Assembly: GCA_963704885.1 (NCBI GenBank)
Contig: CAVPIB010000004.1
Location: forward strand, 32,001 to 96,000
Reading direction: 5' to 3'
DNA length: 64,000 nucleotides
Source of the DNA: an uncultured Actinomycetes bacterium
Lineage (GTDB): Bacteria; Actinomycetota; UBA4738; HRBIN12
A model generated the notes under the pieces. The model searched no databases. It worked only from the letters and a program-made list of their open reading frames with translations, and was not told the origin of the DNA. Below are positions 1 to 64,000 of this stretch, in pieces. Both the position numbers and the translations under genes were made by a program. Positions within the stretch are counted from its first letter, which is position 1. Each line of letters opens with the position of its first letter.

Positions 1-204
1 GTGGCAGACCCGGCGAGCGACTACGCGGTCCGGATCCTCGACGCCCCCGACGGGTGGCGCGTGGCCATCGAGGACCCGACCGGCGCCGTCGTGTTGGAGC
101 GGGCGTGCCGCGATGGATCGGAGGCTCGGACGTTCGCGTCGACCGTTCGCCAGCACCTCTACTGGCTGTCACCCGAGAAGTTCCGTTCGTATTACCGGAT
201 CTGA
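1..204 (+). CDS. hypothetical protein (may be 5'-truncated by window edge)
   Basis: 67-aa ORF with GC-rich third positions; no motif recognised. Confidence 0.6.
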   Translation: MADPASDYAVRILDAPDGWRVAIEDPTGAVVLERACRDGSEARTFASTVRQHLYWLSPEKFRSYYRI

Positions 205-217
205 AGGAGACCCGAGC

Positions 218-325
218 ATGGGGTTCAACGCGATGCAACCCGGCAAGATCAAGCGGGGGGACCTGATCATGCTGGTGGTGGCAGTGGTCGTGGTGGTCGC
301 CCTCATCTTTTGGGCGGTCGGCTGA
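218..325 (+). CDS. small single-pass membrane protein (35 aa)
   Basis: AAGGAG RBS at 204-209, ATG 218; MGFNAMQPGKIKRGDLIMLVVAVVVVVALIFWAVG. Confidence 0.65.
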   Translation: MGFNAMQPGKIKRGDLIMLVVAVVVVVALIFWAVG

Positions 326-328
326 GGT

Positions 329-694
329 GTGCCCGAGCCTGGCGACCTGGACTTCGGCTATCTGACGACGACCGGGCGAGTCACCGGACGATCCCACGAG
401 ATCGAGATCTGGTTCGCCCTTCAGGATCGGACGGTGTACCTCTTGTCGGGCGGGCGAGACGGGAGCGACTGGGTGCAGAACCTGATCGCTTCCCCCTTGG
501 TCCAGTTCCGGATCGGGGACGTGACGTGCTCCACGACCGCGCGGGTGGTGGAGGCCGGGACGGACGAGGACGCCACGGCGCGGCAGCTGCTGGTCCACAA
601 GTACACGTCACGCGACCCGGACGATCTGGGCGAGTGGGGCCGGACGGCGCTCCCGGTCGCTATCGTGTGGGAGCCCGATCCTCCACTAGTCTGA
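329..694 (+). CDS. deazaflavin (F420)-dependent nitroreductase-like / split beta-barrel oxidoreductase
   Basis: YLTTTGRVTG...EIWF...SDWVQNL...P.V motifs typical of the DUF385/Ddn-like family. Confidence 0.7.
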   Translation: MPEPGDLDFGYLTTTGRVTGRSHEIEIWFALQDRTVYLLSGGRDGSDWVQNLIASPLVQFRIGDVTCSTTARVVEAGTDEDATARQLLVHKYTSRDPDDLGEWGRTALPVAIVWEPDPPLV

Positions 695-700
695 GTCAGA

Positions 701-988
701 CTAGCTTTCCTCGAACCCGATCGAGAACATCCTCTCCAGATCGTGCTTGGAATAGACCTGGAACGCGATCAACGTCTGCGTCCGATCGACGCCGTTCACT
801 TTGGAGATCCCGCCGGGGATGACCGTCGCGAGGCGGTCGTGGTCGCTCACTCGCACGATCGCGATGAGATCGAACTCGCCGGCGACGGAGTACACCTCGG
901 AGACGCCGTCGATGTCGGCGATCGCCTGGGCGGCCTCTGGGATCCCGTCGATCTCGCACTGGATCAGGACGACGGCATGCACGCTCAC
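701..988 (-). CDS. Lrp/AsnC ligand-binding domain protein
   Basis: GVSEVYSVAGEFDLIAIVRV and TQTLIAF, stand-alone RAM domain typical of actinobacteria. Confidence 0.85.
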   Translation of the reverse strand: MSVHAVVLIQCEIDGIPEAAQAIADIDGVSEVYSVAGEFDLIAIVRVSDHDRLATVIPGGISKVNGVDRTQTLIAFQVYSKHDLERMFSIGFEES

Positions 989-1001
989 GGTCTGGCTCCC
1001 T

Positions 1002-2178
1002 TCAATCGCGCTCGAGGACGACGGCCAGCCCCTGCCCGCCCGAGATGCAGAGCGTGGCCAGGCCGAGCGCCGCGCCGCGCGCGCGCATCTCGTAGGCGAG
1101 GCTGAGGACTATCCGAGCGCCGCTCATGCCGATCGGATGACCGACCGAGATGCCTCCGCCTCTCACGTTCAACCTGTCCCTGTCGAACTTCAGCTCGCGC
1201 TCGCAGGCGATGACCTGCGCCGCGAACGCCTCGTTGATCTCTATCACGTCGATGTCGGCGAGCGTCAACCCGGTCTTTTCCAGGACCTCCTTGGTGGCGG
1301 GCACCGGACCTATCCCCATGATCTCCGGCGGCACACCCGCCCAGGACATGCCGATGACGCGTGCGAGGGGTTCGCGTCCCTCCGCTCTCCGCGCGTGACT
1401 CGGAGATCAACACCATGGCCGCGGCTCCGTCGGTGATGCCGCTGGAGTTGCCCGCGGTGACGCTGCCACCTTGCCGGAAGACCGGCTCCAGCTTCGCCAA
1501 CTTCTCGAGTGTCGCGTCGGGCCTCGGATGTTCGTCCTGCGTCACGGTCACCGTCGATCCCTTGGGACCGGGTACGTCGACCGGGAACATCTCATCGGCG
1601 CGCGCGGCCGCCCCGGCGGCGGCTTTCTGCTGCGACTCGAGCGCGAACCCGTCCTGCTCCTCGCGAGTGATGTCGTACATGTCCACCAGGTTCTCGGCCG
1701 TCTCGCCCATGATCAGGCCGCACAGCGGGTCAAGCAGACCGTCGCGGTACATCCCGTCGACGACCTCGGCGTTGCCTAGCCGGTAGCCCAGACGCATCTG
1801 GGGGAGCAGGAACGGCACCCGAGTCATGTTCTCCATACCGCCGGCGAGGACGACCTCGCTGTCTCCGAGCATGATCTGCTGCGCGGCGAGCTGAACGGCC
1901 TTCATCCCCGAGCCGCATGCGATGTTGACGTTATAGGCGCTCACCTCGACCGGGATCCCGGCTCGAACGCTCACCTGCCGGCCGGTGTTCGGTCCGTTGC
2001 CGGCCTGGCGCGCGTGGCCCATGATCGTCTGATCGACCTGGTCGGGCTCGAGGTTCGAGCGACGCATCGCCTCGACAGCGGCCAGGGTCCCGAGCTCGAC
2101 CGTGGGGACGTCGGCGAACGACCCCAGGAACTTGCCGATGGGGGTCCGGGCGCCCTCCAGGATGACCGCGCGCTCCAT
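1002..2178 (-). CDS. acetyl-CoA acetyltransferase (thiolase), frameshifted near 1390
   Basis: N-part (VNIACGSG, TAGNSSGITDGAAA) in ORF 985..2178; C-part (EINEAFA, GHPIGMSG, CISGGQG) in ORF 1002..1349. Confidence 0.9.
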
Positions 2179-2223
2179 GCGACCCAGTCTATCGGGCGCC
2201 TTTTCCAGCCAGGTCCCTCGATC

Positions 2224-2814
2224 TCAGCTGAGGGGGGCGATCCCGGTCAGGATCGCCAGGTCCGCCGCCAACGTCTGCGGGTCGGTCGGGCCGTCGATCA
2301 TGGGGTTCATCGAGCCGTCCCCGAGTCCCCAGGCCATGATCTCGGCCGCCTGCTCGTATCCGCGAACGTCCCAGTCCGTGGCCGTGTCGTTCCAGCCGGT
2401 GAGGCGGCGGCTCTCCATGAACCGGGCCCGGGCCGCGTCCGTGAGGCGCTCGTCGCACCAGGCGTGGGCCAGCTCGTGGAGCACGATCCTCTGCGGTCCG
2501 GCCTCCATGTCCAGGCGCACGCAGAGGTCGATCCTGCCGTTCACCTGGTATCCGACGTTCCCGCGGCAGCCGTCCTTGCTCTCGTGGAAGTAGATGTCCA
2601 CGGAGGGCAGATCCAGGCCGGCTGCCCGGTAGCGCTTGATGGCCCATGTCAGGAGCTCTTCTTGAGCCGTGCCCGGGGTGTGGAGCACGATCGCCTCGGG
2701 GCCGGTGATCGGGGTGCCGTCCTGCTGGGGGGTCGTCCCCCCGAGGGAGAGGAGCGCGCTCAGGGCGATCGCGATGTGGAGGGCGGTCCGGGTGGCGTTC
2801 CGTGTCGTGTCCAT
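2224..2814 (-). CDS. secreted zinc metallopeptidase-like protein (HExxH)
   Basis: ATG 2814, hydrophobic signal peptide, IVLHELAHAW and downstream EQAAE third-ligand-like motif. Confidence 0.7.
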   Translation of the reverse strand: MDTTRNATRTALHIAIALSALLSLGGTTPQQDGTPITGPEAIVLHTPGTAQEELLTWAIKRYRAAGLDLPSVDIYFHESKDGCRGNVGYQVNGRIDLCVRLDMEAGPQRIVLHELAHAWCDERLTDAARARFMESRRLTGWNDTATDWDVRGYEQAAEIMAWGLGDGSMNPMIDGPTDPQTLAADLAILTGIAPLS

Positions 2815-2835
2815 GCGCGCAGATTGCGCCCGGCC

Positions 2836-2875
2836 CCTTGCACGCCAGTGACCCACCGCTGACAGGGCGCTGACA
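2836..2875 (-). promoter_or_regulatory. 11-bp-phased direct repeats, putative SARP/winged-helix binding site
   Basis: TGAC at 2849, 2860 and 2871; CGCTGACA exact at 2857 and 2868; degenerate fourth unit near 2836-2842, about 9 nt from a CAATCT -10-like hexamer (2826-2821). Confidence 0.6.
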
Positions 2876-2891
2876 CGTGATGTACGTCACA
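2876..2891. promoter_or_regulatory. CRP-family binding site
   Basis: CGTGA-TGTACG-TCACA matches YGTGA-N6-TCACR. Confidence 0.6.
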
Positions 2892-2946
2892 TCTGGCCTG
2901 CGAGGGAGCCGTTCCCGAACCTGGAGCGGTGGCGTAGGCTTCGCGC

Positions 2947-5900
2947 GTGGAATTCCGCGTCCTGGGGCCGGTGGAGGTGGACGGGCCGGACGGGCCGCTC
3001 ACCGTCGGTGGGCGCCGGCAACGGCTGGTGCTCGCCCACATGCTCCTCAGGGCCAACCAGCTAGTTGCGACCGAGGTACTGATAGACGAGATCTGGGATC
3101 AGGAGCCGCCCGACGGCGCCCGCAACGCGATCCAGGCCTACATCTCGCGCCTGCGCCACGTGGTCGGGGATCGGATCGAGGGCCGCGACGCGGGCTATCT
3201 CCTGCGGGTGGAGCCCGGCGAGCTCGACCTGGAGCGGTTCGAGGAGCTGGTTCGCGACGGCCGTGCGCTCGTCGACGCCGATCCCGCCGACGCGGCCGCC
3301 ACGCTCAAAGAGGCCCTCGGGATCTGGCGTGGCCCGGCGTTCGCCGACCTGGCGGATGAACGCTCGCTGGCCGGGGAGATCGTCCGGCTCACGGAGCTGC
3401 GATCGCTCGCCACCGAGGAGCGGATATCGGCGGAGCTCGCCATGGGGCGCCACAAGGAGCTGATCTCCGAGCTCGAGTCCCTGACGGCCGCCGACCCGCT
3501 GCGCGAGCGCCTCTGGGGGATGCTCATGCTGGCCCTCTACAGGTCGGGCCGCCAGGCGGATGCGTTGGCCGCATACGCACGCGCGCGCGACGTCCTCTCG
3601 GAGCAGCTCGGGATCGACCCCTCCAGGGGGCTGCAGCGGCTGCACGAGCGCGTCCTATCGCAAGATCCCGCGCTTTCCATGGCCTCGGCGCGGGCGCCCG
3701 TCGCGAACACCGACCCCTCTTCGTCGGGCGACCTGGCGCCCGGGACCCGGATCGGCGGCTACAAGATCCTGGAGGTCCTGGGGCGTGGGGGCATGAGCGT
3801 CGTCTACCTGGCGGAGCACGAGGGCCTGCGCCGGAAGGTCGCGTTGAAGCTCCTGGCGCCCCAGCTCTCGGCCGACGAGAGGTTCCAGGAACGGTTCGTG
3901 CGGGAGTCCCAGCTGGCGGCGAGCCTGGACCACCCCAACGTGATCCCGATCTATGAAGCGGGGGAGGCCGACGGGTACCTGTTCATAGCGATGCGCTACG
4001 TGGACGGGACCGATCTCCGCAAGCCGATACGCGCCACGGGAGCCCTGTCGACCGAGCGTACCCTGGCGATCCTCCGCCAGGTCGCGGCCGCTCTCGATGC
4101 CGCACATCGCCGCGGATTGGTTCATCGCGACGTCAAGCCGGGCAATGTGCTGGTCGCCCGCATGGAGACCCTGGAGGGCTCCGAGCAGGTCTACCTGTCG
4201 GACTTCGGGCTCACGAAGCGCGCGTCTTCGCTTTCCGGTGTGACGGGCACTGGGCAGTTCATCGGTACGCTCGACTACGCGGCGCCCGAGCAGTTCCAGG
4301 GACGGCGCCTCGACGCCCGGACCGACGTCTACTCGCTGGGCGCGATGCTGTTCGAGTGCCTCACCGGGCATCCTCCCTTCCGCCGTGAGAACGATGCCTC
4401 CTTGATGCACGCGCATCTGACGGAAACCCCTCCCGCGGTCACGGACGAGCGGGCTGAGCTCCCCGGCGCGATCGACACGGTCATCGCACGGGCTATGGCG
4501 AAGGATCCGACCGACCGCTATCAGACCGCGGGCGAACTGGCCGCCGACGCCGCCGATGCCCTCAAGCGCGAGACGGCCGGCGTCCTCCTCAGAACGTTCA
4601 TGATCGCCGACGTCCGCGGGTACACCACGTTCACGCAGGAGCAAGGGGACGAACGCGCCGCCGAGCTCGCCTCTCGGTTCGCGGAGATCGTGCGCCAGGT
4701 CGTGGCGGGGCACGGCGGCGTCCTGCTGGAACTCCGGGGGGACGAGGCCCTCACGGTCTTCGTCTCCGCTCGCCAGGCGATCCGAGCGGCCGTCCAGCTC
4801 CAGGCTGCCGTTCGGGACGCCGATCTGCCCCGAGGCGTAGGGATCGGGGTCGACGCCGGCGAGGCCGTCGCCGCGGAGGGCGGCTACCGCGGCGGGGCAT
4901 TGAACCTGGCAGCTCGCTTGTGCGCGAAGGCGGCCGCCGGCGAGGTTCTCGCCTCGGAGGCGGTCACCCACCTGGCGGCGCGCGTGGACGGGATCGCCTA
5001 CACGGATCTTCGGTCCTTCAACCTGAAGGGCTTCGACGAGCCCGTCCGAGCGGTGCGGGTGGTTCCCGAGGATCAGCTCGCCCGCGGCTCCGGAGCCGCC
5101 GGCGAAGGGTTGGCTCCCGCGGATCCGCAGACGGGTCCCTGTGGTCGCCGCGGGGGTCGTCGTGCTCGCCCTGGTCGCGCTCGGACTGCCGCGGATCCTG
5201 GGAGGTTCGTCCGAGGCGTCGACCACTTTCCGACCAGGGATCGCGATCATCGACCAGGAAACCCACGAACAGGTCGGACATGTCCCTGTTCAGGATCCGG
5301 TCGAAGGCTACTTCGCCGACGGATCGTTCTGGTTCCTCAACCTCGAACCGCTCTCCTTCGTTCAGATCGACGCGACCACGTTCCAGATCGTCCGCACCAT
5401 CTCCTCGCCCGTTACGCAGGTGCAGTCGTTCGCCGTCGACGGCGCGTCCCTTTGGGTGACGGACGCCTCGAACCCGGTGCTCGTTCGTATGGATATCCGG
5501 ACCGGCAGGGAGGCGGCCCGGTACAGCTACTCCGATCTCGGGGACGGGGGATTGTACGGACCCGCAGCCGGTGCGGGGTCGATCTGGACGGGCGTGGGCC
5601 GCAACCTCTTGCGTATCGATCCGGGGAACGGAGCCGTGCAGGCGAAGATCGTGCCCAAGTACACAGAATCCACGCCGGGAACGGTCCCGACGGGCGTCTT
5701 CTCGACCGCAGGCAACCTCTCGTTCAGCGACGGATACCTGTGGGTTCCGAGCGACGACAGACTCAACCGGATCGACCCTGCGACGAACGACCGTCGGCAT
5801 TCAAGGCGGGCGTGCCGACGCCGGTCAAGTTCGCCGTTGGGGGCGAGGGGTTCGGATGGGCCACGAGCGAGGCCGGGAACTCCGTCTACCAAGTGAGTCC

Positions 5901-7659
5901 TCGTGGCTACAAGATCGGCAGCTTCGAGACCGGCCAGGGCCCCGAATCCGTCGCGTTCGACGAAGGGAAGCTGTGGGTCGCCAACTACGACTCTGCTTCG
6001 GTGGGCTGGGTCGACGTGACCAACGGGAACACCGGTTCGATCACCGTCGGTCACCCCGTCCAGGGTATCGCGGCGGGGGCCGGGCTCGTCGCCTTCACGG
6101 TGGGTCGTGGCGTCGGAGTCGTCGACCGGATCGCGGCCATCCCAGGCGATGTCCTGCGGCTGACGTTCCCCACCGAGTTCAATCACGTCTATGATCCGGC
6201 GCTTGCCGTCGAGGACGGCATGTTCCAGGTCGAGCGCGCCACGTGCGTCAAACTCTTGAACGCACCTGTAGCCGCTGCACCTGAGGGGTGGGCCCTTCAA
6301 CCCGAGGTGGCGGAGTCCATGCCGGATGTGTCGGCGGACGGGCGCACGTACACGTTCCGGATCCGCGACGGGTTCCGGTTCTCGCCACCATCGGAGGAGC
6401 CCGTCACGGCGGAGACCTTCCGATACTCGATCGAACGCGCGTTGTCGCCCAACCTCGGTACGGGCACACCCGGGCCGCGACTGATCGACGACATCGAGGG
6501 TGTCGAGGACTTCCGTGCGGGACGTTCCGAGCACATCTCAGGGTTGGTGACGGCCGGCGATACGCTCACGATCACCCTGACCGAGCCGTCGGGCGACTTC
6601 CTCCAGCGCCTCGCCGCTCCCTACTTCTGCCCGGTCCCGACGGACACGCCGATCCTGGCCGGGGGGGTAGAGGGCGACATCGTTGCGTCGGCGGGGCCGT
6701 ACTACGCGACCGAGAACTCCCCTGGCGAGCTGCTCCTCCTTGAAGCGAACCCGAACTATGGCGGCAACCGTCAACCGGGGGTCGACGCGATCGCGATACG
6801 CACCGGCCTGGACGAGGGCGACGCGCTGTACCAGGTGGGGCAGGGTGATTCCGACGGATCCGTCGGTTCATTGGGGAGCCTGTTCTTTGGGGCCATCCGC
6901 GACGAGCCCGGCTTTCGCACGACGTCGCTCCCCGGTGTGACCGTGGTGGTGCTGAACGCGACCGGCCAGGTGTTCTCTGACCCGGGCGTTCGCGCAGCGT
7001 TCGCGACGGCATTCGATCGGTTCGTCGCCGCGTGGCTCTGGGGCATGCTGCCCACGGACGAACTGGTACCTCCCGACCTCGCTGGGGGGGAGCAGGACCC
7101 TTCCGCCACGCTCCCGGATCGGGAGGCAGCTAGGGAACTGATGCCGGATAGCGCCGGGGTCGTGAGGATCGCAGTTACAGCGTGCCAACACTGCCAGTCG
7201 ATCGCGATAGGTTCCACCGGGGATGCGGGGCTCGTGAACACCCTGCGGAGGCTCGGCCTCGGGTCATCCGTGGAACTCGTCAGCCGGCGGGAGATCTTGG
7301 CGCACCCGGACCGCTACGACATGGTGATCTGGTGGAACTTCCTCGACTACCAGGACACGGCGTCCTATGTAGCGGCCATGTTCGGCGATGTGGCGCCGGC
7401 CACGTGGTACCCCTCCGATCTCCGGTCGGAGGCCGATCGCGTGCTGGGGCTCGAGGGTGAGGCGAGGACGGCCGACGCGGTGGCGCTCGCCGAGCGGCTG
7501 ACCGCGGAGCACATCGTGATCCCGTACGCGCTCCTGGGCCGGTCCGAGCTCCTGGCCGATCGCGTCGGTTGCCGGGTGTATCCGCCGCTCGGATTCGGGG
7601 TGGATCTGGCCTCGCTCTGCATCACGGAGGTGTCGCCGTCGGCTTCCGCGTCGCCCTGA
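2947..7659 (+). CDS. multidomain signalling protein: SARP (wHTH+BTAD), Ser/Thr kinase, class III nucleotidyl cyclase, TM, beta-propeller, family-5 solute-binding domain; two compensating frameshifts (~5082, ~5790)
   Basis: MEFRVLGPVEV and PLRERLW...LALYRSGRQADAL (SARP); GRGGMS, HRDVKPGN, DFG, APE (kinase); ADVRGYT, GDE, NLAARL (cyclase); TM and propeller in +1 frame 5141..5790; SADGRTYTFRIRDG (SBP5). Confidence 0.85.
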   Translation: MEFRVLGPVEVDGPDGPLTVGGRRQRLVLAHMLLRANQLVATEVLIDEIWDQEPPDGARNAIQAYISRLRHVVGDRIEGRDAGYLLRVEPGELDLERFEELVRDGRALVDADPADAAATLKEALGIWRGPAFADLADERSLAGEIVRLTELRSLATEERISAELAMGRHKELISELESLTAADPLRERLWGMLMLALYRSGRQADALAAYARARDVLSEQLGIDPSRGLQRLHERVLSQDPALSMASARAPVANTDPSSSGDLAPGTRIGGYKILEVLGRGGMSVVYLAEHEGLRRKVALKLLAPQLSADERFQERFVRESQLAASLDHPNVIPIYEAGEADGYLFIAMRYVDGTDLRKPIRATGALSTERTLAILRQVAAALDAAHRRGLVHRDVKPGNVLVARMETLEGSEQVYLSDFGLTKRASSLSGVTGTGQFIGTLDYAAPEQFQGRRLDARTDVYSLGAMLFECLTGHPPFRRENDASLMHAHLTETPPAVTDERAELPGAIDTVIARAMAKDPTDRYQTAGELAADAADALKRETAGVLLRTFMIADVRGYTTFTQEQGDERAAELASRFAEIVRQVVAGHGGVLLELRGDEALTVFVSARQAIRAAVQLQAAVRDADLPRGVGIGVDAGEAVAAEGGYRGGALNLAARLCAKAAAGEVLASEAVTHLAARVDGIAYTDLRSFNLKGFDEPVRAVRVVPEDQLARGSGAAGEGLAPADPQTGPCGRRGGRRARPGRARTAADPGRFVRGVDHFPTRDRDHRPGNPRTGRTCPCSGSGRRLLRRRIVLVPQPRTALLRSDRRDHVPDRPHHLLARYAGAVVRRRRRVPLGDGRLEPGARSYGYPDRQGGGPVQLLRSRGRGIVRTRSRCGVDLDGRGPQPLAYRSGERSRAGEDRAQVHRIHAGNGPDGRLLDRRQPLVQRRIPVGSERRQTQPDRPCDERPSAFKAGVPTPVKFAVGGEGFGWATSEAGNSVYQVSPRGYKIGSFETGQGPESVAFDEGKLWVANYDSASVGWVDVTNGNTGSITVGHPVQGIAAGAGLVAFTVGRGVGVVDRIAAIPGDVLRLTFPTEFNHVYDPALAVEDGMFQVERATCVKLLNAPVAAAPEGWALQPEVAESMPDVSADGRTYTFRIRDGFRFSPPSEEPVTAETFRYSIERALSPNLGTGTPGPRLIDDIEGVEDFRAGRSEHISGLVTAGDTLTITLTEPSGDFLQRLAAPYFCPVPTDTPILAGGVEGDIVASAGPYYATENSPGELLLLEANPNYGGNRQPGVDAIAIRTGLDEGDALYQVGQGDSDGSVGSLGSLFFGAIRDEPGFRTTSLPGVTVVVLNATGQVFSDPGVRAAFATAFDRFVAAWLWGMLPTDELVPPDLAGGEQDPSATLPDREAARELMPDSAGVVRIAVTACQHCQSIAIGSTGDAGLVNTLRRLGLGSSVELVSRREILAHPDRYDMVIWWNFLDYQDTASYVAAMFGDVAPATWYPSDLRSEADRVLGLEGEARTADAVALAERLTAEHIVIPYALLGRSELLADRVGCRVYPPLGFGVDLASLCITEVSPSASASP

Positions 7660-8379
7660 CGGCATGCAAGAGCCATTCACGGGCTCCCCTGGAGCCGGTT
7701 ACGGGCGACGGCATGGTCGCCGCCACACTCCACGGCATCGATCCGACGCCGGCGATAGCCAGGTCCCGCGCTCGCAGGAGCGACGGCTCGTCGTCGGGTG
7801 CCGAGTCCAGGCCCAGCTCGAACATGGGCTTGACCAGCGCGATCAGATCGGCATCCGGTGCGAACGCCAAGTCCCTCGATCTGCGGCACTGCCGAGGCGA
7901 CCGACAGGTAGGACAGGTCCATGGTGATGACGTCGATCGTGTCTGAGTCGGACATGCGCGTCGCCGCGTCCGCCAGGTTCGTGCGTTCCAGGTTCACCAC
8001 GCGTTCGTGACTCCTGAGGTCACCGCGCAGCTGGCCATGTCCCACGTCCACCGCGTACACGCGACGGGCTCCACTGTCGATCAGGACGCGGGTGAATCCG
8101 CCGGCCGACGCGCCCAGGTCCACGCAGATGCGGTCCTCGACGTCGATCCCGAAGCCGTCCAGGGCGGCGGCTAGCTTGTCCTCGCCCCGAAGTCGCCGCG
8201 GAGGGCGGAAGACGACCGATGAATCGGTGCGAACGAGAGACCGGGGGTTGGTGACCACGCGTCCGTCGATCAGAACATGCCCCTCCAGGACCGCGCTCCG
8301 AGCGTCGGTGATGTCCGGACGCGAGATGGCCAGGTGCTCGAGCACGCCGCGGAACCTCCCGCGTGAATGTGGTTCCCAC
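7622..8379 (-). CDS. TlyA-family rRNA methyltransferase-like protein (S4 + FtsJ), frameshifted
   Basis: RGEDKLAAAL, CVDLGASAGGFT, DVGHGQL, DLSYLS, LVKPMFE; pieces in ORFs 7677..8534 and 7622..7870; probable leaderless GTG 8379 after TAGACT. Confidence 0.8.
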
Positions 8380-8388
8380 CGGCCGAGT

Positions 8389-10033
8389 CTAGGGCCGGCG
8401 GCGGGCGCCGACTCGATGGTCGTCGGACGTCCGGGCCTGGGACTGGATCCGCGCGATCGCGGCGCCGCCGTCGACCGGCTCGGCCAGACCAACCGTCGCT
8501 CCGTGCGACACGTGGCGCGTTGCTCCGCATCCAAGCGCGCACGGCGGCCAGCTCATCGGCGCGCTCGCGCGGGCACGGGCTGGAGATGGGCTCGGCCCCG
8601 TCATCGCGGATCAGCGACCCCGAGCTGAGCGTCGAGGGGCGACCGCCGACCTCGACCGTGAACGTCCCGCTCCCCGCGAGCCAGGAATCGGTGCGACTCC
8701 GCGCCAGGGCGTCGGCGAGGGCGCGGATGCGGTCACGTACCAGCCCCGCTTCCTCGTACCGCTCCTGGTCGGACAGCTCCGTCATGCGTCGCTCGAGCGC
8801 TCCGAGGAGCCCGCCCGGGGAGGTCAGGGAGGAGACGAGCCTCCGGACGAGCTCTCCGTAGCGCTCGGGATCGACGCGGCCGTCGCAGGGGGTCAGACAG
8901 CGGCCCATGTCGGCGAGGGCGCACGGCGCGAACCTCGTCCGTGCACCCATCGCCTTGGTGCACCGGCGGATGGGGAAGACCTCTTCGAGAGCTTCCTTCG
9001 CCAGACGTGCCCGGATCGTGTTGCCGAACGGCCCGACGTAGGTGCAGCCGTCGTCTGCCTTGGCAGCGTGAACGACCTTGATGCGCGGGAACGCTTCGGC
9101 GGGATCCACCTTGAGGTAGGTGTAGCGCCGCCAGGTCTTACCACGGCGGTTGTACTTCGGCTCGTGCTGACGGATCAGCCGAGCCTCCACGACCAGCGCC
9201 TCCAACTCCGACGCGCACCCGATGCCGTCGACGCCGGTGGTCTCGGCGAGCAGATCGGAGATCTTCTTGCGCTCGTCGCCGTAGAAGTAGGACTTCACGC
9301 GGCTCCGAACGTCCTTCGACTTCCCGACGTACAAGACTCCACCGTCCCGCCCGCGGAACAGGTAGACGCCCGGCGAGTTGGGCAGGTGATCAGCCAGCCG
9401 GATCTTGCCGTAGTTGGGACGGCCCCTGGCGCGGACGGCCTCTCGCAGGTCGCCCAGGGTCGAGATGCCGAGCCGGCCGCCCAGGTCCATCAGGCCATGG
9501 AGCACCTCCGCGCACGCCTCGGCGTCGGCCAGGGCACGGTGGTTGGGCTCCGACCGCGTCCGGAAGTAGCGGGCGAGCGTCTGGAGCTTGACGTTGGGCA
9601 CGTCGGGCCAGACGACGCGCCGCGCCAGACGGGCCGTGCACACGGGGGGCGGGGGGAGCGGTTCGTAGTCCAGGCGGACGAGGTTGGCGTTCAGGAACGA
9701 GAAGTCGAAGCGCGCGTTGTGAGCCACGAAGACCGAACCGCGGAAGAACTCCAGGAACGCTGGGAGGATCTCCTCGATCGGTGGTTCCTCGGCGACGGCT
9801 CGGGTGTCGATCCCGGTGAGATGGGTGATGAACGGAGGGATGGGGACCTCTGGGTCGACCAGCGCCTGGAACGATCCAAGTCGCTCGCCCGCTCGGTACT
9901 TGACCGCGCCGACCTCGGTGATGCGGCAGTCGGTCGGAGAGCCGCCCGTGGTTTCCAGATCCACGACGCAGAACGTGACCTGGTTCAAGGGCGTGCCCGA
10001 TTCGAGCGTGGTCTGGATGGGTGCCGCGAGCAC
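8389..10033 (-). CDS. DEDDh exonuclease-GIY-YIG/UvrC-like fusion (Rv2191-like), frameshift near C-terminus (~8510)
   Basis: VVDLETTG, AHNARFD, HRALADA, PGVYLF...LYVGKS, ERYEEAG; GGAGG RBS before GTG 10033. Confidence 0.9.
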
Positions 10034-10069
10034 GATCGCCTCCGTCGGGTGGGGCCGAGCGGAGTCCGC

Positions 10070-10098
10070 ACCATATCGAACAGGTGTTCGGGCGTCAA
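10070..10098 (-). promoter_or_regulatory. sigmaA-type promoter with LexA (SOS) box in the spacer
   Basis: TTGACG-N17-TATGGT on minus strand; TCGAAC-AGGT-GTTCGG at 10076-10091. Confidence 0.85.
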
Positions 10099-10111
10099 GC
10101 ATCGTGCCGCG

Positions 10112-10133
10112 ATGCTGACGGCCGGCACCGACA
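10112..10133 (-). promoter_or_regulatory. PafBC/RecA-NDp-like promoter motif
   Basis: TGTCGG-N10-CAGCAT versus consensus TGTCGG-N10-TANNNT. Confidence 0.55.
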
Positions 10134-10147
10134 CGCCTTCCTTCGGA

Positions 10148-10273
10148 TCAGCCCTGAGAGCCGCCGGTTCCCTTCGCCTTCTTCGCTGCGCGCTTCTCCT
10201 TGATGCTCTTCTGCGGCTTCTTCTTCTGATCGCGATTCGTGCTCGCCCCACCGCGGTCCTTCGATTTCGCCAT
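10148..10273 (-). CDS. small lysine-rich protein (41 aa)
   Basis: GAGAGGAGG RBS, ATG 10273; MAKSKDRGG...KKKPQKSIKEKRAAKKAK. Confidence 0.65.
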   Translation of the reverse strand: MAKSKDRGGASTNRDQKKKPQKSIKEKRAAKKAKGTGGSQG

Positions 10274-10275
10274 GG

Positions 10276-10893
10276 TCAGACCTCCTCTCGATCGGTCCGA
10301 GGGTACAGGGCATCCTCCACGAGGGATGCCAACAGCTGCTCCACCGCCAAGTGACATTCCTGGATGTGTGCCGTGACCGCGCTCGGTATCTGGATGGCGA
10401 CATCGGCGAGCGGTGCAAGCTTGCCGCCGGACTCACCTGTAAGGGCTATCACGAGGAGGCCCTGTCCTTGTGCGCGCTCCGCCGCGCGGATGACGTTCGC
10501 GGAGTTCCCGCTGGTCGAGATCGCGATCAAGACATCCCCCTCGCGCCCGAGCGATTCCACCTGGCGCTCGAAGATGCCTTCGGGCCCGAAGTCGTTCGCG
10601 ATGGCGGTGAGCAGCGACGTGTCGGTGGTGAGGGCGATCGCCGGGATCGACGGGCGAGGGTTGTCGATCGTGAGCGTGCTGACGAACTCCGTGGCCAGGT
10701 GTTGGGCGTCGGCGGCGCTGCCGCCGTTGCCGCAGATCAAGATCTTCCCTCCGCCACGGAGCGACGTGACCAGGAGCGCGGCGGCCGACGCGATGTCGTC
10801 CACGCACCGCTCCTGCACGCGTCTCACCGCGTCTGCGGTCTCGACGAGGTAGGCGCGGGCAGTCGCGCGAACGGCATTGGCGTCCATCGTCAC
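10276..10893 (-). CDS. gmhA: D-sedoheptulose-7-phosphate isomerase
   Basis: CGNGGSAADAQH, TDTS, ISTSGNS, HIQECH. Confidence 0.9.
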   Translation of the reverse strand: MTMDANAVRATARAYLVETADAVRRVQERCVDDIASAAALLVTSLRGGGKILICGNGGSAADAQHLATEFVSTLTIDNPRPSIPAIALTTDTSLLTAIANDFGPEGIFERQVESLGREGDVLIAISTSGNSANVIRAAERAQGQGLLVIALTGESGGKLAPLADVAIQIPSAVTAHIQECHLAVEQLLASLVEDALYPRTDREEV

Positions 10894-11945
10894 GCTCCCT
10901 CGCGGTCTGGGGCCCACTCGTCGGGTCCCCGGGTCGCGCGGACGCCCGTGGCCGACATGGAGAAGGGCGCGAACTGACCGCCGAGCCGCTCCAGCTCGCC
11001 TCGGACCGACGGTTGAGCGGACGGCCGGCAGTACAGGAGCAGGTAGCCGCCGCCTCCAGCGCCGCAGATCTTGCCCCCGGTGGCTCCCGCCGCCTGCGCG
11101 AGCGACAGCATCGCCTCGATCGGAGTGTGTTCGGCGATGTGCGGGTTCATCCGCCGCTTGGCACGGAAGGCATCCCGGAGAGATGCGCCGAGCTCGTCCA
11201 CGTCGCCCGCCTCCACGGCATCGCGCATGGTGTATGCCAGCTCGTGCAGCTGCTTCATCCCGAGGATCGTGTCCTCACGCCCCTGTCGGTAGAGGGCGAT
11301 CTGCGTGTCGATCAACCCGACGTTGCGCCTGACGAACCCCGTGTAGCAGAGCATCAGGTTCCGGACGAGCCGTGACATGACGTCGGGGTCGGCGCGTACC
11401 GGCGAGACTCGGACGCCCTCCGCCGAGAACTCGAAGAGGTTGAAGCCGCCGTAGACAGCCGCGTACTGATCCTGCCAGCCGCCGCTGATGCCCAAGTCGT
11501 CCCGCTCTATCGAATAGGAGAGGTGGGTCAGCTCGCCGGCGGTGAGCGGCTTGTCCCCGAGCATGGCCAGACCTGCCACCGCGGCCGTAACGAGTGCTGA
11601 CGAACCACCGAGGCCGCTTCCGGCCGGCGCCTCGGATCCGATCGACATCTCGATCCCTCCGGGAACCCCGACCCGCTCGATCGCGGCCTTCGCCAGATCC
11701 ATCACGCCGTCGTAGACCGGTCCTTCGTCCAGGTGGTACTCAACGAGTTGATCGAGGTCGAGCGATCGGACGACCACCTGTCGATCGTCGCGAGGCACGA
11801 TGGTCACCCGGACGTAGTGGTCGATCGTGGAAGAGAGCACCGCGCCCCCGTGCTCCTGGAAGTAGTGCGGGAAGTCGGTCCCTCCGCCGACGAAACTGAT
11901 GCGAAGTGGCGCGACCGCGTGTATCGGGTCTCGATCGGAGGACAT
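10890..11945 (-). CDS. GHMP kinase, D-glycero-alpha-D-manno-heptose-7-phosphate kinase (HddA)-like
   Basis: APLRISFVGGGTD, PAGSGLGGSSA, GGWQDQY, GKICGAGGGG; coupled to gmhA. Confidence 0.85.
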   Translation of the reverse strand: MSSDRDPIHAVAPLRISFVGGGTDFPHYFQEHGGAVLSSTIDHYVRVTIVPRDDRQVVVRSLDLDQLVEYHLDEGPVYDGVMDLAKAAIERVGVPGGIEMSIGSEAPAGSGLGGSSALVTAAVAGLAMLGDKPLTAGELTHLSYSIERDDLGISGGWQDQYAAVYGGFNLFEFSAEGVRVSPVRADPDVMSRLVRNLMLCYTGFVRRNVGLIDTQIALYRQGREDTILGMKQLHELAYTMRDAVEAGDVDELGASLRDAFRAKRRMNPHIAEHTPIEAMLSLAQAAGATGGKICGAGGGGYLLLYCRPSAQPSVRGELERLGGQFAPFSMSATGVRATRGPDEWAPDREGA

Positions 11946-11994
11946 GGCCGGACCAGTCTAGGGCGTGATGCTCTGCCGGTGCCGTCCGCTGGCT

Positions 11995-12273
11995 TCAGGC
12001 GACCTGGCGCTGTACCCGCCGACGCTGCTGCTCTGTGAGTCCCCCCCAAACGCCGTAGCGTTCCCCGCTCTTGAGCGCCCAGGCCAAGCACTCCTCGCGG
12101 ATGCGGCAACCGCCGCAGAACGCCAGTGCGGGCCCCGCCTCGTCTTCGGAGACGGGGAAGAACAGATCGGGATCGATACCGAAGCATGCCGCTCGGTCTT
12201 GCCAGTAGTCCGGTGGGGAAGGGTTCGCCGGTAGCGTGTTCAGGTCGATGTCCGCGAACCGCTCGATCCTCAA
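11995..12273 (-). CDS. WhiB-family Fe-S transcriptional regulator
   Basis: W..RAAC...DPDLFFP...C..C.IREEC...GVWGG; AAGGAGG RBS before TTG 12273. Confidence 0.9.
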   Translation of the reverse strand: MRIERFADIDLNTLPANPSPPDYWQDRAACFGIDPDLFFPVSEDEAGPALAFCGGCRIREECLAWALKSGERYGVWGGLTEQQRRRVQRQVA

Positions 12274-12413
12274 CAGACCTCCTTCCCCTCGATCCGGGCT
12301 CGGCAGGCCCGGTGGGACCCGATTCATACCAGCGATGGGCCCTCCAAAGGAAGGGGTCGAAGGCAGGCAATCTGCGAACCCCTGGTGGGCGGACTCGAAA
12401 TGACCCGAACGGG

Positions 12414-13214
12414 CTAGTCCGCTATAGGTGAAACCGAAGCGCCGTCCGAGGTCGAGAGCGCCAGGTCCGCTGCCGCCCAATCCACCGCGGCGATGAGTAC
12501 CGAGCCGTGGTCGCGCGCCGGCGCCACGCTGGTGATCGTGCCCACCGGCGCTCCGGCCGTGTTCAGATGTTGTCCCGGAGCAACGACGCCATCCGTTCGG
12601 AGATGCCGCAGGATCCTCGGCGGATGCCCGAGGTTCCGGATCTTCGCGACCGACTCCTGACCCAAGAAGCATCCTTTCTGGAAGTCGATCGTCCGCTCGA
12701 GTCCCGCCTCGGCCGGAAGCGCACCGTGCGGGAAGTCCACGCCCATGACGGGGTCGCCGCTTCGGACGCGCCAGATCTCCCAAGCGGCGGAGTCGACCAC
12801 GACCTCGTCCGCCCCCGTGGGTGCGTGTTCCGTGAGATGGCCCGACGCGATGTGCTCGAACATCGAAGGCCGTGTCGTCATTTCCTCCAGCGTGACGGCC
12901 GACGACAAGACGTAGGGAGCCAGGATCCCTGCGATCGACTCCGGCTGATCCCCATGCTGCAGCAACAGGAAGGAGCCGTCGGAGCGATCTGCGAGCGTGA
13001 GGTCCGCGCGGATCCGGCCGGTGGGGGATAAGAGCAGCGACCGCCGGGACGTACCCGGCTCCAGGGTCGCCACGTCCGCGGTCACCAGGTCGCCCAGCCA
13101 ACGGCGCGAACCGTCCCCGCGGACGACGACCATGCGCTCTCCTGACCGATCGCGGAACGCTCGCCCCTCATCGAGCGCTTCTAGCTGCTCCTCGATCGTC
13201 GTCACGGATGCCAT
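12414..13214 (-). CDS. YgfZ/GcvT-like folate-binding protein
   Basis: KGCFLGQE signature. Confidence 0.85.
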   Translation of the reverse strand: MASVTTIEEQLEALDEGRAFRDRSGERMVVVRGDGSRRWLGDLVTADVATLEPGTSRRSLLLSPTGRIRADLTLADRSDGSFLLLQHGDQPESIAGILAPYVLSSAVTLEEMTTRPSMFEHIASGHLTEHAPTGADEVVVDSAAWEIWRVRSGDPVMGVDFPHGALPAEAGLERTIDFQKGCFLGQESVAKIRNLGHPPRILRHLRTDGVVAPGQHLNTAGAPVGTITSVAPARDHGSVLIAAVDWAAADLALSTSDGASVSPIAD

Positions 13215-13241
13215 GGTCCTCTGGGAGCATCATCTCAAGCG

Positions 13242-14375
13242 ATGGACGTTCCCAAGACGCTGCTGGTGACGAACGACTACCCGCCACGGGTGGGCGGGAT
13301 CCAGCGGACCCTGGAGGCACTCTGGCGCGAGCTTCCTCCAGGCCGCGTGGCGGTCCTGGCCCCGACCTGGGAAGGCGCCGACGAGTTCGACGCGCGAGCT
13401 CCGTACCCGATCCTTCGGCAGCCCGACCGCTTCGTCTGGCCGACGACTGTGTTCAGGTCGCGGCTGGACCGCGCCATAGACGAGCTTGGTGTGGAGGTCG
13501 TGGTGTTCGGTGACGCGTTCCCACTGGCCATGCTCGGTCCTGGTCTAGCCCGGCGTGGGACGCCCTACTTGGTCGCCGCCCACGGGTTCGACTACTGGCT
13601 GTCGGTTGTCCCTGGGGCCCACGCCCTCATGCGACGCATGACGTCCTCGGCGTCGCGTGTCCCGGTCATGTGCAGCGAGTTCATCGCGCGCACCGTCCGA
13701 ACCGCCGTGCCACGGGAGGTCCCCGTTTCCGTTCTGTATCCGGGAGCCGACCTGAAGACGTTCCGGCCAGATCTACCCACCGCCGACATCCGCGAAGCGC
13801 TCGGCATCGGCGAGCGGCCACTCGTCGTCTGCGTCAGCCGGCTCGTGGCTCGCAAGGGGCAGGACGTGTTGATCCGAGGGATGTCCAGCGTCCGCGAGAG
13901 GGTCCCGGAAGCAGCGCTCCTCATCGTGGGGGGCGGTGCGGACGAGGCGCGGCTGCGTTCGATGGCGGCCGAGGCGCCTGCGGGTTCGGTCTTCTTCGCC
14001 GGGCAGGTTTCCGAGGAGGAGCTACCGCGTTACTACGCGGTGGGCGATGTCTTCGCCATGCCGTGTCGGACGCGGATGATGGGCATGGAGGTCGAGGGAT
14101 GGGGGAACGTCTTCATCGAGGCCTCGGCCTGCGGGAAGCCCATCGTGGTCGGCGACTCGGGGGGAGCGCGCGAGACCGTCGTGGAGGGCGAGACCGGGTT
14201 GCTGGTTCAGGGCGACGATGTTTCCCAGGTGGCCGACGCCGTGAGTGAGCTGCTGGCCGATCCGGCCAAGGCACGAGAGATGGGGGCGGCAGGCAGGGCG
14301 CGGGTCGAGGCTCGTCACGCGTGGCCGGATATCGCGGGGCGTCTTGCCCGTTGGCTGAGCCAAGCCGCGGGGTAG
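13242..14375 (+). CDS. glycosyltransferase family 4 (PimB'-like)
   Basis: VTNDYPPRVGGIQ, SRLVARKGQD, EGWGNVFIEA. Confidence 0.9.
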   Translation: MDVPKTLLVTNDYPPRVGGIQRTLEALWRELPPGRVAVLAPTWEGADEFDARAPYPILRQPDRFVWPTTVFRSRLDRAIDELGVEVVVFGDAFPLAMLGPGLARRGTPYLVAAHGFDYWLSVVPGAHALMRRMTSSASRVPVMCSEFIARTVRTAVPREVPVSVLYPGADLKTFRPDLPTADIREALGIGERPLVVCVSRLVARKGQDVLIRGMSSVRERVPEAALLIVGGGADEARLRSMAAEAPAGSVFFAGQVSEEELPRYYAVGDVFAMPCRTRMMGMEVEGWGNVFIEASACGKPIVVGDSGGARETVVEGETGLLVQGDDVSQVADAVSELLADPAKAREMGAAGRARVEARHAWPDIAGRLARWLSQAAG

Positions 14376-14420
14376 CCGTGCCTGGTTCGTTCCTCGCGGG
14401 ACGGGGGGTACGCTGAACCC

Positions 14421-15134
14421 GTGGTGGAAACCTCTGCTCACCAGGCTGAACGGCGGTGCAGGCGGTGTGACGCCGTCCTGTACGAGGGCGCCGAGTGGTG
14501 CGGCATGTGCTTCGCTCCCGTGAACGAGCCCGAGGTCGAGCCCGAGGTCGAGCGAGTGAACGAGTCGGAGGAGGAAGCACCCGCCACCGTATCCGGCTCG
14601 ACCGTCCCCGCGGACGACCAGCCGGCGGAACGCGCAACCGTGGCGGCGACCGTCGGACCGAAGACCGCAGGTTGGCCGTGTCCGGTCTGCGAGAGCCAGA
14701 ACGGGCTCGATCTGGATGTCTGCGCCACGTGCGGCACGGCGTTCGCGACGCTCATGCGGGAAGAGAGCCTAAAGTCGAAGGTCGACCCGCAGGACGCGTT
14801 CCGGCGCTCGCTGGTGTATCCGGGCCTGGGCCATCGGTTGGTGGGCAGGGCGCTCGACGGTTTCGCGCGCGGCGTACTGTTCGGGATGCTCCTGCTGGCG
14901 ACCCTGATGCTGGGGTTGTCGGGGGCATCCAGCGGCGCCGTGCGCTTCCTGTTCATCACGTACGCGGCTGCCACGATCTCGGTCTATGTCATGACGGCCT
15001 TCGAGGCTCGACGACTGGCGGAGGGCGGCGACCTGTTGGTGTCATCTCGCGCGCTCTTGTGGGCTACGGTCGGGATCCTGCTTCTCTCGATCGTGATGGT
15101 GGCCCTCGTCATCGGCACGGCGACCAGACGCTAG
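14421..15134 (+). CDS. membrane protein with zinc-ribbon motifs
   Basis: four CxxC motifs (CRRC, CGMC, CPVC, CATC) and three C-terminal hydrophobic segments. Confidence 0.7.
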   Translation: MVETSAHQAERRCRRCDAVLYEGAEWCGMCFAPVNEPEVEPEVERVNESEEEAPATVSGSTVPADDQPAERATVAATVGPKTAGWPCPVCESQNGLDLDVCATCGTAFATLMREESLKSKVDPQDAFRRSLVYPGLGHRLVGRALDGFARGVLFGMLLLATLMLGLSGASSGAVRFLFITYAAATISVYVMTAFEARRLAEGGDLLVSSRALLWATVGILLLSIVMVALVIGTATRR

Positions 15135-15146
15135 GATTCCGGCGCG

Positions 15147-15587
15147 ATGGAACACGCGGAAGGGTCGACGATCATCGAGGCGCCTCTCGAGGACGTGATG
15201 GAGGTCCTGGAGGACTACGAAGCGTATCCCGAGTGGTCGGAGGTCCAAGCGGTCGACGTGTTAACGCGCGGCGAGGGCGGGCGGGGGACGGAAGTGGCGT
15301 TCGAGGTCGACGTCCCAGTGCTCGGCAAGGCCGCCTATACGCTCGCCTACGTCTACGCCCCAGGTGATACCGGTTTGTCGTGGACCACCAAGGAAGCCCG
15401 CGGCGCGATCCGCGACATCCGCGGCGAGTACCTGTTGAACGAGCTCCCCGACGAAACGACGAAGGTCACCTATCGTCTGGCGGTTGAGCTGGGGGTGCTG
15501 GTCCCGGGGTTCCTACGAGCAGAGGGGGCCAAGCGAGTGATCGAGAACGCGCTGGAACGTCTGAAGCGCCGCGTGGAGATGGGCTAG
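15147..15587 (+). CDS. SRPBCC/polyketide cyclase-fold protein
   Basis: DYEAYPEW, GEYLL...TKVTYRL; position in conserved actinobacterial block. Confidence 0.85.
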   Translation: MEHAEGSTIIEAPLEDVMEVLEDYEAYPEWSEVQAVDVLTRGEGGRGTEVAFEVDVPVLGKAAYTLAYVYAPGDTGLSWTTKEARGAIRDIRGEYLLNELPDETTKVTYRLAVELGVLVPGFLRAEGAKRVIENALERLKRRVEMG

Positions 15588-15635
15588 ACCGTCATCTGAG
15601 CTCCGACCCTAAGCCATCCCCCGTAAGCTGGCGCC

Positions 15636-16835
15636 GTGCGCGTGATCCTGTTCACCGGGAAAGGCGGCGTCGGCAAGACGACGGTCGCCGCGGCGACGGC
15701 CGTCCGGGCGGCGCGCTCAGGTCAGCGGACGCTGGTCATGAGCACGGATCCGGCTCACTCCCTCGGCGATTCGTTCGAGGTCGAGATCGGATCTCGCCCG
15801 ACCGAGATCGCCCAGAACCTCTGGGCCCAGCAGATCGACGCGCAGGAGCGCCTGGAGGGCAACTGGCGAGAGATCCAGGAGTACTTCATCCAGTTGATGA
15901 GCTGGGCGGGCACCGAAACGATCCAGGCCGAAGAGCTCACAGTGATCCCCGGGCTGGATGAGATCTTCAGCCTGATCGACGTCCGAACTTACGTGGAGAG
16001 CGGCGACTACGACATGTTGGTCGTTGACTGCGCCCCGACCGCCGAGACACTCAGACTGCTGTCCCTCCCTGAGGTCATGAACTGGTATATCGAGAGGATC
16101 TTCCCCGTGGAGCGCCGGGTGGTGAAGACCCTTCGCCCGATCGTCTCCCGCATGACCACCCTGCCGATCGCGGGCGATCAAGTGTTCAGCGCGGTCGAGC
16201 GGCTACACCGCAACCTACAGGCGGTGAAGCGGATCCTGACCGATGAGGACGTCTCGACGGTGCGTCTGGTGGTGAACCCCGAGAAGATGGTGATAGCCGA
16301 GGCTCGACGCACATACACATACCTGGGGTTGTTCGGTTACCGGGTGGATGCGGTAGTCGTGAACCGCATCATCCCCGAGGAGGTCACGGATCCGTACTTC
16401 GGCAAATGGAAGGACGTCCAGGCAGAGCATCTGCTCACGGTGCACGAGTCCTTCGAGCCGGTACCGATCCTAACCGCGCGGCTCTTCGACAGAGAGATGG
16501 TAGGTGTGCCGCTCCTCGTCGAGATGGGCGACGAGGTCTATGAGGATCGCGATGCGACCGAGATCTTGTATCGCGACGACCCGATCCGTGTCCGCAAGCG
16601 CGGGACCGGGTACGTCTTGTCCATGCGCCTCCCGTTCGTGTCGCGCGACGAGATGGATGTCCACCGCCGCGGGGAGGAGCTCTTCGTGCGCGTCGGCTCG
16701 TACAAGCGGAACCTGATCTTGCCGCAGACGCTCAAGCGGATGGTGGTGCGCGAGGCGAACTTCGCGGGCGATCACCTGGAGATCCTCTTCGGTCCATCGC
16801 CCGAGACCGCGGACGTGGCCCCTGGAAGGAGTTGA
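15636..16835 (+). CDS. ArsA/Get3-family ATPase with C-terminal HSP20-like domain
   Basis: GKGGVGKTT, STDPAHSL, DCAPTAETLRLL, RRGEELFVRVGSYKRNLILP. Confidence 0.9.
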   Translation: MRVILFTGKGGVGKTTVAAATAVRAARSGQRTLVMSTDPAHSLGDSFEVEIGSRPTEIAQNLWAQQIDAQERLEGNWREIQEYFIQLMSWAGTETIQAEELTVIPGLDEIFSLIDVRTYVESGDYDMLVVDCAPTAETLRLLSLPEVMNWYIERIFPVERRVVKTLRPIVSRMTTLPIAGDQVFSAVERLHRNLQAVKRILTDEDVSTVRLVVNPEKMVIAEARRTYTYLGLFGYRVDAVVVNRIIPEEVTDPYFGKWKDVQAEHLLTVHESFEPVPILTARLFDREMVGVPLLVEMGDEVYEDRDATEILYRDDPIRVRKRGTGYVLSMRLPFVSRDEMDVHRRGEELFVRVGSYKRNLILPQTLKRMVVREANFAGDHLEILFGPSPETADVAPGRS

Positions 16836-16839
16836 TCCG

Positions 16840-17133
16840 ATGACGCAGGAGACCGAACGGCCGACCTCGGGCTCTACCGAGGAGCCGTCACAGGACGCCG
16901 AGCAAACTAGGAGCGAGCGCCAGAGCGATGCCGGGCATGTTTGCAACGTCGCGTTCTGTCCGATCGGGCTGGCGCTTTCCGCCGTGCAGCCGATGAAGCC
17001 CGACGTCATCGAGCACCTGTTGGTAGCGGGTCGCGAGTTCTTCCTGGCGGCGAAGGCGGTCATGGACGCGCGCGCCGAGCACCTCTCGGACGACAGCGGC
17101 TCCTCTACGTTCGAGAAGATCGACATCGGGTGA
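16840..17133 (+). CDS. hypothetical protein between ArsA and glucokinase
   Basis: GGAG RBS; CNVAFCPIG motif; ends IDIG. Confidence 0.7.
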   Translation: MTQETERPTSGSTEEPSQDAEQTRSERQSDAGHVCNVAFCPIGLALSAVQPMKPDVIEHLLVAGREFFLAAKAVMDARAEHLSDDSGSSTFEKIDIG

Positions 17134-18080
17134 GCGCCGGGCAAGACGCCATCGGCCTAGACGTAGGCGGCACCAAGACCGCCGCCGCTCGAGTATCGGC
17201 CGACGGTTCCATCCTCGCCCGCGCGACGCTGCCGACGCCCGCCGACGACATGGTGGCGACGCTCGACACCATCCTCGAGGCTGCGCGCGCCGTCCTGTCC
17301 CCTGGGGTGCGGGCGATAGGGATCGCCGCCGCCGGCCTGGTCGAGTCGGCCACCGGCATCCTGCGCTTCGCCCCGAACCTGGCATGGCGAGACGCCTCAT
17401 TGGTCGAGCACCTGAGCGGCGCTCTCGGGCTCCCGGTGGTCGCCGAGAACGACAACACGGCGGCCGCCTGGGGGGAATTCCGATCCGGGGCGGGTCGGGG
17501 CTACGGACACATGTTGCTGGTGGGTGTCGGCACAGGGATCGGCGGCGGGATCGTCGCGGATGGTGTTCTCTTCCGCGGAGCACACGGGTTCGCTGCCGAG
17601 ATCGGACACATCGTCGTTCAGCCCGATGGCCCGCTCTGCGGTTGCGGGAACCGCGGGTGCTGGGAGCAGGTGGCATCGGGTCAGGCGTTGACCAGAGCCG
17701 GTCGACAGGCGATGCGTGGCCGCGACCAGACCCTCCTCCGTGACCTGGCGGGCAGCGATCCCGATCGGGTGACCGGACCCATGGTGACGAAGGCCGCCCA
17801 GGACGGTGACGCCGTGTCGATCGCGATCATCGCCGAGGTGGGCCGGCGGTTGGGCGAGGGGATCGCCGGCCTGGTGAACATCCTCGATCCAGAAGTTGTG
17901 GTGGTCGGCGGCGGGGTGGCCGACGCGGGGGAACTCCTTCTGGGCCCGGCCAGGGAGGCGTTCCGTGACACGGTCGAGGCGGTGGATCGTCGGCCCGATG
18001 TGCCACTGGTCCATGCGGAACTCGGGAACGATGCCGGCGTGGTCGGCGCCGCGATGCTCGCCCTGGAGTCGACCGCGTGA
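17130..18080 (+). CDS. ROK-family glucokinase
   Basis: GLDVGGTK, ENDN, GTGIGGG, EIGH...CGCGNRGCWE. Confidence 0.9.
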   Translation: MSAGQDAIGLDVGGTKTAAARVSADGSILARATLPTPADDMVATLDTILEAARAVLSPGVRAIGIAAAGLVESATGILRFAPNLAWRDASLVEHLSGALGLPVVAENDNTAAAWGEFRSGAGRGYGHMLLVGVGTGIGGGIVADGVLFRGAHGFAAEIGHIVVQPDGPLCGCGNRGCWEQVASGQALTRAGRQAMRGRDQTLLRDLAGSDPDRVTGPMVTKAAQDGDAVSIAIIAEVGRRLGEGIAGLVNILDPEVVVVGGGVADAGELLLGPAREAFRDTVEAVDRRPDVPLVHAELGNDAGVVGAAMLALESTA

Positions 18081-18964
18081 AGATCGGCGTATCGCTCCCG
18101 GTGTTCACCGCGGACCCGGAGCGTCCGCTCCAGGTCGCGAGCCGGGCCGCGGCGCTTGGCTTCGACGGCGTCTTCTCGCCGGACCACTTCTTCCCGCCGG
18201 CGTTCTATCCGCCGTCGGGACCCGACCGTCCCGCTCTCGAGGCGTTCACGCTCCTCGCGGCCGTGTCCGCCCGCAACCAGGGCCTCCACGTCGGCACGCT
18301 CGTCGCCCGCGTCACCCTGCGAGCGCCCGGCATGCTCGCGAAGCAGGCCGCCGCCCTCGATCAGATGAGCGGTGGCCGTGCGATCCTGGCGCTCGGTACC
18401 GGCGACAGCGCCTCGAAGCCCGAGCACGACATGTTCGGCCTCCCGTTCCCGCCGACCGCTGATCGCGTCGCGATGTTGGAGGAGACCGTCACGGCGCTGC
18501 GCGCCGTCTTCGCGGGTGAGTCCTGGCCGGGGGGCTCCCAGGTCCCTCCGCTCTCCGGCCCCCTGGTGCCACCCGGATCGCCCGAGCTGTGGGTGGGTGG
18601 GCGATCCGAAGGGGTGTTGAGGGTGGCGGCTCGTGTAGCCGACGCATGGAACGGATGGGGATACGACGCTGAGGGGTTCAGGTCGCGGGTCGAACGCCTG
18701 CGCGAGCTGGCGGAGGCTCGTTCGGTCGCGCCTACGTGGGGCGGCATAGCTCTGGTTGGGGCGGACCCCTCCGAACTGGTTGGGCTGAAGCGCGACCGGG
18801 AGGCCAGAGGGCTTCCCCTCGACGGTGTGTGGACCGGTACGGCCTCCGAGCTCCAGGGGTTCGCGAACGAGCTGTCGGCCGCCGGCGCGACATGGTTCGT
18901 GGTGCTGCCTGTCGGGCCCGCCGATCGACTCGACCTGATCGCATCGGCACTCCTGGATCGATGA
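18077..18964 (+). CDS. LLM-class flavin/F420-dependent oxidoreductase
   Basis: GFDGVFSPDH, LAKQAAALDQMSGGR.ILALG. Confidence 0.85.
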   Translation: MKIGVSLPVFTADPERPLQVASRAAALGFDGVFSPDHFFPPAFYPPSGPDRPALEAFTLLAAVSARNQGLHVGTLVARVTLRAPGMLAKQAAALDQMSGGRAILALGTGDSASKPEHDMFGLPFPPTADRVAMLEETVTALRAVFAGESWPGGSQVPPLSGPLVPPGSPELWVGGRSEGVLRVAARVADAWNGWGYDAEGFRSRVERLRELAEARSVAPTWGGIALVGADPSELVGLKRDREARGLPLDGVWTGTASELQGFANELSAAGATWFVVLPVGPADRLDLIASALLDR

Positions 18965-19551
18965 ACAGCGCCGACCTCAAGCGTGCGAAACGGGCGGTCC
19001 GAGCCGAGGTTCTCGCGGCCCGAGATGCCCTTGCGCCAGACGAGAGAGCGCGCTGCTCGCTCCTGATCCGCGACCGGTTCCTCGCGCTCCCCGAGCTCGA
19101 GGCCGTCCGCACGGTCATGCTCTTCTGGTCGTTCGGCTCCGAGGTCGACACGGCCCCGCTCGTGAAGTCGCTCGTCGAGCGAGGCGTCCGAACCGCACTG
19201 CCGCGGATGGTCGGCGGCGAGCTCGAGCCTCGGACGTACCGTCCTGGCGACCCGGTAACCGAGACCGTCTTCGGCGCATGCGAGCCGGCTGCCGGCGAGG
19301 TGCTCGATCCCTCGGCCCTCGACGTCGTGGTGACGCCGGCGGTCGCGTTCGATCGCGCCGGACGGCGGGTCGGGTACGGGGGTGGCTACTACGACAGGCT
19401 CTTCGGTAGCGCGCGTCCTGGTTCGCTGCGGATCGGGGTCGCCTTCGACGTGCAGCTGGCGGACGGGGATCTGCCGGGTGGGCATTTCGACCTCCCGGTC
19501 CACGCGATCGTCACCGGATCCGAGGTCGTGCGATGTCCACCCGCCGCCTGA
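18961..19551 (+). CDS. 5-formyltetrahydrofolate cyclo-ligase
   Basis: SEVDT, PAVAFD..G.RVGYGGGYYDR. Confidence 0.9.
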   Translation: MNSADLKRAKRAVRAEVLAARDALAPDERARCSLLIRDRFLALPELEAVRTVMLFWSFGSEVDTAPLVKSLVERGVRTALPRMVGGELEPRTYRPGDPVTETVFGACEPAAGEVLDPSALDVVVTPAVAFDRAGRRVGYGGGYYDRLFGSARPGSLRIGVAFDVQLADGDLPGGHFDLPVHAIVTGSEVVRCPPAA

Positions 19552-20171
19552 GGGTCCCCGCCCCGCGGCGGGGCGATCGCCGGCTGCCGTGGAGGAAGGC
19601 AGCGTTCGCCGCCCTGGACTTCGAGGCGACGGGGCTCGACATCTCGCGCGACAGCATCGTGTCCTTCGGAGTCGTGCCCGTGCTGGAGGGACGGGTCGTC
19701 CTGCGGAACTCGATCCATCAGCTGGTGGAACCACACGTTCCTCCGTCCGTGAGATCCCAGAAGATCCACGAGCTGCGGCCACAGGACCTGGCAGGGTCTC
19801 CGAGGCTGGAGGAGGCGCGCGAGGTGCTGCGAGGAGTGCTGGCTCGTCGGTTCCTACTCGTGTGGTTCGCAGACGTGGAGGTGAACTTCCTGGCTGCCAT
19901 ATTCGGTGGACGGTCCGGGACGTGGAGGCGCCGGACCATCGACGTGCGTAACCTGGCGATCGAGGCCGACGGTCTCCCCGGCTCCAAGCGAGTCCAAGCG
20001 GGCTACGGCCTCTCTTGGGCGGCAGCACGCCTGGGGGTCCCAGTAGCGAATCCCCATGAGGCTTTCGATGACGCTCTTGTCACGGCGCAGCTGTTCCTGG
20101 TGTTGACTGGCAGGCTGTCGACGACGAGGGTCCCAACCGTCGCGGACCTGCTCGAGTTGGCGGGGGACTAG
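19533..20171 (+). CDS. DEDDh 3'-5' exonuclease
   Basis: ALDFEATGLD, HEAFDDA. Confidence 0.8.
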   Translation: MSTRRLRVPAPRRGDRRLPWRKAAFAALDFEATGLDISRDSIVSFGVVPVLEGRVVLRNSIHQLVEPHVPPSVRSQKIHELRPQDLAGSPRLEEAREVLRGVLARRFLLVWFADVEVNFLAAIFGGRSGTWRRRTIDVRNLAIEADGLPGSKRVQAGYGLSWAAARLGVPVANPHEAFDDALVTAQLFLVLTGRLSTTRVPTVADLLELAGD

Positions 20172-20180
20172 AGCCGCGGG

Positions 20181-20210
20181 TTGAACAGCGGTTCAAACTC
20201 AGGGTATAAC
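20181..20210 (+). promoter_or_regulatory. promoter with palindromic operator over the -35
   Basis: TTGAAC-AGCG-GTTCAA (20181-20196); TATAAC at 20205-20210, 6 nt before GTG 20217. Confidence 0.6.
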
Positions 20211-20216
20211 CCAGCC

Positions 20217-21314
20217 GTGAGTGACCCGATCGGCACCGCGTTCCACGACGTCCAAGCGACGCGCGGCGCCACATTCATGGAGGAGGGCGGCTGGTACTGG
20301 ACGGAGTCTTTCGGCGACACCGAGAAGGAGTATCGAGCCGTCCGGGGGGGCGTCGGCATGTGGGATGTGTCGCCGCTCACCAAGTGGGAGCTGCGCGGAC
20401 CCGACGCCCTCGAGGCCGCCCAGCGCGTCCACTCGAACGATGTCTTGCGCATGGACGTCGGTCAGGTTCGATACGGCGCGGTACTGGACGAGGAGGGGCT
20501 GCTCGTAGACGACGGGACCGTGTTCAAGCTGGCCGAGGACCTGGTGTGGGTCATGACGAACGGTTCCGATCGCGAGGAGTACTTCGCCGAAGCCACGAAG
20601 GGGCTCGACGTGTCGGTCGACAACGTCACCCCATCGCTTCCCAACCTGCAGATCCAGGGGCCAGGTTCCCGAGAGCTGTTGTGTTCGATCACGGATGCCG
20701 ATGTCGATGCCCTGCGCTACTTCCGGTTCCTTCCGGAACAGGTCACCGTGGGTGGCGTCCCCGTGTGGCTCGCGCGCACCGGGTTCACGGGCGAGCTCGG
20801 GTTCGAGCTCTTCCTGCGGCCGGAGCACGCGGAGGCGCTCTGGGAGGCGGTGGAGGCGGCCGGGGCGACCCCATTCGGCGTCGACGTGATCGAGCCGCTG
20901 CGCGTGGAGACCGGGATGATCGTGACCGACTACGACTACGCACCGCATGAACGCTCGCCGTACGACCTGGGTCTGGATCGGGTCGTGGCGCTCGACGCGC
21001 CGGGCGAGTTCATGGGGAAGGACAGGCTGCGTGAGATCGCGGCGGATCCCCCCAACAGATTCAAGACGCTCAGGTTGGCCGGCGACAGGATCCCGGAGTA
21101 TGGGGCCACCGTCACGAAGGACGGCGAGCAGATCGGCGTCCTGACGAGCCCCGCGGTGAGCCCGCTGTATGGGCCGATCGGCCTGGCGATCCTGCGGACG
21201 GACGTAGCGCTGGACGGAACCACCGTGCAGGTCGCGCTGGACGGTGGCATGGTCCAAGCGACGGTCGACGTCCTGGCGATCCACGATCCGAAGAAGCGAC
21301 GGCCACGCGGCTGA
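20217..21314 (+). CDS. GcvT-family aminomethyltransferase/demethylase 1
   Basis: EYRAVR..VGMWDVS, DDGTVF, RTGFTGELGFE, LRVETG. Confidence 0.85.
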   Translation: MSDPIGTAFHDVQATRGATFMEEGGWYWTESFGDTEKEYRAVRGGVGMWDVSPLTKWELRGPDALEAAQRVHSNDVLRMDVGQVRYGAVLDEEGLLVDDGTVFKLAEDLVWVMTNGSDREEYFAEATKGLDVSVDNVTPSLPNLQIQGPGSRELLCSITDADVDALRYFRFLPEQVTVGGVPVWLARTGFTGELGFELFLRPEHAEALWEAVEAAGATPFGVDVIEPLRVETGMIVTDYDYAPHERSPYDLGLDRVVALDAPGEFMGKDRLREIAADPPNRFKTLRLAGDRIPEYGATVTKDGEQIGVLTSPAVSPLYGPIGLAILRTDVALDGTTVQVALDGGMVQATVDVLAIHDPKKRRPRG

Positions 21315-21348
21315 GCGCCGGCGGCCCCGAGATGCGAGGAGGAAGGAC

Positions 21349-22431
21349 GTGACCGAGGAGAATCGCTCGCCACTGCACGATTGGCACGTGGCTCATGACG
21401 GGGAGTTCCTGTGGGAGGACGGCTACCCGTGGATGATGCACGAGGGCCGTGACCCGCTCGAGGAGTACGAGGCCGTCCGCACCGCTACCGGCCTGTGGGA
21501 CCTCTTCTCCACATGCAAGTACGAGGTCACGGGACCCGACGCCGGCCGTCTGATCCAGCGCCGATTCACGAACAAGCTCGAGGGCATGGCCGACGGGTCC
21601 GTCCGGTATGGGGCGTTCGTCAACGCCGACGGATTGATGATCGACGACGGCAACGTGTACAAGCACGCCGCCGACAAGTACTGGGTCCTGATCAACTCGG
21701 CGGGGATCGACGAGTGGTTCCGCGAAACGGCCGGAGACCTCGACGCATCGATCGCCCACCGGACCAACGAGCTGGCCATGATCGCGGTACAGGGACCGAC
21801 GTCGCAGGCGACGTTGCAAGGGCTCACGGATCGAGACCTAGGTGACCTGCGGTACTTCCGCTTCTGGCCGGAGCAGACGAAAGTGGCCGGTCGTGACGCC
21901 TGGGTCCTTCGGACAGGCTTCTCCGGAGAGAAGGGATACGAGGTCGTGATGGCGCCCGAGGACGCGAACGTCGTCTGGGACGCGCTGATCTCGGCGGGGG
22001 GCGTTCCGTTCGGCCTGACGGCGATAGACCTGGCCCGTACCGAGGTCGGGCTGATAATCATCGCGGTCGACTACAACCCGAGCGAGATCTCCCCGTGGGA
22101 CCTCTCGATGGATCGGTTCATCAAGACCGATACCGAGTGCGTTGGGGCGGAAGCTCTGGCGGCCTATGGAGCCAACCCGCCTAGGCGATTCAAGTCGCTT
22201 CGCATCGAGAGCGAAACAGCACCTGAGTACGGTGCCGCCGTGACCAAGGACGGGAACGAGGTCGGGACGGTGACCTCGCCGGCCGCCTCGCCGCGTCTGG
22301 GGGCGATAGGCCTGGCCATCTTGGACGCGGACGCGGCGGTGGAGGGCGAGAAGGTCGAGGTCGGCGGTTCGGTTGCCACGGTCTCGACCCTCAGCCTCTA
22401 CGACCCGGAGAAGAAGCGCCCTCGCGCATAG
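21349..22431 (+). CDS. GcvT-family aminomethyltransferase/demethylase 2
   Basis: EYEAVR..TGLWDL, IDDGNV, RTGFSGEKGYE; GGAGGA RBS. Confidence 0.85.
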   Translation: MTEENRSPLHDWHVAHDGEFLWEDGYPWMMHEGRDPLEEYEAVRTATGLWDLFSTCKYEVTGPDAGRLIQRRFTNKLEGMADGSVRYGAFVNADGLMIDDGNVYKHAADKYWVLINSAGIDEWFRETAGDLDASIAHRTNELAMIAVQGPTSQATLQGLTDRDLGDLRYFRFWPEQTKVAGRDAWVLRTGFSGEKGYEVVMAPEDANVVWDALISAGGVPFGLTAIDLARTEVGLIIIAVDYNPSEISPWDLSMDRFIKTDTECVGAEALAAYGANPPRRFKSLRIESETAPEYGAAVTKDGNEVGTVTSPAASPRLGAIGLAILDADAAVEGEKVEVGGSVATVSTLSLYDPEKKRPRA

Positions 22432-22453
22432 CTCAGCCACGTATGCTCGCGCG

Positions 22454-23374
22454 GTGAGTCAGCCGCTCCTGGGTGTGGTGCCCAACTTCAGCGAAGGGCG
22501 ACGCACCCCGGTGATCGAGGAGATCGTCCGCGCCTTGCGGGTGCCCGGCGCTCGTGTCGTCTTCGCAGAGGCGGATCCGGATCACAACCGGTTGGACACG
22601 ACCGTCCTCGGATCGGCCGAAGCCGTGTTCGCGAGCGCCATGGCGGGCGCCGCCATGGCCGTGGAGTCGATCGACATGTTCACCCATACGGGCGGGCACC
22701 CCCGGATGGGTGCGGTCGACGTGATCCCCTTCATGCCCGTTCGCGACGCAACCATGGATGACTGCATCGACCTGGCCCGGCGGTTCGGGCAGGAGCTGGC
22801 GGAGAGGCTCGACCTCCCCGTCTACCTGTACGACCGGGCGGCACTCTCCCCCGAGAGAGCGTCGCTCGCCGACGTCAGGAAGGGTGAGTTCGAGGGACTG
22901 CGAGAGGCCGTGGCCCGTGGCGAGCGCCTGCCGGACTTCGGCCCGCCTGAGATCGGTCGTGCGGGCGCCACGGCGGTGGGAGCCCGCAAGCCTCTGGTGG
23001 CGTTCAACCTGTATCTAGATGGGACCGACGAGGAGGCCGCGAAGCGGATCGCGCGCGCCGTGCGCGAGTCGGGGGGCGGGCTGCCGGCCTTGCGGGCGAT
23101 CGGATTCGCGGTGCCTGAACGCGGCGGCATGGTGACCGTTTCGATGAACCTGGTCGACCACGACGTCACGAGTCTGCGGACGGCCTACGACGCGGTTGCC
23201 GCGGAGGCGCTGGCGGAGGATCTGCAGATCACCGAAAGCGAGATCGTGGGGTTGGTTCCCGCGGGCGCGCTCGACGACGGCGATATCGAGTACCTGCGAC
23301 TCTCGGGGTTCGACCCCGACGAGCAGATCTTGGAGCGACTGATCGAGCCGGTGGAGGAGGAACGAGCGAAGTGA
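22454..23374 (+). CDS. ftcD: glutamate formimidoyltransferase
   Basis: VPNFSEGR, DPDHNR, HPRMGAVDVIPF, VSMNL, ESEIVGLVP. Confidence 0.9.
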   Translation: MSQPLLGVVPNFSEGRRTPVIEEIVRALRVPGARVVFAEADPDHNRLDTTVLGSAEAVFASAMAGAAMAVESIDMFTHTGGHPRMGAVDVIPFMPVRDATMDDCIDLARRFGQELAERLDLPVYLYDRAALSPERASLADVRKGEFEGLREAVARGERLPDFGPPEIGRAGATAVGARKPLVAFNLYLDGTDEEAAKRIARAVRESGGGLPALRAIGFAVPERGGMVTVSMNLVDHDVTSLRTAYDAVAAEALAEDLQITESEIVGLVPAGALDDGDIEYLRLSGFDPDEQILERLIEPVEEERAK

Positions 23375-24012
23375 CGGACGAACGGTTGGGTGCCATGACG
23401 GTAGACGCGTTCCTGGAGGCGCTCGGCTCGAACGCGCCGACGCCCGGCGGGGGAGCAGCGGGTGCGATCTCGGCCGCGACCGGCGCCGCGCTGATCGCGA
23501 TGGTCGGGCGGCTCACGGTCGGGAAGGTCGGGTTCGAGGATGTCGACGAGCGGATGCGCGCGCTGGTCGAGCGGGCCGATGCGGCGCGGGCGGCGTTCCT
23601 CGATCTGGCGGATCGCGATGCCCACGCGTTCGACGGCGTGATGCTGGCGTTCAAGATGCCCAAGGGGACCGACGAAGAGAGGGCGGCACGATCCGCGGCG
23701 ATCCAGGCCGGATACGAGGCCGCGGCCTCCGTGCCCCTGGAGATCGCGAGCGCCGCCGTCGACCTGATGGAGCTGGCCGAGGACGCGACCGCGATGGGGA
23801 ATCCGCGGGCGGCCTCCGACGGCGTGTCCGGGTCGGCCCAGCTCTACTGCGCGACCCTCTGCGCGATCACGAACGTCGAGATCAACGCCGCATCGCTGAA
23901 GGATGAGGCTCGGCGAGGCGTGCTGCTCGACGAGGTCGCCACGTTGCGGGGCCGGGCCGATCAGTCGATCCGTGAGGCTCAGACGGCGTTCCAGCTACGG
24001 TTGTCATCCTGA
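23371..24012 (+). CDS. formiminotetrahydrofolate cyclodeaminase/cyclohydrolase family protein
   Basis: PTPGGGAA, MVGRLTVGK, GNP.AASD, NVEIN. Confidence 0.88.
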   Translation: MTDERLGAMTVDAFLEALGSNAPTPGGGAAGAISAATGAALIAMVGRLTVGKVGFEDVDERMRALVERADAARAAFLDLADRDAHAFDGVMLAFKMPKGTDEERAARSAAIQAGYEAAASVPLEIASAAVDLMELAEDATAMGNPRAASDGVSGSAQLYCATLCAITNVEINAASLKDEARRGVLLDEVATLRGRADQSIREAQTAFQLRLSS

Positions 24013-24021
24013 GCCGACGAC

Positions 24022-25692
24022 TCAGAACAGCCCGATCGTCCGACCGTCCTCGTCGATGTCGACGTTCATGAACGCGGGCGTCTTGCCCAAGCCGGGCATC
24101 CGTTGCATCTCACCACAGAGGGCGACCACGAAGCCTGCGCCGGCGGCCGGCACCAGGCTTCGTACCGGGAGGCGGAAGCCCGTGGGACGGTTGAGGAGAG
24201 ATGGGTCGTGCGACAGTGATAGGTGTGTCTTCGCCATACACACGGGCAGCGTCCCGAACCCCAGCGCGTCCATGCGGGCCAGGTCTTCCTCGGCCTGAGG
24301 CAGGAAGTCGACGCCTTCGGCGCCGTAGAGACGCGTCGCGATCGCTTCGACCTGCTCCCTCAACGAAGTTCCGTCAGGCGTCAGGAAGTCGAATTCGTTC
24401 TCCCGCTCGCAGGCTTCGACGACGGCGTCGGCCAGGTCGATGGCACCGTCACCACCACGGGCGAAGCCTCGGTTCACGACCACCGTCTCGGCGCCGGCAC
24501 CTTCCGCCAGCTCCTCGATCAGCGCGACCTCGGCCTCGGTGTCGCTGGGGAAGTTGTTGATCGACACGACACATGGCAGCCCGTACCGCTTCACGATGCT
24601 CACGTGCGCCGCCAGATTGTCGGCGCCTCGTCGCAGCGCGTCCAGATCCTCGATGGCGAGGTCGGTGAAGGCCAGCCCGCCGTGGGACTTGGTGGCCCGA
24701 ACGGTCGTGACCAGCACGGCAGCCGACGGTGTGAACCCGCCCACTCGGCAGACGATGTCGCAGAACTTCTGGAAGCCCAGGTCGCTCGCGAACCCGGCCT
24801 CCGTGACCACGTAGTCGGCGAGCTTCAACGCGACGCGATCCTCGATGATCGAGTTGTTCGCGTGCGCGATGTTGCCGAACGGACCTGCGTGGATCAGCAC
24901 CGGTTGCCCCTCCAGGGTCTGCACCAGGTTCGGCTTGATCGCGTCCTTCATGATCACGGTCATGGCGCCCGCCACGCGGAGGTCCTCGGCCGTGACGGGC
25001 CTGCCGCTCCGATCCTCCGCGACGACGATCCGCCCGAGACGGGCTCGGAGGTCCTGAAGACCGCTCGCCAACGCGAAGATCGCCATGATCTCAGACGCCG
25101 CCGTGATCACGAACTGGTTCTCGCGGGGCACCCCGTGAGCCTTCCCACCCAGGCCGACCATGGTGTACCGGAGCTCCCGATCGTTGACATCCAGGGTGCG
25201 GGGCCAAGTGATCGTCTCTACGTCGATGTCCAGCGGGTCTCCGTTGAAGATCGACGCGTCGAGGGCGGCGGCGAGCAGGTTGTGTGCGGCGGTCACCGCA
25301 TGGAAGTCGCCGTTGAAGTGCAGGTTGATCTCCTCCATCGGGACGACCTGTGCGTAGCCGCCGCCGTTGCCGCCGCCCTTGATGCCGAACACCGGCCCCA
25401 TCGACGGCTCACGCAGGCAGAGCATCACGTCCTTACCGATCTTGCCCAGTCCCTGGGTGAGCGAGACCGAGGTCGTCGTCTTCCCTTCGCCGGCTTTCGT
25501 CGGCGTGATCGCCGTCGTGATGATGAGCTTGCCGTCGGGTCGGTCCTTGAGCCGGTCGAGCACGGACAGATCAACCTTGGCGCGGTAGCGCCCGAACCGT
25601 TCGAGCTCATCCGTGGTGATCCCGGCCGAGTCCGCGATATCGGCGATAGGTCGAAGCGTCGCTTCCTGCGCGATCTCGAGTCCGCTCTTCAC
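24022..25692 (-). CDS. fhs: formate--tetrahydrofolate ligase
   Basis: TAITPTKAGEGKTT, GPVFGIKGG, HAGPFGNIAH, VTEAGF, CMAKT, MPGLGK; GAGGAG RBS before GTG 25692. Confidence 0.95.
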   Translation of the reverse strand: MKSGLEIAQEATLRPIADIADSAGITTDELERFGRYRAKVDLSVLDRLKDRPDGKLIITTAITPTKAGEGKTTTSVSLTQGLGKIGKDVMLCLREPSMGPVFGIKGGGNGGGYAQVVPMEEINLHFNGDFHAVTAAHNLLAAALDASIFNGDPLDIDVETITWPRTLDVNDRELRYTMVGLGGKAHGVPRENQFVITAASEIMAIFALASGLQDLRARLGRIVVAEDRSGRPVTAEDLRVAGAMTVIMKDAIKPNLVQTLEGQPVLIHAGPFGNIAHANNSIIEDRVALKLADYVVTEAGFASDLGFQKFCDIVCRVGGFTPSAAVLVTTVRATKSHGGLAFTDLAIEDLDALRRGADNLAAHVSIVKRYGLPCVVSINNFPSDTEAEVALIEELAEGAGAETVVVNRGFARGGDGAIDLADAVVEACERENEFDFLTPDGTSLREQVEAIATRLYGAEGVDFLPQAEEDLARMDALGFGTLPVCMAKTHLSLSHDPSLLNRPTGFRLPVRSLVPAAGAGFVVALCGEMQRMPGLGKTPAFMNVDIDEDGRTIGLF

Positions 25693-25906
25693 GTGGTTAC
25701 TCCTCGATGCGTCGGGTCGGAGCGCGAGGATACCGCCGATGGGCCTGGCCCGATCCGACGGAATGGACCTGAGCGCTGATCGCTCGACCAGGATCAAGAC
25801 GATCATCACGGCGGCGAGGACCGGCATCAAGCACACCCGCTCAAAGTGTCAGCGCCGAGCGTCACCGTCCGGTTCGTTCTGCGGCAAGCAGCGCTAGGCT
25901 GGACCC

Positions 25907-26743
25907 GTGGCCGTCTCCGAACCGCTCCGTCGGAGCACTACCCAGGTGCGCGTCGTGGTGGTCGACGAAGGGGTGCCGGGCGAACGTCCGGACACCCTCG
26001 CGACCGAGGAACCGATGGAGATCCGTGTCTCGGGCCCGGGCCAAGAGCTCGAGCCTGTGGCCGTCACCATGCGGACCCCGGGCGGTGACTTCGAGCTGGC
26101 GGTCGGGTTCCTGTTCACCGAAGGCCTGATCGCTCCGGGGGACGTGCGCAGGGTGGCCTACTGCGACAACCTCCCCGGTGAGGATCAGCGATACAACGTA
26201 GTCTCGGTCATGCTCGAGCGGGCGTTCGACGCGACGCTCGTTCATCGCAACTTCTCAGCGACGTCTTCCTGCGGGATCTGCGGCAAAGCGGCGCTCGACG
26301 ACGTCGAGGTTAGGTGCGCTCCGGTGACCGCCGGTCCGGTGGTTACGGCAGATCTGCTCGTCTCGCTGCCAGCCGTGCTTCGATCGCAACAGCGGCTCTT
26401 CGACCAAACGGGGGGACTGCACGCGGCGGGGTTGTTCACCGCTGAAGGTGAACTGGTCTCGGTACGCGAGGACGTGGGGCGCCACAACGCGGTCGACAAG
26501 GTGATAGGCGAGCAGTTGCTGTCGGGGCGCGTGCCGTTGTCCCGGCACATCCTGCAGGTGAGCGGCCGGCTTTCGTTCGAGATCGTTCAGAAGGCAGCGG
26601 TTGCGGGCATCCCGATCGTGAGTGCGGTCAGTGCCCCGACGTCACTCGCCGTCGAGGCGGGGGAGCGGTTCGGTATGACCGTCGTAGGCTTCGTCCGCGA
26701 CAGACGGCTGAACGTCTATACGGGATCCGAGCGCGTCACCTGA
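25907..26743 (+). CDS. fdhD: formate dehydrogenase accessory sulfurtransferase
   Basis: MRTPG.DFELAVGFL, SSCGICG, REDVGRHNAVDK. Confidence 0.95.
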   Translation: MAVSEPLRRSTTQVRVVVVDEGVPGERPDTLATEEPMEIRVSGPGQELEPVAVTMRTPGGDFELAVGFLFTEGLIAPGDVRRVAYCDNLPGEDQRYNVVSVMLERAFDATLVHRNFSATSSCGICGKAALDDVEVRCAPVTAGPVVTADLLVSLPAVLRSQQRLFDQTGGLHAAGLFTAEGELVSVREDVGRHNAVDKVIGEQLLSGRVPLSRHILQVSGRLSFEIVQKAAVAGIPIVSAVSAPTSLAVEAGERFGMTVVGFVRDRRLNVYTGSERVT

Positions 26744-26830
26744 CCGGTCCCTCAGAAGCGTAGCGACGGTCCGGTCCGCGCATCCACGTAGAATCGCTCA
26801 CGAACCGACTTTCGGTCGGAAGGAGAGCCG

Positions 26831-28771
26831 ATGGGGAACGGGCTCACGCGACTCACCGAGCCGATGATCCGCGAAGACGGCGCGTTGCGCGTCGCCACCT
26901 GGGACGAGGCCCTCGACAGGGCCGCCGACGGGTTGCGTGCCGCTACTGAGCGGGCTGGTGGCAACGGGGTCGGGATCTTCAGTTGCTCGAAGGCAACGAA
27001 CGAGATGAACTTCGTCGCTCAGAAGTTCGCTCGGCAGGTCCTACGCAGCAACAACATCGATAGCTGTAACCGCACCTGACACGCTCCGTCCGTGGTCGGT
27101 CTGGCCACAGTGCTCGGAGCAGGCGGCGGGACAAGCTCATACGAGGAGTTCCACCACACGGATCTCATCCTGCTGTGGGGATCGAACGCGCGAGCGGCGC
27201 ATCCGATCTTCTTCCATCACGCCCTGAAGGGGATCCACAACGGCGCCAAGATGATCGTGGTCGATCCGCGACGTACCGAGTCCGCTGAGTGGGCCGACCT
27301 ATGGCTCGGCATCGACGTCGGGACCGACATCGCGCTCTCCAACACGATCGCCCGCGAGATCATCGTGAACGACCTTCAGCACAACGCGTTCGTGGAGCAC
27401 GCCACGACGGGTTTCGAGGAGTACCGCTCTTCGGTCATGGATTGGACCCTCGAACGCGGCGAAGCAGTCACCGGTGTTCCCGGCGAGATCATCCAGGAGG
27501 TCGCGCACGCCTACTCGAAGGCGGATCGCGCCATGATCTGCTGGACCCTGGGCATCACGGAGCATCACAACGCCGTGGACAACGTCCTGTCGCTGATCAA
27601 CCTGAGCTTGCTTACAGGTCATGTGGGCCGATACGGGAGCGGACTGAACCCGCTCCGCGGACAGAACAACGTCCAGGGCGGCGGGGATATGGGCGCCCTC
27701 CCGAACAAGCTGCCCGGGTTCCAGGACATCGAGAAGGACGTCGCCGCGCGCGAGCGGTTCGAGAGAGCGTGGGGCGTGCCGATCCCGCCTGAGTACGGCT
27801 GGCATCTAGCCCAGATGTTCCACGCCATGGAGCGCGGCGAGATGCGCGCGGTCTACGTGATCGGCGAGAACCCCGCGAGCTCCGAGGCCGATGCCACGCA
27901 CGCCACGCCGTTGCTGGAGAACCTGGACTGCCTGATCGTCCAGGACATCTTCATGACGAAGACGGCGGAGCTCGCAGACGTGGTGCTCCCCGCGACCGCC
28001 GCTTGGGCGGAGAGCGAAGGTACCGTCACCAACAGCGAGCGGCGAGTGCAACGGGTCCGCAAAGCGCTCGACCCGCCCGGTAACGCGAAAGACGACATCT
28101 GGATCATCGCGCAGCTGGCGAAGCGACTGGGTGTGGACTGGGGGGAGGTCTCCGCCCACGACGCGTGGGAGGAGCTGCGCACCCTGTCCCCGATGCATGC
28201 CGGGATGTCTTACGAACGCTTGGAGGCACTCGGGGGGATCCAGTGGCCGTGTCCCGATGAATCGCACCCGGGCACGCTCTTCCTTCACGGACGGCTCTGG
28301 GAGTTCGACGACCCGGAGACGCAAGGGACCAAGGCACCGTTCAGCGTGGTGATCGACGATCCACCGGTCGATGCGCTCGACAACGAGTTCCCGTTACGCC
28401 TGACGACCGGCCGACGGCTGGACTCCTACAACACGGGCGTGCAGTCGGGGGGTTACACCTCGCCGCTCCGCCGACCCGAGTCGATCGAGATCTCACCGGA
28501 GGACGCCGGGGCCCTCGGCGTCGAAGAAGGGGAGCGCGTCCGAGTCACGTCGCGCCGCGGCTCGGTGGAAGCGCCGGTCCACATCGATCGCGGGTTGCGA
28601 CCGGGTCTCACGTTCATGACCCTGCATTTCCCCGACGAGGTCGAGACGAACCGTCTGACGATCGAAGCTAACGACCCCAAGTCAGGGACCGCCGAGTTCA
28701 AGGCGACCGCTGTCCGGATCGACAGGTTGCGGCAGATACCTGCCGTAGCGGGCGGGCGGGACGTCGGATGA
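26831..28771 (+). CDS. selenocysteine-containing formate dehydrogenase catalytic subunit (Mo/W-bisPGD), lacking the N-terminal 4Fe-4S segment
   Basis: ORFs 26831..27079 and 27092..28771 are in frame across TGA 27077: NNIDSCNRT-U-HAPSVVGL; LRGQNNVQG; LTTGR. Confidence 0.9.
27092..27108 (+). promoter_or_regulatory. bacterial SECIS element
   Basis: GTGGTC-GGTCT-GGCCAC hairpin 12 nt after the UGA; GGUCU segment as in the E. coli fdhF SECIS. Confidence 0.8.
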
Positions 28772-28781
28772 CGGAGGTGTC

Positions 28782-30650
28782 GTGGACCTCCACCTGACGC
28801 CGTCGGCTCCGACAGACCAGGAGCGGGCCGCGGTCGACGCTCACCTTGGGCCCCCAGATACCGGGTGGGTGGGTGGCCCTCGCGACGGAGGTGTCGAGAC
28901 GCGGTTCGTGCGCGGCGGCAGTGCGGCCCGCGCGCAGCGGGATCTCCTGCTCCCGGCGTTGCATGCACTGCAGGCGGGGGTGGGATGGATCAGCGAGGGC
29001 GGCTTGAACTACGTCTGCCAGCGCCTGACCGTTCCTCCGGCCGAGGCCTACGGGGTCGCGACGTTCTACGCGATGTTCAGTGTGGTGCCTCGACCGGAGA
29101 CGGTGGTTCACGTTTGCGACGATCTCGCGTGCCGGGTGACGGGCGCGATCGAGCTCTGTGCCGCCCTCGAGGAGCAGGTCGGAGTGGAGGGCACGCCGAC
29201 CGCCGACGGATCCGCCACCTGGCAACGCAGTCCGTGTCTGGGGATGTGTGATCAGGCCCCGGCCGTACTAGGCCAGCGGACCGGTCGGCCCGACGTCGCC
29301 CTCGGTGGAGCGACAGCCGCATCGTTCGATGCGATCGTCCGGCCGGACTCGACCGTGGTGTGTGCGGGTGCCGACACAGCGCCACAGACCTGGGATCCCG
29401 CAACGCGCGCCGGCCTCCGGCTGCTGCGCCGTGTGGGCACCGCGGACCCTTCGTCGATCGACGACTATCGGGCGAACGGCGGCTACGAAGCGCTCCCGCG
29501 GGCGCGCGAGCTAGGTCCCGAAGGCGTGATCCGCGAGGTCACGGACGCGAAGCTGCTCGGTCGCGGGGGCGCGGCGTTCCCAGCCGGCGTCAAGTGGAAG
29601 GCTGTAGCGGAACAGGCCGCACGTCCTCACTACTTCGTCTGCAACGCGGACGAGTCCGAGCCGGGCACGTTCAAGGACCGGGTGGTCATGGAGCAGGACC
29701 CGTTCGCGGTGATCGAGGCGCTGACGATCGCGGGGTATGCCACCGGGTGCGAGCGGGGCTACATCTACATCCGGGGGGAGTATCCGCTCGCCACGGAGCG
29801 GCTGGAGAACGCGATCGCAGAGGCCCACCGGTGTGGTTTCCTTGGAGGCGACGTCATGGACGCGGGGTTCGCGTTCGACATCGAGCTCCGGCGCGGCGCC
29901 GGAGCATACATCTGCGGCGAGGAGACGGCGCTCTTCAACTCGATCGAGGGCAAGCGCGGCGAGCCCCGGAACAAGCCACCGTTCCCAGTGCAGCGCGGCG
30001 TGTTCGGCAAACCCACGGGTATCAACAACGTCGAGACGCTGATCAACGTGCTGGAGATCATGCGGATCGGTGGTCAGGCGTACGCCGAGATCGGCACCGA
30101 GGGCTCGACGGGACCCCGGCTCTTCTGCCTGAGCGGGACCGTGGCGCGCCCGGGCTTGTACGAGGTCGAGTCCGGCGCAACGTTGCGCCAGGTCCTCGAC
30201 CTGGCCGGAGGGATCCAGGGAACGCCGAAGGCGATCCTCCTCGGGGGTGCAGCGGGCGGGTTCGTCCCTCCCGAGGACCTGGACATCAAGCTCACGTTCG
30301 AGGACGCGCGCGAGGGCGGGTACACGCTCGGCTCGGGCGTCGTCATGGCGTTCAACGATCCGGTGGACCTGGTCGACATCGTGCTCCGCATCGCGCGGTT
30401 CTTCCGCGACGAGTCGTGCGGACAATGCGTCCCTTGCAGGGTCGGCACCGTCCGCCAGGAGGAGGCGCTGCACCGGTTGGCTCAAGGCAGCGCCCTTGGT
30501 TCGCGCGCGCAGGAGCTCGCGCTGATCGACGAGATCGCTCAGGTCATGCGCGACGCGTCGATCTGTGGCCTGGGCCAGACGGCAGCCTCCGCCGTGCAGT
30601 CTGCGGTGCAACGGCTGCGTCTCTTCGACGGCCAGGACGTGAGCGCATGA
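28782..30650 (+). CDS. NuoE-NuoF fusion, NAD-binding/FMN diaphorase subunit of formate dehydrogenase
   Basis: YGVATFY, CDDLAC, CLGMCD, GRGGAAFPAG.KW, NADESEPGT, YICGEETAL, ESCGQCVPCR. Confidence 0.9.
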   Translation: MDLHLTPSAPTDQERAAVDAHLGPPDTGWVGGPRDGGVETRFVRGGSAARAQRDLLLPALHALQAGVGWISEGGLNYVCQRLTVPPAEAYGVATFYAMFSVVPRPETVVHVCDDLACRVTGAIELCAALEEQVGVEGTPTADGSATWQRSPCLGMCDQAPAVLGQRTGRPDVALGGATAASFDAIVRPDSTVVCAGADTAPQTWDPATRAGLRLLRRVGTADPSSIDDYRANGGYEALPRARELGPEGVIREVTDAKLLGRGGAAFPAGVKWKAVAEQAARPHYFVCNADESEPGTFKDRVVMEQDPFAVIEALTIAGYATGCERGYIYIRGEYPLATERLENAIAEAHRCGFLGGDVMDAGFAFDIELRRGAGAYICGEETALFNSIEGKRGEPRNKPPFPVQRGVFGKPTGINNVETLINVLEIMRIGGQAYAEIGTEGSTGPRLFCLSGTVARPGLYEVESGATLRQVLDLAGGIQGTPKAILLGGAAGGFVPPEDLDIKLTFEDAREGGYTLGSGVVMAFNDPVDLVDIVLRIARFFRDESCGQCVPCRVGTVRQEEALHRLAQGSALGSRAQELALIDEIAQVMRDASICGLGQTAASAVQSAVQRLRLFDGQDVSA

Positions 30651-31624
30651 GCCAGGCTGTGCCGCTGGACCCGCCCCGTCGTTTGCTCGACCTCGAGGTC
30701 GACGGGCAACCGGTGAGGGTCGCGGAGGGTGCCACGATCCTCGACGCCTGTCGTGCGCAGGGGATAGACACGCCCACCCTGTGCTACGCCGACAACCTCA
30801 CCCCGGTGAACGCGTGCCGCGTGTGTGTGGTCGAGGTGGAAGGTGCTCGGACGCTCGTTCCCTCCTGCAGTCGCCAGGCCGAGGACGGGATGAAGGTCAA
30901 GACAGACACCGAGCGCGTGGCGCACTCCCGCAAGCTGGTGATGGAGTTCCTGGCGTCGAGCGTGGAGACGGAGCTCGCCGGTCCAGATGTGCACCGTTGG
31001 ATGGGGGAGTACGAGGTGGATCCCGATCGCTTCGGTGCACGGATGGTGCAGCTTCCGGCCGGGGAGCGCGATGAACGATGGGCCGGCCATCATCACGACC
31101 CGCCCGATCCCTCGGTGGCGGAGTCCGTCGCTCAGCCCGTGAAGATCGACAATGAGTTGTACGTCCGCGATTACTCGAAGTGCATCCTGTGCTACAAGTG
31201 CGTCGAGGCTTGTGGGGTGGACGCGCAGAACACGTTCGCGATCGCGGTCGCCGGGCGTGGGTTCGACGCCCGGATCTCGACCGAGTACGCCGTCCCGCTC
31301 AACGAGTCTGCTTGCGTCTACTGCGGGAATTGCATCGGCGTGTGTCCCACAGGCGCCTTGATGTTCACGAGCGAGCACGACAAGCGCGAGGACGGAACCT
31401 GGGACGAGTCCTCTCAGTCGGTCGTCGACACGATCTGTCCTTACTGCGGTGTCGGGTGCGAGCTCGAGCTTCACGTCCAGGACAACGAGATCGTCAAGGT
31501 CACCTCATCCTGGGACAACGACATCACCAGCGGCCATCTCTGCATCAAGGGACGATTCGGGTTCGCGTTCGTCCAAGCTCGGAAGGGCGACGATCCTGCG
31601 GTGCGGAAGCGTGAGCGAGACTAG
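30647..31624 (+). CDS. NuoG-like Fe-S subunit ending in the molybdopterin-oxidoreductase 4Fe-4S domain
   Basis: PTLC..CRVCVVE..C (2Fe-2S), CILCYKC, CVYCGNCIGVCP, CPYCGVGC...LCIKGRFG. Confidence 0.9.
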   Translation: MSQAVPLDPPRRLLDLEVDGQPVRVAEGATILDACRAQGIDTPTLCYADNLTPVNACRVCVVEVEGARTLVPSCSRQAEDGMKVKTDTERVAHSRKLVMEFLASSVETELAGPDVHRWMGEYEVDPDRFGARMVQLPAGERDERWAGHHHDPPDPSVAESVAQPVKIDNELYVRDYSKCILCYKCVEACGVDAQNTFAIAVAGRGFDARISTEYAVPLNESACVYCGNCIGVCPTGALMFTSEHDKREDGTWDESSQSVVDTICPYCGVGCELELHVQDNEIVKVTSSWDNDITSGHLCIKGRFGFAFVQARKGDDPAVRKRERD

Positions 31625-32252
31625 TCTGACCCAGACTACTGGCGGTACGACGGGGATCGTGCTGGCCGGTGGGCGCTCGACCAGGTTCGGCAGCGACAAG
31701 CTCACAGCGCAGTATCAGGGTGCGCCACTCCTGCACGGCGCGGTCACGCGACTAGCCGGGGTGTGTGACGAGGTCGTCGTGGTCCTCTCGCCGAACGGTG
31801 CCGAACCCCCCCTTCCCTCGGACGCTCGCGTCCGGTTCACGCGCGACGCGACCGAAGGGGAGGGCCCGCTCGCCGGCTTATACACCGGGCTGATGGCGGT
31901 CCGCACCGAGCTGACCCTGGTGGCCGGCGGAGACATGCCCGATCTCCAGACAGCCGTGCTCGTCGAGATGCTACGCGTCGCCCAGGAGGATGGTGTAGAC
32001 GCGGTCGTGCTGGCGGATCGCGAGAGATACCGCCCACTCCCTTGCGTCCTGCGGATGCTGGAGGCGCTCGACGCGGCGCACACGCTGCTTCACCTGGGCG
32101 GCCGTCGTCTCCGATCCATGGTGGAGGCGCTCCATCCCATCGTGATCCCCGAGGCCACGTGGTCGGCCATGGATCCCGCAAGGAGAACGCTCTTCGACGT
32201 GGACGAACCGGGTGATCTTGCCCTCACGCCCACAACACTCCGAACCGAGTGA
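31611..32252 (+). CDS. mobA: molybdenum cofactor guanylyltransferase
   Basis: LAGGRSTRFGSDK, GPLAGL, DMP. Confidence 0.85.
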   Translation: MSETSLTQTTGGTTGIVLAGGRSTRFGSDKLTAQYQGAPLLHGAVTRLAGVCDEVVVVLSPNGAEPPLPSDARVRFTRDATEGEGPLAGLYTGLMAVRTELTLVAGGDMPDLQTAVLVEMLRVAQEDGVDAVVLADRERYRPLPCVLRMLEALDAAHTLLHLGGRRLRSMVEALHPIVIPEATWSAMDPARRTLFDVDEPGDLALTPTTLRTE

Positions 32253-32262
32253 GTTCCATGGT

Positions 32263-32292
32263 GTTGCCCTCGTGATCTCGGACGAGGGCAAC
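32263..32292 (+). terminator. 11-bp stem-loop after the fdh-mobA operon
   Basis: GTTGCCCTCGT-N8-ACGAGGGCAAC; no U-tract. Confidence 0.5.
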
Positions 32293-32395
32293 CTGCGGCC
32301 GATATGCGCGCGCGTCGGCATGGGATAGGCTCCGAGCCGAAGAGCGGGGAGGCTCGGCCACCCGCGCATCACATCTCTCCCGGAAGGACTGTGCC

Positions 32396-33712
32396 ATGAA
32401 GCGTCGTGTCCTGATCATGGGAGCCGCGGGCCGCGACTTCCACAACTTCAATACGGTGTACCGCGACGATCCCAACACCGAGGTCGTGGCGTTCACGGCG
32501 ACCCAGATCCCATTCATCAACGACCGCATGTACCCGGCCGAGCTCGCCGGTCCGAACTATCCGGACGGCATCAAGATCCACGACGAGTCCGAGCTGACGC
32601 AGCTGATCAAGCGAGAGCGCGTCGACGACGTCGTGTTCGCGTACTCGGACGTGTCGCATGTCTACGTGATGCACAAGGCGAGCGAGGCGATGGCCGCTGG
32701 TGCGAACTTCCTGCTTCTGGGCGCCGATGCGACCATGCTCGACGCCGAGGTCCCGGTGGTCTCGGTCTGCGCCGTGCGCACCGGGTCCGGCAAGAGCCAG
32801 ACGACGCGCGCGATAGCCGGGACCATGAAGGACGCGGGTAAGCGCGTCGTCGCGGTCCGTCACCCCATGCCCTACGGCGACCTGAACGCCCAGCGCGTGC
32901 AGCGCTACGCCACTCTCGAAGACCTCGACAGCTACGACACCACGATCGAGGAGCGCGAGGAGTACGAACCGCATATCACGTCCGGAACGATCATCTACGC
33001 CGGCGTCGACTATGCGGACATCCTCGCGCAGGCACAGAGGGAGTGCGACGTGCTCCTGTGGGACGGTGGGAACAACGATCTGCCTTTCTACCGGCCCACC
33101 GTGAGCGTCGTGGTCGCCGACCCACTCCGCGCCGGGCACGAGATGACGTACTTCCCCGGCGAGACGAACTTCCGCATGGCCGACGTGATCGTGATCAACA
33201 AGGTGGACTCGGCCTCGACGGAACAGATCGGTCAGCTGGAGGACACCATCCGAGCGGTGAACCCAGGGGCGACCGTCGTGAAGGCGAACAGTCGCGTGAC
33301 GGTCGACGATGCTGGCGCGATCGCCGGGAAGCGGGTGCTCGTGGTCGAAGACGGGCCGACCCTCACGCACGGTGAGATGAAGTTCGGCGCCGGCGTCGTG
33401 GCGGCGCGCCTGAACGGAGCCGCCGAGATAGTCGACCCGCGCCCCTGGGCGGTGGGGACCATCGACGAGACGTTCCGCAAGTACGACGTGGGCCCCGTGC
33501 TGCCGGCCATGGGGTACTCGGACGGGCAGCTCGCGGAGATGGAGAAGATCATCGATGCGGCAGACGTGGACCTGGTGGTGATCGGGACCCCGATCGACCT
33601 GCGGCGCGTGATCTCCATCTCGAAGCCGGCGGTTCGCGTGCGTTACGACCTGGACGTCCTTCCAGATTCACCGCAGCTGACCGACATCTTGTCGCCCGTT
33701 CTGACGGGCTGA
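32396..33712 (+). CDS. COG2403 P-loop protein (cyclic 2,3-diphosphoglycerate synthetase-like; probable arginine synthetase ArcE)
   Basis: IMGAAGRDFHNFN, RTGSGKSQT, RHPMPYG, DGGNND, EDGPTLTHG; directly upstream of carbamate kinase. Confidence 0.75.
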   Translation: MKRRVLIMGAAGRDFHNFNTVYRDDPNTEVVAFTATQIPFINDRMYPAELAGPNYPDGIKIHDESELTQLIKRERVDDVVFAYSDVSHVYVMHKASEAMAAGANFLLLGADATMLDAEVPVVSVCAVRTGSGKSQTTRAIAGTMKDAGKRVVAVRHPMPYGDLNAQRVQRYATLEDLDSYDTTIEEREEYEPHITSGTIIYAGVDYADILAQAQRECDVLLWDGGNNDLPFYRPTVSVVVADPLRAGHEMTYFPGETNFRMADVIVINKVDSASTEQIGQLEDTIRAVNPGATVVKANSRVTVDDAGAIAGKRVLVVEDGPTLTHGEMKFGAGVVAARLNGAAEIVDPRPWAVGTIDETFRKYDVGPVLPAMGYSDGQLAEMEKIIDAADVDLVVIGTPIDLRRVISISKPAVRVRYDLDVLPDSPQLTDILSPVLTG

Positions 33713-33738
33713 TCCCGAACCGGAGCGAGGCGGCGATC

Positions 33739-34677
33739 GTGGAGCGGGTGGTCATCGCGCTCGGTGGCAACGCGCTGCTGCGTCGTGGCGCCGAGGACAC
33801 CTTCGACGAGATGTATCGAGCCGCCCGTTCGGCAGCTGAGCGGATCGCCGAGATCGCGGCCGCCGACTGGGAAGTCGTCGTCACCCACGGCAACGGACCG
33901 CAGGTTGGACGGATCCTCCTGCAGCAGGAGGCCGCCAAGGATGTGGTCAACCCGATGCCTTTGGACGTCTGTGGTGCGGAGAGCCAAGGACAGATCGGGT
34001 ACCTGCTGCAGGTCACGATCGGCGATGTGTTCTTCGAGCGCGGCATGGAGCGTCCGGTCGTCACGATCCTCACGCTGACGCGCGTCCGATCCCAGGACCC
34101 CGCGTTCCGCAACCCAACGAAGTTCGTCGGACCCTACTACGACGAAGTGCAGGCCAAGGAGCTCGAGACGGCACGCGGCTATGTGATGAAGGCCGACCCC
34201 CATGGTGGGTGGCGTCGGGTCGTTCCGTCTCCCAGGCCTTACTCGATCGTAGAGACCCCCGTGATCACGCGGCTGGTTGCCGACGGCGCGATCGTGATCG
34301 CGGCCGGCGGAGGAGGTGTGCCCGTGATCGAGAAGGGCCCTCGCCTGATCGGCAAGGAAGGCGTCGTGGACAAGGATCTTGCGGCTGCGATCTTGGCCCA
34401 CGAGGTCGGTGCCTCGGTGCTACTCATACTCACGGACGTGAAGAAGATCCAGCGGGGTTACGGGTCCCTTTATCCGGAGGATCTCGATCGGATCTCCGTG
34501 AGCGAGGCGAAGGCCCTCCTCAAGAAGGGTGAGTTCGGAGCGGGCTCCATGGGCCCGAAGGTCCAAGCGGCCGTGAACTTCGTGGAGGCAGGGGGCGCGC
34601 GCGCAGTGATCGCCGAACTAGATGACGCACCGGCAGCGCTTCTCGGGAACGCCGGGACCGAGCTAGTGGCCGACTGA
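33739..34677 (+). CDS. arcC: carbamate kinase
   Basis: VIALGGNAL, THGNGPQVG, SQGQIGY, RRVVPSP, VDKD, GSMGPKV. Confidence 0.93.
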   Translation: MERVVIALGGNALLRRGAEDTFDEMYRAARSAAERIAEIAAADWEVVVTHGNGPQVGRILLQQEAAKDVVNPMPLDVCGAESQGQIGYLLQVTIGDVFFERGMERPVVTILTLTRVRSQDPAFRNPTKFVGPYYDEVQAKELETARGYVMKADPHGGWRRVVPSPRPYSIVETPVITRLVADGAIVIAAGGGGVPVIEKGPRLIGKEGVVDKDLAAAILAHEVGASVLLILTDVKKIQRGYGSLYPEDLDRISVSEAKALLKKGEFGAGSMGPKVQAAVNFVEAGGARAVIAELDDAPAALLGNAGTELVAD

Positions 34678-34776
34678 CTCCGGCGGGCTACGGAAGGAGC
34701 GCCGAAGTGTCGGATCGCGAGCCGGTTCGCGTTGATGTCGCACTCGAAGACCGAGCGGCCACGATCTGATCCGGGT

Positions 34777-34899
34777 TCACCTAGCCGGGTTCCTGAATAG
34801 CTGCACGGCCACGAATAGCGCGAACGCGCCGACGGCCATGACGAGGAACGCCAGCATCCCCACGAAGAACCATTCGAGGAAGCCTTGGATGGCCAGCAC
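34777..34899 (-). CDS. small membrane protein (40 aa), probably leaderless
   Basis: MLAIQGFLEWFFVGMLAFLVMAVGAFALFVAVQLFRNPAR; TAGGAT 6 nt before the GTG. Confidence 0.6.
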   Translation of the reverse strand: MLAIQGFLEWFFVGMLAFLVMAVGAFALFVAVQLFRNPAR

Positions 34900-34997
34900 G
34901 CAGCCATCCTATCGGAGCTGCCGCCCGTGACGATCGAAGTTCCGCCGGTTCCCGGCTCCCGGCCACGTGCCCGTCGGCCGGACTATGCTGTCCCGCT

Positions 34998-35216
34998 ATG
35001 GACACACCGCGCGAAGACACGGAGAGGGAGCCACCGAAGGACGAGAACGACGAGACCAAGCCCGCAAGCGAGGTCGAGTCCTACGAATCCGAGTGGTACC
35101 AGGTCTTGAAACGGCGGGCCGAGGAACTCGAGGGGCAAACGGAGCCGGCCGAGGGCGATGGCGAAGAAGAACTCGAGGAGCAGGGCGAGGGCGAGGGCGA
35201 GGGCGCCGAGGCTTGA
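34998..35216 (+). CDS. small acidic protein
   Basis: 72 aa, E-rich with YESEWYQVLKRRA core; TATGCT -10 upstream. Confidence 0.6.
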   Translation: MDTPREDTEREPPKDENDETKPASEVESYESEWYQVLKRRAEELEGQTEPAEGDGEEELEEQGEGEGEGAEA

Positions 35217-35245
35217 GGGCCCGGCCGACCCTTGAGCATCCATCC

Positions 35246-36265
35246 ATGCGGCTGGGGATCCTGACCGGCGGCGGCGACTGTCCCGGGCTGAATGCCGCGA
35301 TCCGGGCCGTGGTCCGGTCCGGTGAAGACCGAGGGATAACGATCCTGGGGTTCCGAGACGGCTGGCGAGGGGTGCTCGACGGCCAGGCTCGCGAACTCAC
35401 CCTGGAAGACGTGAGAGGGATCCTGCCCAGGGGGGGCACCATCCTGGGCACTTCGGGAACGCAGCCCCACCTGATAGACGGCGGATCCGATCTGGTCCGA
35501 GACGCCATGGAGGTCCACGCCCTCGACGGGTTCGTCGTGATCGGAGGCGAAGGAACCATGGGGGCCACCGCGGCGATGCCCGATGTGGCGGCCGTCGGGA
35601 TCCCCAAGACGATCGACAACGACATCGGGGGAACCGACTCCAGCATCGGGTTCTGGACCGCCGCGCAGATCGCCACCGATTCGGTAGATCGCCTCTACAG
35701 CACCGCCGAGAGCCACAACCGCGTGATGGTGTGCGAGGTGATGGGTCGGAGCGCTGGTTGGATCGGACTGACCGCCGGCATGGCGGGCGGCGCCGACATC
35801 ATCCTGATCCCGGAGTATCCGTTCGACATCGAGGCCGTCTGCCGCCGTATCCGCCGGGTCCACTCCGAACGGAGGCCGTTCTCGATCGTCGTTGTCTCAG
35901 AGGGAGCCGAGCCGATCCCCGGCACCATGTCGGTGCCGGAGTACGCACTCGACGAGAACGGCTGGCCGCGGCTCGGGGGGATCGGGAGCCTGGTGGCCGA
36001 CGAGATCCATCGGCGGATCCGATCGGAGACCCGGGTGACCACGCTCGGCCACGTCCAGCGGGGTGGTTCGCCGGTCGCGTTCGACCGCGTGCTGGCCAGC
36101 CGGCTCGGCATGGCCGCTGTGGACGAGGTCCTCGCCGGCCATTGGGGGAATCTGGTCGGAGTCCGGGGTGGGGAGATCGTGACCACGCCGCTCGCCGAGG
36201 TGGGGGCTCAGCCCAGCCTGGTACCGGCCGAGCTCCAACGGATCCCCGAGATCCTCTGCACGTGA
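35246..36265 (+). CDS. 6-phosphofructokinase (ATP-type signature)
   Basis: TGGGDCPGLN, GGEGT, PKTIDND, EVMGR, LGHVQRGG. Confidence 0.9.
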   Translation: MRLGILTGGGDCPGLNAAIRAVVRSGEDRGITILGFRDGWRGVLDGQARELTLEDVRGILPRGGTILGTSGTQPHLIDGGSDLVRDAMEVHALDGFVVIGGEGTMGATAAMPDVAAVGIPKTIDNDIGGTDSSIGFWTAAQIATDSVDRLYSTAESHNRVMVCEVMGRSAGWIGLTAGMAGGADIILIPEYPFDIEAVCRRIRRVHSERRPFSIVVVSEGAEPIPGTMSVPEYALDENGWPRLGGIGSLVADEIHRRIRSETRVTTLGHVQRGGSPVAFDRVLASRLGMAAVDEVLAGHWGNLVGVRGGEIVTTPLAEVGAQPSLVPAELQRIPEILCT

Positions 36266-36304
36266 CCGGCTGATAGGGCCCCTCCCCGTAGTAGCGTTCC
36301 GCGC

Positions 36305-37453
36305 GTGAAGGTAGGCATCCTGACCGGCGGGGGCGATGTCCCCGGACTGAACGCCAGCATCAAGGCGGCCACGATGCGCATGGCCTCGGATGGCCACCAG
36401 GTACTGGGCATCCGCCGCGGATGGGCCGGGATCTTGGAGACCGATCCCGATGATCCATCGACCGCTACTGCGAACACGATCACGCTGGACCCGGGCGTGG
36501 TGCGGACGATCGATCGCACGGGGGGAACGTTCCTGCACACCTCCAGGACGAACCCTGCCAAAGTTCGCGCGGCTGAGGAGCCCGCCTTCCTCGCGGGTGG
36601 TCGGCAGGACGACGGTCCGCGGGACCATACGTCGCATGCCCTGCGCGTGCTCGACCATCTGGGGCTCGATGCGCTGATCCCGATAGGCGGCGACGACACC
36701 CTTTCGTTCGCGCTGCGGTTATCGGACGAAGGGGTGCCCGTGGTGGCCATCCCCAAGACCATGGACAACGACGTCCACGGCACCGACTACTGCATCGGAT
36801 TCTCCACGGCCATCACGCGGACGGTGATCTTCATCCACCAGCTGCGCACCAGTGCGGGCTCCCACGAACGGTTGGCGGTGGTAGAGGTGTTCGGTCGATA
36901 CAGCGGGGAGACATCCCTCGTGGCGGCTTACCTCTCTGGTGTGGACCGCGCGATCATCTCGGAGGTCCCGTTCGACATCGAGAAGCTCGCGGGGTTCCTG
37001 ATGGCCGACAAGGCGTCCAACCCGAGCAGCTACGCCATGATGACGATATCCGAGGGTGCCACCTTGATAGGCGGGGAGATGGTCCAGGAGGGTCCCGAGG
37101 ACGCGTACGGCCATCGGAAGCTGGGTGGCGTGGGGCAACAGACGAGCGAGATGTTGAAGGAGATCACGGGTGACGGGATCATCTACCAGCAGATCGGCTA
37201 CCTCATGCGTTCGGGCAGCCCCGACTCGCTCGACCTCATGGTCGCCATCAACTACGCGGTCATGGCAGCGGACCTGGTGATCGAGGGAACGAACGGACGG
37301 CTGGTCGCGCTGCGGAACGGGAACTACGCCAACGTGCCGCTGGAGGTCACCCGTCAAGGTGTGAAGCGAGTCGACGTCGATTCGTTGTACGACGCGGGTC
37401 AATACCAACCGAAGATCCGCCACGTAGACGGCAAGCCGATGTTCCTGTACTAG
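36305..37453 (+). CDS. 6-phosphofructokinase family (PPi-type signature)
   Basis: [27 protein letters not shown]. Confidence 0.88.
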
Positions 37454-37465
37454 GCTGTCGCGACC

Positions 37466-38527
37466 GTGGCCTCCTACCGAGTCGATCTGCGTTCAGACAC
37501 CGTCACCACCCCTTCCGCAGCCATGCGCAAGGCGATGGCCGAGGCGGAGGTTGGCGACGACTGGTACGGAGACGACCCCACGGTCAACCGGCTGCAGGAT
37601 CGCGCGGCCGAGCTCACCGAGAAGGAAGCCGCCATGTTCGTGCCCACCGGCACGATGGCGAACCAGATCGGCCTTCGCTTGCATGTGACGGGCTCCGGTC
37701 ACTTGGTCGCAGCAACGGCCGGCGCGCACGTTGCGAGCACCGAGATGATGACCTCCGCGGTCCTGTCGGGCATCACCTGCCGGACAGGCGACCCCGGTCC
37801 GAAGGGATGGATGACGGCGGATCTCGCCCGCTCGCTCGTCGAGGACGAGGATCCCTACGACGTCGAGGTCGTGGATCTGCTGGCCGTCGAGAACACCATG
37901 GGTCATGCAGGCGGCACCGTGATGCCTGTTGAGGAGCTTCGGGCGATCCGCAAGGTGGCCGACGATAACGGCCTGCCGATCCACCTGGACGGTGCGCGTA
38001 TATTCAACGCCGCGGTGGCCGCCGGGGTGGACGTCAGCGAGTTCGCCCGCGAAGCGGACACGATGATGTTCTGCGTCTCGAAAGGCCTGGGAGCTCCGAT
38101 CGGATCGCTCGTGTGCGGCACGCGTGAGCACATCCGTGAGGCGCGGAGGCTCAAGATCCTGTTCGGCGGCGCCTGGCGACAGGCCGGGATCATGGCCGCC
38201 GCCGGCCTGGTCGCCCTGGAGGGCGGTCGCGAGCGTCTGCACGAGGATCACGAGCGCGCGCGGCGACTAGCCGACGGGGTGGCCGAGGTTCTTCCTGGTT
38301 CGCTCGATCCCGCAACGGTCGAAACGAACATGGTCTACGTCGACACGGACGCGGTGGGGCTGCGGTCCCTGGACGTGATCCGTCGGCTCGCGGACCTCGG
38401 CGTGGGAGCGACGCCCGTCTCCGGGAAGGTTCGGATGGTCACCCACGTTGACGTTGACGACGACGGACTGGCATTGGCTCTGGACGCCTTGCGCTCCGTC
38501 GTCGTGGACGCCGCGAAGGAGACATGA
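37466..38527 (+). CDS. low-specificity L-threonine aldolase
   Basis: [34 protein letters not shown]. Confidence 0.9.
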
Positions 38528-39150
38528 TGGCCTTGTTCACGAAGAACTACCCCGATGAGATCGCAGCACGGGTGCCGCCGGGTCAGCGCTTGGTCAAGAC
38601 CTGGCCGGTCCTGCACTACGGTCCGATCCCGGCGTTCGACGGTACGGACTGGGACTTGGAGGTCACGGGCCTGGTCGACAACCCGCTCACGTTGTCCTAC
38701 CAGGAGCTCCGGGCGCTCCCCAACGTGGTGGTCGGAGCGGACATGCACTGCGTGACCGGATGGAGCACCCTGGACAACACGTGGGAGGGCGTTTCATTCC
38801 GGACGCTACGGGAGATGGCCGAGCCCACGTCCGAGGCCAAGTGGGTGATCGCGCACTGCGCGCACGGGTACACCTCGAACCTGTCCTTGCAGGCTATGGA
38901 CGACGACGACGTCTTGGTCGCCTGGCGGAACAACGGTGAGGACCTGAGCGCCGAGCACGGATGGCCCCTCCGACTGGTCGTGCCCAAGCGATACGCCTGG
39001 AAGAGCGCCAAATGGCTCACCGGTCTGGAGTTCAGCGCCAAGAACAAGCGGGGGTTCTGGGAGGTGCGCGGATACCACATCCACGCTGAGCCGTTCGGCG
39101 AGGAGCGCTACAGCCACCAGGAAGGTTCGCGCGCCGAGCTGGAGCCGTGA
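38524..39150 (+). CDS. sulfite-oxidase-like molybdopterin oxidoreductase
   Basis: [36 protein letters not shown]. Confidence 0.88.
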
Positions 39151-39935
39151 CCGAGGATCTTGACCTTCAGGCGTACCTGGCCAGGATCGGCTACACCGGC
39201 GATCTGGCCCCGACCATCGAAACGCTGACCGGCATCCACCGGGCGCACGTCCTTTCGATACCGTTCGAGAACCTGGACATCCTGCTCGGCAGGCCGATCC
39301 GGCTTGATATGGAGAGCCTCCAAGAGAAGCTGGTTCGCTTAGGGCGCGGAGGTTACTGCTTCGAGCAGAACTCGCTCTTCGCTGCCGTGATGGAACACCT
39401 CGGGTTCCAGGTCACGCGTCTGGCCGCGCGCGTCCGGATGGGCGACGAGCGCTCAACGCCTCGAACCCACATGGTCCTGGCGGTCGATATCGACGGGGCC
39501 AGGTGGCTCGCCGACGTCGGGTTCGGAGGCGACACCCTGCTCGACCCGATCGCGCTCGAAGGCGATGAGCCAGTTCGCCAGGGGGCATGGGCGTTCCGGA
39601 TGGGCTTGGAGGACGAGGTCCGCGTTCTGCGGGGCCACCGAAGCGACGGGTGGATGGACCTCTATGCATTCACGGAGGAGCCGCAGCTGCCGGTCGACTA
39701 CGAGGTTGCCAACCATTTCACGTCGACGTGGCCTCGTTCGCCCTTCGTCAGCAAGGTCGTCGTTCAGCGTTCGGGCCTGGATGAGCGGTGGATGCTGATC
39801 GATGACGAGGTAAGGGTCGAGCGTCCGGGCGGGACCGAACGCCACACGGTCGCCTCGCCCCAGGAGCTGCTCTCGGTCCTCGCGGACAGGTTCGGCCTGG
39901 TCTTCCCGGAAGGCACACGCTTCGAGCGGGCGTAG
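39147..39935 (+). CDS. arylamine N-acetyltransferase
   Basis: IPFENL, RGGYCFEQN, THM, DVGFG. Confidence 0.92.
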   Translation: MTEDLDLQAYLARIGYTGDLAPTIETLTGIHRAHVLSIPFENLDILLGRPIRLDMESLQEKLVRLGRGGYCFEQNSLFAAVMEHLGFQVTRLAARVRMGDERSTPRTHMVLAVDIDGARWLADVGFGGDTLLDPIALEGDEPVRQGAWAFRMGLEDEVRVLRGHRSDGWMDLYAFTEEPQLPVDYEVANHFTSTWPRSPFVSKVVVQRSGLDERWMLIDDEVRVERPGGTERHTVASPQELLSVLADRFGLVFPEGTRFERA

Positions 39936-39942
39936 GCCGAGA

Positions 39943-40772
39943 TCAGCCTGCGAGGGACCGAAGGAGGGCGATGTCCTCGGCGTGCCGTGCGGCGTCTCCG
40001 GGGGTCTCCAGCACAAGGGTGAGGTCTTCGAGCTCGGGACGGGTCACGAGCGCCCGCCATCCGTCCATCCCGATGAAGCCATCGCCGATGTCCTGGTGCC
40101 GATCTCGGCGCTCACCTCGGGGGTATAACGAGTCGTTAGCGTGGATCAAGGCAACGCGTTCGGTGAGGTCATGCTCATGCATCTCGTCGAAGAGCTCTGC
40201 GACGCCGTCAGGTGTGTCCAGACCATAGCCGGCCGCGAATAGGTGGCAGGTGTCCAGGCAGAGGCCGAGCGTCTCGACGTCAGCCGACGCGAGCAGCCGG
40301 GCGGCCTCCGCGATCGTCGAGGCGACCGCCCCGGAGGTCCCGGCCATCAATTCGACCACGACCCGGACGTGCTCGGCCTGATCGGCCGCGATCCGGAGGG
40401 TGGTCGTTGCCCGCTCGAGCGCGGCGTCGGGCTCGGATGGGCCACCGGCCCCGGCGTGAAGCACCAGCAGGTCGACGCCGAGCGCATCGCAGGCTCGAAC
40501 GGTGGAGCCGGCCAATGCCCGCGTCTTAGCGAGGAATTCTTTGTTGGGGGAGGCGATGTTCACCAGGTAGGGGGCGTGCGCGATGAGCAGGCCAAGACCG
40601 GAGGCCACCCATCCGTCGTGGAAGGCGGCGGCGTCCTCGTCCGACACGTGCGGCCCAGCCCAACCGCGGGGGTTCGAGATGAAGACCTGCGCCGCGTCCG
40701 CGCCGCGGATCCGGCATTCCTCCACCGCGCTCTCGACCCCCCCGGATCGCCGACGGACGTGCGCTCCGATCT

Positions 40773-40776
<4 letters not shown>
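39943..40776 (-). CDS. nfo: endonuclease IV
   Basis: IGAH, HAPYLVN, CLDTCH.FAAGY, HANDS, DRH..IG, LETP. Confidence 0.9.
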
Positions 40777-42656
<1,880 letters not shown>

Positions 42657-42733
42657 GGTCGACCTCCCTGGGGGAAGCGCTCAGGAGCACGGGAGCGCGT
42701 CCGTTGGCGATTCTACGGTGGGGAACAGGCGGG

Positions 42734-43447
42734 ATGGCTGAAGCTCCGGCAAGTGGACCTCCCGATCTGGGTGCCGCTCTCGATCGCATCGAAGCGGCCG
42801 TCGAGGGCGGGAACACAGATCTGCGGGCTCTTGGGTTCTGGCCGATCGTAGCGAGGGTGAAGCCCGATCGTGTGCTGGTCGACCGCCACGCCGACCAGAT
42901 CGGAAGGATCGACGGGATGGCTTTCCGGGCGCGCGTTCGGTTGCGGGTCCCCGTCTGGCTGGGGAACACGTCGTTGCTGATAGGGGTGGCCATCGGTCTT
43001 GGCGCGGCGATCGTCGCGCGGACGACGGCACCGACGGGGCTGGCCGGCACCCTGCTCCTGGCCGCCGGGGTCATCTGGTCGGTGGCCATCCACTGTCCCG
43101 CACACTGGGTCGTCGGTCGTCTGGTAACCATCCGCTTCACGGACTACTTCCTGGGTGGCCCTCCACCTCCCCGGCCCGGGCTGAAGACCGACTACGCAAC
43201 CTACCTCCGGGCGGATCCCGCCAGCCGCGCGTGGATGCACGCGTCGGGAGCGATCGCCACCAAGCTCGCTCCGTTCGTTGCGCTCGCCTTCTGGCCGGGG
43301 TCCGGGGCCCCGTGGTGGAGCGCGGCGGGGCTGATCGCGCTGGGGCTGATCCAGATCGCAACCGACTTCACGCTCTCCGTGAAGGTGAGCGACTGGAAGA
43401 AGTTCTCGCGCGAGCGCGCCGTGGCCCGGGCGCGGGCCGCGGGCTGA
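42734..43447 (+). CDS. hypothetical membrane protein
   Basis: ATG 42734; several hydrophobic segments; HCPAH motif. Confidence 0.7.
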   Translation: MAEAPASGPPDLGAALDRIEAAVEGGNTDLRALGFWPIVARVKPDRVLVDRHADQIGRIDGMAFRARVRLRVPVWLGNTSLLIGVAIGLGAAIVARTTAPTGLAGTLLLAAGVIWSVAIHCPAHWVVGRLVTIRFTDYFLGGPPPPRPGLKTDYATYLRADPASRAWMHASGAIATKLAPFVALAFWPGSGAPWWSAAGLIALGLIQIATDFTLSVKVSDWKKFSRERAVARARAAG

Positions 43448-43469
43448 GCTCCGGCTCTATACTGCGACC

Positions 43470-43566
43470 GACTTACCGGGGAGCTCGGGAACTACCGGGC
43501 TGAGAGGCCGGCTACCGATCGTCGGCGACCCGCATACCTGAACCGGGTAATACCGGCGGAGGGAGG
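43470..43566 (+). ncRNA. TPP riboswitch
   Basis: GGGGAGC...GCTGAGA...GACCC...ACCTGA..CGGGTAATACCGGCGGAGGGA; TATACT -10 at 43458; directly before thiE. Confidence 0.93.
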
Positions 43567-43570
43567 ATCG

Positions 43571-44218
43571 ATGCTCGATCCACGCAGGCTCGAGGTCTAC
43601 GTCGTCACTTCCGGAGCGTTCGGACCGGGCCGCGACCATCGGGACGTCGCGGCCGCCGCGATCGCCGGCGGGGCCACGGCGATCCAGCTCCGAGCCCCCG
43701 AGCTCCCCGACGAGGAACTGCTGGCCGCAGCGGCGGACATCGCCGATACGTGTCGCAGCGCGGGCGTGCTGTTCATCGTGAACGATCGTGTAGACGTCGC
43801 GATCGAGAGCGGGGCCGACGGGGTGCACGTTGGCCAGGACGACGACACCGCGAAGGTCCGCCGGCGGCTCGGCCCGGACGGAGCGCTCGGGGTGAGCGTA
43901 GGGACCCTCTCCGATGTTCACGAGGCGGAGCTGGCCGGGGCGGACTACCTCGGTGTCACGGTGTGGTCCACTCCGACCAAGCCCGACGCGGTACCGCGCG
44001 GGCTGGAGGGCTTCCGTGACCTGGCGCACGCGACCGCGCTCCCAGCGGTCGGGATCGGCGGCATCTTCGCCTCGAACGGTACGTTGGTCCTGGATGCGGG
44101 CGCCGCGGGGCTCGCGGTGATCTCGGCCGTCGCGGCAGCGCCGGACCCCGTCGCGGCAACGCGCGAGCTGGTCGGCGTGGTTCAGCGCTTCCGGAGTCGC
44201 GGGGAGGTGCCGTCGTGA
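43571..44218 (+). CDS. thiE: thiamine-phosphate synthase
   Basis: IQLR, FIVNDRVD, GVHVGQDD, TPTK, GIGGI, AVISA. Confidence 0.93.
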   Translation: MLDPRRLEVYVVTSGAFGPGRDHRDVAAAAIAGGATAIQLRAPELPDEELLAAAADIADTCRSAGVLFIVNDRVDVAIESGADGVHVGQDDDTAKVRRRLGPDGALGVSVGTLSDVHEAELAGADYLGVTVWSTPTKPDAVPRGLEGFRDLAHATALPAVGIGGIFASNGTLVLDAGAAGLAVISAVAAAPDPVAATRELVGVVQRFRSRGEVPS

Positions 44219-45273
44219 GTGAGCAGCGCACGGGCAAGGCCACGGCGGAGCTGTTCGAGCAGGTGATCCTGCGCCGGCTGGGGGCCACGGATCCAGATGT
44301 CCTGGTCGGGCCCAAGCACGGATTGGACGTTGGGGTGGTGCGGGTCGCCGACGGTGTTGCGATGGCGGTCACCACCGACCCGGTGTTCGTGGTCCCGGCG
44401 TACGGCTGGGAGCGGGCGGCGTGGTTCGCGGTACACATCCTAGCGTCGGACGCGGCGACCAGCGGCCTGCCTCTTCGTTGGATGGCCGTCGACCTCAACC
44501 TGCCACCCGAGGTCACAGACGATGATCTCAGCGCGCTGTGGGACGCGTTCTCTCGCGCGTGCGACCAGCTGGGGATCGCGGTTGTGACCGGACACACGGG
44601 CCGCTACGACGGATGCGCCTGGCCAATGGTGGGCGGGGCGACCTGCATGGCCTTGGGGCCGGCCGACGCGTTCGTGACGCCGACCATGGCTCGACCCGGC
44701 GACCGGATCGTGGTAACCAAGGGTGCGGCGATCGAAGCGACAGCTCTCTTCGCGGCAACGTTCCCGGAGCGCCTCGCGGCGGGCGTGGGAGATGTGGTGG
44801 TGAAACAGGCCGACGCGCTGTTCGAGCAGATGACGGTCGTGCCCGAGGCGCGCGTGGCGGCGGCGTTCGGCCTGAGGGATGCCGGTATCACCTCGATGCA
44901 CGATGCCACCGAGGGTGGCGTGCTCGGCGGTCTGCTGGAGGTGGCCGTCGCATCGGCGACGGGCGTCCGTGTGCAGCTCTCGGCGATCCCCGTCCGCCCC
45001 GAGGTACGGGCCGTGTGCGATCACGTGGGGATCGATCCCTATACGTCGATCTCGGAAGGGACGTTGATCGCGACGGTCAGGCCGGAACGGGCCGACGACT
45101 ACGGCCGGGCGCTCGATGACGCGGGGATCGACGCGGCGATCGTCGGCGAGGTCACCGAGGCGTCGACGGGATACGTCCTGGTCGATGGTTCGCGCGAGCG
45201 TCCGCTCGAGCATCCCGGCCTGGATCCGTTCTGGGGCGCGTTCAGGGCGTGGGCGATGCAGGCCTCAACGTAG
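44215..45273 (+). CDS. AIR synthase (PurM/ThiL/HypE)-family protein
   Basis: TTDP, SDAATSG, TGHT, SMHDATEGG, ISEGTL. Confidence 0.85.
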   Translation: MSEQRTGKATAELFEQVILRRLGATDPDVLVGPKHGLDVGVVRVADGVAMAVTTDPVFVVPAYGWERAAWFAVHILASDAATSGLPLRWMAVDLNLPPEVTDDDLSALWDAFSRACDQLGIAVVTGHTGRYDGCAWPMVGGATCMALGPADAFVTPTMARPGDRIVVTKGAAIEATALFAATFPERLAAGVGDVVVKQADALFEQMTVVPEARVAAAFGLRDAGITSMHDATEGGVLGGLLEVAVASATGVRVQLSAIPVRPEVRAVCDHVGIDPYTSISEGTLIATVRPERADDYGRALDDAGIDAAIVGEVTEASTGYVLVDGSRERPLEHPGLDPFWGAFRAWAMQAST

Positions 45274-45303
45274 GAGACGCGCATACCGATAGGCTCTGCG
45301 GCC

Positions 45304-46179
45304 GTGGACCTGATCACGGTGGGCGACGTCATGGTGGACGTGCACGTCGAGGCGCCCGCACTCGCGCGTGGCGGGGACGTGCACGGCCGCGTCCGCCTGC
45401 AACCGGCGGGAACGTCGGCCAACGCCGCGGTGTGGGCCGCATGGGACGGCGCGAGCGCTCGCGTGCTGGGCAGGGTCGGCGCGGACCTGGCGGGCCGGCT
45501 CCTCGAAGAGGCGCTCATCGAGCGAGGGGTGGAGCCCCGGCTCACGTTCGACGCGGACGCGCCCTCGGGCACCATGTTGGTCGTCGTCGAGGAGGGCGAA
45601 CGATCGATGGTGGCCGACCGCGGGGCCAACGCCCGCCTCAAGCCCGACGATCTTCCGGCCACGCTGGAGTGCGGTGCTGTCCTCGTCTCCGGCTACCTGT
45701 TGCTGCAGGACCCGACGACCCACGCTGCGGTCGAGGCGCTCGAACGCTCCCGGTCGGGGTTCGTCGCCGTCGAGGCTTCGTCGTGGCCGCTGCTCGAAGC
45801 GTTCGGGCCGGAGCGCTTCCTGAGGGCTTCTTCCGGCGCAGGAGCCGACACGATCCTGGCTAACAACGAAGAGGCTCAGGTCCTGAGCGGTCGCTCGGGG
45901 GAAGACCCGGCGCGCGCCTTGGGTGAGCGTTTCCGCGTCGCGTGCGTCAAGCTGGGCGCGGAGGGAGCGGTCATGTCCTTCGACGGAAGCATGGTCCGGG
46001 TGCCGGGTGAGCGGATCGTCGAGATCGACCCGACCGGGGCGGGCGACGCTTTCGACGGAGTGCTCCTGGCGGCGCTTGCGGGAGGCGCTGAACCCGAGGC
46101 GGCCCTGCAACGCGCGTGCCACGCCGGCGCGTTGGTCGCTGCGAGCGACGAGATATGGCCGGAAGTGGTGCCCCGATGA
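45304..46179 (+). CDS. PfkB-family kinase, probable pseudouridine kinase
   Basis: SANAA, KLGAEGA, DPTGAGDAF; coupled to psuG. Confidence 0.8.
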   Translation: MDLITVGDVMVDVHVEAPALARGGDVHGRVRLQPAGTSANAAVWAAWDGASARVLGRVGADLAGRLLEEALIERGVEPRLTFDADAPSGTMLVVVEEGERSMVADRGANARLKPDDLPATLECGAVLVSGYLLLQDPTTHAAVEALERSRSGFVAVEASSWPLLEAFGPERFLRASSGAGADTILANNEEAQVLSGRSGEDPARALGERFRVACVKLGAEGAVMSFDGSMVRVPGERIVEIDPTGAGDAFDGVLLAALAGGAEPEAALQRACHAGALVAASDEIWPEVVPR

Positions 46180-47081
46180 CGGAGGCGTTCGCTGTGACCG
46201 ACGAGGTTCGGTCGGCTCTCGCCGATGGGCTGGGCGTGGTAGCCCTTGAGACCAGCGTGATCGGCCAGGGTCTGCCCGCGCCCAGGAACTGGGAGTGCGT
46301 AGAACGGATGAGCGCCGCGATCAGAGCGGCGGGAGCCGTGCCCGCATGGATCGGCGTGGCTGACGGCTCGGTGGTGGTCGGGTTGACCCCAGAGCAGCTC
46401 CGGCGCTTCGCCGAACCGGGCAGGGCCTCGAAGGTGGCGCGCCGCGACTACCCGATGGCCGTGGCGAGCGGCGATCTGGGAGCCACCACGGTCAGCGCCA
46501 CCATCTGGGCCTCGGCCAAGGCTGGCATCGCCGTCGCTGCGACGGGCGGCATAGGAGGCGTGCACCACGGTGATGACCCTGATGTGAGCGCGGATCTCCT
46601 GGAGCTGGCGAGAACGCCTGGGTTGTTGGTGTGCTCGGGTCCGAAGTCGATCATCGACCCGGTCGCAACGGCTGAGAAGCTCGAAGAGCTCGGTGTGGCG
46701 ATGGTCGGATACGGCGTGGACCGTCTGCCCTTCTTCCTGGCCCGTGAGGCACCCGTCGAGCTCGAGCATCGCGTGGACACTCCCGGCGAGGCTGCCTCGC
46801 TCGCACGCGCAGTGGGAGCCCTGGGTGGAGGGAGCACGGTCCTCTTGTGCAACCCGATCCCCGCGGAGCACGCCATGGACGCCGCGGAGGTTGCCGCCGC
46901 GGCCCACGATGCCGAGGCCCGCGCCGAGCGCGAAGGGGTCCACGGCAAGGCGCGCACCCCGTTCCTACTCGCCGCACTCACGACCCTCACCGATGGTCGG
47001 AGTCTCGAGGCCAACCTGGCGCTCTTGGAGGACAACGCTCGTCTGGCAGGGCTGGTCGCCGCGGGAACCGCTAGTTCCTAG
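46176..47081 (+). CDS. psuG: pseudouridine-5'-phosphate glycosidase
   Basis: VALETSVIGQG, ATTVS, ATGGIGGVH, DVSADL, GKARTPFLL. Confidence 0.9.
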   Translation: MTEAFAVTDEVRSALADGLGVVALETSVIGQGLPAPRNWECVERMSAAIRAAGAVPAWIGVADGSVVVGLTPEQLRRFAEPGRASKVARRDYPMAVASGDLGATTVSATIWASAKAGIAVAATGGIGGVHHGDDPDVSADLLELARTPGLLVCSGPKSIIDPVATAEKLEELGVAMVGYGVDRLPFFLAREAPVELEHRVDTPGEAASLARAVGALGGGSTVLLCNPIPAEHAMDAAEVAAAAHDAEARAEREGVHGKARTPFLLAALTTLTDGRSLEANLALLEDNARLAGLVAAGTASS

Positions 47082-48124
47082 CGCAGCCAGGTCTGGATGA
47101 TGACCTTAGAGAAGTTCCAGCCGTACTTGAGGGACTTCGGCTTCTTCGACTTCCCGCCCTTACGGGCGAGGATGGTGATGGGGACCTCCACGATCCTAGC
47201 CCGGTGGCGCAGAGCCTCGATCAGGATCTCGCTCGTCCAGAACTGATCCTGCTCGAGCACCAGGTCTTCGAGCAGATCTGCCCGTGCCGCTCGGTAGCCG
47301 CTGGAGATGTCGGTCACCCGCGTTCCCGTCAGCATGGTCACCACCCTCGAGAAGAAGTGAACGCCAAGGTGACGGATGGTGGATTCCTTCTCGAAATCGC
47401 CCAACAAGCGGGAGCCGTTCACGTAGTCGGCCTCGCCACGCAGGATGGGGCCGATCATCACCGGGAGCTCCTCGGGAAGATGCTGTCCGTCTGCGTCCAG
47501 CGTCACCACTATGTCGGCCCCCAGCTTCAGCGCCACTTCGTAGCCCACCCGTAGGGCCAGTCCTCCACCCCGCCTGATAGGGAGCTCCGCCACGAACGCG
47601 CCGGCTTGGCGCGCGGTGTCGGCGGTCCGATCCTCCGACCCATCGGACACCACCAATGGGACGACGTGGTAGCCCTCCACCATGGACGGGATGGACTTCA
47701 CCACAGCCCCCACGTTCTCGGCCTCGTTGTAGGCGGGGGACACGGTGATCAGCCGCGGGCCCTCGGGCAGCGTCTCCGCCCGGGCCCAGTCGAACCGCTC
47801 CTGTCCCAATGCCTCTACCAACAGGCGGATGCTCCGTTCGTTCACGTCCGCGATGGACTGAACGCGCAACAGGAGCGCGAAAAGCACGAGGACCGCCACC
47901 ATCAGGACGAAGATCAACCGGCGGTCGTTCCCGGGGCCGAAGTTGAAGCTGGTGAAGAGCGGGTTGAAGAGGGACGGCGCCAGCGACAGAAGGATGATGA
48001 CCGTCGCGATCGCGCAACTGCTGATCATGTTCAGCCGGCTGATCTGCCGGCGTCGGTATCGTCGGATCGACGCCACGAAGAACGCGAGCGCCGCGATGAC
48101 TCCCAGGATCCGGAGCGCGGGCAT
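47078..48124 (-). CDS. membrane (DUF2304-like) domain fused to glycosyltransferase family 2
   Basis: three N-terminal TM helices; PAYNEA, DGSED, DADGQH, D.SSGYRA (polyprenol-phosphate sugar synthase-like). Confidence 0.85.
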   Translation of the reverse strand: MPALRILGVIAALAFFVASIRRYRRRQISRLNMISSCAIATVIILLSLAPSLFNPLFTSFNFGPGNDRRLIFVLMVAVLVLFALLLRVQSIADVNERSIRLLVEALGQERFDWARAETLPEGPRLITVSPAYNEAENVGAVVKSIPSMVEGYHVVPLVVSDGSEDRTADTARQAGAFVAELPIRRGGGLALRVGYEVALKLGADIVVTLDADGQHLPEELPVMIGPILRGEADYVNGSRLLGDFEKESTIRHLGVHFFSRVVTMLTGTRVTDISSGYRAARADLLEDLVLEQDQFWTSEILIEALRHRARIVEVPITILARKGGKSKKPKSLKYGWNFSKVIIQTWLR

Positions 48125-48130
48125 CGGCGG

Positions 48131-49306
48131 CTACGCGCTGGGAGCGGCCACGCCCGGCCGCCACCGGTCCTGCGGCAAGATGTGATCCACGATCACCCGA
48201 TCACGGTAACGCGTGATCGTCGAGAACATCGACTCGATCAGCGTCTCGCTCAACAGATGTGGCTTGAGGCCCAGGTCCAGGAGCTTCGTGTGGGTCGCGT
48301 TGTAGTAGTGCTCCTCGGCCTCCACCCGGGGGTTGTCGATCGGATCGACCACGACATCGATCCCGACCTCGGCGCCGGCCTTCTGCACGTGCTCGGCGAG
48401 CTGCAGCACCGAGAATTGCTCGGTGAACTGGTTGAAGACGCGGTACTCGCCAGCCTCCGCGGGATGGGTGACGGCCAGCTCCACACACCGCAGCGTGTCG
48501 ACGATGTTCAGGTAGCCGCGGGTCTGACCACCCTTGCCGTAGACCGTGAGCGGGTGGCCGATCACGGCCTGTACGCAGAATCGGTTGAGCGCCGTTCCGA
48601 AAACGTCGTCGTAGTCGAAGCGCGTCATCAGGCGATCGTCCAGCGCGGTTTCCTCGGTCTCTATGCCGTAGACCACGCCCTGGTTGAGGTCGGTCGCACG
48701 CAGACCACGGACGCGACAGGCGAAGTGGATGTTGTGGGAATCGTGGACCTTGGACAGGTGGTAGTAGCTACCGGGGAGCTTCGGGAAGGGCAGGTAGTCA
48801 GATCGCCCGTTGTGTTCGATCTGGATGAAGCCTTCCTCGATGTCGATGTTGGGCGTGCCGTACTCGCCCATGGTGCCCAGCTTGACGAGATGGCATCCGG
48901 GGACGAAGCGTTCGATGGCGAAAAGCACGTTCAGAGTGTTGACCACGTTGTTCGTCTGGGTGAAGACCGCGTGCTCCCGATCCTTCATGGAGTAAGGGGC
49001 GGACGGCATCTCCCCGTAGTGCACGACCGCATCGGGCTGGAACTCGCGGAAGACCCGCTCAGTGACGGCCCAGTCACACAGGTCACCCTCGGTGTATCCG
49101 ATCTCGTGACCCGTGACCTGGTGCCATGCGGCGACCCGCTCGGGCAGACCGGGAAGGATGGGCAAGAGCGAATCCGTTCCCGCCTCCGCGTGGGCGCGCC
49201 GGCGGAGGTAGTCGTCGACCACGTGCACCTCGTGTCCACGGTTGGAGAACCTCATCGCGGTAGGCCACCCGAGGTAACCGTCGCCGCCCAGGATCAGGAT
49301 GCGCAT
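48131..49306 (-). CDS. sqdB: UDP-sulfoquinovose synthase
   Basis: GGDGYLGWPTA, SAPYSM, KLGTMGEYGTP, YHLSKVHDS, TDLNQGVVYG, NPRVEAEEHYYN. Confidence 0.9.
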   Translation of the reverse strand: MRILILGGDGYLGWPTAMRFSNRGHEVHVVDDYLRRRAHAEAGTDSLLPILPGLPERVAAWHQVTGHEIGYTEGDLCDWAVTERVFREFQPDAVVHYGEMPSAPYSMKDREHAVFTQTNNVVNTLNVLFAIERFVPGCHLVKLGTMGEYGTPNIDIEEGFIQIEHNGRSDYLPFPKLPGSYYHLSKVHDSHNIHFACRVRGLRATDLNQGVVYGIETEETALDDRLMTRFDYDDVFGTALNRFCVQAVIGHPLTVYGKGGQTRGYLNIVDTLRCVELAVTHPAEAGEYRVFNQFTEQFSVLQLAEHVQKAGAEVGIDVVVDPIDNPRVEAEEHYYNATHTKLLDLGLKPHLLSETLIESMFSTITRYRDRVIVDHILPQDRWRPGVAAPSA

Positions 49307-49357
49307 GACATGCCTTTCAGAGCTCGTGGGAGTCGGTGGGATTGTACCGAGGAGGGC

Positions 49358-51421
49358 TCAGGACGCGCCCAGCGGTTCCAGCTGAGCCCGCAGAGCCTCC
49401 GCCTCCGTCACCGGGAGCCGGCAGACGAACCCCTCGCACACGTAGGCGGTCGCCGCTCCGTCGCGGGCCTCGCGGTCCCGCAGCAACGGGATGATCTGCT
49501 GTGCGTGCTCGTCACCAGGATGGCCGACGGCAAGCACCACGTTCGGACGGAAGACGCGCCCGGTGACCTCCTGGACCAGCGTTCGCGTGTCCGGGGAGGC
49601 GAGATCGCCCACTATCGCCACCTCCCGAGCCGGGCCGACATATAGGTCGAGCGCCGACAGCGCATGGCCGAATCCGGTCGGTGCGCCGGCCATCGCGTCG
49701 CGGACCAGCCGCAGCGCGGAGAGTCCCGCGGTCTCGTAGCCCGCGTCCCCCGTCAGGAGCGCCAGGCGGAGCAAGACCTCGGCGGCCACCGAGTTGCCCG
49801 ATGGAACGGCGTTGTCGTACAGCTCCTTCGGACGCAGGACCAGCCGCTCGGCGTCGGATGCCGTCTGGAAGAAACCACCTCGTTCATCGTCGCGGAACGA
49901 TCGGAGTAGGTCATCGGCCAACACCCGCGCCTGCTCGAACCACCGGAGCTCGAACGTCGTCTCGTACAACGTTAGACACGCCGACGCCATCAAGGCGTGG
50001 TCGTCGGCGAAGCCCGGCCTGCCCGCCACGCCGTTACGCCACGAGCGCAGCAGCCGGCCTTGGTCGTCCCGGAGGTGGGTTAGCACGAAGTCGGCGCATC
50101 GTTCGGCTGCGCTCACGAAGGCGGGTTCGCCGAACGCCCGCCCCGCTTCGGCGAACGCACCGATCGCCATCGCGTTCCATGCCGTTAGCGCTTTGTCGTC
50201 CGTCGCCGGTCGGACTCGCCCCTCGCGTATCTCGAAGAGCGTCGCGAGAGCGTCGGCGACCTCCTCGACCAGCTCATCGGGATCGAGCCCTTCAGCCGCG
50301 GCGACCTGAGCGATCGGTGCCGGCCGCCACAGGACATTCGTCCCTTCCCAGTTGCCCTCGGGCTTGGCGCCCAAGGCATGGGCGACGGGTTCGCCGACGA
50401 GTGGGGTCAGCTCCTCCCAGGTCCAGGTGAAGAACTTGCCCTCGACCCCTTCGCTATCGGCGTCTTGGGAGGACCAGAAGGCTCCCTCTGGGTGCTGCAT
50501 CTCGCGGAGGAGGTACTCGAAGGTCTGGGTCGCCACGCGCCGGTACCGGTCATCGTGCGTCACCTGCCAGGCGCGCGTGTAGAGACGTGCCAGCTGCGCG
50601 TTGTCGTAGAGCATCTTCTCGAAGTGCGGGACATGCCAGGTCTCGTCGGTCGCGTACCGCGCGAAACCGCCTCCCACGTGGTCGTAGATGCCTCCGTCGG
50701 CCATCCGATCGAGCGAGGTCGTGACGATCTCCATCGCGGGGGCCCAGTCGCGTAGGGCGCAGCGAAGCACGAACTCCAGGGTCATAGGTTGCGGAAACTT
50801 GGGGGCGCCACCGAAGCCGCCCCACCGGCTGTCGAACGCCTGATGCAGCCGAGCGAACGCCCCGCGGGTGACCGAATCATCCAGCGGCTCGTGCGACGGC
50901 GCGAGCTGTCCCACCTTCCCGATATGCGCCGAGATCTGGGCCCCGTGCTCCACGACCTCCTCTCGCCGTTCCTGCCATGCCTCGGCGATGCCTCCGAGCA
51001 CCTGGCGGAACGACGGGAGCCCGTGTCGAGGAACCGGTGGGAAGTACGTTCCGGCGAAGAAGGGCTCGCCCGTCGGCGTCAGGAAGGCCGTCAGCGGCCA
51101 CCCACCGCTCCCGCTCAAGGCCTGCGCCGCGTCCATGTATATGGCGTCCAGGTCCGGTCGCTCCTCGCGATCCACCTTGATCGAGACGAAGTGCTCGTTC
51201 ATCAGCGCTGCCGTCCGTTCGTCTTCGAATGACTCGCGTTCCATGACGTGGCACCAGTGACAGGCTGCGTAGCCGATCGACAGCAGGATCGGCCGATCTT
51301 CGCTCCTCGCCCGCTCCAGTGCCTCCGGGCCCCAGGGGTACCAGTCCACCGGATTGTGTGCGTGCTGCAGCAGGTAGGGGCTGGTCTCGTCCGCCAACCG
51401 ATTCGCCCGCCTGGTGGTCAT
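49358..51421 (-). CDS. YyaL/SSP411 thioredoxin-domain protein
   Basis: [32 protein letters not shown]. Confidence 0.93.
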
Positions 51422-51446
51422 GGCGACAGTGTCTCGCGAACGCTCT

Positions 51447-51474
51447 TCAGGCGGGGCGGGGTCCGTGCCGATGC
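51447..51474 (+). promoter_or_regulatory. sigma28/WhiG-like promoter
   Basis: TCAG-N16-GCCGATGC, 15 nt before ATG 51490. Confidence 0.55.
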
Positions 51475-51489
51475 AGTCACAGAGAGAAG

Positions 51490-52152
51490 ATGACAGAAGA
51501 TATCCGCGTGCTCGTCGTGGACGAGAGCCCCGGCCGAACGGAGGGGCTGATCGGCTGCATGCCGGGGGACGGTGTGCAGCTCCTGGGCAGTGTGTCGGAT
51601 GCCGGCGCGGCCCTTCGGATCCTGGATGCCGACCCGATCAACCTGATCCTCGTCGACCTGGATCGATCGGGCGGGGACGGGATCGAGACCGTCCGGATCA
51701 TCCGCGAAGGAGCGGAACGGACGCGGGTCCTCGGCATCACGCAGGAGCACGGTCCCGATCTGGCTGCCGGCGCGCTGGCTGCCGGAGCGTGCGGCGTCGT
51801 TTCGCCGGAACCAGACGGCGAGAGCATGTCATCGGCGTTCCGTCGCGCGATGGCGGGTGAGCTGGTCCTGCCGGCGGTTCACCTCTCGAGCCTGGTCGAC
51901 CGGCTCCGTGGGAACAAGGCAGCGGCGGCCGCCAGCCGGCTGGACTTCCTCACCGGCCGCGAGAGCGAGATCCTCCGGGCCCTGGCCGACGGGAACTCCA
52001 CCCTGGAGATCGCTCGTTCACTAGGGATCCGACCCATGACGGTCCAGAGCCATGTGAAGAACATCCTGGCGAAGCTCGGGGTGCATTCGAAGGTCGAGGC
52101 GGTCACGCTGGCGTGGCGCCTGGGGCTCGGGTCCGCCACGCGCAGCGCATGA
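51490..52152 (+). CDS. NarL/LuxR-type response regulator (receiver Lys missing)
   Basis: VLVVDE...LVDLD receiver; LTGRESEIL...[18 protein letters not shown]. Confidence 0.88.
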
Positions 52153-52176
52153 GCCCGCGGGGGTAGCCTTCCCGGG

Positions 52177-52848
52177 ATGATCGAAGAGGGGTCGGCCCGG
52201 GCAGCCAGGCTGGTCGTGGCCGACGCCCATCCGATCGTCCGCCGTGCCGTACGGATGTCCTGCGAGTCGACGCCCGGGTTGGAGGTCGTCGGCGAGGCTG
52301 ATTCGGTGCCCGAACTGCTCGCCGTTTGCGAGGAGCGGCGCCCGGATGTCGCGATCGTGGATATCGCGCTCCCCGACGGGTTCGAAGGGATCCGGGGGTT
52401 GACCGAGCACAAGCTGGCCGGGGCCATCGTCGTCCTGACGGATCGAGTCGAGGGGTCGGCCGTGATCGGGGCGTTGAGGCTCGGTGTGGAGGGATACCTC
52501 GTGAAGGCGTCTGCCCTCGCCACCGTAGGACCGCAGATCCGTCGGGTTCTGGCCGGCGAGCGCGTGATCTCGCCCGAGGTCGAGCAGATCGCCGTGGCCG
52601 AGCTGGGGCGGTTCGCCCGATCGGCTCGCGAGGGCAGCGAGGTTCGCGCGTCCCTCACTCCAAGGGAGTACGAGATCCTGCTGCTGGCCAGCCGAGGGCT
52701 CACCATGCGCCAGATGGCGACGAGGCTGGGCATCTCGCCTCGCACCGTGGAAACGCACATGGCCAAGCTCTATCGCAAGCTGGAGGTCCGCACTCGCGTG
52801 CAGGCCGTGTCCCGGGCCGTCTCGTTGGGCCTCATCGAGCTTCGCTGA
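52177..52848 (+). CDS. NarL/LuxR-type response regulator
   Basis: VADAH...IVDI...GYLVK; LTPREYEIL...TVETH. Confidence 0.9.
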   Translation: MIEEGSARAARLVVADAHPIVRRAVRMSCESTPGLEVVGEADSVPELLAVCEERRPDVAIVDIALPDGFEGIRGLTEHKLAGAIVVLTDRVEGSAVIGALRLGVEGYLVKASALATVGPQIRRVLAGERVISPEVEQIAVAELGRFARSAREGSEVRASLTPREYEILLLASRGLTMRQMATRLGISPRTVETHMAKLYRKLEVRTRVQAVSRAVSLGLIELR

Positions 52849-52870
52849 TCGGTTAACCGAGGGCGCCCGC

Positions 52871-52898
52871 TCAGTCCCGGAGGCTCATCGGCCGATAG
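52871..52898 (+). promoter_or_regulatory. sigma28/WhiG-like promoter
   Basis: TCAG-N16-GCCGATAG, 7 nt before ATG 52906. Confidence 0.6.
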
Positions 52899-52905
52899 TG
52901 GAGGC

Positions 52906-53616
52906 ATGAGCAAACGTCCCGTCAACGGGTCGGCATCCACGCCTGCCCAACGTCGACGCCTAGGGGTGATCGTCGTGGACCCGCTGCCGGTCGTTCGGGC
53001 GGGTTTGGGTCTGCTTATCGACGACCGCCCCGACATGGAGGTCCTGGCGGAAGCCGGTACAGCGGACGAGGGGATCGAGGCGATCCAACGTGTTCGCCGA
53101 AGCATGGTCGTCGTCCTGGTCGGGCTGGGCCTCTCCGGTGACCACGACGCGTATTGGCTGATCCGAACGCTCCGCCAGCGTTACCCAACGCACGCGATCC
53201 TGGGATGCGGGGCGAACGCGGATCCCACGGCGATCAGCCGGGCGCTCTTCGTCGGGGCAGACGGCTTCGTGGACAAGAACATCGATCCGGTCGACTTCCT
53301 TCAGGCTCTGAGGAAGGCGGCCACCCGCGAGATGGTGCTGGCGACGCCGACGTCGTCGGTGGTGGGCCAGATCGTAGAAGGTATCGATCGCAGGCGCGAG
53401 GTCGAGGTGAAGCTCACCGATCGCGAACGCGAGGTCTTGGTGGTAGCCGCTGAGGGGCTCACGGCCCGCCAGATGGCCACCCGCCTCGGCGTGCGGGAAC
53501 GCACCATCACGACTCACCTCGCCCGTATCTACGGCAAGCTGGGCGTCGGCAGTCGGTTGGCGGCGATCCGGATGGCCGCCCAGTCCGGCCTCGTGAGCGT
53601 CGGCGCCCCCGAGTAG
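52906..53616 (+). CDS. atypical NarL/LuxR-type response regulator (no phospho-Asp)
   Basis: VVVLVGL in place of the Asp strand; LTDREREVL...TITTHLARIYGKLGV. Confidence 0.88.
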   Translation: MSKRPVNGSASTPAQRRRLGVIVVDPLPVVRAGLGLLIDDRPDMEVLAEAGTADEGIEAIQRVRRSMVVVLVGLGLSGDHDAYWLIRTLRQRYPTHAILGCGANADPTAISRALFVGADGFVDKNIDPVDFLQALRKAATREMVLATPTSSVVGQIVEGIDRRREVEVKLTDREREVLVVAAEGLTARQMATRLGVRERTITTHLARIYGKLGVGSRLAAIRMAAQSGLVSVGAPE

Positions 53617-53629
53617 CAGCTCAGGGGTC

Positions 53630-53651
53630 GTGCGTACGTAGAAGTACGCAC
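53630..53651. repeat. perfect 8-bp inverted repeat upstream of the pilin gene
   Basis: GTGCGTAC-GTAGAA-GTACGCAC. Confidence 0.6.
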
Positions 53652-53765
53652 ACATCCTGCGGGAAACGCGGAATTCCCCCTGTGAGGGACTCCTCCTACG
53701 GTTGTGCATGGCGGCGAGGACGTCGCCCGGGTTCTCGCCCGCTGGTCCTTCGAGAGGAGGTGTAC

Positions 53766-53966
53766 ATGTTCCTTCGTCTCTACACCGGCACACAGGTTTG
53801 GTGGAACGATCTCAAGACTCGCGCAAGCGAGGAGGGTGGGGCCACCGCCGTGGAGTACGCGCTGATGGTCGCCCTGATCGCGGCCGTCATCATCGTTGCG
53901 GTGACCACGCTCGGCGAAAACGCCGAAGAGAAGTTCGTTGAGGTTGGTACCGCGGTCGGCACGTAG
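53766..53966 (+). CDS. Flp-family type IV pilin
   Basis: GAGGAGG RBS; EEGG|ATAVEYALMVALIA Flp motif. Confidence 0.93.
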   Translation: MFLRLYTGTQVWWNDLKTRASEEGGATAVEYALMVALIAAVIIVAVTTLGENAEEKFVEVGTAVGT

Positions 53967-53986
53967 CCGATCCTCTCCATAAGAAC

Positions 53987-54030
53987 GAGCGGCCCTCGCC
54001 GGCCGCTCACTCCCGAGGCGGGGGAGTGAG
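53987..54030 (+). terminator. twin hairpins after the pilin gene
   Basis: GAGCGGCC/GGCCGCTC and CTCACTCCC/GGGAGTGAG. Confidence 0.5.
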
Positions 54031-54107
54031 GGGCCGGCGAACCCGTCTGGTGGAACACGCGACCGAGGGTTCACCCATCCGCCCGCAGGATCTCAAGACA
54101 CGAGGGG

Positions 54108-54134
54108 TCCAGAACACGGCTGCGGCGCCGATAA
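54108..54134 (+). promoter_or_regulatory. sigma28/WhiG-like promoter of the tad operon
   Basis: TCCA-N15-GCCGATAA (perfect sigma28 -10 octamer). Confidence 0.65.
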
Positions 54135-54170
54135 CGAACGAGCGAAGCGGTCTCGAAAGGAGACGAACAC

Positions 54171-54965
54171 ATGAGGTCTCGAGGTCTGGTGGTCGCCCTC
54201 GCCGTGCTGCTCGCCGTGATGGCAGCCGCGGCGGTCGTCCTGTACACGAACGGCATCAAGAAGGAGGCGGAGTCCGGCGGTGAGCTGACGACCGTGATCG
54301 TCGCCACCCAGAGCATCCCCGCCGGCACGAGCCTGGACGCCCTGATCGAATCGGGTGCCTTCAAAGAGTTGAACGTCCCGACGGATGCCGTCGTCCAGGG
54401 CGCGGTCACGGGCCTTTCGGAGCTCCGCGGACAAACGATCACCACGCCGATCGTGGCCAACCAGCAACTGGCGACATCCAGCCTCTCGAGCGGTGAGCAG
54501 GTCGAGGGCGGCATGCTCGGCATCTCCAAGGGTCACGAAGCCGTCACGATCAAGCTCAATGCTCCGCAGGGCGGTGATGGCCATATCCAGCGCGGCGACA
54601 ACGTCACGGTGTTCGCCACTTTCACCGGCGTCTCCGTGATCAAGGGCACGCTGGATCAGTTGACCAACCCTGCCGCCACGGGCACCACCGACCGGCAGGA
54701 CCTCCCCGACTTCACCGCCGTGCTCATCCCGACGGTGCGTGTCTTGGATGTCTCGAACCCCGGCGTGGACGAGAACGGCGAGCCCACGGGAGACGCGGTC
54801 ACGATCACCCTGGACCTCCTCCCGAAGGACGCGGCCAGCCTCGTTTACGCGCAAGAGAACGGGAAGATCTGGCTGGGCCTCCTGCCTCCGGGCGAGGAAG
54901 GACAGCAGTTCCCCGCGGTGCAGGTCCCGGTCCAGCTCCTCCTTGGGAAGAAGGCAGCCGTATGA
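54171..54965 (+). CDS. cpaB: Flp pilus assembly protein CpaB/RcpC
   Basis: N-terminal TM, SAF-like VIVATQSIPAGT, GD.V.V; context. Confidence 0.85.
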   Translation: MRSRGLVVALAVLLAVMAAAAVVLYTNGIKKEAESGGELTTVIVATQSIPAGTSLDALIESGAFKELNVPTDAVVQGAVTGLSELRGQTITTPIVANQQLATSSLSSGEQVEGGMLGISKGHEAVTIKLNAPQGGDGHIQRGDNVTVFATFTGVSVIKGTLDQLTNPAATGTTDRQDLPDFTAVLIPTVRVLDVSNPGVDENGEPTGDAVTITLDLLPKDAASLVYAQENGKIWLGLLPPGEEGQQFPAVQVPVQLLLGKKAAV

Positions 54966-56176
54966 CAGAAGCCAGCGTCGTCGCCGTCGGGACGCCGCAG
55001 TCCTTCCGCCAGCAGATCGCCAGGGCTCTGGAAGTGGAGCCCGAGGAGATCGGATGGGCGCAGTCCGCCACGGTGGCAGAGGAGCTCCTGATCAACGCCT
55101 TCAGCGCCATCGACGTGCTGGTGCTGTCGCCTGAAGTGAAGGAGCCGGACGCGCTGGGCCTCGCCGAATTCGTGGGGCGCCAGGCGCCGGGAACCGCCAT
55201 CGTCCTGGTACGCGACCACACATGGAACGGCTTGCTGCCGGCCGCTATGCGCGCGGGCATCCGCGATGTGGTCGACATGACCCAAGGGGCCGAGGAGCTC
55301 CGCGATGCAGTGGAACGGGCCGTGGCATGGGCCACGAACCTCCGGTCCGTAGGCGGTCAGACGGCCGAGTCTTCCATGCAGCAGCGTGGCCACATCCTTT
55401 CGGTGTTCTCGTCGAAGGGTGGCAGCGGCAAGACGTTCCTGACCACCAACCTGGCGGCGGCGATCGCCGACGTCACGGGACAGGACACGGCCGTCGTCGA
55501 CCTGGACACCGATATGGGCGACGTCTTCACCTACTTCGGCCGCGAGCCGATCGCCCGGGTGGACGATCTGATGGGTATCGGCGAGGGGGCCGACCACGAC
55601 AAGATCCGGGAGATCGGGGTGCCGTTCGGCGACCACCTGTGGGGTTATGGATCACCGCCGGATCCGGCGGCCGAGCCGCCCGCAGGCGAGGCGGTCGGCA
55701 AGTTCCTGAGGACGCTCCGTGCCGACTTCTCCTACGTCGTGGTGGACGCGTCGGTCGACTACTCGGACTCGGCGCTCGTCTGCTTCGACCTGTCCGACGC
55801 GATCTGCCTGGTGACTCCGCTCGACGTCGTAGGGGTCAAGCACCTGTCGAAGGCTCTCGACACGCTCCTCACGATCGGGTTGCCGCGTGAGCGGTTCCGG
55901 GTCGTCCTGAACCGAGCGGACAGCAAGGTGGGTCTCGACTCGACCGACGTGGAGCGGGTCATGAAGATCACGGTCGACGCCATGATCCCATCCAGCCGGT
56001 TGGTGCCCACGGCGTTGAACAAGGGCCGTCCCGTCGTCTTGGACGAGCCGACCTCGGACGTCTCCCAGGCCGTGCGGCACCTGGCGGCCAAGTTCACCGG
56101 GCAGTTCGGGTCGGCGATCGAGACCAACGGCGAAGGCAAGGCCGTCAAGAAGCGCAAGCGGTTCTCGAGGACCTAA
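54962..56176 (+). CDS. cpaE: CpaE/TadZ receiver-MinD-like ATPase
   Basis: AMRAGIRDV, SKGGSGKT, VVDLD. Confidence 0.88.
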   Translation: MTEASVVAVGTPQSFRQQIARALEVEPEEIGWAQSATVAEELLINAFSAIDVLVLSPEVKEPDALGLAEFVGRQAPGTAIVLVRDHTWNGLLPAAMRAGIRDVVDMTQGAEELRDAVERAVAWATNLRSVGGQTAESSMQQRGHILSVFSSKGGSGKTFLTTNLAAAIADVTGQDTAVVDLDTDMGDVFTYFGREPIARVDDLMGIGEGADHDKIREIGVPFGDHLWGYGSPPDPAAEPPAGEAVGKFLRTLRADFSYVVVDASVDYSDSALVCFDLSDAICLVTPLDVVGVKHLSKALDTLLTIGLPRERFRVVLNRADSKVGLDSTDVERVMKITVDAMIPSSRLVPTALNKGRPVVLDEPTSDVSQAVRHLAAKFTGQFGSAIETNGEGKAVKKRKRFSRT

Positions 56177-56187
56177 AGGAGGCCCCA

Positions 56188-57507
56188 ATGTCCCTGGCAG
56201 ATCGACTCGCGAACGCATCCCAGCGGGATCGACTCGCCGACGTCCGCCTCCGGGTGCAGGAGCGCCTGGTCGAGGTCCTCGGTCCCCGGCTGTACGACTC
56301 AACCCTTTCGGACAACGAGCTCGAGGGCTTGGTGCACCAGCGCCTGCGCGAGTTGCTGGACGAGGAGGAAGGACCGCTCTCCTCGCAGGAGAAGCTCCTC
56401 ATCGTTCGGCAGATCGGCGACAGTGTCCTTGGTCTAGGTCCGCTGGAGCCGTTCGTCCGCGACCCCGATGTCACAGAGATCATGGTGAACGGCTGGGACA
56501 CGATCTATGTCGAGCGCGCCGGCAAGCTCTACTGGACCGGTACCAAGTTCCATGACGAGCAGCAGCTCCGACGCACGATCGACAAGATCGTCGGGAAGGT
56601 GGGACGCCGTGTCGACGAGGCGAGCCCCTACGTGGACGCGCGTCTGCCCGATGGTTCTCGTGTGAACGCGATCATCCCCCCGCTGTCGATCGACGGCCCG
56701 GCGCTCACGATCAGGAAGTTCTCCGCCGACCCATACGGGGCCGACGACCTGATCCAGTTCGGCACCATGACTTCGGCCGTGAGCCAGTTCCTGGACGCCT
56801 GCGTCAGGGGTCGCACCAACATCATGGTCTCCGGCGGAACCGGTGCCGGGAAGACGTCCACCCTGAACGTGCTTTCGTCCTTCATCCCCGACGACGAGCG
56901 CATCGTGACTATCGAGGATGCGGCCGAGCTCCGGCTCCAGCAGCCGCACGTGATCCGATTGGAGTCCCGCCCGCCGAACATCGAGGGCAAGGGCGCCGTC
57001 TCGATCCGTGATCTGGTCCGGAACTCGCTGCGCATGCGGCCCGACCGTATCGTGGTCGGCGAGGTCCGTGACGCCGCGGCGCTCGACATGCTCCAGGCGA
57101 TGAACACGGGGCACGACGGCTCGATCTCCACCATCCACTCCAACTCGCCGCGCGACTCGCTCGCTCGTTTGGAGACGATCACCCTGATGGCGGGGATGGA
57201 CCTGTCGCCACGTTCGATCCGTGAGCAGATCGCCTCAGCCATCCAGCTGATCGTTCATCAGCAGCGGCTGAAGGACGGCACGCGCCGGTTCACGCATGTC
57301 ACCGAGATCGAGGGCATGGAGGGAGAAGTCATCACCCTTCAGGACATCTTCCTGTTCGACTTCGCGGCAGGCGTCAACGACGAGGGCAAGTTCCGCGGCC
57401 GGCTCAAGTCGACCGGACTCCGGCCCAAGTTCCTTGACAAGCTCGAGGAGCGGGGCGTCTTCGTGGATCCGGAGGTCTTCGCGCTCGAATCGAAGGGGTT
57501 CGAGTGA
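56188..57507 (+). CDS. cpaF: CpaF/TadA pilus assembly ATPase
   Basis: GGTGAGKT, IEDAAEL, LRMRPDRIVVGEVR, MNTGHDGS. Confidence 0.95.
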   Translation: MSLADRLANASQRDRLADVRLRVQERLVEVLGPRLYDSTLSDNELEGLVHQRLRELLDEEEGPLSSQEKLLIVRQIGDSVLGLGPLEPFVRDPDVTEIMVNGWDTIYVERAGKLYWTGTKFHDEQQLRRTIDKIVGKVGRRVDEASPYVDARLPDGSRVNAIIPPLSIDGPALTIRKFSADPYGADDLIQFGTMTSAVSQFLDACVRGRTNIMVSGGTGAGKTSTLNVLSSFIPDDERIVTIEDAAELRLQQPHVIRLESRPPNIEGKGAVSIRDLVRNSLRMRPDRIVVGEVRDAAALDMLQAMNTGHDGSISTIHSNSPRDSLARLETITLMAGMDLSPRSIREQIASAIQLIVHQQRLKDGTRRFTHVTEIEGMEGEVITLQDIFLFDFAAGVNDEGKFRGRLKSTGLRPKFLDKLEERGVFVDPEVFALESKGFE

Positions 57508-58520
57508 TGGCTTCTGCCGCAGCCTCGACCTTCTGGGGAAGCCCCGCCGCATTAGCGCTGTCGGTTGCCCTCGTGGTGTTGTCCGCGTTCCTGCTGGGCG
57601 TCATGCTCTTCGGGACCGCGGCCCGCAAGCGTCAGCAGCGGATCATCGGAGAGCGGATGGCGGCGGTCGGGAATCGCGGCAAGTCGTCCTCGCAGATCCC
57701 GCTGGAGAAGGGCTCCGGTGGCTGGATCCCCAGCCGCGTCACCCACTTCGGCCGTCGCTTCGCCGATTCGCGAGGGTTCAGCTCTCGACTGGATCTCGAG
57801 CTCGAGGCAGCGAGCGTCAGCCTGCGGTCGGGGGAGTTCGTGATCGTGACCGTCGCGGCCGCGTTCGGCGGCCTGATCCTGGGGTACTTGATCCTGCAGA
57901 GCCCGTGGTTGGCGCTCGGCGTCGCCGCGGCGGCCGGCGCCTCTCCCACGATGGCCCTGCGCGTCGCGCTGGATCGTAGAGCGGAGAAGCTGCGAGAGCA
58001 GCTGCCGGACGTCCTGACGATCATGGCGAGCTCGCTCCGTGCCGGACACAGCTTCCTCCAGGCGCTCGACACGGTCGCCAAGGAGATCGCTCAGCCGGCT
58101 GCCACGGAGTTCCAGCGGGTCGTGGCGGAGATCCGCCTGGGTCGAAGCGCCGAAGACGCGCTAGGGGCATTGTCCGAACGTGTCGGCAGCGCCGACTTCA
58201 AGTGGGCGGTCCTCGCCGTGAACATCCAGCGGGAGGTGGGCGGCAACCTAGCCGAGATCTTGGACAACGTGGCCGACACGCTCCGGGAGCGTGCGACCAT
58301 GAGGCGCCAGATCCGCGTGCTGACCTCTGAGGGGCGCCTCTCGGCGTGGGTCCTTGCGCTGATGCCGTTCGGGATCGGCGCTTACCTGTTCGCGACGAAC
58401 CCGGAGTACATCGGGCTGCTGTTCTCTTCGAAGATCGGCATCCTGATGGTGATCTTCGCGGGGATCATGCTCCTGCTCGGTGTGCTCTGGATGAGGAAGA
58501 TCGTGGATATCGATGTCTGA
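57504..58520 (+). CDS. tadB: TadB (T2SS F family)
   Basis: QLPDVL...SLRAGHS, QREVGGNLAEIL. Confidence 0.9.
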   Translation: MMASAAASTFWGSPAALALSVALVVLSAFLLGVMLFGTAARKRQQRIIGERMAAVGNRGKSSSQIPLEKGSGGWIPSRVTHFGRRFADSRGFSSRLDLELEAASVSLRSGEFVIVTVAAAFGGLILGYLILQSPWLALGVAAAAGASPTMALRVALDRRAEKLREQLPDVLTIMASSLRAGHSFLQALDTVAKEIAQPAATEFQRVVAEIRLGRSAEDALGALSERVGSADFKWAVLAVNIQREVGGNLAEILDNVADTLRERATMRRQIRVLTSEGRLSAWVLALMPFGIGAYLFATNPEYIGLLFSSKIGILMVIFAGIMLLLGVLWMRKIVDIDV

Positions 58521-59460
58521 TCTCTGGTTCCTCGTTGCGGTCGCGTGCGTGTTCTTCACCGTCATCCTGGTGGGTTTCGCGGTCGATGCGACGGTCACCG
58601 ACAAGAAGCGCGCGGTGAAGCTCTTGGAGTCGCAGGTGAGCGGGTCTTCCTCGGTAGCGGAGTCGAGCAACCTGCGCGACCGCGAGATGGCTAGGAGCTT
58701 CGGCGATCGCGTGCTGGTTCCGTTCGTCGGAGGCGCCGGGCGGGTCGCCAAGAGGGTCACGCCGCTCGACGCACGCGATCGTGTGTCGAAGAAGCTGCTC
58801 CTGGCGGGGAGCCCCCCGGGCTGGGACGCGGAGCGCGTTATCGCGTTCAAGGTGATCGGCGCCGGCGCCGGCCTCGTCGGTGGCATCGCCGTGGCGGCCG
58901 GGCTCTTGCACTTCAACGGACTTCCGATGATGGTGACGATCGCGCTGCTCGCCTTCGTCGGGTTCGTGATCCCCGACTCGATGCTCGCGCGCAAGGTGCA
59001 GGAGAGGCAGCGGGAAGTGCTCGGGACCCTGTCCGACACGCTGGACCTGCTCACGATCAGCGTCGAGGCCGGACTCTCCCTGAACGCCGCCATCGCTCAG
59101 GTCGTGCAGAACGTCCCTGGAGTTCTGTCGGCGGAGTTCGCCCGGATGCTCCAGGAGATCCAGCTGGGCGTCCCGCGCTCAGAGGCGTTCAGGCATCTCG
59201 CGGAGAGGACGGACGTCGAAGAGCTGAACAGCTTCGCTCTAGCCATGATCCAGGCGGACGTCTTCGGAGTGAGCATCGCGAGCGTCCTTCGGACGCAGGC
59301 GAGCCAGCTCCGGATCAAGCGGCGTCAGGCCGCCGAGGCGAAGGCCCAGCAGACGCCTGTGAAGATCGTCTTCCCGCTGATCCTCTGCATCCTGCCGGCC
59401 CTGTTCATCGTGATCATCGGTCCTGGAGCGATCCGGATCATGGACACGGTTCTCAAGTAG
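58513..59460 (+). CDS. tadC: TadC (T2SS F family)
   Basis: LDLLTISVEAGL, AEAKAQQ..VKIVFPL...PALF. Confidence 0.9.
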   Translation: MSDLWFLVAVACVFFTVILVGFAVDATVTDKKRAVKLLESQVSGSSSVAESSNLRDREMARSFGDRVLVPFVGGAGRVAKRVTPLDARDRVSKKLLLAGSPPGWDAERVIAFKVIGAGAGLVGGIAVAAGLLHFNGLPMMVTIALLAFVGFVIPDSMLARKVQERQREVLGTLSDTLDLLTISVEAGLSLNAAIAQVVQNVPGVLSAEFARMLQEIQLGVPRSEAFRHLAERTDVEELNSFALAMIQADVFGVSIASVLRTQASQLRIKRRQAAEAKAQQTPVKIVFPLILCILPALFIVIIGPGAIRIMDTVLK

Positions 59461-59478
59461 CGCCTTCTCCGTTCCGAC

Positions 59479-59507
59479 TCAAGCTTTCGGTGGTTCCGAG
59501 CCGATAC
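59479..59507 (+). promoter_or_regulatory. sigma28/WhiG-like promoter
   Basis: TCAAG-N16-GCCGATAC, 7 nt before ATG 59515. Confidence 0.55.
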
Positions 59508-59514
59508 CTCCTTC

Positions 59515-59667
59515 ATGCGGAGTACGGATCGCACGCTCGATCGGATCCTGGAGGCGTTCGCCGATGCGGTGGCCGCCGCCGAGTTCGAGAAGGCCGAAGG
59601 ATGGCTGGCCGTGGCCAGGTGGGCCCAGGGAGCCAGCGAGACCTCGACACCCGCTCCCGTCCGCTGA
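59515..59667 (+). CDS. small hypothetical protein (50 aa), below ORF-track cutoff
   Basis: MRSTDRTLDRILEAFADAVAAAEFEKAEGWLAVARWAQGASETSTPAPVR; GC-rich third positions; follows sigma28-like promoter. Confidence 0.55.
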   Translation: MRSTDRTLDRILEAFADAVAAAEFEKAEGWLAVARWAQGASETSTPAPVR

Positions 59668-59794
59668 AGCGAGCCCTCTCGGGGCCGAAGGACGTAGGTC
59701 GTCGGTCGCATTGCAGCCTCCCCCAGCCATGCCCTAGACTCTCGGCTGTCCGGATGGTCCGTTGGGACCAAACGGATCGAGAGAAAGGCGTGTG

Positions 59795-60040
59795 ATGAAG
59801 CGCATCGGGTTCCTGCTCGCCACGGCAAGTGTCTTCGTGCTGTGCGTGGCCGCACCCGCTCTCGCTGGCGATGGTTCCTCCGTGCCGAACAGGCCGGGCG
59901 GTCCCGGGGTCAGCGGGTCGGGCGGCACCGCCTTCACGGGCGCGAACGTGTCGACGAGCATGATGTACCTGGTCGCGTTCGTGGTGGTCGGTGCGTTGGC
60001 CGTGTACTTCGGCCGGCGCCGCACGCTCGCCGCGCGCTAG
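59795..60040 (+). CDS. tiny secreted protein with sortase-type C-terminal signal
   Basis: signal peptide (MKR...APALA), G/P linker, TAFTG, TM, RRR tail. Confidence 0.7.
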   Translation: MKRIGFLLATASVFVLCVAAPALAGDGSSVPNRPGGPGVSGSGGTAFTGANVSTSMMYLVAFVVVGALAVYFGRRRTLAAR

Positions 60041-60054
60041 ACGCGATCACCCAC

Positions 60055-60083
60055 GAACAGGCTCCTCACGGGGCCTGTTCTTT
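60055..60083 (+). terminator. intrinsic terminator
   Basis: GAACAGGCTCC-TCAC-GGGGCCTGTTC-TTT. Confidence 0.7.
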
Positions 60084-60119
60084 CATGTCCGACGTCGCGG
60101 AGCATCACTGCCGATCGCT

Positions 60120-62098
60120 TCACGTGACCTTGTCGATCAGTGAACGCCACAGACGCACCGGGAGCGACGGAGCGAACGTCGTCCGCAGGTCGAGGTTCCC
60201 CGCAGGCATCCCGTCGAACACGAGCGATCTGCCCTGGCGGGACAAGCCGTCGCTCCATGACGTGAATCCGCATCCCCTCAGGGGCCTGGATCACGATGCG
60301 AACGCGCGCCGGGCGGATAGTGGATTGCCCCACGAACGTGAGCCGGTATGCACCACCCGTGTTCGAGCCGACCCATGCGTCCGTGAGCAGGAGGTCGACC
60401 TCGATGGTCGCCGTGTCGCCCGACGGCGTTCTCACGTAGTCCTCGAAGTAGGGGAACCCGTCGGTCGAGTACCTCTCCAGCTCCACCGGCTCGCCGTTGC
60501 GCGTCCCGTCCCGCAGGATGCATCCTCTGTCGCAGTAGAGATCGACGACGGCGACGTTCTCACCCGGCTTGGTGGAGTAGGTCTTGTACGGTCCGATCAC
60601 GTACGGCGGGTAGCCTGAGGTCGGCGAGTCGTTCCTGCAGATCGGTGCGCAGGCTCGCCGTCGCGGTTCCTCCGGGACCGAGGTGCACCTCGTAGGTGAC
60701 CGTTCGCTCCTGGTAGAAGTCGAGCTTGGTTCCGGAGGCACTGTTGGTGATCACCGAGACGACGTCGGTTCCCTGGGGATCGAACGCGCCCCCAGCCGCA
60801 GTGAGCTCAAGTCCGGACTGCATGTCGGGTTCGGCGCTCCACACCTTCACGTGTCCGTCGTCGAACGCGCGTAGCATCGCCCTCTCGCGCCGGAGGTCGT
60901 CTCCCTCATCCGACAGGAACGCGTCGAGGACGGCCTGGGCCACCCGTCCCAGCACCAGCTTGCGCTGCTCGTTGGTGTCGAAGAGCGCGTAGGCCTCGTT
61001 CGTGACGAAGCGGACAACGGTGCGGTCCGTCAACTCGATCTCGGTCCCCCTGACCGTGACAGGGCCCGTCACCCGCATCAGCGCCTGAAGGGCGAACGGA
61101 TCGGCCACGATGACCCCGTCTAGCTCCTCGCCGGTCGCCCCGGCATAGGAGAGCCAGAGCGCTTCGGCCGCCAGGGGGAAGTCCGGCGTCATGTTGGCGT
61201 TCACCCAGAAGCCCACGCCGGTCCGGTAGTAGTCGAAGTTGGTCGAGTACTCGGGAGACGGGGACACGTGCCGATCCAGGTCGAGGATGGGTAGCGATTG
61301 GATCGGCCGAAACTCCGACAGATCTAGACGGCCATCGTCGACCGTGAGGATGGCGTAGGCGCCGATCAGCCCTCCCGTGCCTCGCAGCTCCGCGGGGTTC
61401 GAGGCACCGAAGAGGTAGTGCTTCGGCTCATCCGCCCCGAGGAAGGAAGGCAGCTCCCGCAGGATGGTCGCTCCCGCCAGCAGCTGTCGATGCGTTCGCT
61501 CCAACTCCCTCAGCGCCTCATCGCGGGCCGAGGCGACGGGCGGAAGCACCAATGAAGTCGGGGCTGCACGCAGCGTCTCGAGTGCATCTGCAGCGAGGAT
61601 CTCGGCCTGAGTGACGGCCTTCGCCAGGCCTGCCAGCCGCTCCAGGGGTATCCCGTCGGTCGCGGGGGCCAAGGCGCCCAGGCCTCCCGGAAGGTCGTTC
61701 ACGGCATCATCCAAGAGGGAGGCCGCCTTCGAGGTCGTCTCTCCCGCCTCAGCGATCGCGCGGACGGCGTCGGCGGTGTTGCCCAGCCACGGGACGGCTC
61801 CTGCGAGGCCGATCAGCGATGAGTCCGCGGCTCCGGAGAAAGCGCCCTCAGCGACATCGAACGCCTGCGCGGCCTCTTGGGAGCGACCGGCGACGAGCGC
61901 CGACTTCCCTCGCTCCAGCGCGTCGCGTCCGCGCTGGAGCTCCGACCGGATACCCGGTGCGGCGACCGCAAGGGCCGCGAGGAGCACGACCAACGCGGTC
62001 CCAAGGGCTGCCAGCCCGAGCATGACCCATCGACGCCATCGATGGGGGCGAGGCGGCGTCCGTTCGGTCGCTCCGGAGGGCTCAGGGGGTGTCTGCAT
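60120..62098 (-). CDS. DUF4012-like membrane-anchored protein, frameshifts near 60635 and 60270
   Basis: N-terminal TM; NPAELRGTGGLIG, NANMTPDFP, DGVI..DP, TKLDFY; C-terminus recovered in other frames. Confidence 0.75.
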
Positions 62099-62192
62099 GG
62101 TCGGGTGGCGCCCCGACACTTCGCGGGGACGCGTTCCACCGTAACAGGGAGGAAGACCCATCCGGCGCAGGGGCGCTGTACCCTCTGGCGTC

Positions 62193-63014
62193 ATGAAGGT
62201 GGCCTATCAGGGCGAGCCCGGCGCCTACAGTGAACGGGCGGTTCAGACGCTCTTCCCCGACGGCGAGCCGATGCCCTGTGCCACCGTTCGCCTGGTGTTC
62301 TCGCGAGTGACGAGCGGCGAGACGGCCTTCGGCGTGGTTCCGCTCGAGAATTCCCAAGCCGGCTCGGTGAACGAGACCTACGACCTGCTGCTCAACACGA
62401 ACCTGCTCCGCATCGTGGGGGAGACGCTCGTCCGTGTGGACCACGCGTTGCTCGGGCGGCCGGGAGCCCGGCTGGAGGGGATCCGTCGCGCCCACTCGCA
62501 CTGGCAGGCGCTCGCGCAATGCGAGGAGTTCTTGGCGTCGATGCGGATCGAGCCGATCCCCGTCCATGACACCGCGGGCGCGGCCCGGATGATAGCGGCG
62601 TCGGGCGGCGACGAAGACGGGGCGATCGCCAGCGTCGAAGCGGGAGCGCGATCCGGTCTCTCCGTGCTGGCCGAGCGGATCCAGACCGAGAAGGAGAACT
62701 TCACCAAGTTCGCTGTCATCGGCACCGGGGACCCGGATCTAGGACCTCACGATAAGACCTCGCTGGTCATGGCCGTACTGGACGAGCCGGGCTCGCTGTT
62801 GGGGGCCCTGGAGCCGTTCGCCGCCCGCGGGATCAACCTGCACAAGATCGAATCGCGCCCGCGGCGCGGGAAGCCGTTCGAGTACGTGATGTACGTGGAC
62901 GTGATGGTGGCGGGCGACGCCCCGGCGCTCGCGGAGGCGCTGGACGAGGTCGCCACCCATACGTCCATGATCCGTGTCCTGGGCTCGTACCGGGCCGCCG
63001 CCGACCCCGCCTGA
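62193..63014 (+). CDS. pheA: prephenate dehydratase
   Basis: AYQGEPGAYSE, PLENS, SH.QALAQC, NFTKF, ACT domain with IESRP. Confidence 0.93.
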   Translation: MKVAYQGEPGAYSERAVQTLFPDGEPMPCATVRLVFSRVTSGETAFGVVPLENSQAGSVNETYDLLLNTNLLRIVGETLVRVDHALLGRPGARLEGIRRAHSHWQALAQCEEFLASMRIEPIPVHDTAGAARMIAASGGDEDGAIASVEAGARSGLSVLAERIQTEKENFTKFAVIGTGDPDLGPHDKTSLVMAVLDEPGSLLGALEPFAARGINLHKIESRPRRGKPFEYVMYVDVMVAGDAPALAEALDEVATHTSMIRVLGSYRAAADPA

Positions 63015-63018
63015 GTCC

Positions 63019-64000
63019 ATGACCGGACGAGCCGGCCGGCACGCGGTTCGCTCCAAGGTCCCGTTCCCGATGCTGCTCCTGGCCTTAGCGCTCGTGGCGG
63101 GTGGGATCACGCTGTGGCAGGTGCTCCGCAGCGATGACCGGGATCGGGCCGGTGCGCCGGTATCCACGACCTCGGGACCCACGAGCGCGGCGTCGTCCGT
63201 GGCCTCCTCCGCGGCCCCGTCGGCCCCGCCTACGGACCCCGTGGCCACGCCCGGCCCGATCAACACTTCGTTCCGCGGGATCACGACGTTCCGAGGTAAC
63301 GCCACCCGCACGTACTACGGCGAGGGACCCGTCCCCATGGACCCGGTGATCCGGTGGCAGTCCCCGGAGGGCGGCGGCTTGTGCTCGACCTCCTCAGACC
63401 AGTTCGGATCGAGGCTCTGGTGCGGGACCGGGTGGACGGGCCAGCCCAACGTCATCGTGCATGACGACGGCACGATCGAGATCCGTGAGGGCGCATACGA
63501 CGGCAACTACCACTTCCTCAACGGCCGGACGGGGCGTGCGATCCGTCCCGAGCTGGTGACCGGGGATCTGGCGAAGGGGTCCGCCACGTCGGATCCCGAG
63601 GGGTACCCGCTCTTCTACGCCGGCTCTCGGGACGACCTGTTCCGGATCATCGCGCTCGACCGCCCCTCGCCGACCGTCCTGTGGTCCATCGACAGCGGGT
63701 CCACAGTCTCGAGGCCTCTATGGAACAGCGACTGGGATGGGGCCGCGCTCGTCATCGGCGACTACCTGCTGGAGGGAGGCGAGAACAGCTGGCTCTACGT
63801 GGTGAAGCTGAACAGGAGCTACGACGACGAGGGGAAGGTCCAGGTCGACCCGAAGATCGTGGCGACGATCCCGGGTTTCGACGATCAGTTGCTCTCGGAC
63901 CTGGGCGACCAGGAGGTATCCATCGAGAACTCGGTCGCGTTCCGCGACGGGGTCGTGTACTTCGCCAACTCGGGTGGGTTGGTCCAGGGTTGGGACATAT
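63019..64000 (+). CDS. membrane-anchored PQQ-like beta-propeller protein (3'-partial)
   Basis: ATG 63019, TM, S/T/P linker, TFRGNATR, GTGWTGQP; open to window end. Confidence 0.7.
   Translation, partial: MTGRAGRHAVRSKVPFPMLLLALALVAGGITLWQVLRSDDRDRAGAPVSTTSGPTSAASSVASSAAPSAPPTDPVATPGPINTSFRGITTFRGNATRTYYGEGPVPMDPVIRWQSPEGGGLCSTSSDQFGSRLWCGTGWTGQPNVIVHDDGTIEIREGAYDGNYHFLNGRTGRAIRPELVTGDLAKGSATSDPEGYPLFYAGSRDDLFRIIALDRPSPTVLWSIDSGSTVSRPLWNSDWDGAALVIGDYLLEGGENSWLYVVKLNRSYDDEGKVQVDPKIVATIPGFDDQLLSDLGDQEVSIENSVAFRDGVVYFANSGGLVQGWDI

Follow-up and report, generated by a model that had tools for sequence, protein, structure and literature searches.

We analysed a window of 64,000 nucleotides from an uncultured Actinomycetes bacterium (contig CAVPIB010000004.1) and found in it two divergent genes that probably form a regulatory unit. 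In this unit, a membrane receptor combining an SBP5/propeller sensor, a kinase, a cyclase domain and a SARP would switch on the adjoining gene for a small secreted zincin. The features on which this proposal is based are collected in Table 1.

Table 1. Positions of the receptor gene, its partner and the features between and within them (numbering of the window).
Feature	Position	Strand	Details
Small secreted HExxH protein gene	2224..2814	-	196 aa, zincin-like, signal-like N-terminus; ORF and translation
Putative -10 hexamer CAATCT of the HExxH gene	2821..2826	-	6 nt before ATG
Four 11-bp-spaced heptamer units, putative SARP boxes	2836..2875	-	exact 8-nt repeat at offset 11; heptamers at 2836-42, 2847-53, 2858-64 and 2869-75
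Imperfect palindrome GTGAYGNRNGTCAC	2877..2890		adjoins distal repeat; also at loci L038, L039, L041 and L044
Putative receptor-gene promoter	2912..2940	+	TTCCCG, 17 nt, TAGGCT, 6 nt to GTG 2947
Receptor gene	2947..7659	+	~1569 aa after discounting three extra bases; GTG start at 2947
SARP head	3013..3657	+	wHTH 3013-3174, BTAD 3223-3657; Pfam PF00486, PF03704
Hanks-type Ser/Thr kinase domain	3760..4524	+	Pfam PF00069, 158.8 bits, residues 272-526
Class III cyclase homology domain	4597..5061	+	phmmer against the PDB, family alignment
First frame break	5095..5101	+	one base too many compared with a related strain's contig; frame plot
Single TM helix VPVVAAGVVVLALVALGLP	5135..5191	+	translation, frame mod3=2; RIRRR just before
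Extracellular propeller-like repeats (predicted)	5230..6100	+	DUF6923 match 5339-5593; frame 2 to ~5790, then frame 1
Second frame break	5789..5796	+	two bases too many: 5789 and 5795/5796
Family-5 solute-binding domain, C-terminal ectodomain (predicted)	6295..7386	+	Pfam PF00496

Domain architecture of the receptor

The receptor chain runs in the order SARP (wHTH plus BTAD), Hanks kinase, class III cyclase domain, TM helix, DUF6923 repeats and SBP5. In the SARP head, the Pfam profile Trans_reg_C (PF00486) matched residues 23-76 with 31.8 bits against a cut-off of 26.2, which identifies an OmpR-type wHTH, and BTAD (PF03704) matched residues 93-237 over its full profile length (160.4 bits, cut-off 22.1). 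The first-pass annotation had described the Hanks kinase as intact. Indeed, besides the PF00069 match, all catalytic motifs are present (K301, HRD 393-395, DFG 419-421 and APE 446-448).

The cyclase domain, also named in the first-pass annotation, is confirmed by similarity over the whole domain to solved class III cyclases. phmmer against the PDB matched Ma1120 with an E of 4.6e-17 (residues 20-174 of the searched piece), Rv1264 with 1.3e-5, and also 3mr7, 1ybt and CyaB. The Pfam profile PF00211 matched neither the whole protein nor the piece encoded by 4540-5110, even at E <= 10. Both metal-binding Asp and the transition-state Asn and Arg are kept (D555, D599, N653, R657), as they are in the relatives P0005, P0010 and L049 in the family alignment. 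They are lost in four of eight relatives (P0007, P0008, P0009 and L047), and the entire domain is missing from forms of ~1410 aa such as P0016. At the base-specifying positions, the alignment to Ma1120 places Glu for Lys (LELRGD) and Gly for Asp; the Lys and Asp pair of adenylate cyclases was not found at these adenine-specifying positions. Glu at the Lys position marks guanylate cyclases.

By the positive-inside rule, the single TM helix would leave the N-terminus of the receptor inside and its C-terminus outside. The frame-2 piece that follows the helix matched DUF6923 (PF21959) with 30.9 bits against a cut-off of 27, and these propeller-like repeats are continuous in relatives. SBP_bac_5 (PF00496) matched residues 1117-1480 with 120 bits (cut-off 32.4), covering profile positions 2-362 of 368. 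The nearest solved proteins of this domain are peptide binders (8upi, 9e-22; 2wok, 1.2e-16).

The reading frame of the receptor gene

The ORF listing gives the receptor gene as a single open frame of 1570 aa, and its start agrees with the MEFRVLGP... of relatives. Residues ~720-950 of this ORF are Arg/Pro-rich, as expected there of a wrong-frame reading. In a GC3 frame plot the coding phase is mod3=1 from 2947 to ~5100, mod3=2 from ~5100 to 5800 and mod3=1 again on to 7659. Frame 2 is open from 5027 to 5893 and encodes RIRRR, then 19 hydrophobic residues (5135-5191) and then propeller-like repeats, which continue into frame 1 near 5790. The chance of an out-of-frame stretch staying open is ~0.13, hence the continuous ORF is unremarkable. 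Two compensating indels had been proposed for this gene in the first-pass annotation; two frame changes are indeed needed, but they are +1 (~5098) and +2 (5789 and 5795/5796) rather than +1/-1. Base 5098 is missing from the one contig (1/1) spanning the first break, and 5789 and 5795/5796 are both missing from all three (3/3) spanning the second, these contigs being from related strains in one study and 90-97% identical to the window. In P0005, which at 82% identity is the closest relative, a single frame spans both break sites, and six relatives (P0007 to P0010, L047 and L052) have one uninterrupted frame. Relatives of 1583-1602 aa carry the identical domain chain in a single frame. The uninterrupted relatives uphold the earlier claim of a ~1570-aa single chain with this domain order.

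A sweep of the window found a thiolase gene, split over two frames, as the one clearly split gene besides the receptor, together with several truncated profile matches. Because the thiolase gene is also frame-broken, an assembly error is likely for the receptor breaks. We regard the three extra bases as most likely consensus errors and the receptor gene as probably intact in the cell; its public annotation reads 230 codons in the wrong frame. Programmed frameshifting was rejected, as a slippery site is absent, relatives are in frame and another window gene is broken as well.

Were the frameshifts real, the receptor would be a pseudogene in this strain, or a nonfunctional protein with an Arg-rich stretch in place of the TM helix and half of the propeller. 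We judge this unlikely, although the window's own strain was found across the break sites in no sequencing run searched (the best run contains only 0.21 of the window's sampled words), P0005 is itself frame-broken further downstream than the window's break sites, and a broken SARP-kinase copy at G000:C2:7982-9129 suggests that this multi-copy family may shed copies. GC3 in the shifted frame is still 0.75-0.88 with no sign of decay, the three changes sum to +3 so that the frame is regained, and related strains are in frame; that a housekeeping gene of the window, the thiolase, is broken as well is better explained by assembly error than by decay. The three coding phases could also be taken for three separate genes (SARP-kinase-cyclase; TM-propeller; SBP5) that are fused in appearance only, with the GTG at 5141 as a possible start of the middle piece. 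This reading is almost certainly wrong and was rejected, since it is already contradicted by the continuous frame and the uninterrupted relatives: frame 1 is stop-free until 7659, and a single frame is found in the six relatives listed above. Moreover, RIRRR ahead of the TM helix lies 5' of frame 2's only start codon, and one propeller repeat spans the second break.

The HExxH partner

The divergent ORF bears HELAH and a hydrophobic N-terminus, which agrees with its earlier description as a gene for a secreted HExxH protein. Its start codon is likely the ATG at 2814; a GTG at 2856 was set aside in favour of this ATG. In the family alignment the HExxH motif, two Cys and an RGxEQxAE block show little or no variation; H113, E114, H117 and E154 are invariant, and E158 almost so. 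None of the families in Pfam, PF07737 included, or in NCBIfam matched the protein above threshold, and the best subthreshold Pfam match was Peptidase_M91 (E 0.018, 15.8 bits, cut-off 25). The protein forms a family of its own with 1583 representative clusters and no Pfam model; the nearest named Atlas cluster is ATLF-like (0.87).

An AF2 model of the protein reached a pLDDT of 87. Among the 50 structural neighbours listed by VIA nearly all are HExxH zinc peptidases, with Z only 6-9.2, and Foldseek found no match to the model in the PDB at E <= 0.001 (E >= 0.017). As modelled, the protein would share the small HExxH-plus-Glu zincin fold of the M34 peptidases PPEP-1/2/3 and of the lethal-factor-type catalytic domain. 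It is of similar size (~190-215 aa) and compares with PPEP-3 at Z 8.5 and with PPEP-2 at Z 8.0, whereas a sequence-level match to M34 peptidases (PF07737) is absent.

The intergenic region

The layout between the two genes is, as predicted from its motifs, that of a classical SARP-activated promoter. PMC10972967 describes SARP sites as direct repeats of heptamers, in the classical case in units of 11 bp, which overlap with the -35 region, and this layout was found here in silico as heptamers that recur every 11 bp up to the -35 region. On the minus strand the heptamers read TGTCAGC, TGTCAGC, GGTCACT and TGCAAGG; in the window the two distal ones alone are exact, and the two proximal units match 5/7 and ~3-4/7. 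The last 11-nt unit lies 9 nt upstream of the -10, and NANNNT is found at -12..-7 of the HExxH start in 19/19 loci. Since the -10 is so close to the ATG, a leaderless HExxH mRNA is implied. Exact direct repeats of at least 7 nt occurred at offset 11 in 12/19 loci and at any other offset from 5 to 25 in 0-3 loci; shuffled sequences gave 0.4 on average and 3 at most. Together with a register that is the same in 19/19 loci, these repeats substantiate a promoter motif across homologues, which the first-pass model implied. Because the heptamers stand in fixed register with the HExxH -10, the small zincin is most likely the regulated output.

Repeats and SARP start are separated by a variable distance (81 to 116 nt), and TANNNT is found 5-8 nt 5' of the receptor-gene start in 18/19 loci. 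The heptamer sequence differs among subfamilies together with residues of the recognition helix. A scan for E. coli-type promoters and terminators over 2150-3050 and 7500-7900 found nothing, its consensus being unsuited to an actinobacterium of 68% GC; we attach no weight to this result.

Conservation of the gene pair

We found a divergent SARP(-kinase) gene at 22 of the best 30 HExxH loci, a tandem one at 1 and none within 1.5 kb at 7; the loci compared are relatives, mostly of one family (f1), and their counts are not independent. Hence homologues do sit divergent to a secreted protein, in line with the first-pass annotation. All 20 extended loci have just two gene families in common, SARP-kinase and HExxH. 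The window's own genome carries a second divergent pair (C4:195287-195886 and 195983 onward) and a third SARP-STAND gene without a HExxH partner, and up to 9 HExxH matches occur in one genome. Among uncultured Actinomycetota the two-gene unit is common.

The 14 complete partners of HExxH genes comprise seven cytoplasmic nSTAND1-WD40 forms, four with a PD40 propeller, one nSTAND1-Bmp form and two SBP5 forms. Across the family the head is constant and the sensor module exchangeable. In two partners (L046 and L051) the kinase domain is truncated and matches profile positions 1-144 of 263, which means that not all members share the kinase step. Scoring of 8000 candidates returned 4811 proteins as SARP-kinase fusions at E <= 0.001, kinase-only matches included. 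SARP-kinase fusion regulators are a large unstudied family, mainly from one class of uncultured Actinomycetota.

Proposed mechanism and alternatives

According to the mechanism that we consider probable, 2947-7659 would be one gene for a single-pass receptor with a cytoplasmic N-terminus and an outside C-terminus. A ligand, probably a peptide, would bind the SBP5/propeller ectodomain and alter receptor pairing, and the altered pairing would turn the kinase on by trans-autophosphorylation and assemble the cyclase dimer. The kinase would govern, in cis, the SARP to which it is fused; in trans, AfsK governs AfsR and PknH governs EmbR in the same way. Bound to the 11-bp-spaced heptamers, which occupy the -35 region of the leaderless promoter of the divergent gene, the SARP would then turn on this small secreted zincin gene, whose product would be the output of the unit. 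In SBP5 forms, zincin products could feed back on the sensor, which would not be the conserved logic. We infer SARP binding, leaderless starts, kinase activity and cis-phosphorylation; on our analysis the kinase more probably serves as internal control of the SARP, the role of AfsK towards AfsR, than as an output in its own right. One point against the mechanism is that an activator anchored in the membrane has to find its promoter from there.

The first-pass annotation had proposed that an outside ligand, possibly peptides made by the neighbouring peptidase, drives three outputs at once. Its single-chain receptor with a conserved HExxH partner stands; a peptidase feeding SBP5 as the general logic does not. 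With the secreted peptidase upstream, peptides made by it would be sensed by SBP5, and the receptor would act in parallel on transcription, on other proteins by phosphorylation and through a cyclic nucleotide. Several findings suit this model: the closest solved relatives of SBP5 are peptide binders, the partner is modelled with a zincin fold, the window protein retains its kinase motifs as well as the metal-binding, Asn and Arg residues of the cyclase, and the promoter evidence is compatible with a positive feedback loop. Nevertheless we hold it to be improbable. Only 2/14 complete partners are SBP5 forms; 12/14 do without SBP5 and 7/14 have a cytoplasmic STAND-WD40 sensor, and since the HExxH gene pairs with the SARP-kinase head under any sensor, feeding of SBP5 cannot hold as a general rule. 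Since the repeats keep register with its promoter, the peptidase gene would be a target and output of the SARP rather than its upstream source, and a fixed set of three outputs does not fit a cyclase whose residues are lost in half of the relatives aligned and whose domain is absent from the ~1410-aa forms. The zincin might also act on the receptor itself, with the ectodomain trimmed or shed either as a feedback brake or as a first cut freeing the SARP-kinase part, and some membrane-tethered activators are freed by proteolysis. The two genes pair closely and one to one, with as many as 9 HExxH matches in a genome, and zincin and ectodomain would both be extracellular; yet the same pairing is found where the only post-kinase module is a cytoplasmic STAND-WD40, beyond the reach of a secreted protease, and we give this idea very little credence.

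Relation to known systems

We rate the receptor of the preferred mechanism as a variant of AfsK/AfsR-type signalling. Phosphorylation by AfsK increases DNA binding of AfsR according to PMC10972967, and EmbR is phosphorylated by PknH according to PMC1262709. AfsK/AfsR-afsS of Streptomyces coelicolor and PknH/EmbR of mycobacteria likewise have a Hanks kinase controlling a wHTH plus BTAD SARP that binds direct repeats at its target promoter, as proposed here. Theirs are separate proteins, whereas here kinase, SARP and sensor are one membrane-anchored chain, and the target is afsS or the emb genes there and a secreted zincin gene here. The receptor scored 193.4 bits with the NCBIfam AfsR model (cut-off 1430) and 102 with the AfsK model (cut-off 1300) and is therefore not their orthologue. 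The TOMM kinase/cyclase fusion model TIGR03903 (NCBIfam) stayed at 150.4 bits against a cut-off of 705.75, with the kinase part alone matching.

One-component activators of the ToxR/CadC type have a cytoplasmic N-terminal OmpR-type wHTH, one TM helix and an outside C-terminal sensor, and they bind DNA while tethered. This topology is like that of the receptor, but here ~640 residues of BTAD, kinase and cyclase lie between wHTH and TM helix, and the promoter logic is of the SARP type with heptamers every 11 bp. In the natriuretic-type receptor guanylate cyclases of animals, an ectodomain with a binding-protein fold is linked through one TM helix to a kinase-like domain and a class III cyclase, which must dimerise. 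Their chain polarity is opposite, and the receptor here adds full kinase motifs and a DNA-binding head. The whole chains share no common descent, and the likeness is limited to a possible working mode.

In PimR, a SARP-LAL protein of Streptomyces natalensis, the SARP head is joined to a region homologous to guanylate cyclases (PMC3367932), and PimR binds three heptamers with 4-nt spacers (PMC10972967). Unlike the receptor, PimR is soluble, lacks both a kinase and an external sensor, and extends into a LAL ATPase and HTH. A literature search found no paper on the SARP-kinase receptor family and no characterised example of such a system, as the first-pass annotation had also stated.

Significance

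To our knowledge, kinase-to-SARP signalling (AfsK/AfsR, PknH/EmbR) has been known only from separate proteins that mostly regulate antibiotic or cell-wall genes. In the unit described here the same kinase-SARP logic would be fused, membrane-anchored and equipped with exchangeable sensors and a dedicated, recognisable target promoter. We tentatively extend this to a family of private circuits, each SARP-kinase receptor with its own sensor, heptamer and zincin, in which the SBP5 form would be a self-amplifying loop with a cGMP-type messenger; we think this broader reading possible but doubtful. If true, the SBP5 form would sense zincin-released peptides in a foraging or kin-sensing loop, and it would be the first bacterial receptor to unite ligand binding, Ser/Thr phosphorylation, cyclic-nucleotide synthesis and promoter binding in one membrane protein.

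The pair would represent a compact, naturally occurring "sensor to promoter" unit, for which we predict an operator code that pairs different heptamers with different recognition helices, and it offers a direct way to test phosphorylation control of a SARP. Moreover, a likely role can be assigned to two unannotated families, the SARP-kinase fusions and the small secreted zincins.

Receptor gene domain order and frame breaks

The ORF listing presents the receptor gene as a single open frame of 1570 aa. Its translation reads as normal protein for residues 1 to ~717 and from ~950 onward, and the part in between (residues ~717-950) is rich in Arg and Pro, the composition expected when GC-rich DNA is read out of frame. 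A GC3 frame plot placed the coding phase at mod3=1 up to ~5100, at mod3=2 from ~5100 to ~5800 and again at mod3=1 up to 7659. Translation of frame 2 (5027-5893) yielded RIRRR, then 19 hydrophobic residues and then propeller-like repeats, one of which crosses into frame 1 near 5790. The missing stop in 230 wrong-frame codons is unremarkable, because the chance of such a stop-free stretch is ~0.13; over the remaining 1337 codons, this offset frame is interrupted by 12 stops. The public record of the protein, P0004 (1570 aa), passes through the wrong frame uncorrected. The first-pass annotation had read the gene as one chain after two compensating indels, which the phase plot and the frame-2 translation showed to be correct in substance. 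The domain order it described was likewise borne out by Pfam and PDB sequence matches and by the one-frame relatives L047 and L052.

Coordinates of features in the window (res., residues of the receptor protein)
Feature	Position	Strand	Remarks
Receptor gene	2947..7659	+	
Trans_reg_C	res. 23-76	+	Pfam
BTAD	res. 93-237	+	Pfam
Pkinase	res. 272-526	+	Pfam; K301, HRD 393-395, DFG 419-421, APE 446-448
Class III cyclase domain	res. 551-705	+	solved-structure matches
Hydrophobic segment	5135-5191	+	frame 2
DUF6923		+	frame-2 piece; Pfam 30.9 bits, cut-off 27
SBP_bac_5	res. 1117-1480	+	Pfam
Putative receptor promoter		+	TTCCCG-17 nt-TAGGCT, 6 nt ahead of GTG
Putative SARP box	2869-75	-	TGTCAGC
Putative SARP box	2858-64	-	TGTCAGC
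Putative SARP box	2847-53	-	GGTCACT
Putative SARP box	2836-42	-	TGCAAGG
Putative -10 hexamer, HExxH gene	2821-2826	-	CAATCT
HExxH gene ATG	2812-2814	-	
Thiolase gene	985-2223	-	Thiolase_N and Thiolase_C in different frames
TlyA-like ORF	7677-8534	-	S4 and FtsJ profile matches only partial
RNase_T exonuclease/GIY-YIG/UVR ORF	8270-10102	-	
One-carbon/formate cluster	20172-31621		two GCV_T genes, formiminotransferase + cyclodeaminase, formate-tetrahydrofolate ligase, FdhD, molybdopterin and NuoF-like subunits
PASTA-domain PknB-like kinase	40776-42680	-	
Three tandem LuxR-type response regulators	51247-53613	+	
Tad/Flp pilus gene set	54135-59457	+	RcpC, CbiA/ParA-type ATPase, T2SSE, two T2SSF

Pfam gave no match for a cyclase in the receptor, and the corresponding residues match solved class III cyclases (Ma1120, E 4.6e-17; also 3mr7, 1ybt, CyaB and Rv1264). 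Both metal-binding Asp as well as the Asn and Arg are kept, and the base-specifying positions carry Glu and Gly in place of Lys and Asp. Among eight proteins bearing the domain, the four catalytic residues are kept in the window's protein, P0005, P0010 and L049 and lost in P0007, P0008, P0009 and L047, the last two being near-identical. Forms of ~1410 aa such as P0016 are without the cyclase domain entirely. Among solved structures, those nearest to the SBP5 domain are of proteins that bind peptides.

We aligned contigs from four public sequencing runs on window positions 4700-6200. At the first break, one base at 5098 is absent from the single contig crossing the site (run X2), which has 27 other differences in 284 nt. 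At the second, two bases (5789 and 5795 or 5796) are absent from all three crossing contigs (X1, X2, X3), each with 4-7 other differences. The window thus has +1 and +2 extra bases, in sum +3, and with the extra bases removed the second-site protein aligns well with its relatives. These contigs come from related strains and X1-X3 from one study; they establish an intact receptor gene for the lineage, a result that does not extend to the window's strain, where the receptor could in principle be a real pseudogene. In the closest relative, P0005 (82% identity), a single frame spans both sites and a separate frame break follows farther downstream, and the thiolase gene in the window is split by a frameshift near 1395-1406. 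The frame pattern of P0005 and the split thiolase point to an assembly error. We regard assembly error as the probable origin of the breaks in this genome (3.0 Mb in 20 contigs) and a pseudogene as unlikely. Downstream of the receptor gene, the TlyA-like and RNase_T/GIY-YIG/UVR ORFs overlap by ~260 nt, which may be another frame error.

A divergent HExxH partner is kept across related genomes

Homologues of the HExxH gene have a common M-D-T start followed by a hydrophobic stretch, and on this basis the ATG at 2814 is the most likely start of the gene, giving 196 aa. Of 294 genomes of the class searched by profile (unpublished genomes G125, G237, G192 and G042 included), 62 have the family, often in multiple copies. 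The gene occurs a second time in the window's own genome, at C4:195287-195886 (-), where it is divergent to a PD40-type SARP-kinase paralogue starting at 195983.

We surveyed 1.5-kb flanks of the 30 best HExxH loci; pairing and promoter counts are drawn from related genomes and best-scoring loci. A divergent SARP(-kinase) gene was present at 22 of the 30, two of them partial (a contig end truncates L023, and the SARP match of L026 covers only 69 residues). In one further locus (L034) the SARP-kinase gene stands in tandem, and no SARP(-kinase) gene was found within the 1.5-kb flank at the other 7. L007, one of these 7, and likewise L026 have a SARP-kinase-SBP5 gene tail to tail with the HExxH gene. 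Only L011 among the loci used derives from an unpublished genome (G125), and its exclusion leaves 21 of 29; none of the 19 promoter loci is from such a genome. SARP-kinase and HExxH are the sole gene families common to all 20 extended loci.

The 14 complete partner proteins were sorted by architecture. Seven are SARP-kinase-nSTAND1-WD40 proteins, a type with a normally cytoplasmic nSTAND1-WD40 part, and four are SARP-kinase-PD40 proteins. Two, L047 (1584 aa) and L052 (1583 aa, identical with P0008), have the full SBP5 architecture in a single frame. The last, L049:2227-6918 (-), is an unusual relative of 1564 aa with the order SARP-kinase-cyclase-nSTAND1-Bmp, in which the cyclase catalytic residues are kept. 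In the STAND-type partners L046:2231-6406 (+) and L051:882-5045 (-) the kinase ends at profile position 144 of 263, leaving its first half, and these are probably not active kinases. As sensor types differ among the partners, the SARP(-kinase) head, not the sensor, is the constant element.

Direct repeats with 11-nt spacing precede the HExxH gene

At 12 of 19 divergent loci, exact direct repeats of at least 7 nt are spaced with an 11-nt offset, compared with 0-3 loci for every other offset from 5 to 25 and a mean of 0.4 (maximum 3) in shuffled sequences. Aligned on the start codon, all 19 loci show NANNNT at -12 to -7, a spacing of exactly 6 nt to the HExxH start that implies leaderless transcripts. 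Upstream, the 11-nt units keep a single fixed register, the last of them starting at -28. Units 1, 2 and 4 often share a heptamer, as with TCCAAG in L047, L049 and L052 and TTCCAGC/CTCCAGG in L038. Depending on the locus, 81 to 116 nt separate the repeats from the SARP start, and this variation ties the repeats to the HExxH promoter rather than to the receptor's own; TANNNT lies 5-8 nt upstream of the SARP start in 18 of 19 loci. Heptamer type shifts with the recognition-helix residues, a shift that follows phylogeny and is not independent evidence. The divergent partner and the conserved intergenic promoter motif, whose absence the first-pass annotation would have taken as refuting its reading, recur in homologous loci.

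A review of SARPs (PMC10972967) describes SARP sites as heptameric direct repeats overlapping the -35 region, with a classical repeat unit of 11 bp, and reports that AfsR binding at the afsS promoter is raised by AfsK phosphorylation. An imperfect palindrome, GTGAYGNRNGTCAC (2877-2890), adjoins the distal putative SARP box. It is kept in the PD40-type loci L038, L039, L041 and L044 and could bind a second regulator.

The HExxH product as modelled resembles zinc peptidases

The HExxH family has no Pfam or NCBIfam model and its members are named "hypothetical" in every source. A profile search of 1.84 billion representatives returned 1583 clusters at E <= 0.001, of which 462 reach E <= 1e-30. 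Tandem doubles occur among them; members of ~350-420 aa among P0194-P0200 have two profile stretches and are probably tandem-doubled zincins. In a 32-sequence alignment H113, E114, H117, W119, C83 and E154 are invariant and C98, Q155 and E158 nearly so. Foldseek with the AlphaFold2 model (pLDDT 87, pTM 0.80) found no match at E <= 0.001, and its weak matches were mostly zinc peptidases. A wide VIA structure search returned almost only HExxH zinc peptidases, namely Lethal-factor catalytic domain (Z 9.2), ERAP1 (8.6), PPEP-3 (8.5), PPEP-2 (8.0) and Thermolysin (7.2) among others, at Z values that may reflect no more than a common fold. The closest named Atlas cluster is ATLF-like (score 0.87). 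We interpret the protein as a small zincin that is secreted and forms a family of its own.

SARP-kinase fusions are largely a speciality of one lineage

Of 8000 candidates scored against receptor residues 1-720, 4811 proteins reached E <= 0.001, many of them by kinase alone. All 120 matches listed have Trans_reg_C or BTAD together with Pkinase, and their tails after the SARP-kinase head vary: DUF6923+SBP5 (~1410 aa, or ~1590 aa with the cyclase domain), TolB/PD40 propellers (~1160 aa), Bmp (~865 aa) or STAND/TPR. A sample of 301 genomes of the phylum was also surveyed (unpublished genomes G029, G405, G338, G370, G503, G294, G542, G310 and G515 included). Among the 150 matches listed, SARP and kinase were spanned together only in five genomes of the window's family f1 (the window's own, G000, with G142, G185, G021 and G239) and in a single further genome, G309; the others matched by kinase or SARP alone. 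This distribution indicates that the fusion is largely a speciality of the f1 lineage.

Two further loci in the window's genome were recorded. G000:C4:958416-963413 (-) is a third SARP-STAND-type gene (1666-aa frame) with no HExxH neighbour and with CTTGCG-type repeats near its own start. G000:C2:7982-9129 has SARP and kinase fragments over several frames with stop codons; this copy of the family is either decayed or mis-assembled.

Discussion

The first-pass annotation knew of no characterised system with the full architecture, and our literature search, with subscription journals mostly outside its reach, found no paper on such a system, on SARP-kinase fusion receptors or on the putative HExxH zincin family. 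The unit follows the same logic as AfsK/AfsR and PknH/EmbR. The receptor is not an orthologue of either pair; in contrast to them, the parts are here fused, membrane-bound and tied to one target. ToxR/CadC and animal receptor guanylate cyclases offer analogies for topology and dimer logic. PimR provides a precedent for a cyclase-like region on a SARP (PMC3367932).

The domain order of the receptor, its topology signals, the conserved two-gene unit and the repeat geometry are computed results. As to mechanism, we propose that the ectodomain would bind a ligand, probably a peptide, and that changed receptor pairing would activate the kinase and assemble the cyclase dimer. The fused SARP would be under control of the kinase and would recruit RNA polymerase to the HExxH promoter, which would be without a -35 element. 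It had been suggested that peptides released by the neighbouring peptidase may be what the receptor senses. Feedback through zincin-released peptides is possible for SBP5 forms, but it cannot explain the STAND forms. Both genes encode exported or membrane proteins, and we speculate that coupled translation and insertion could keep the locus near the membrane, within reach of the tethered head.
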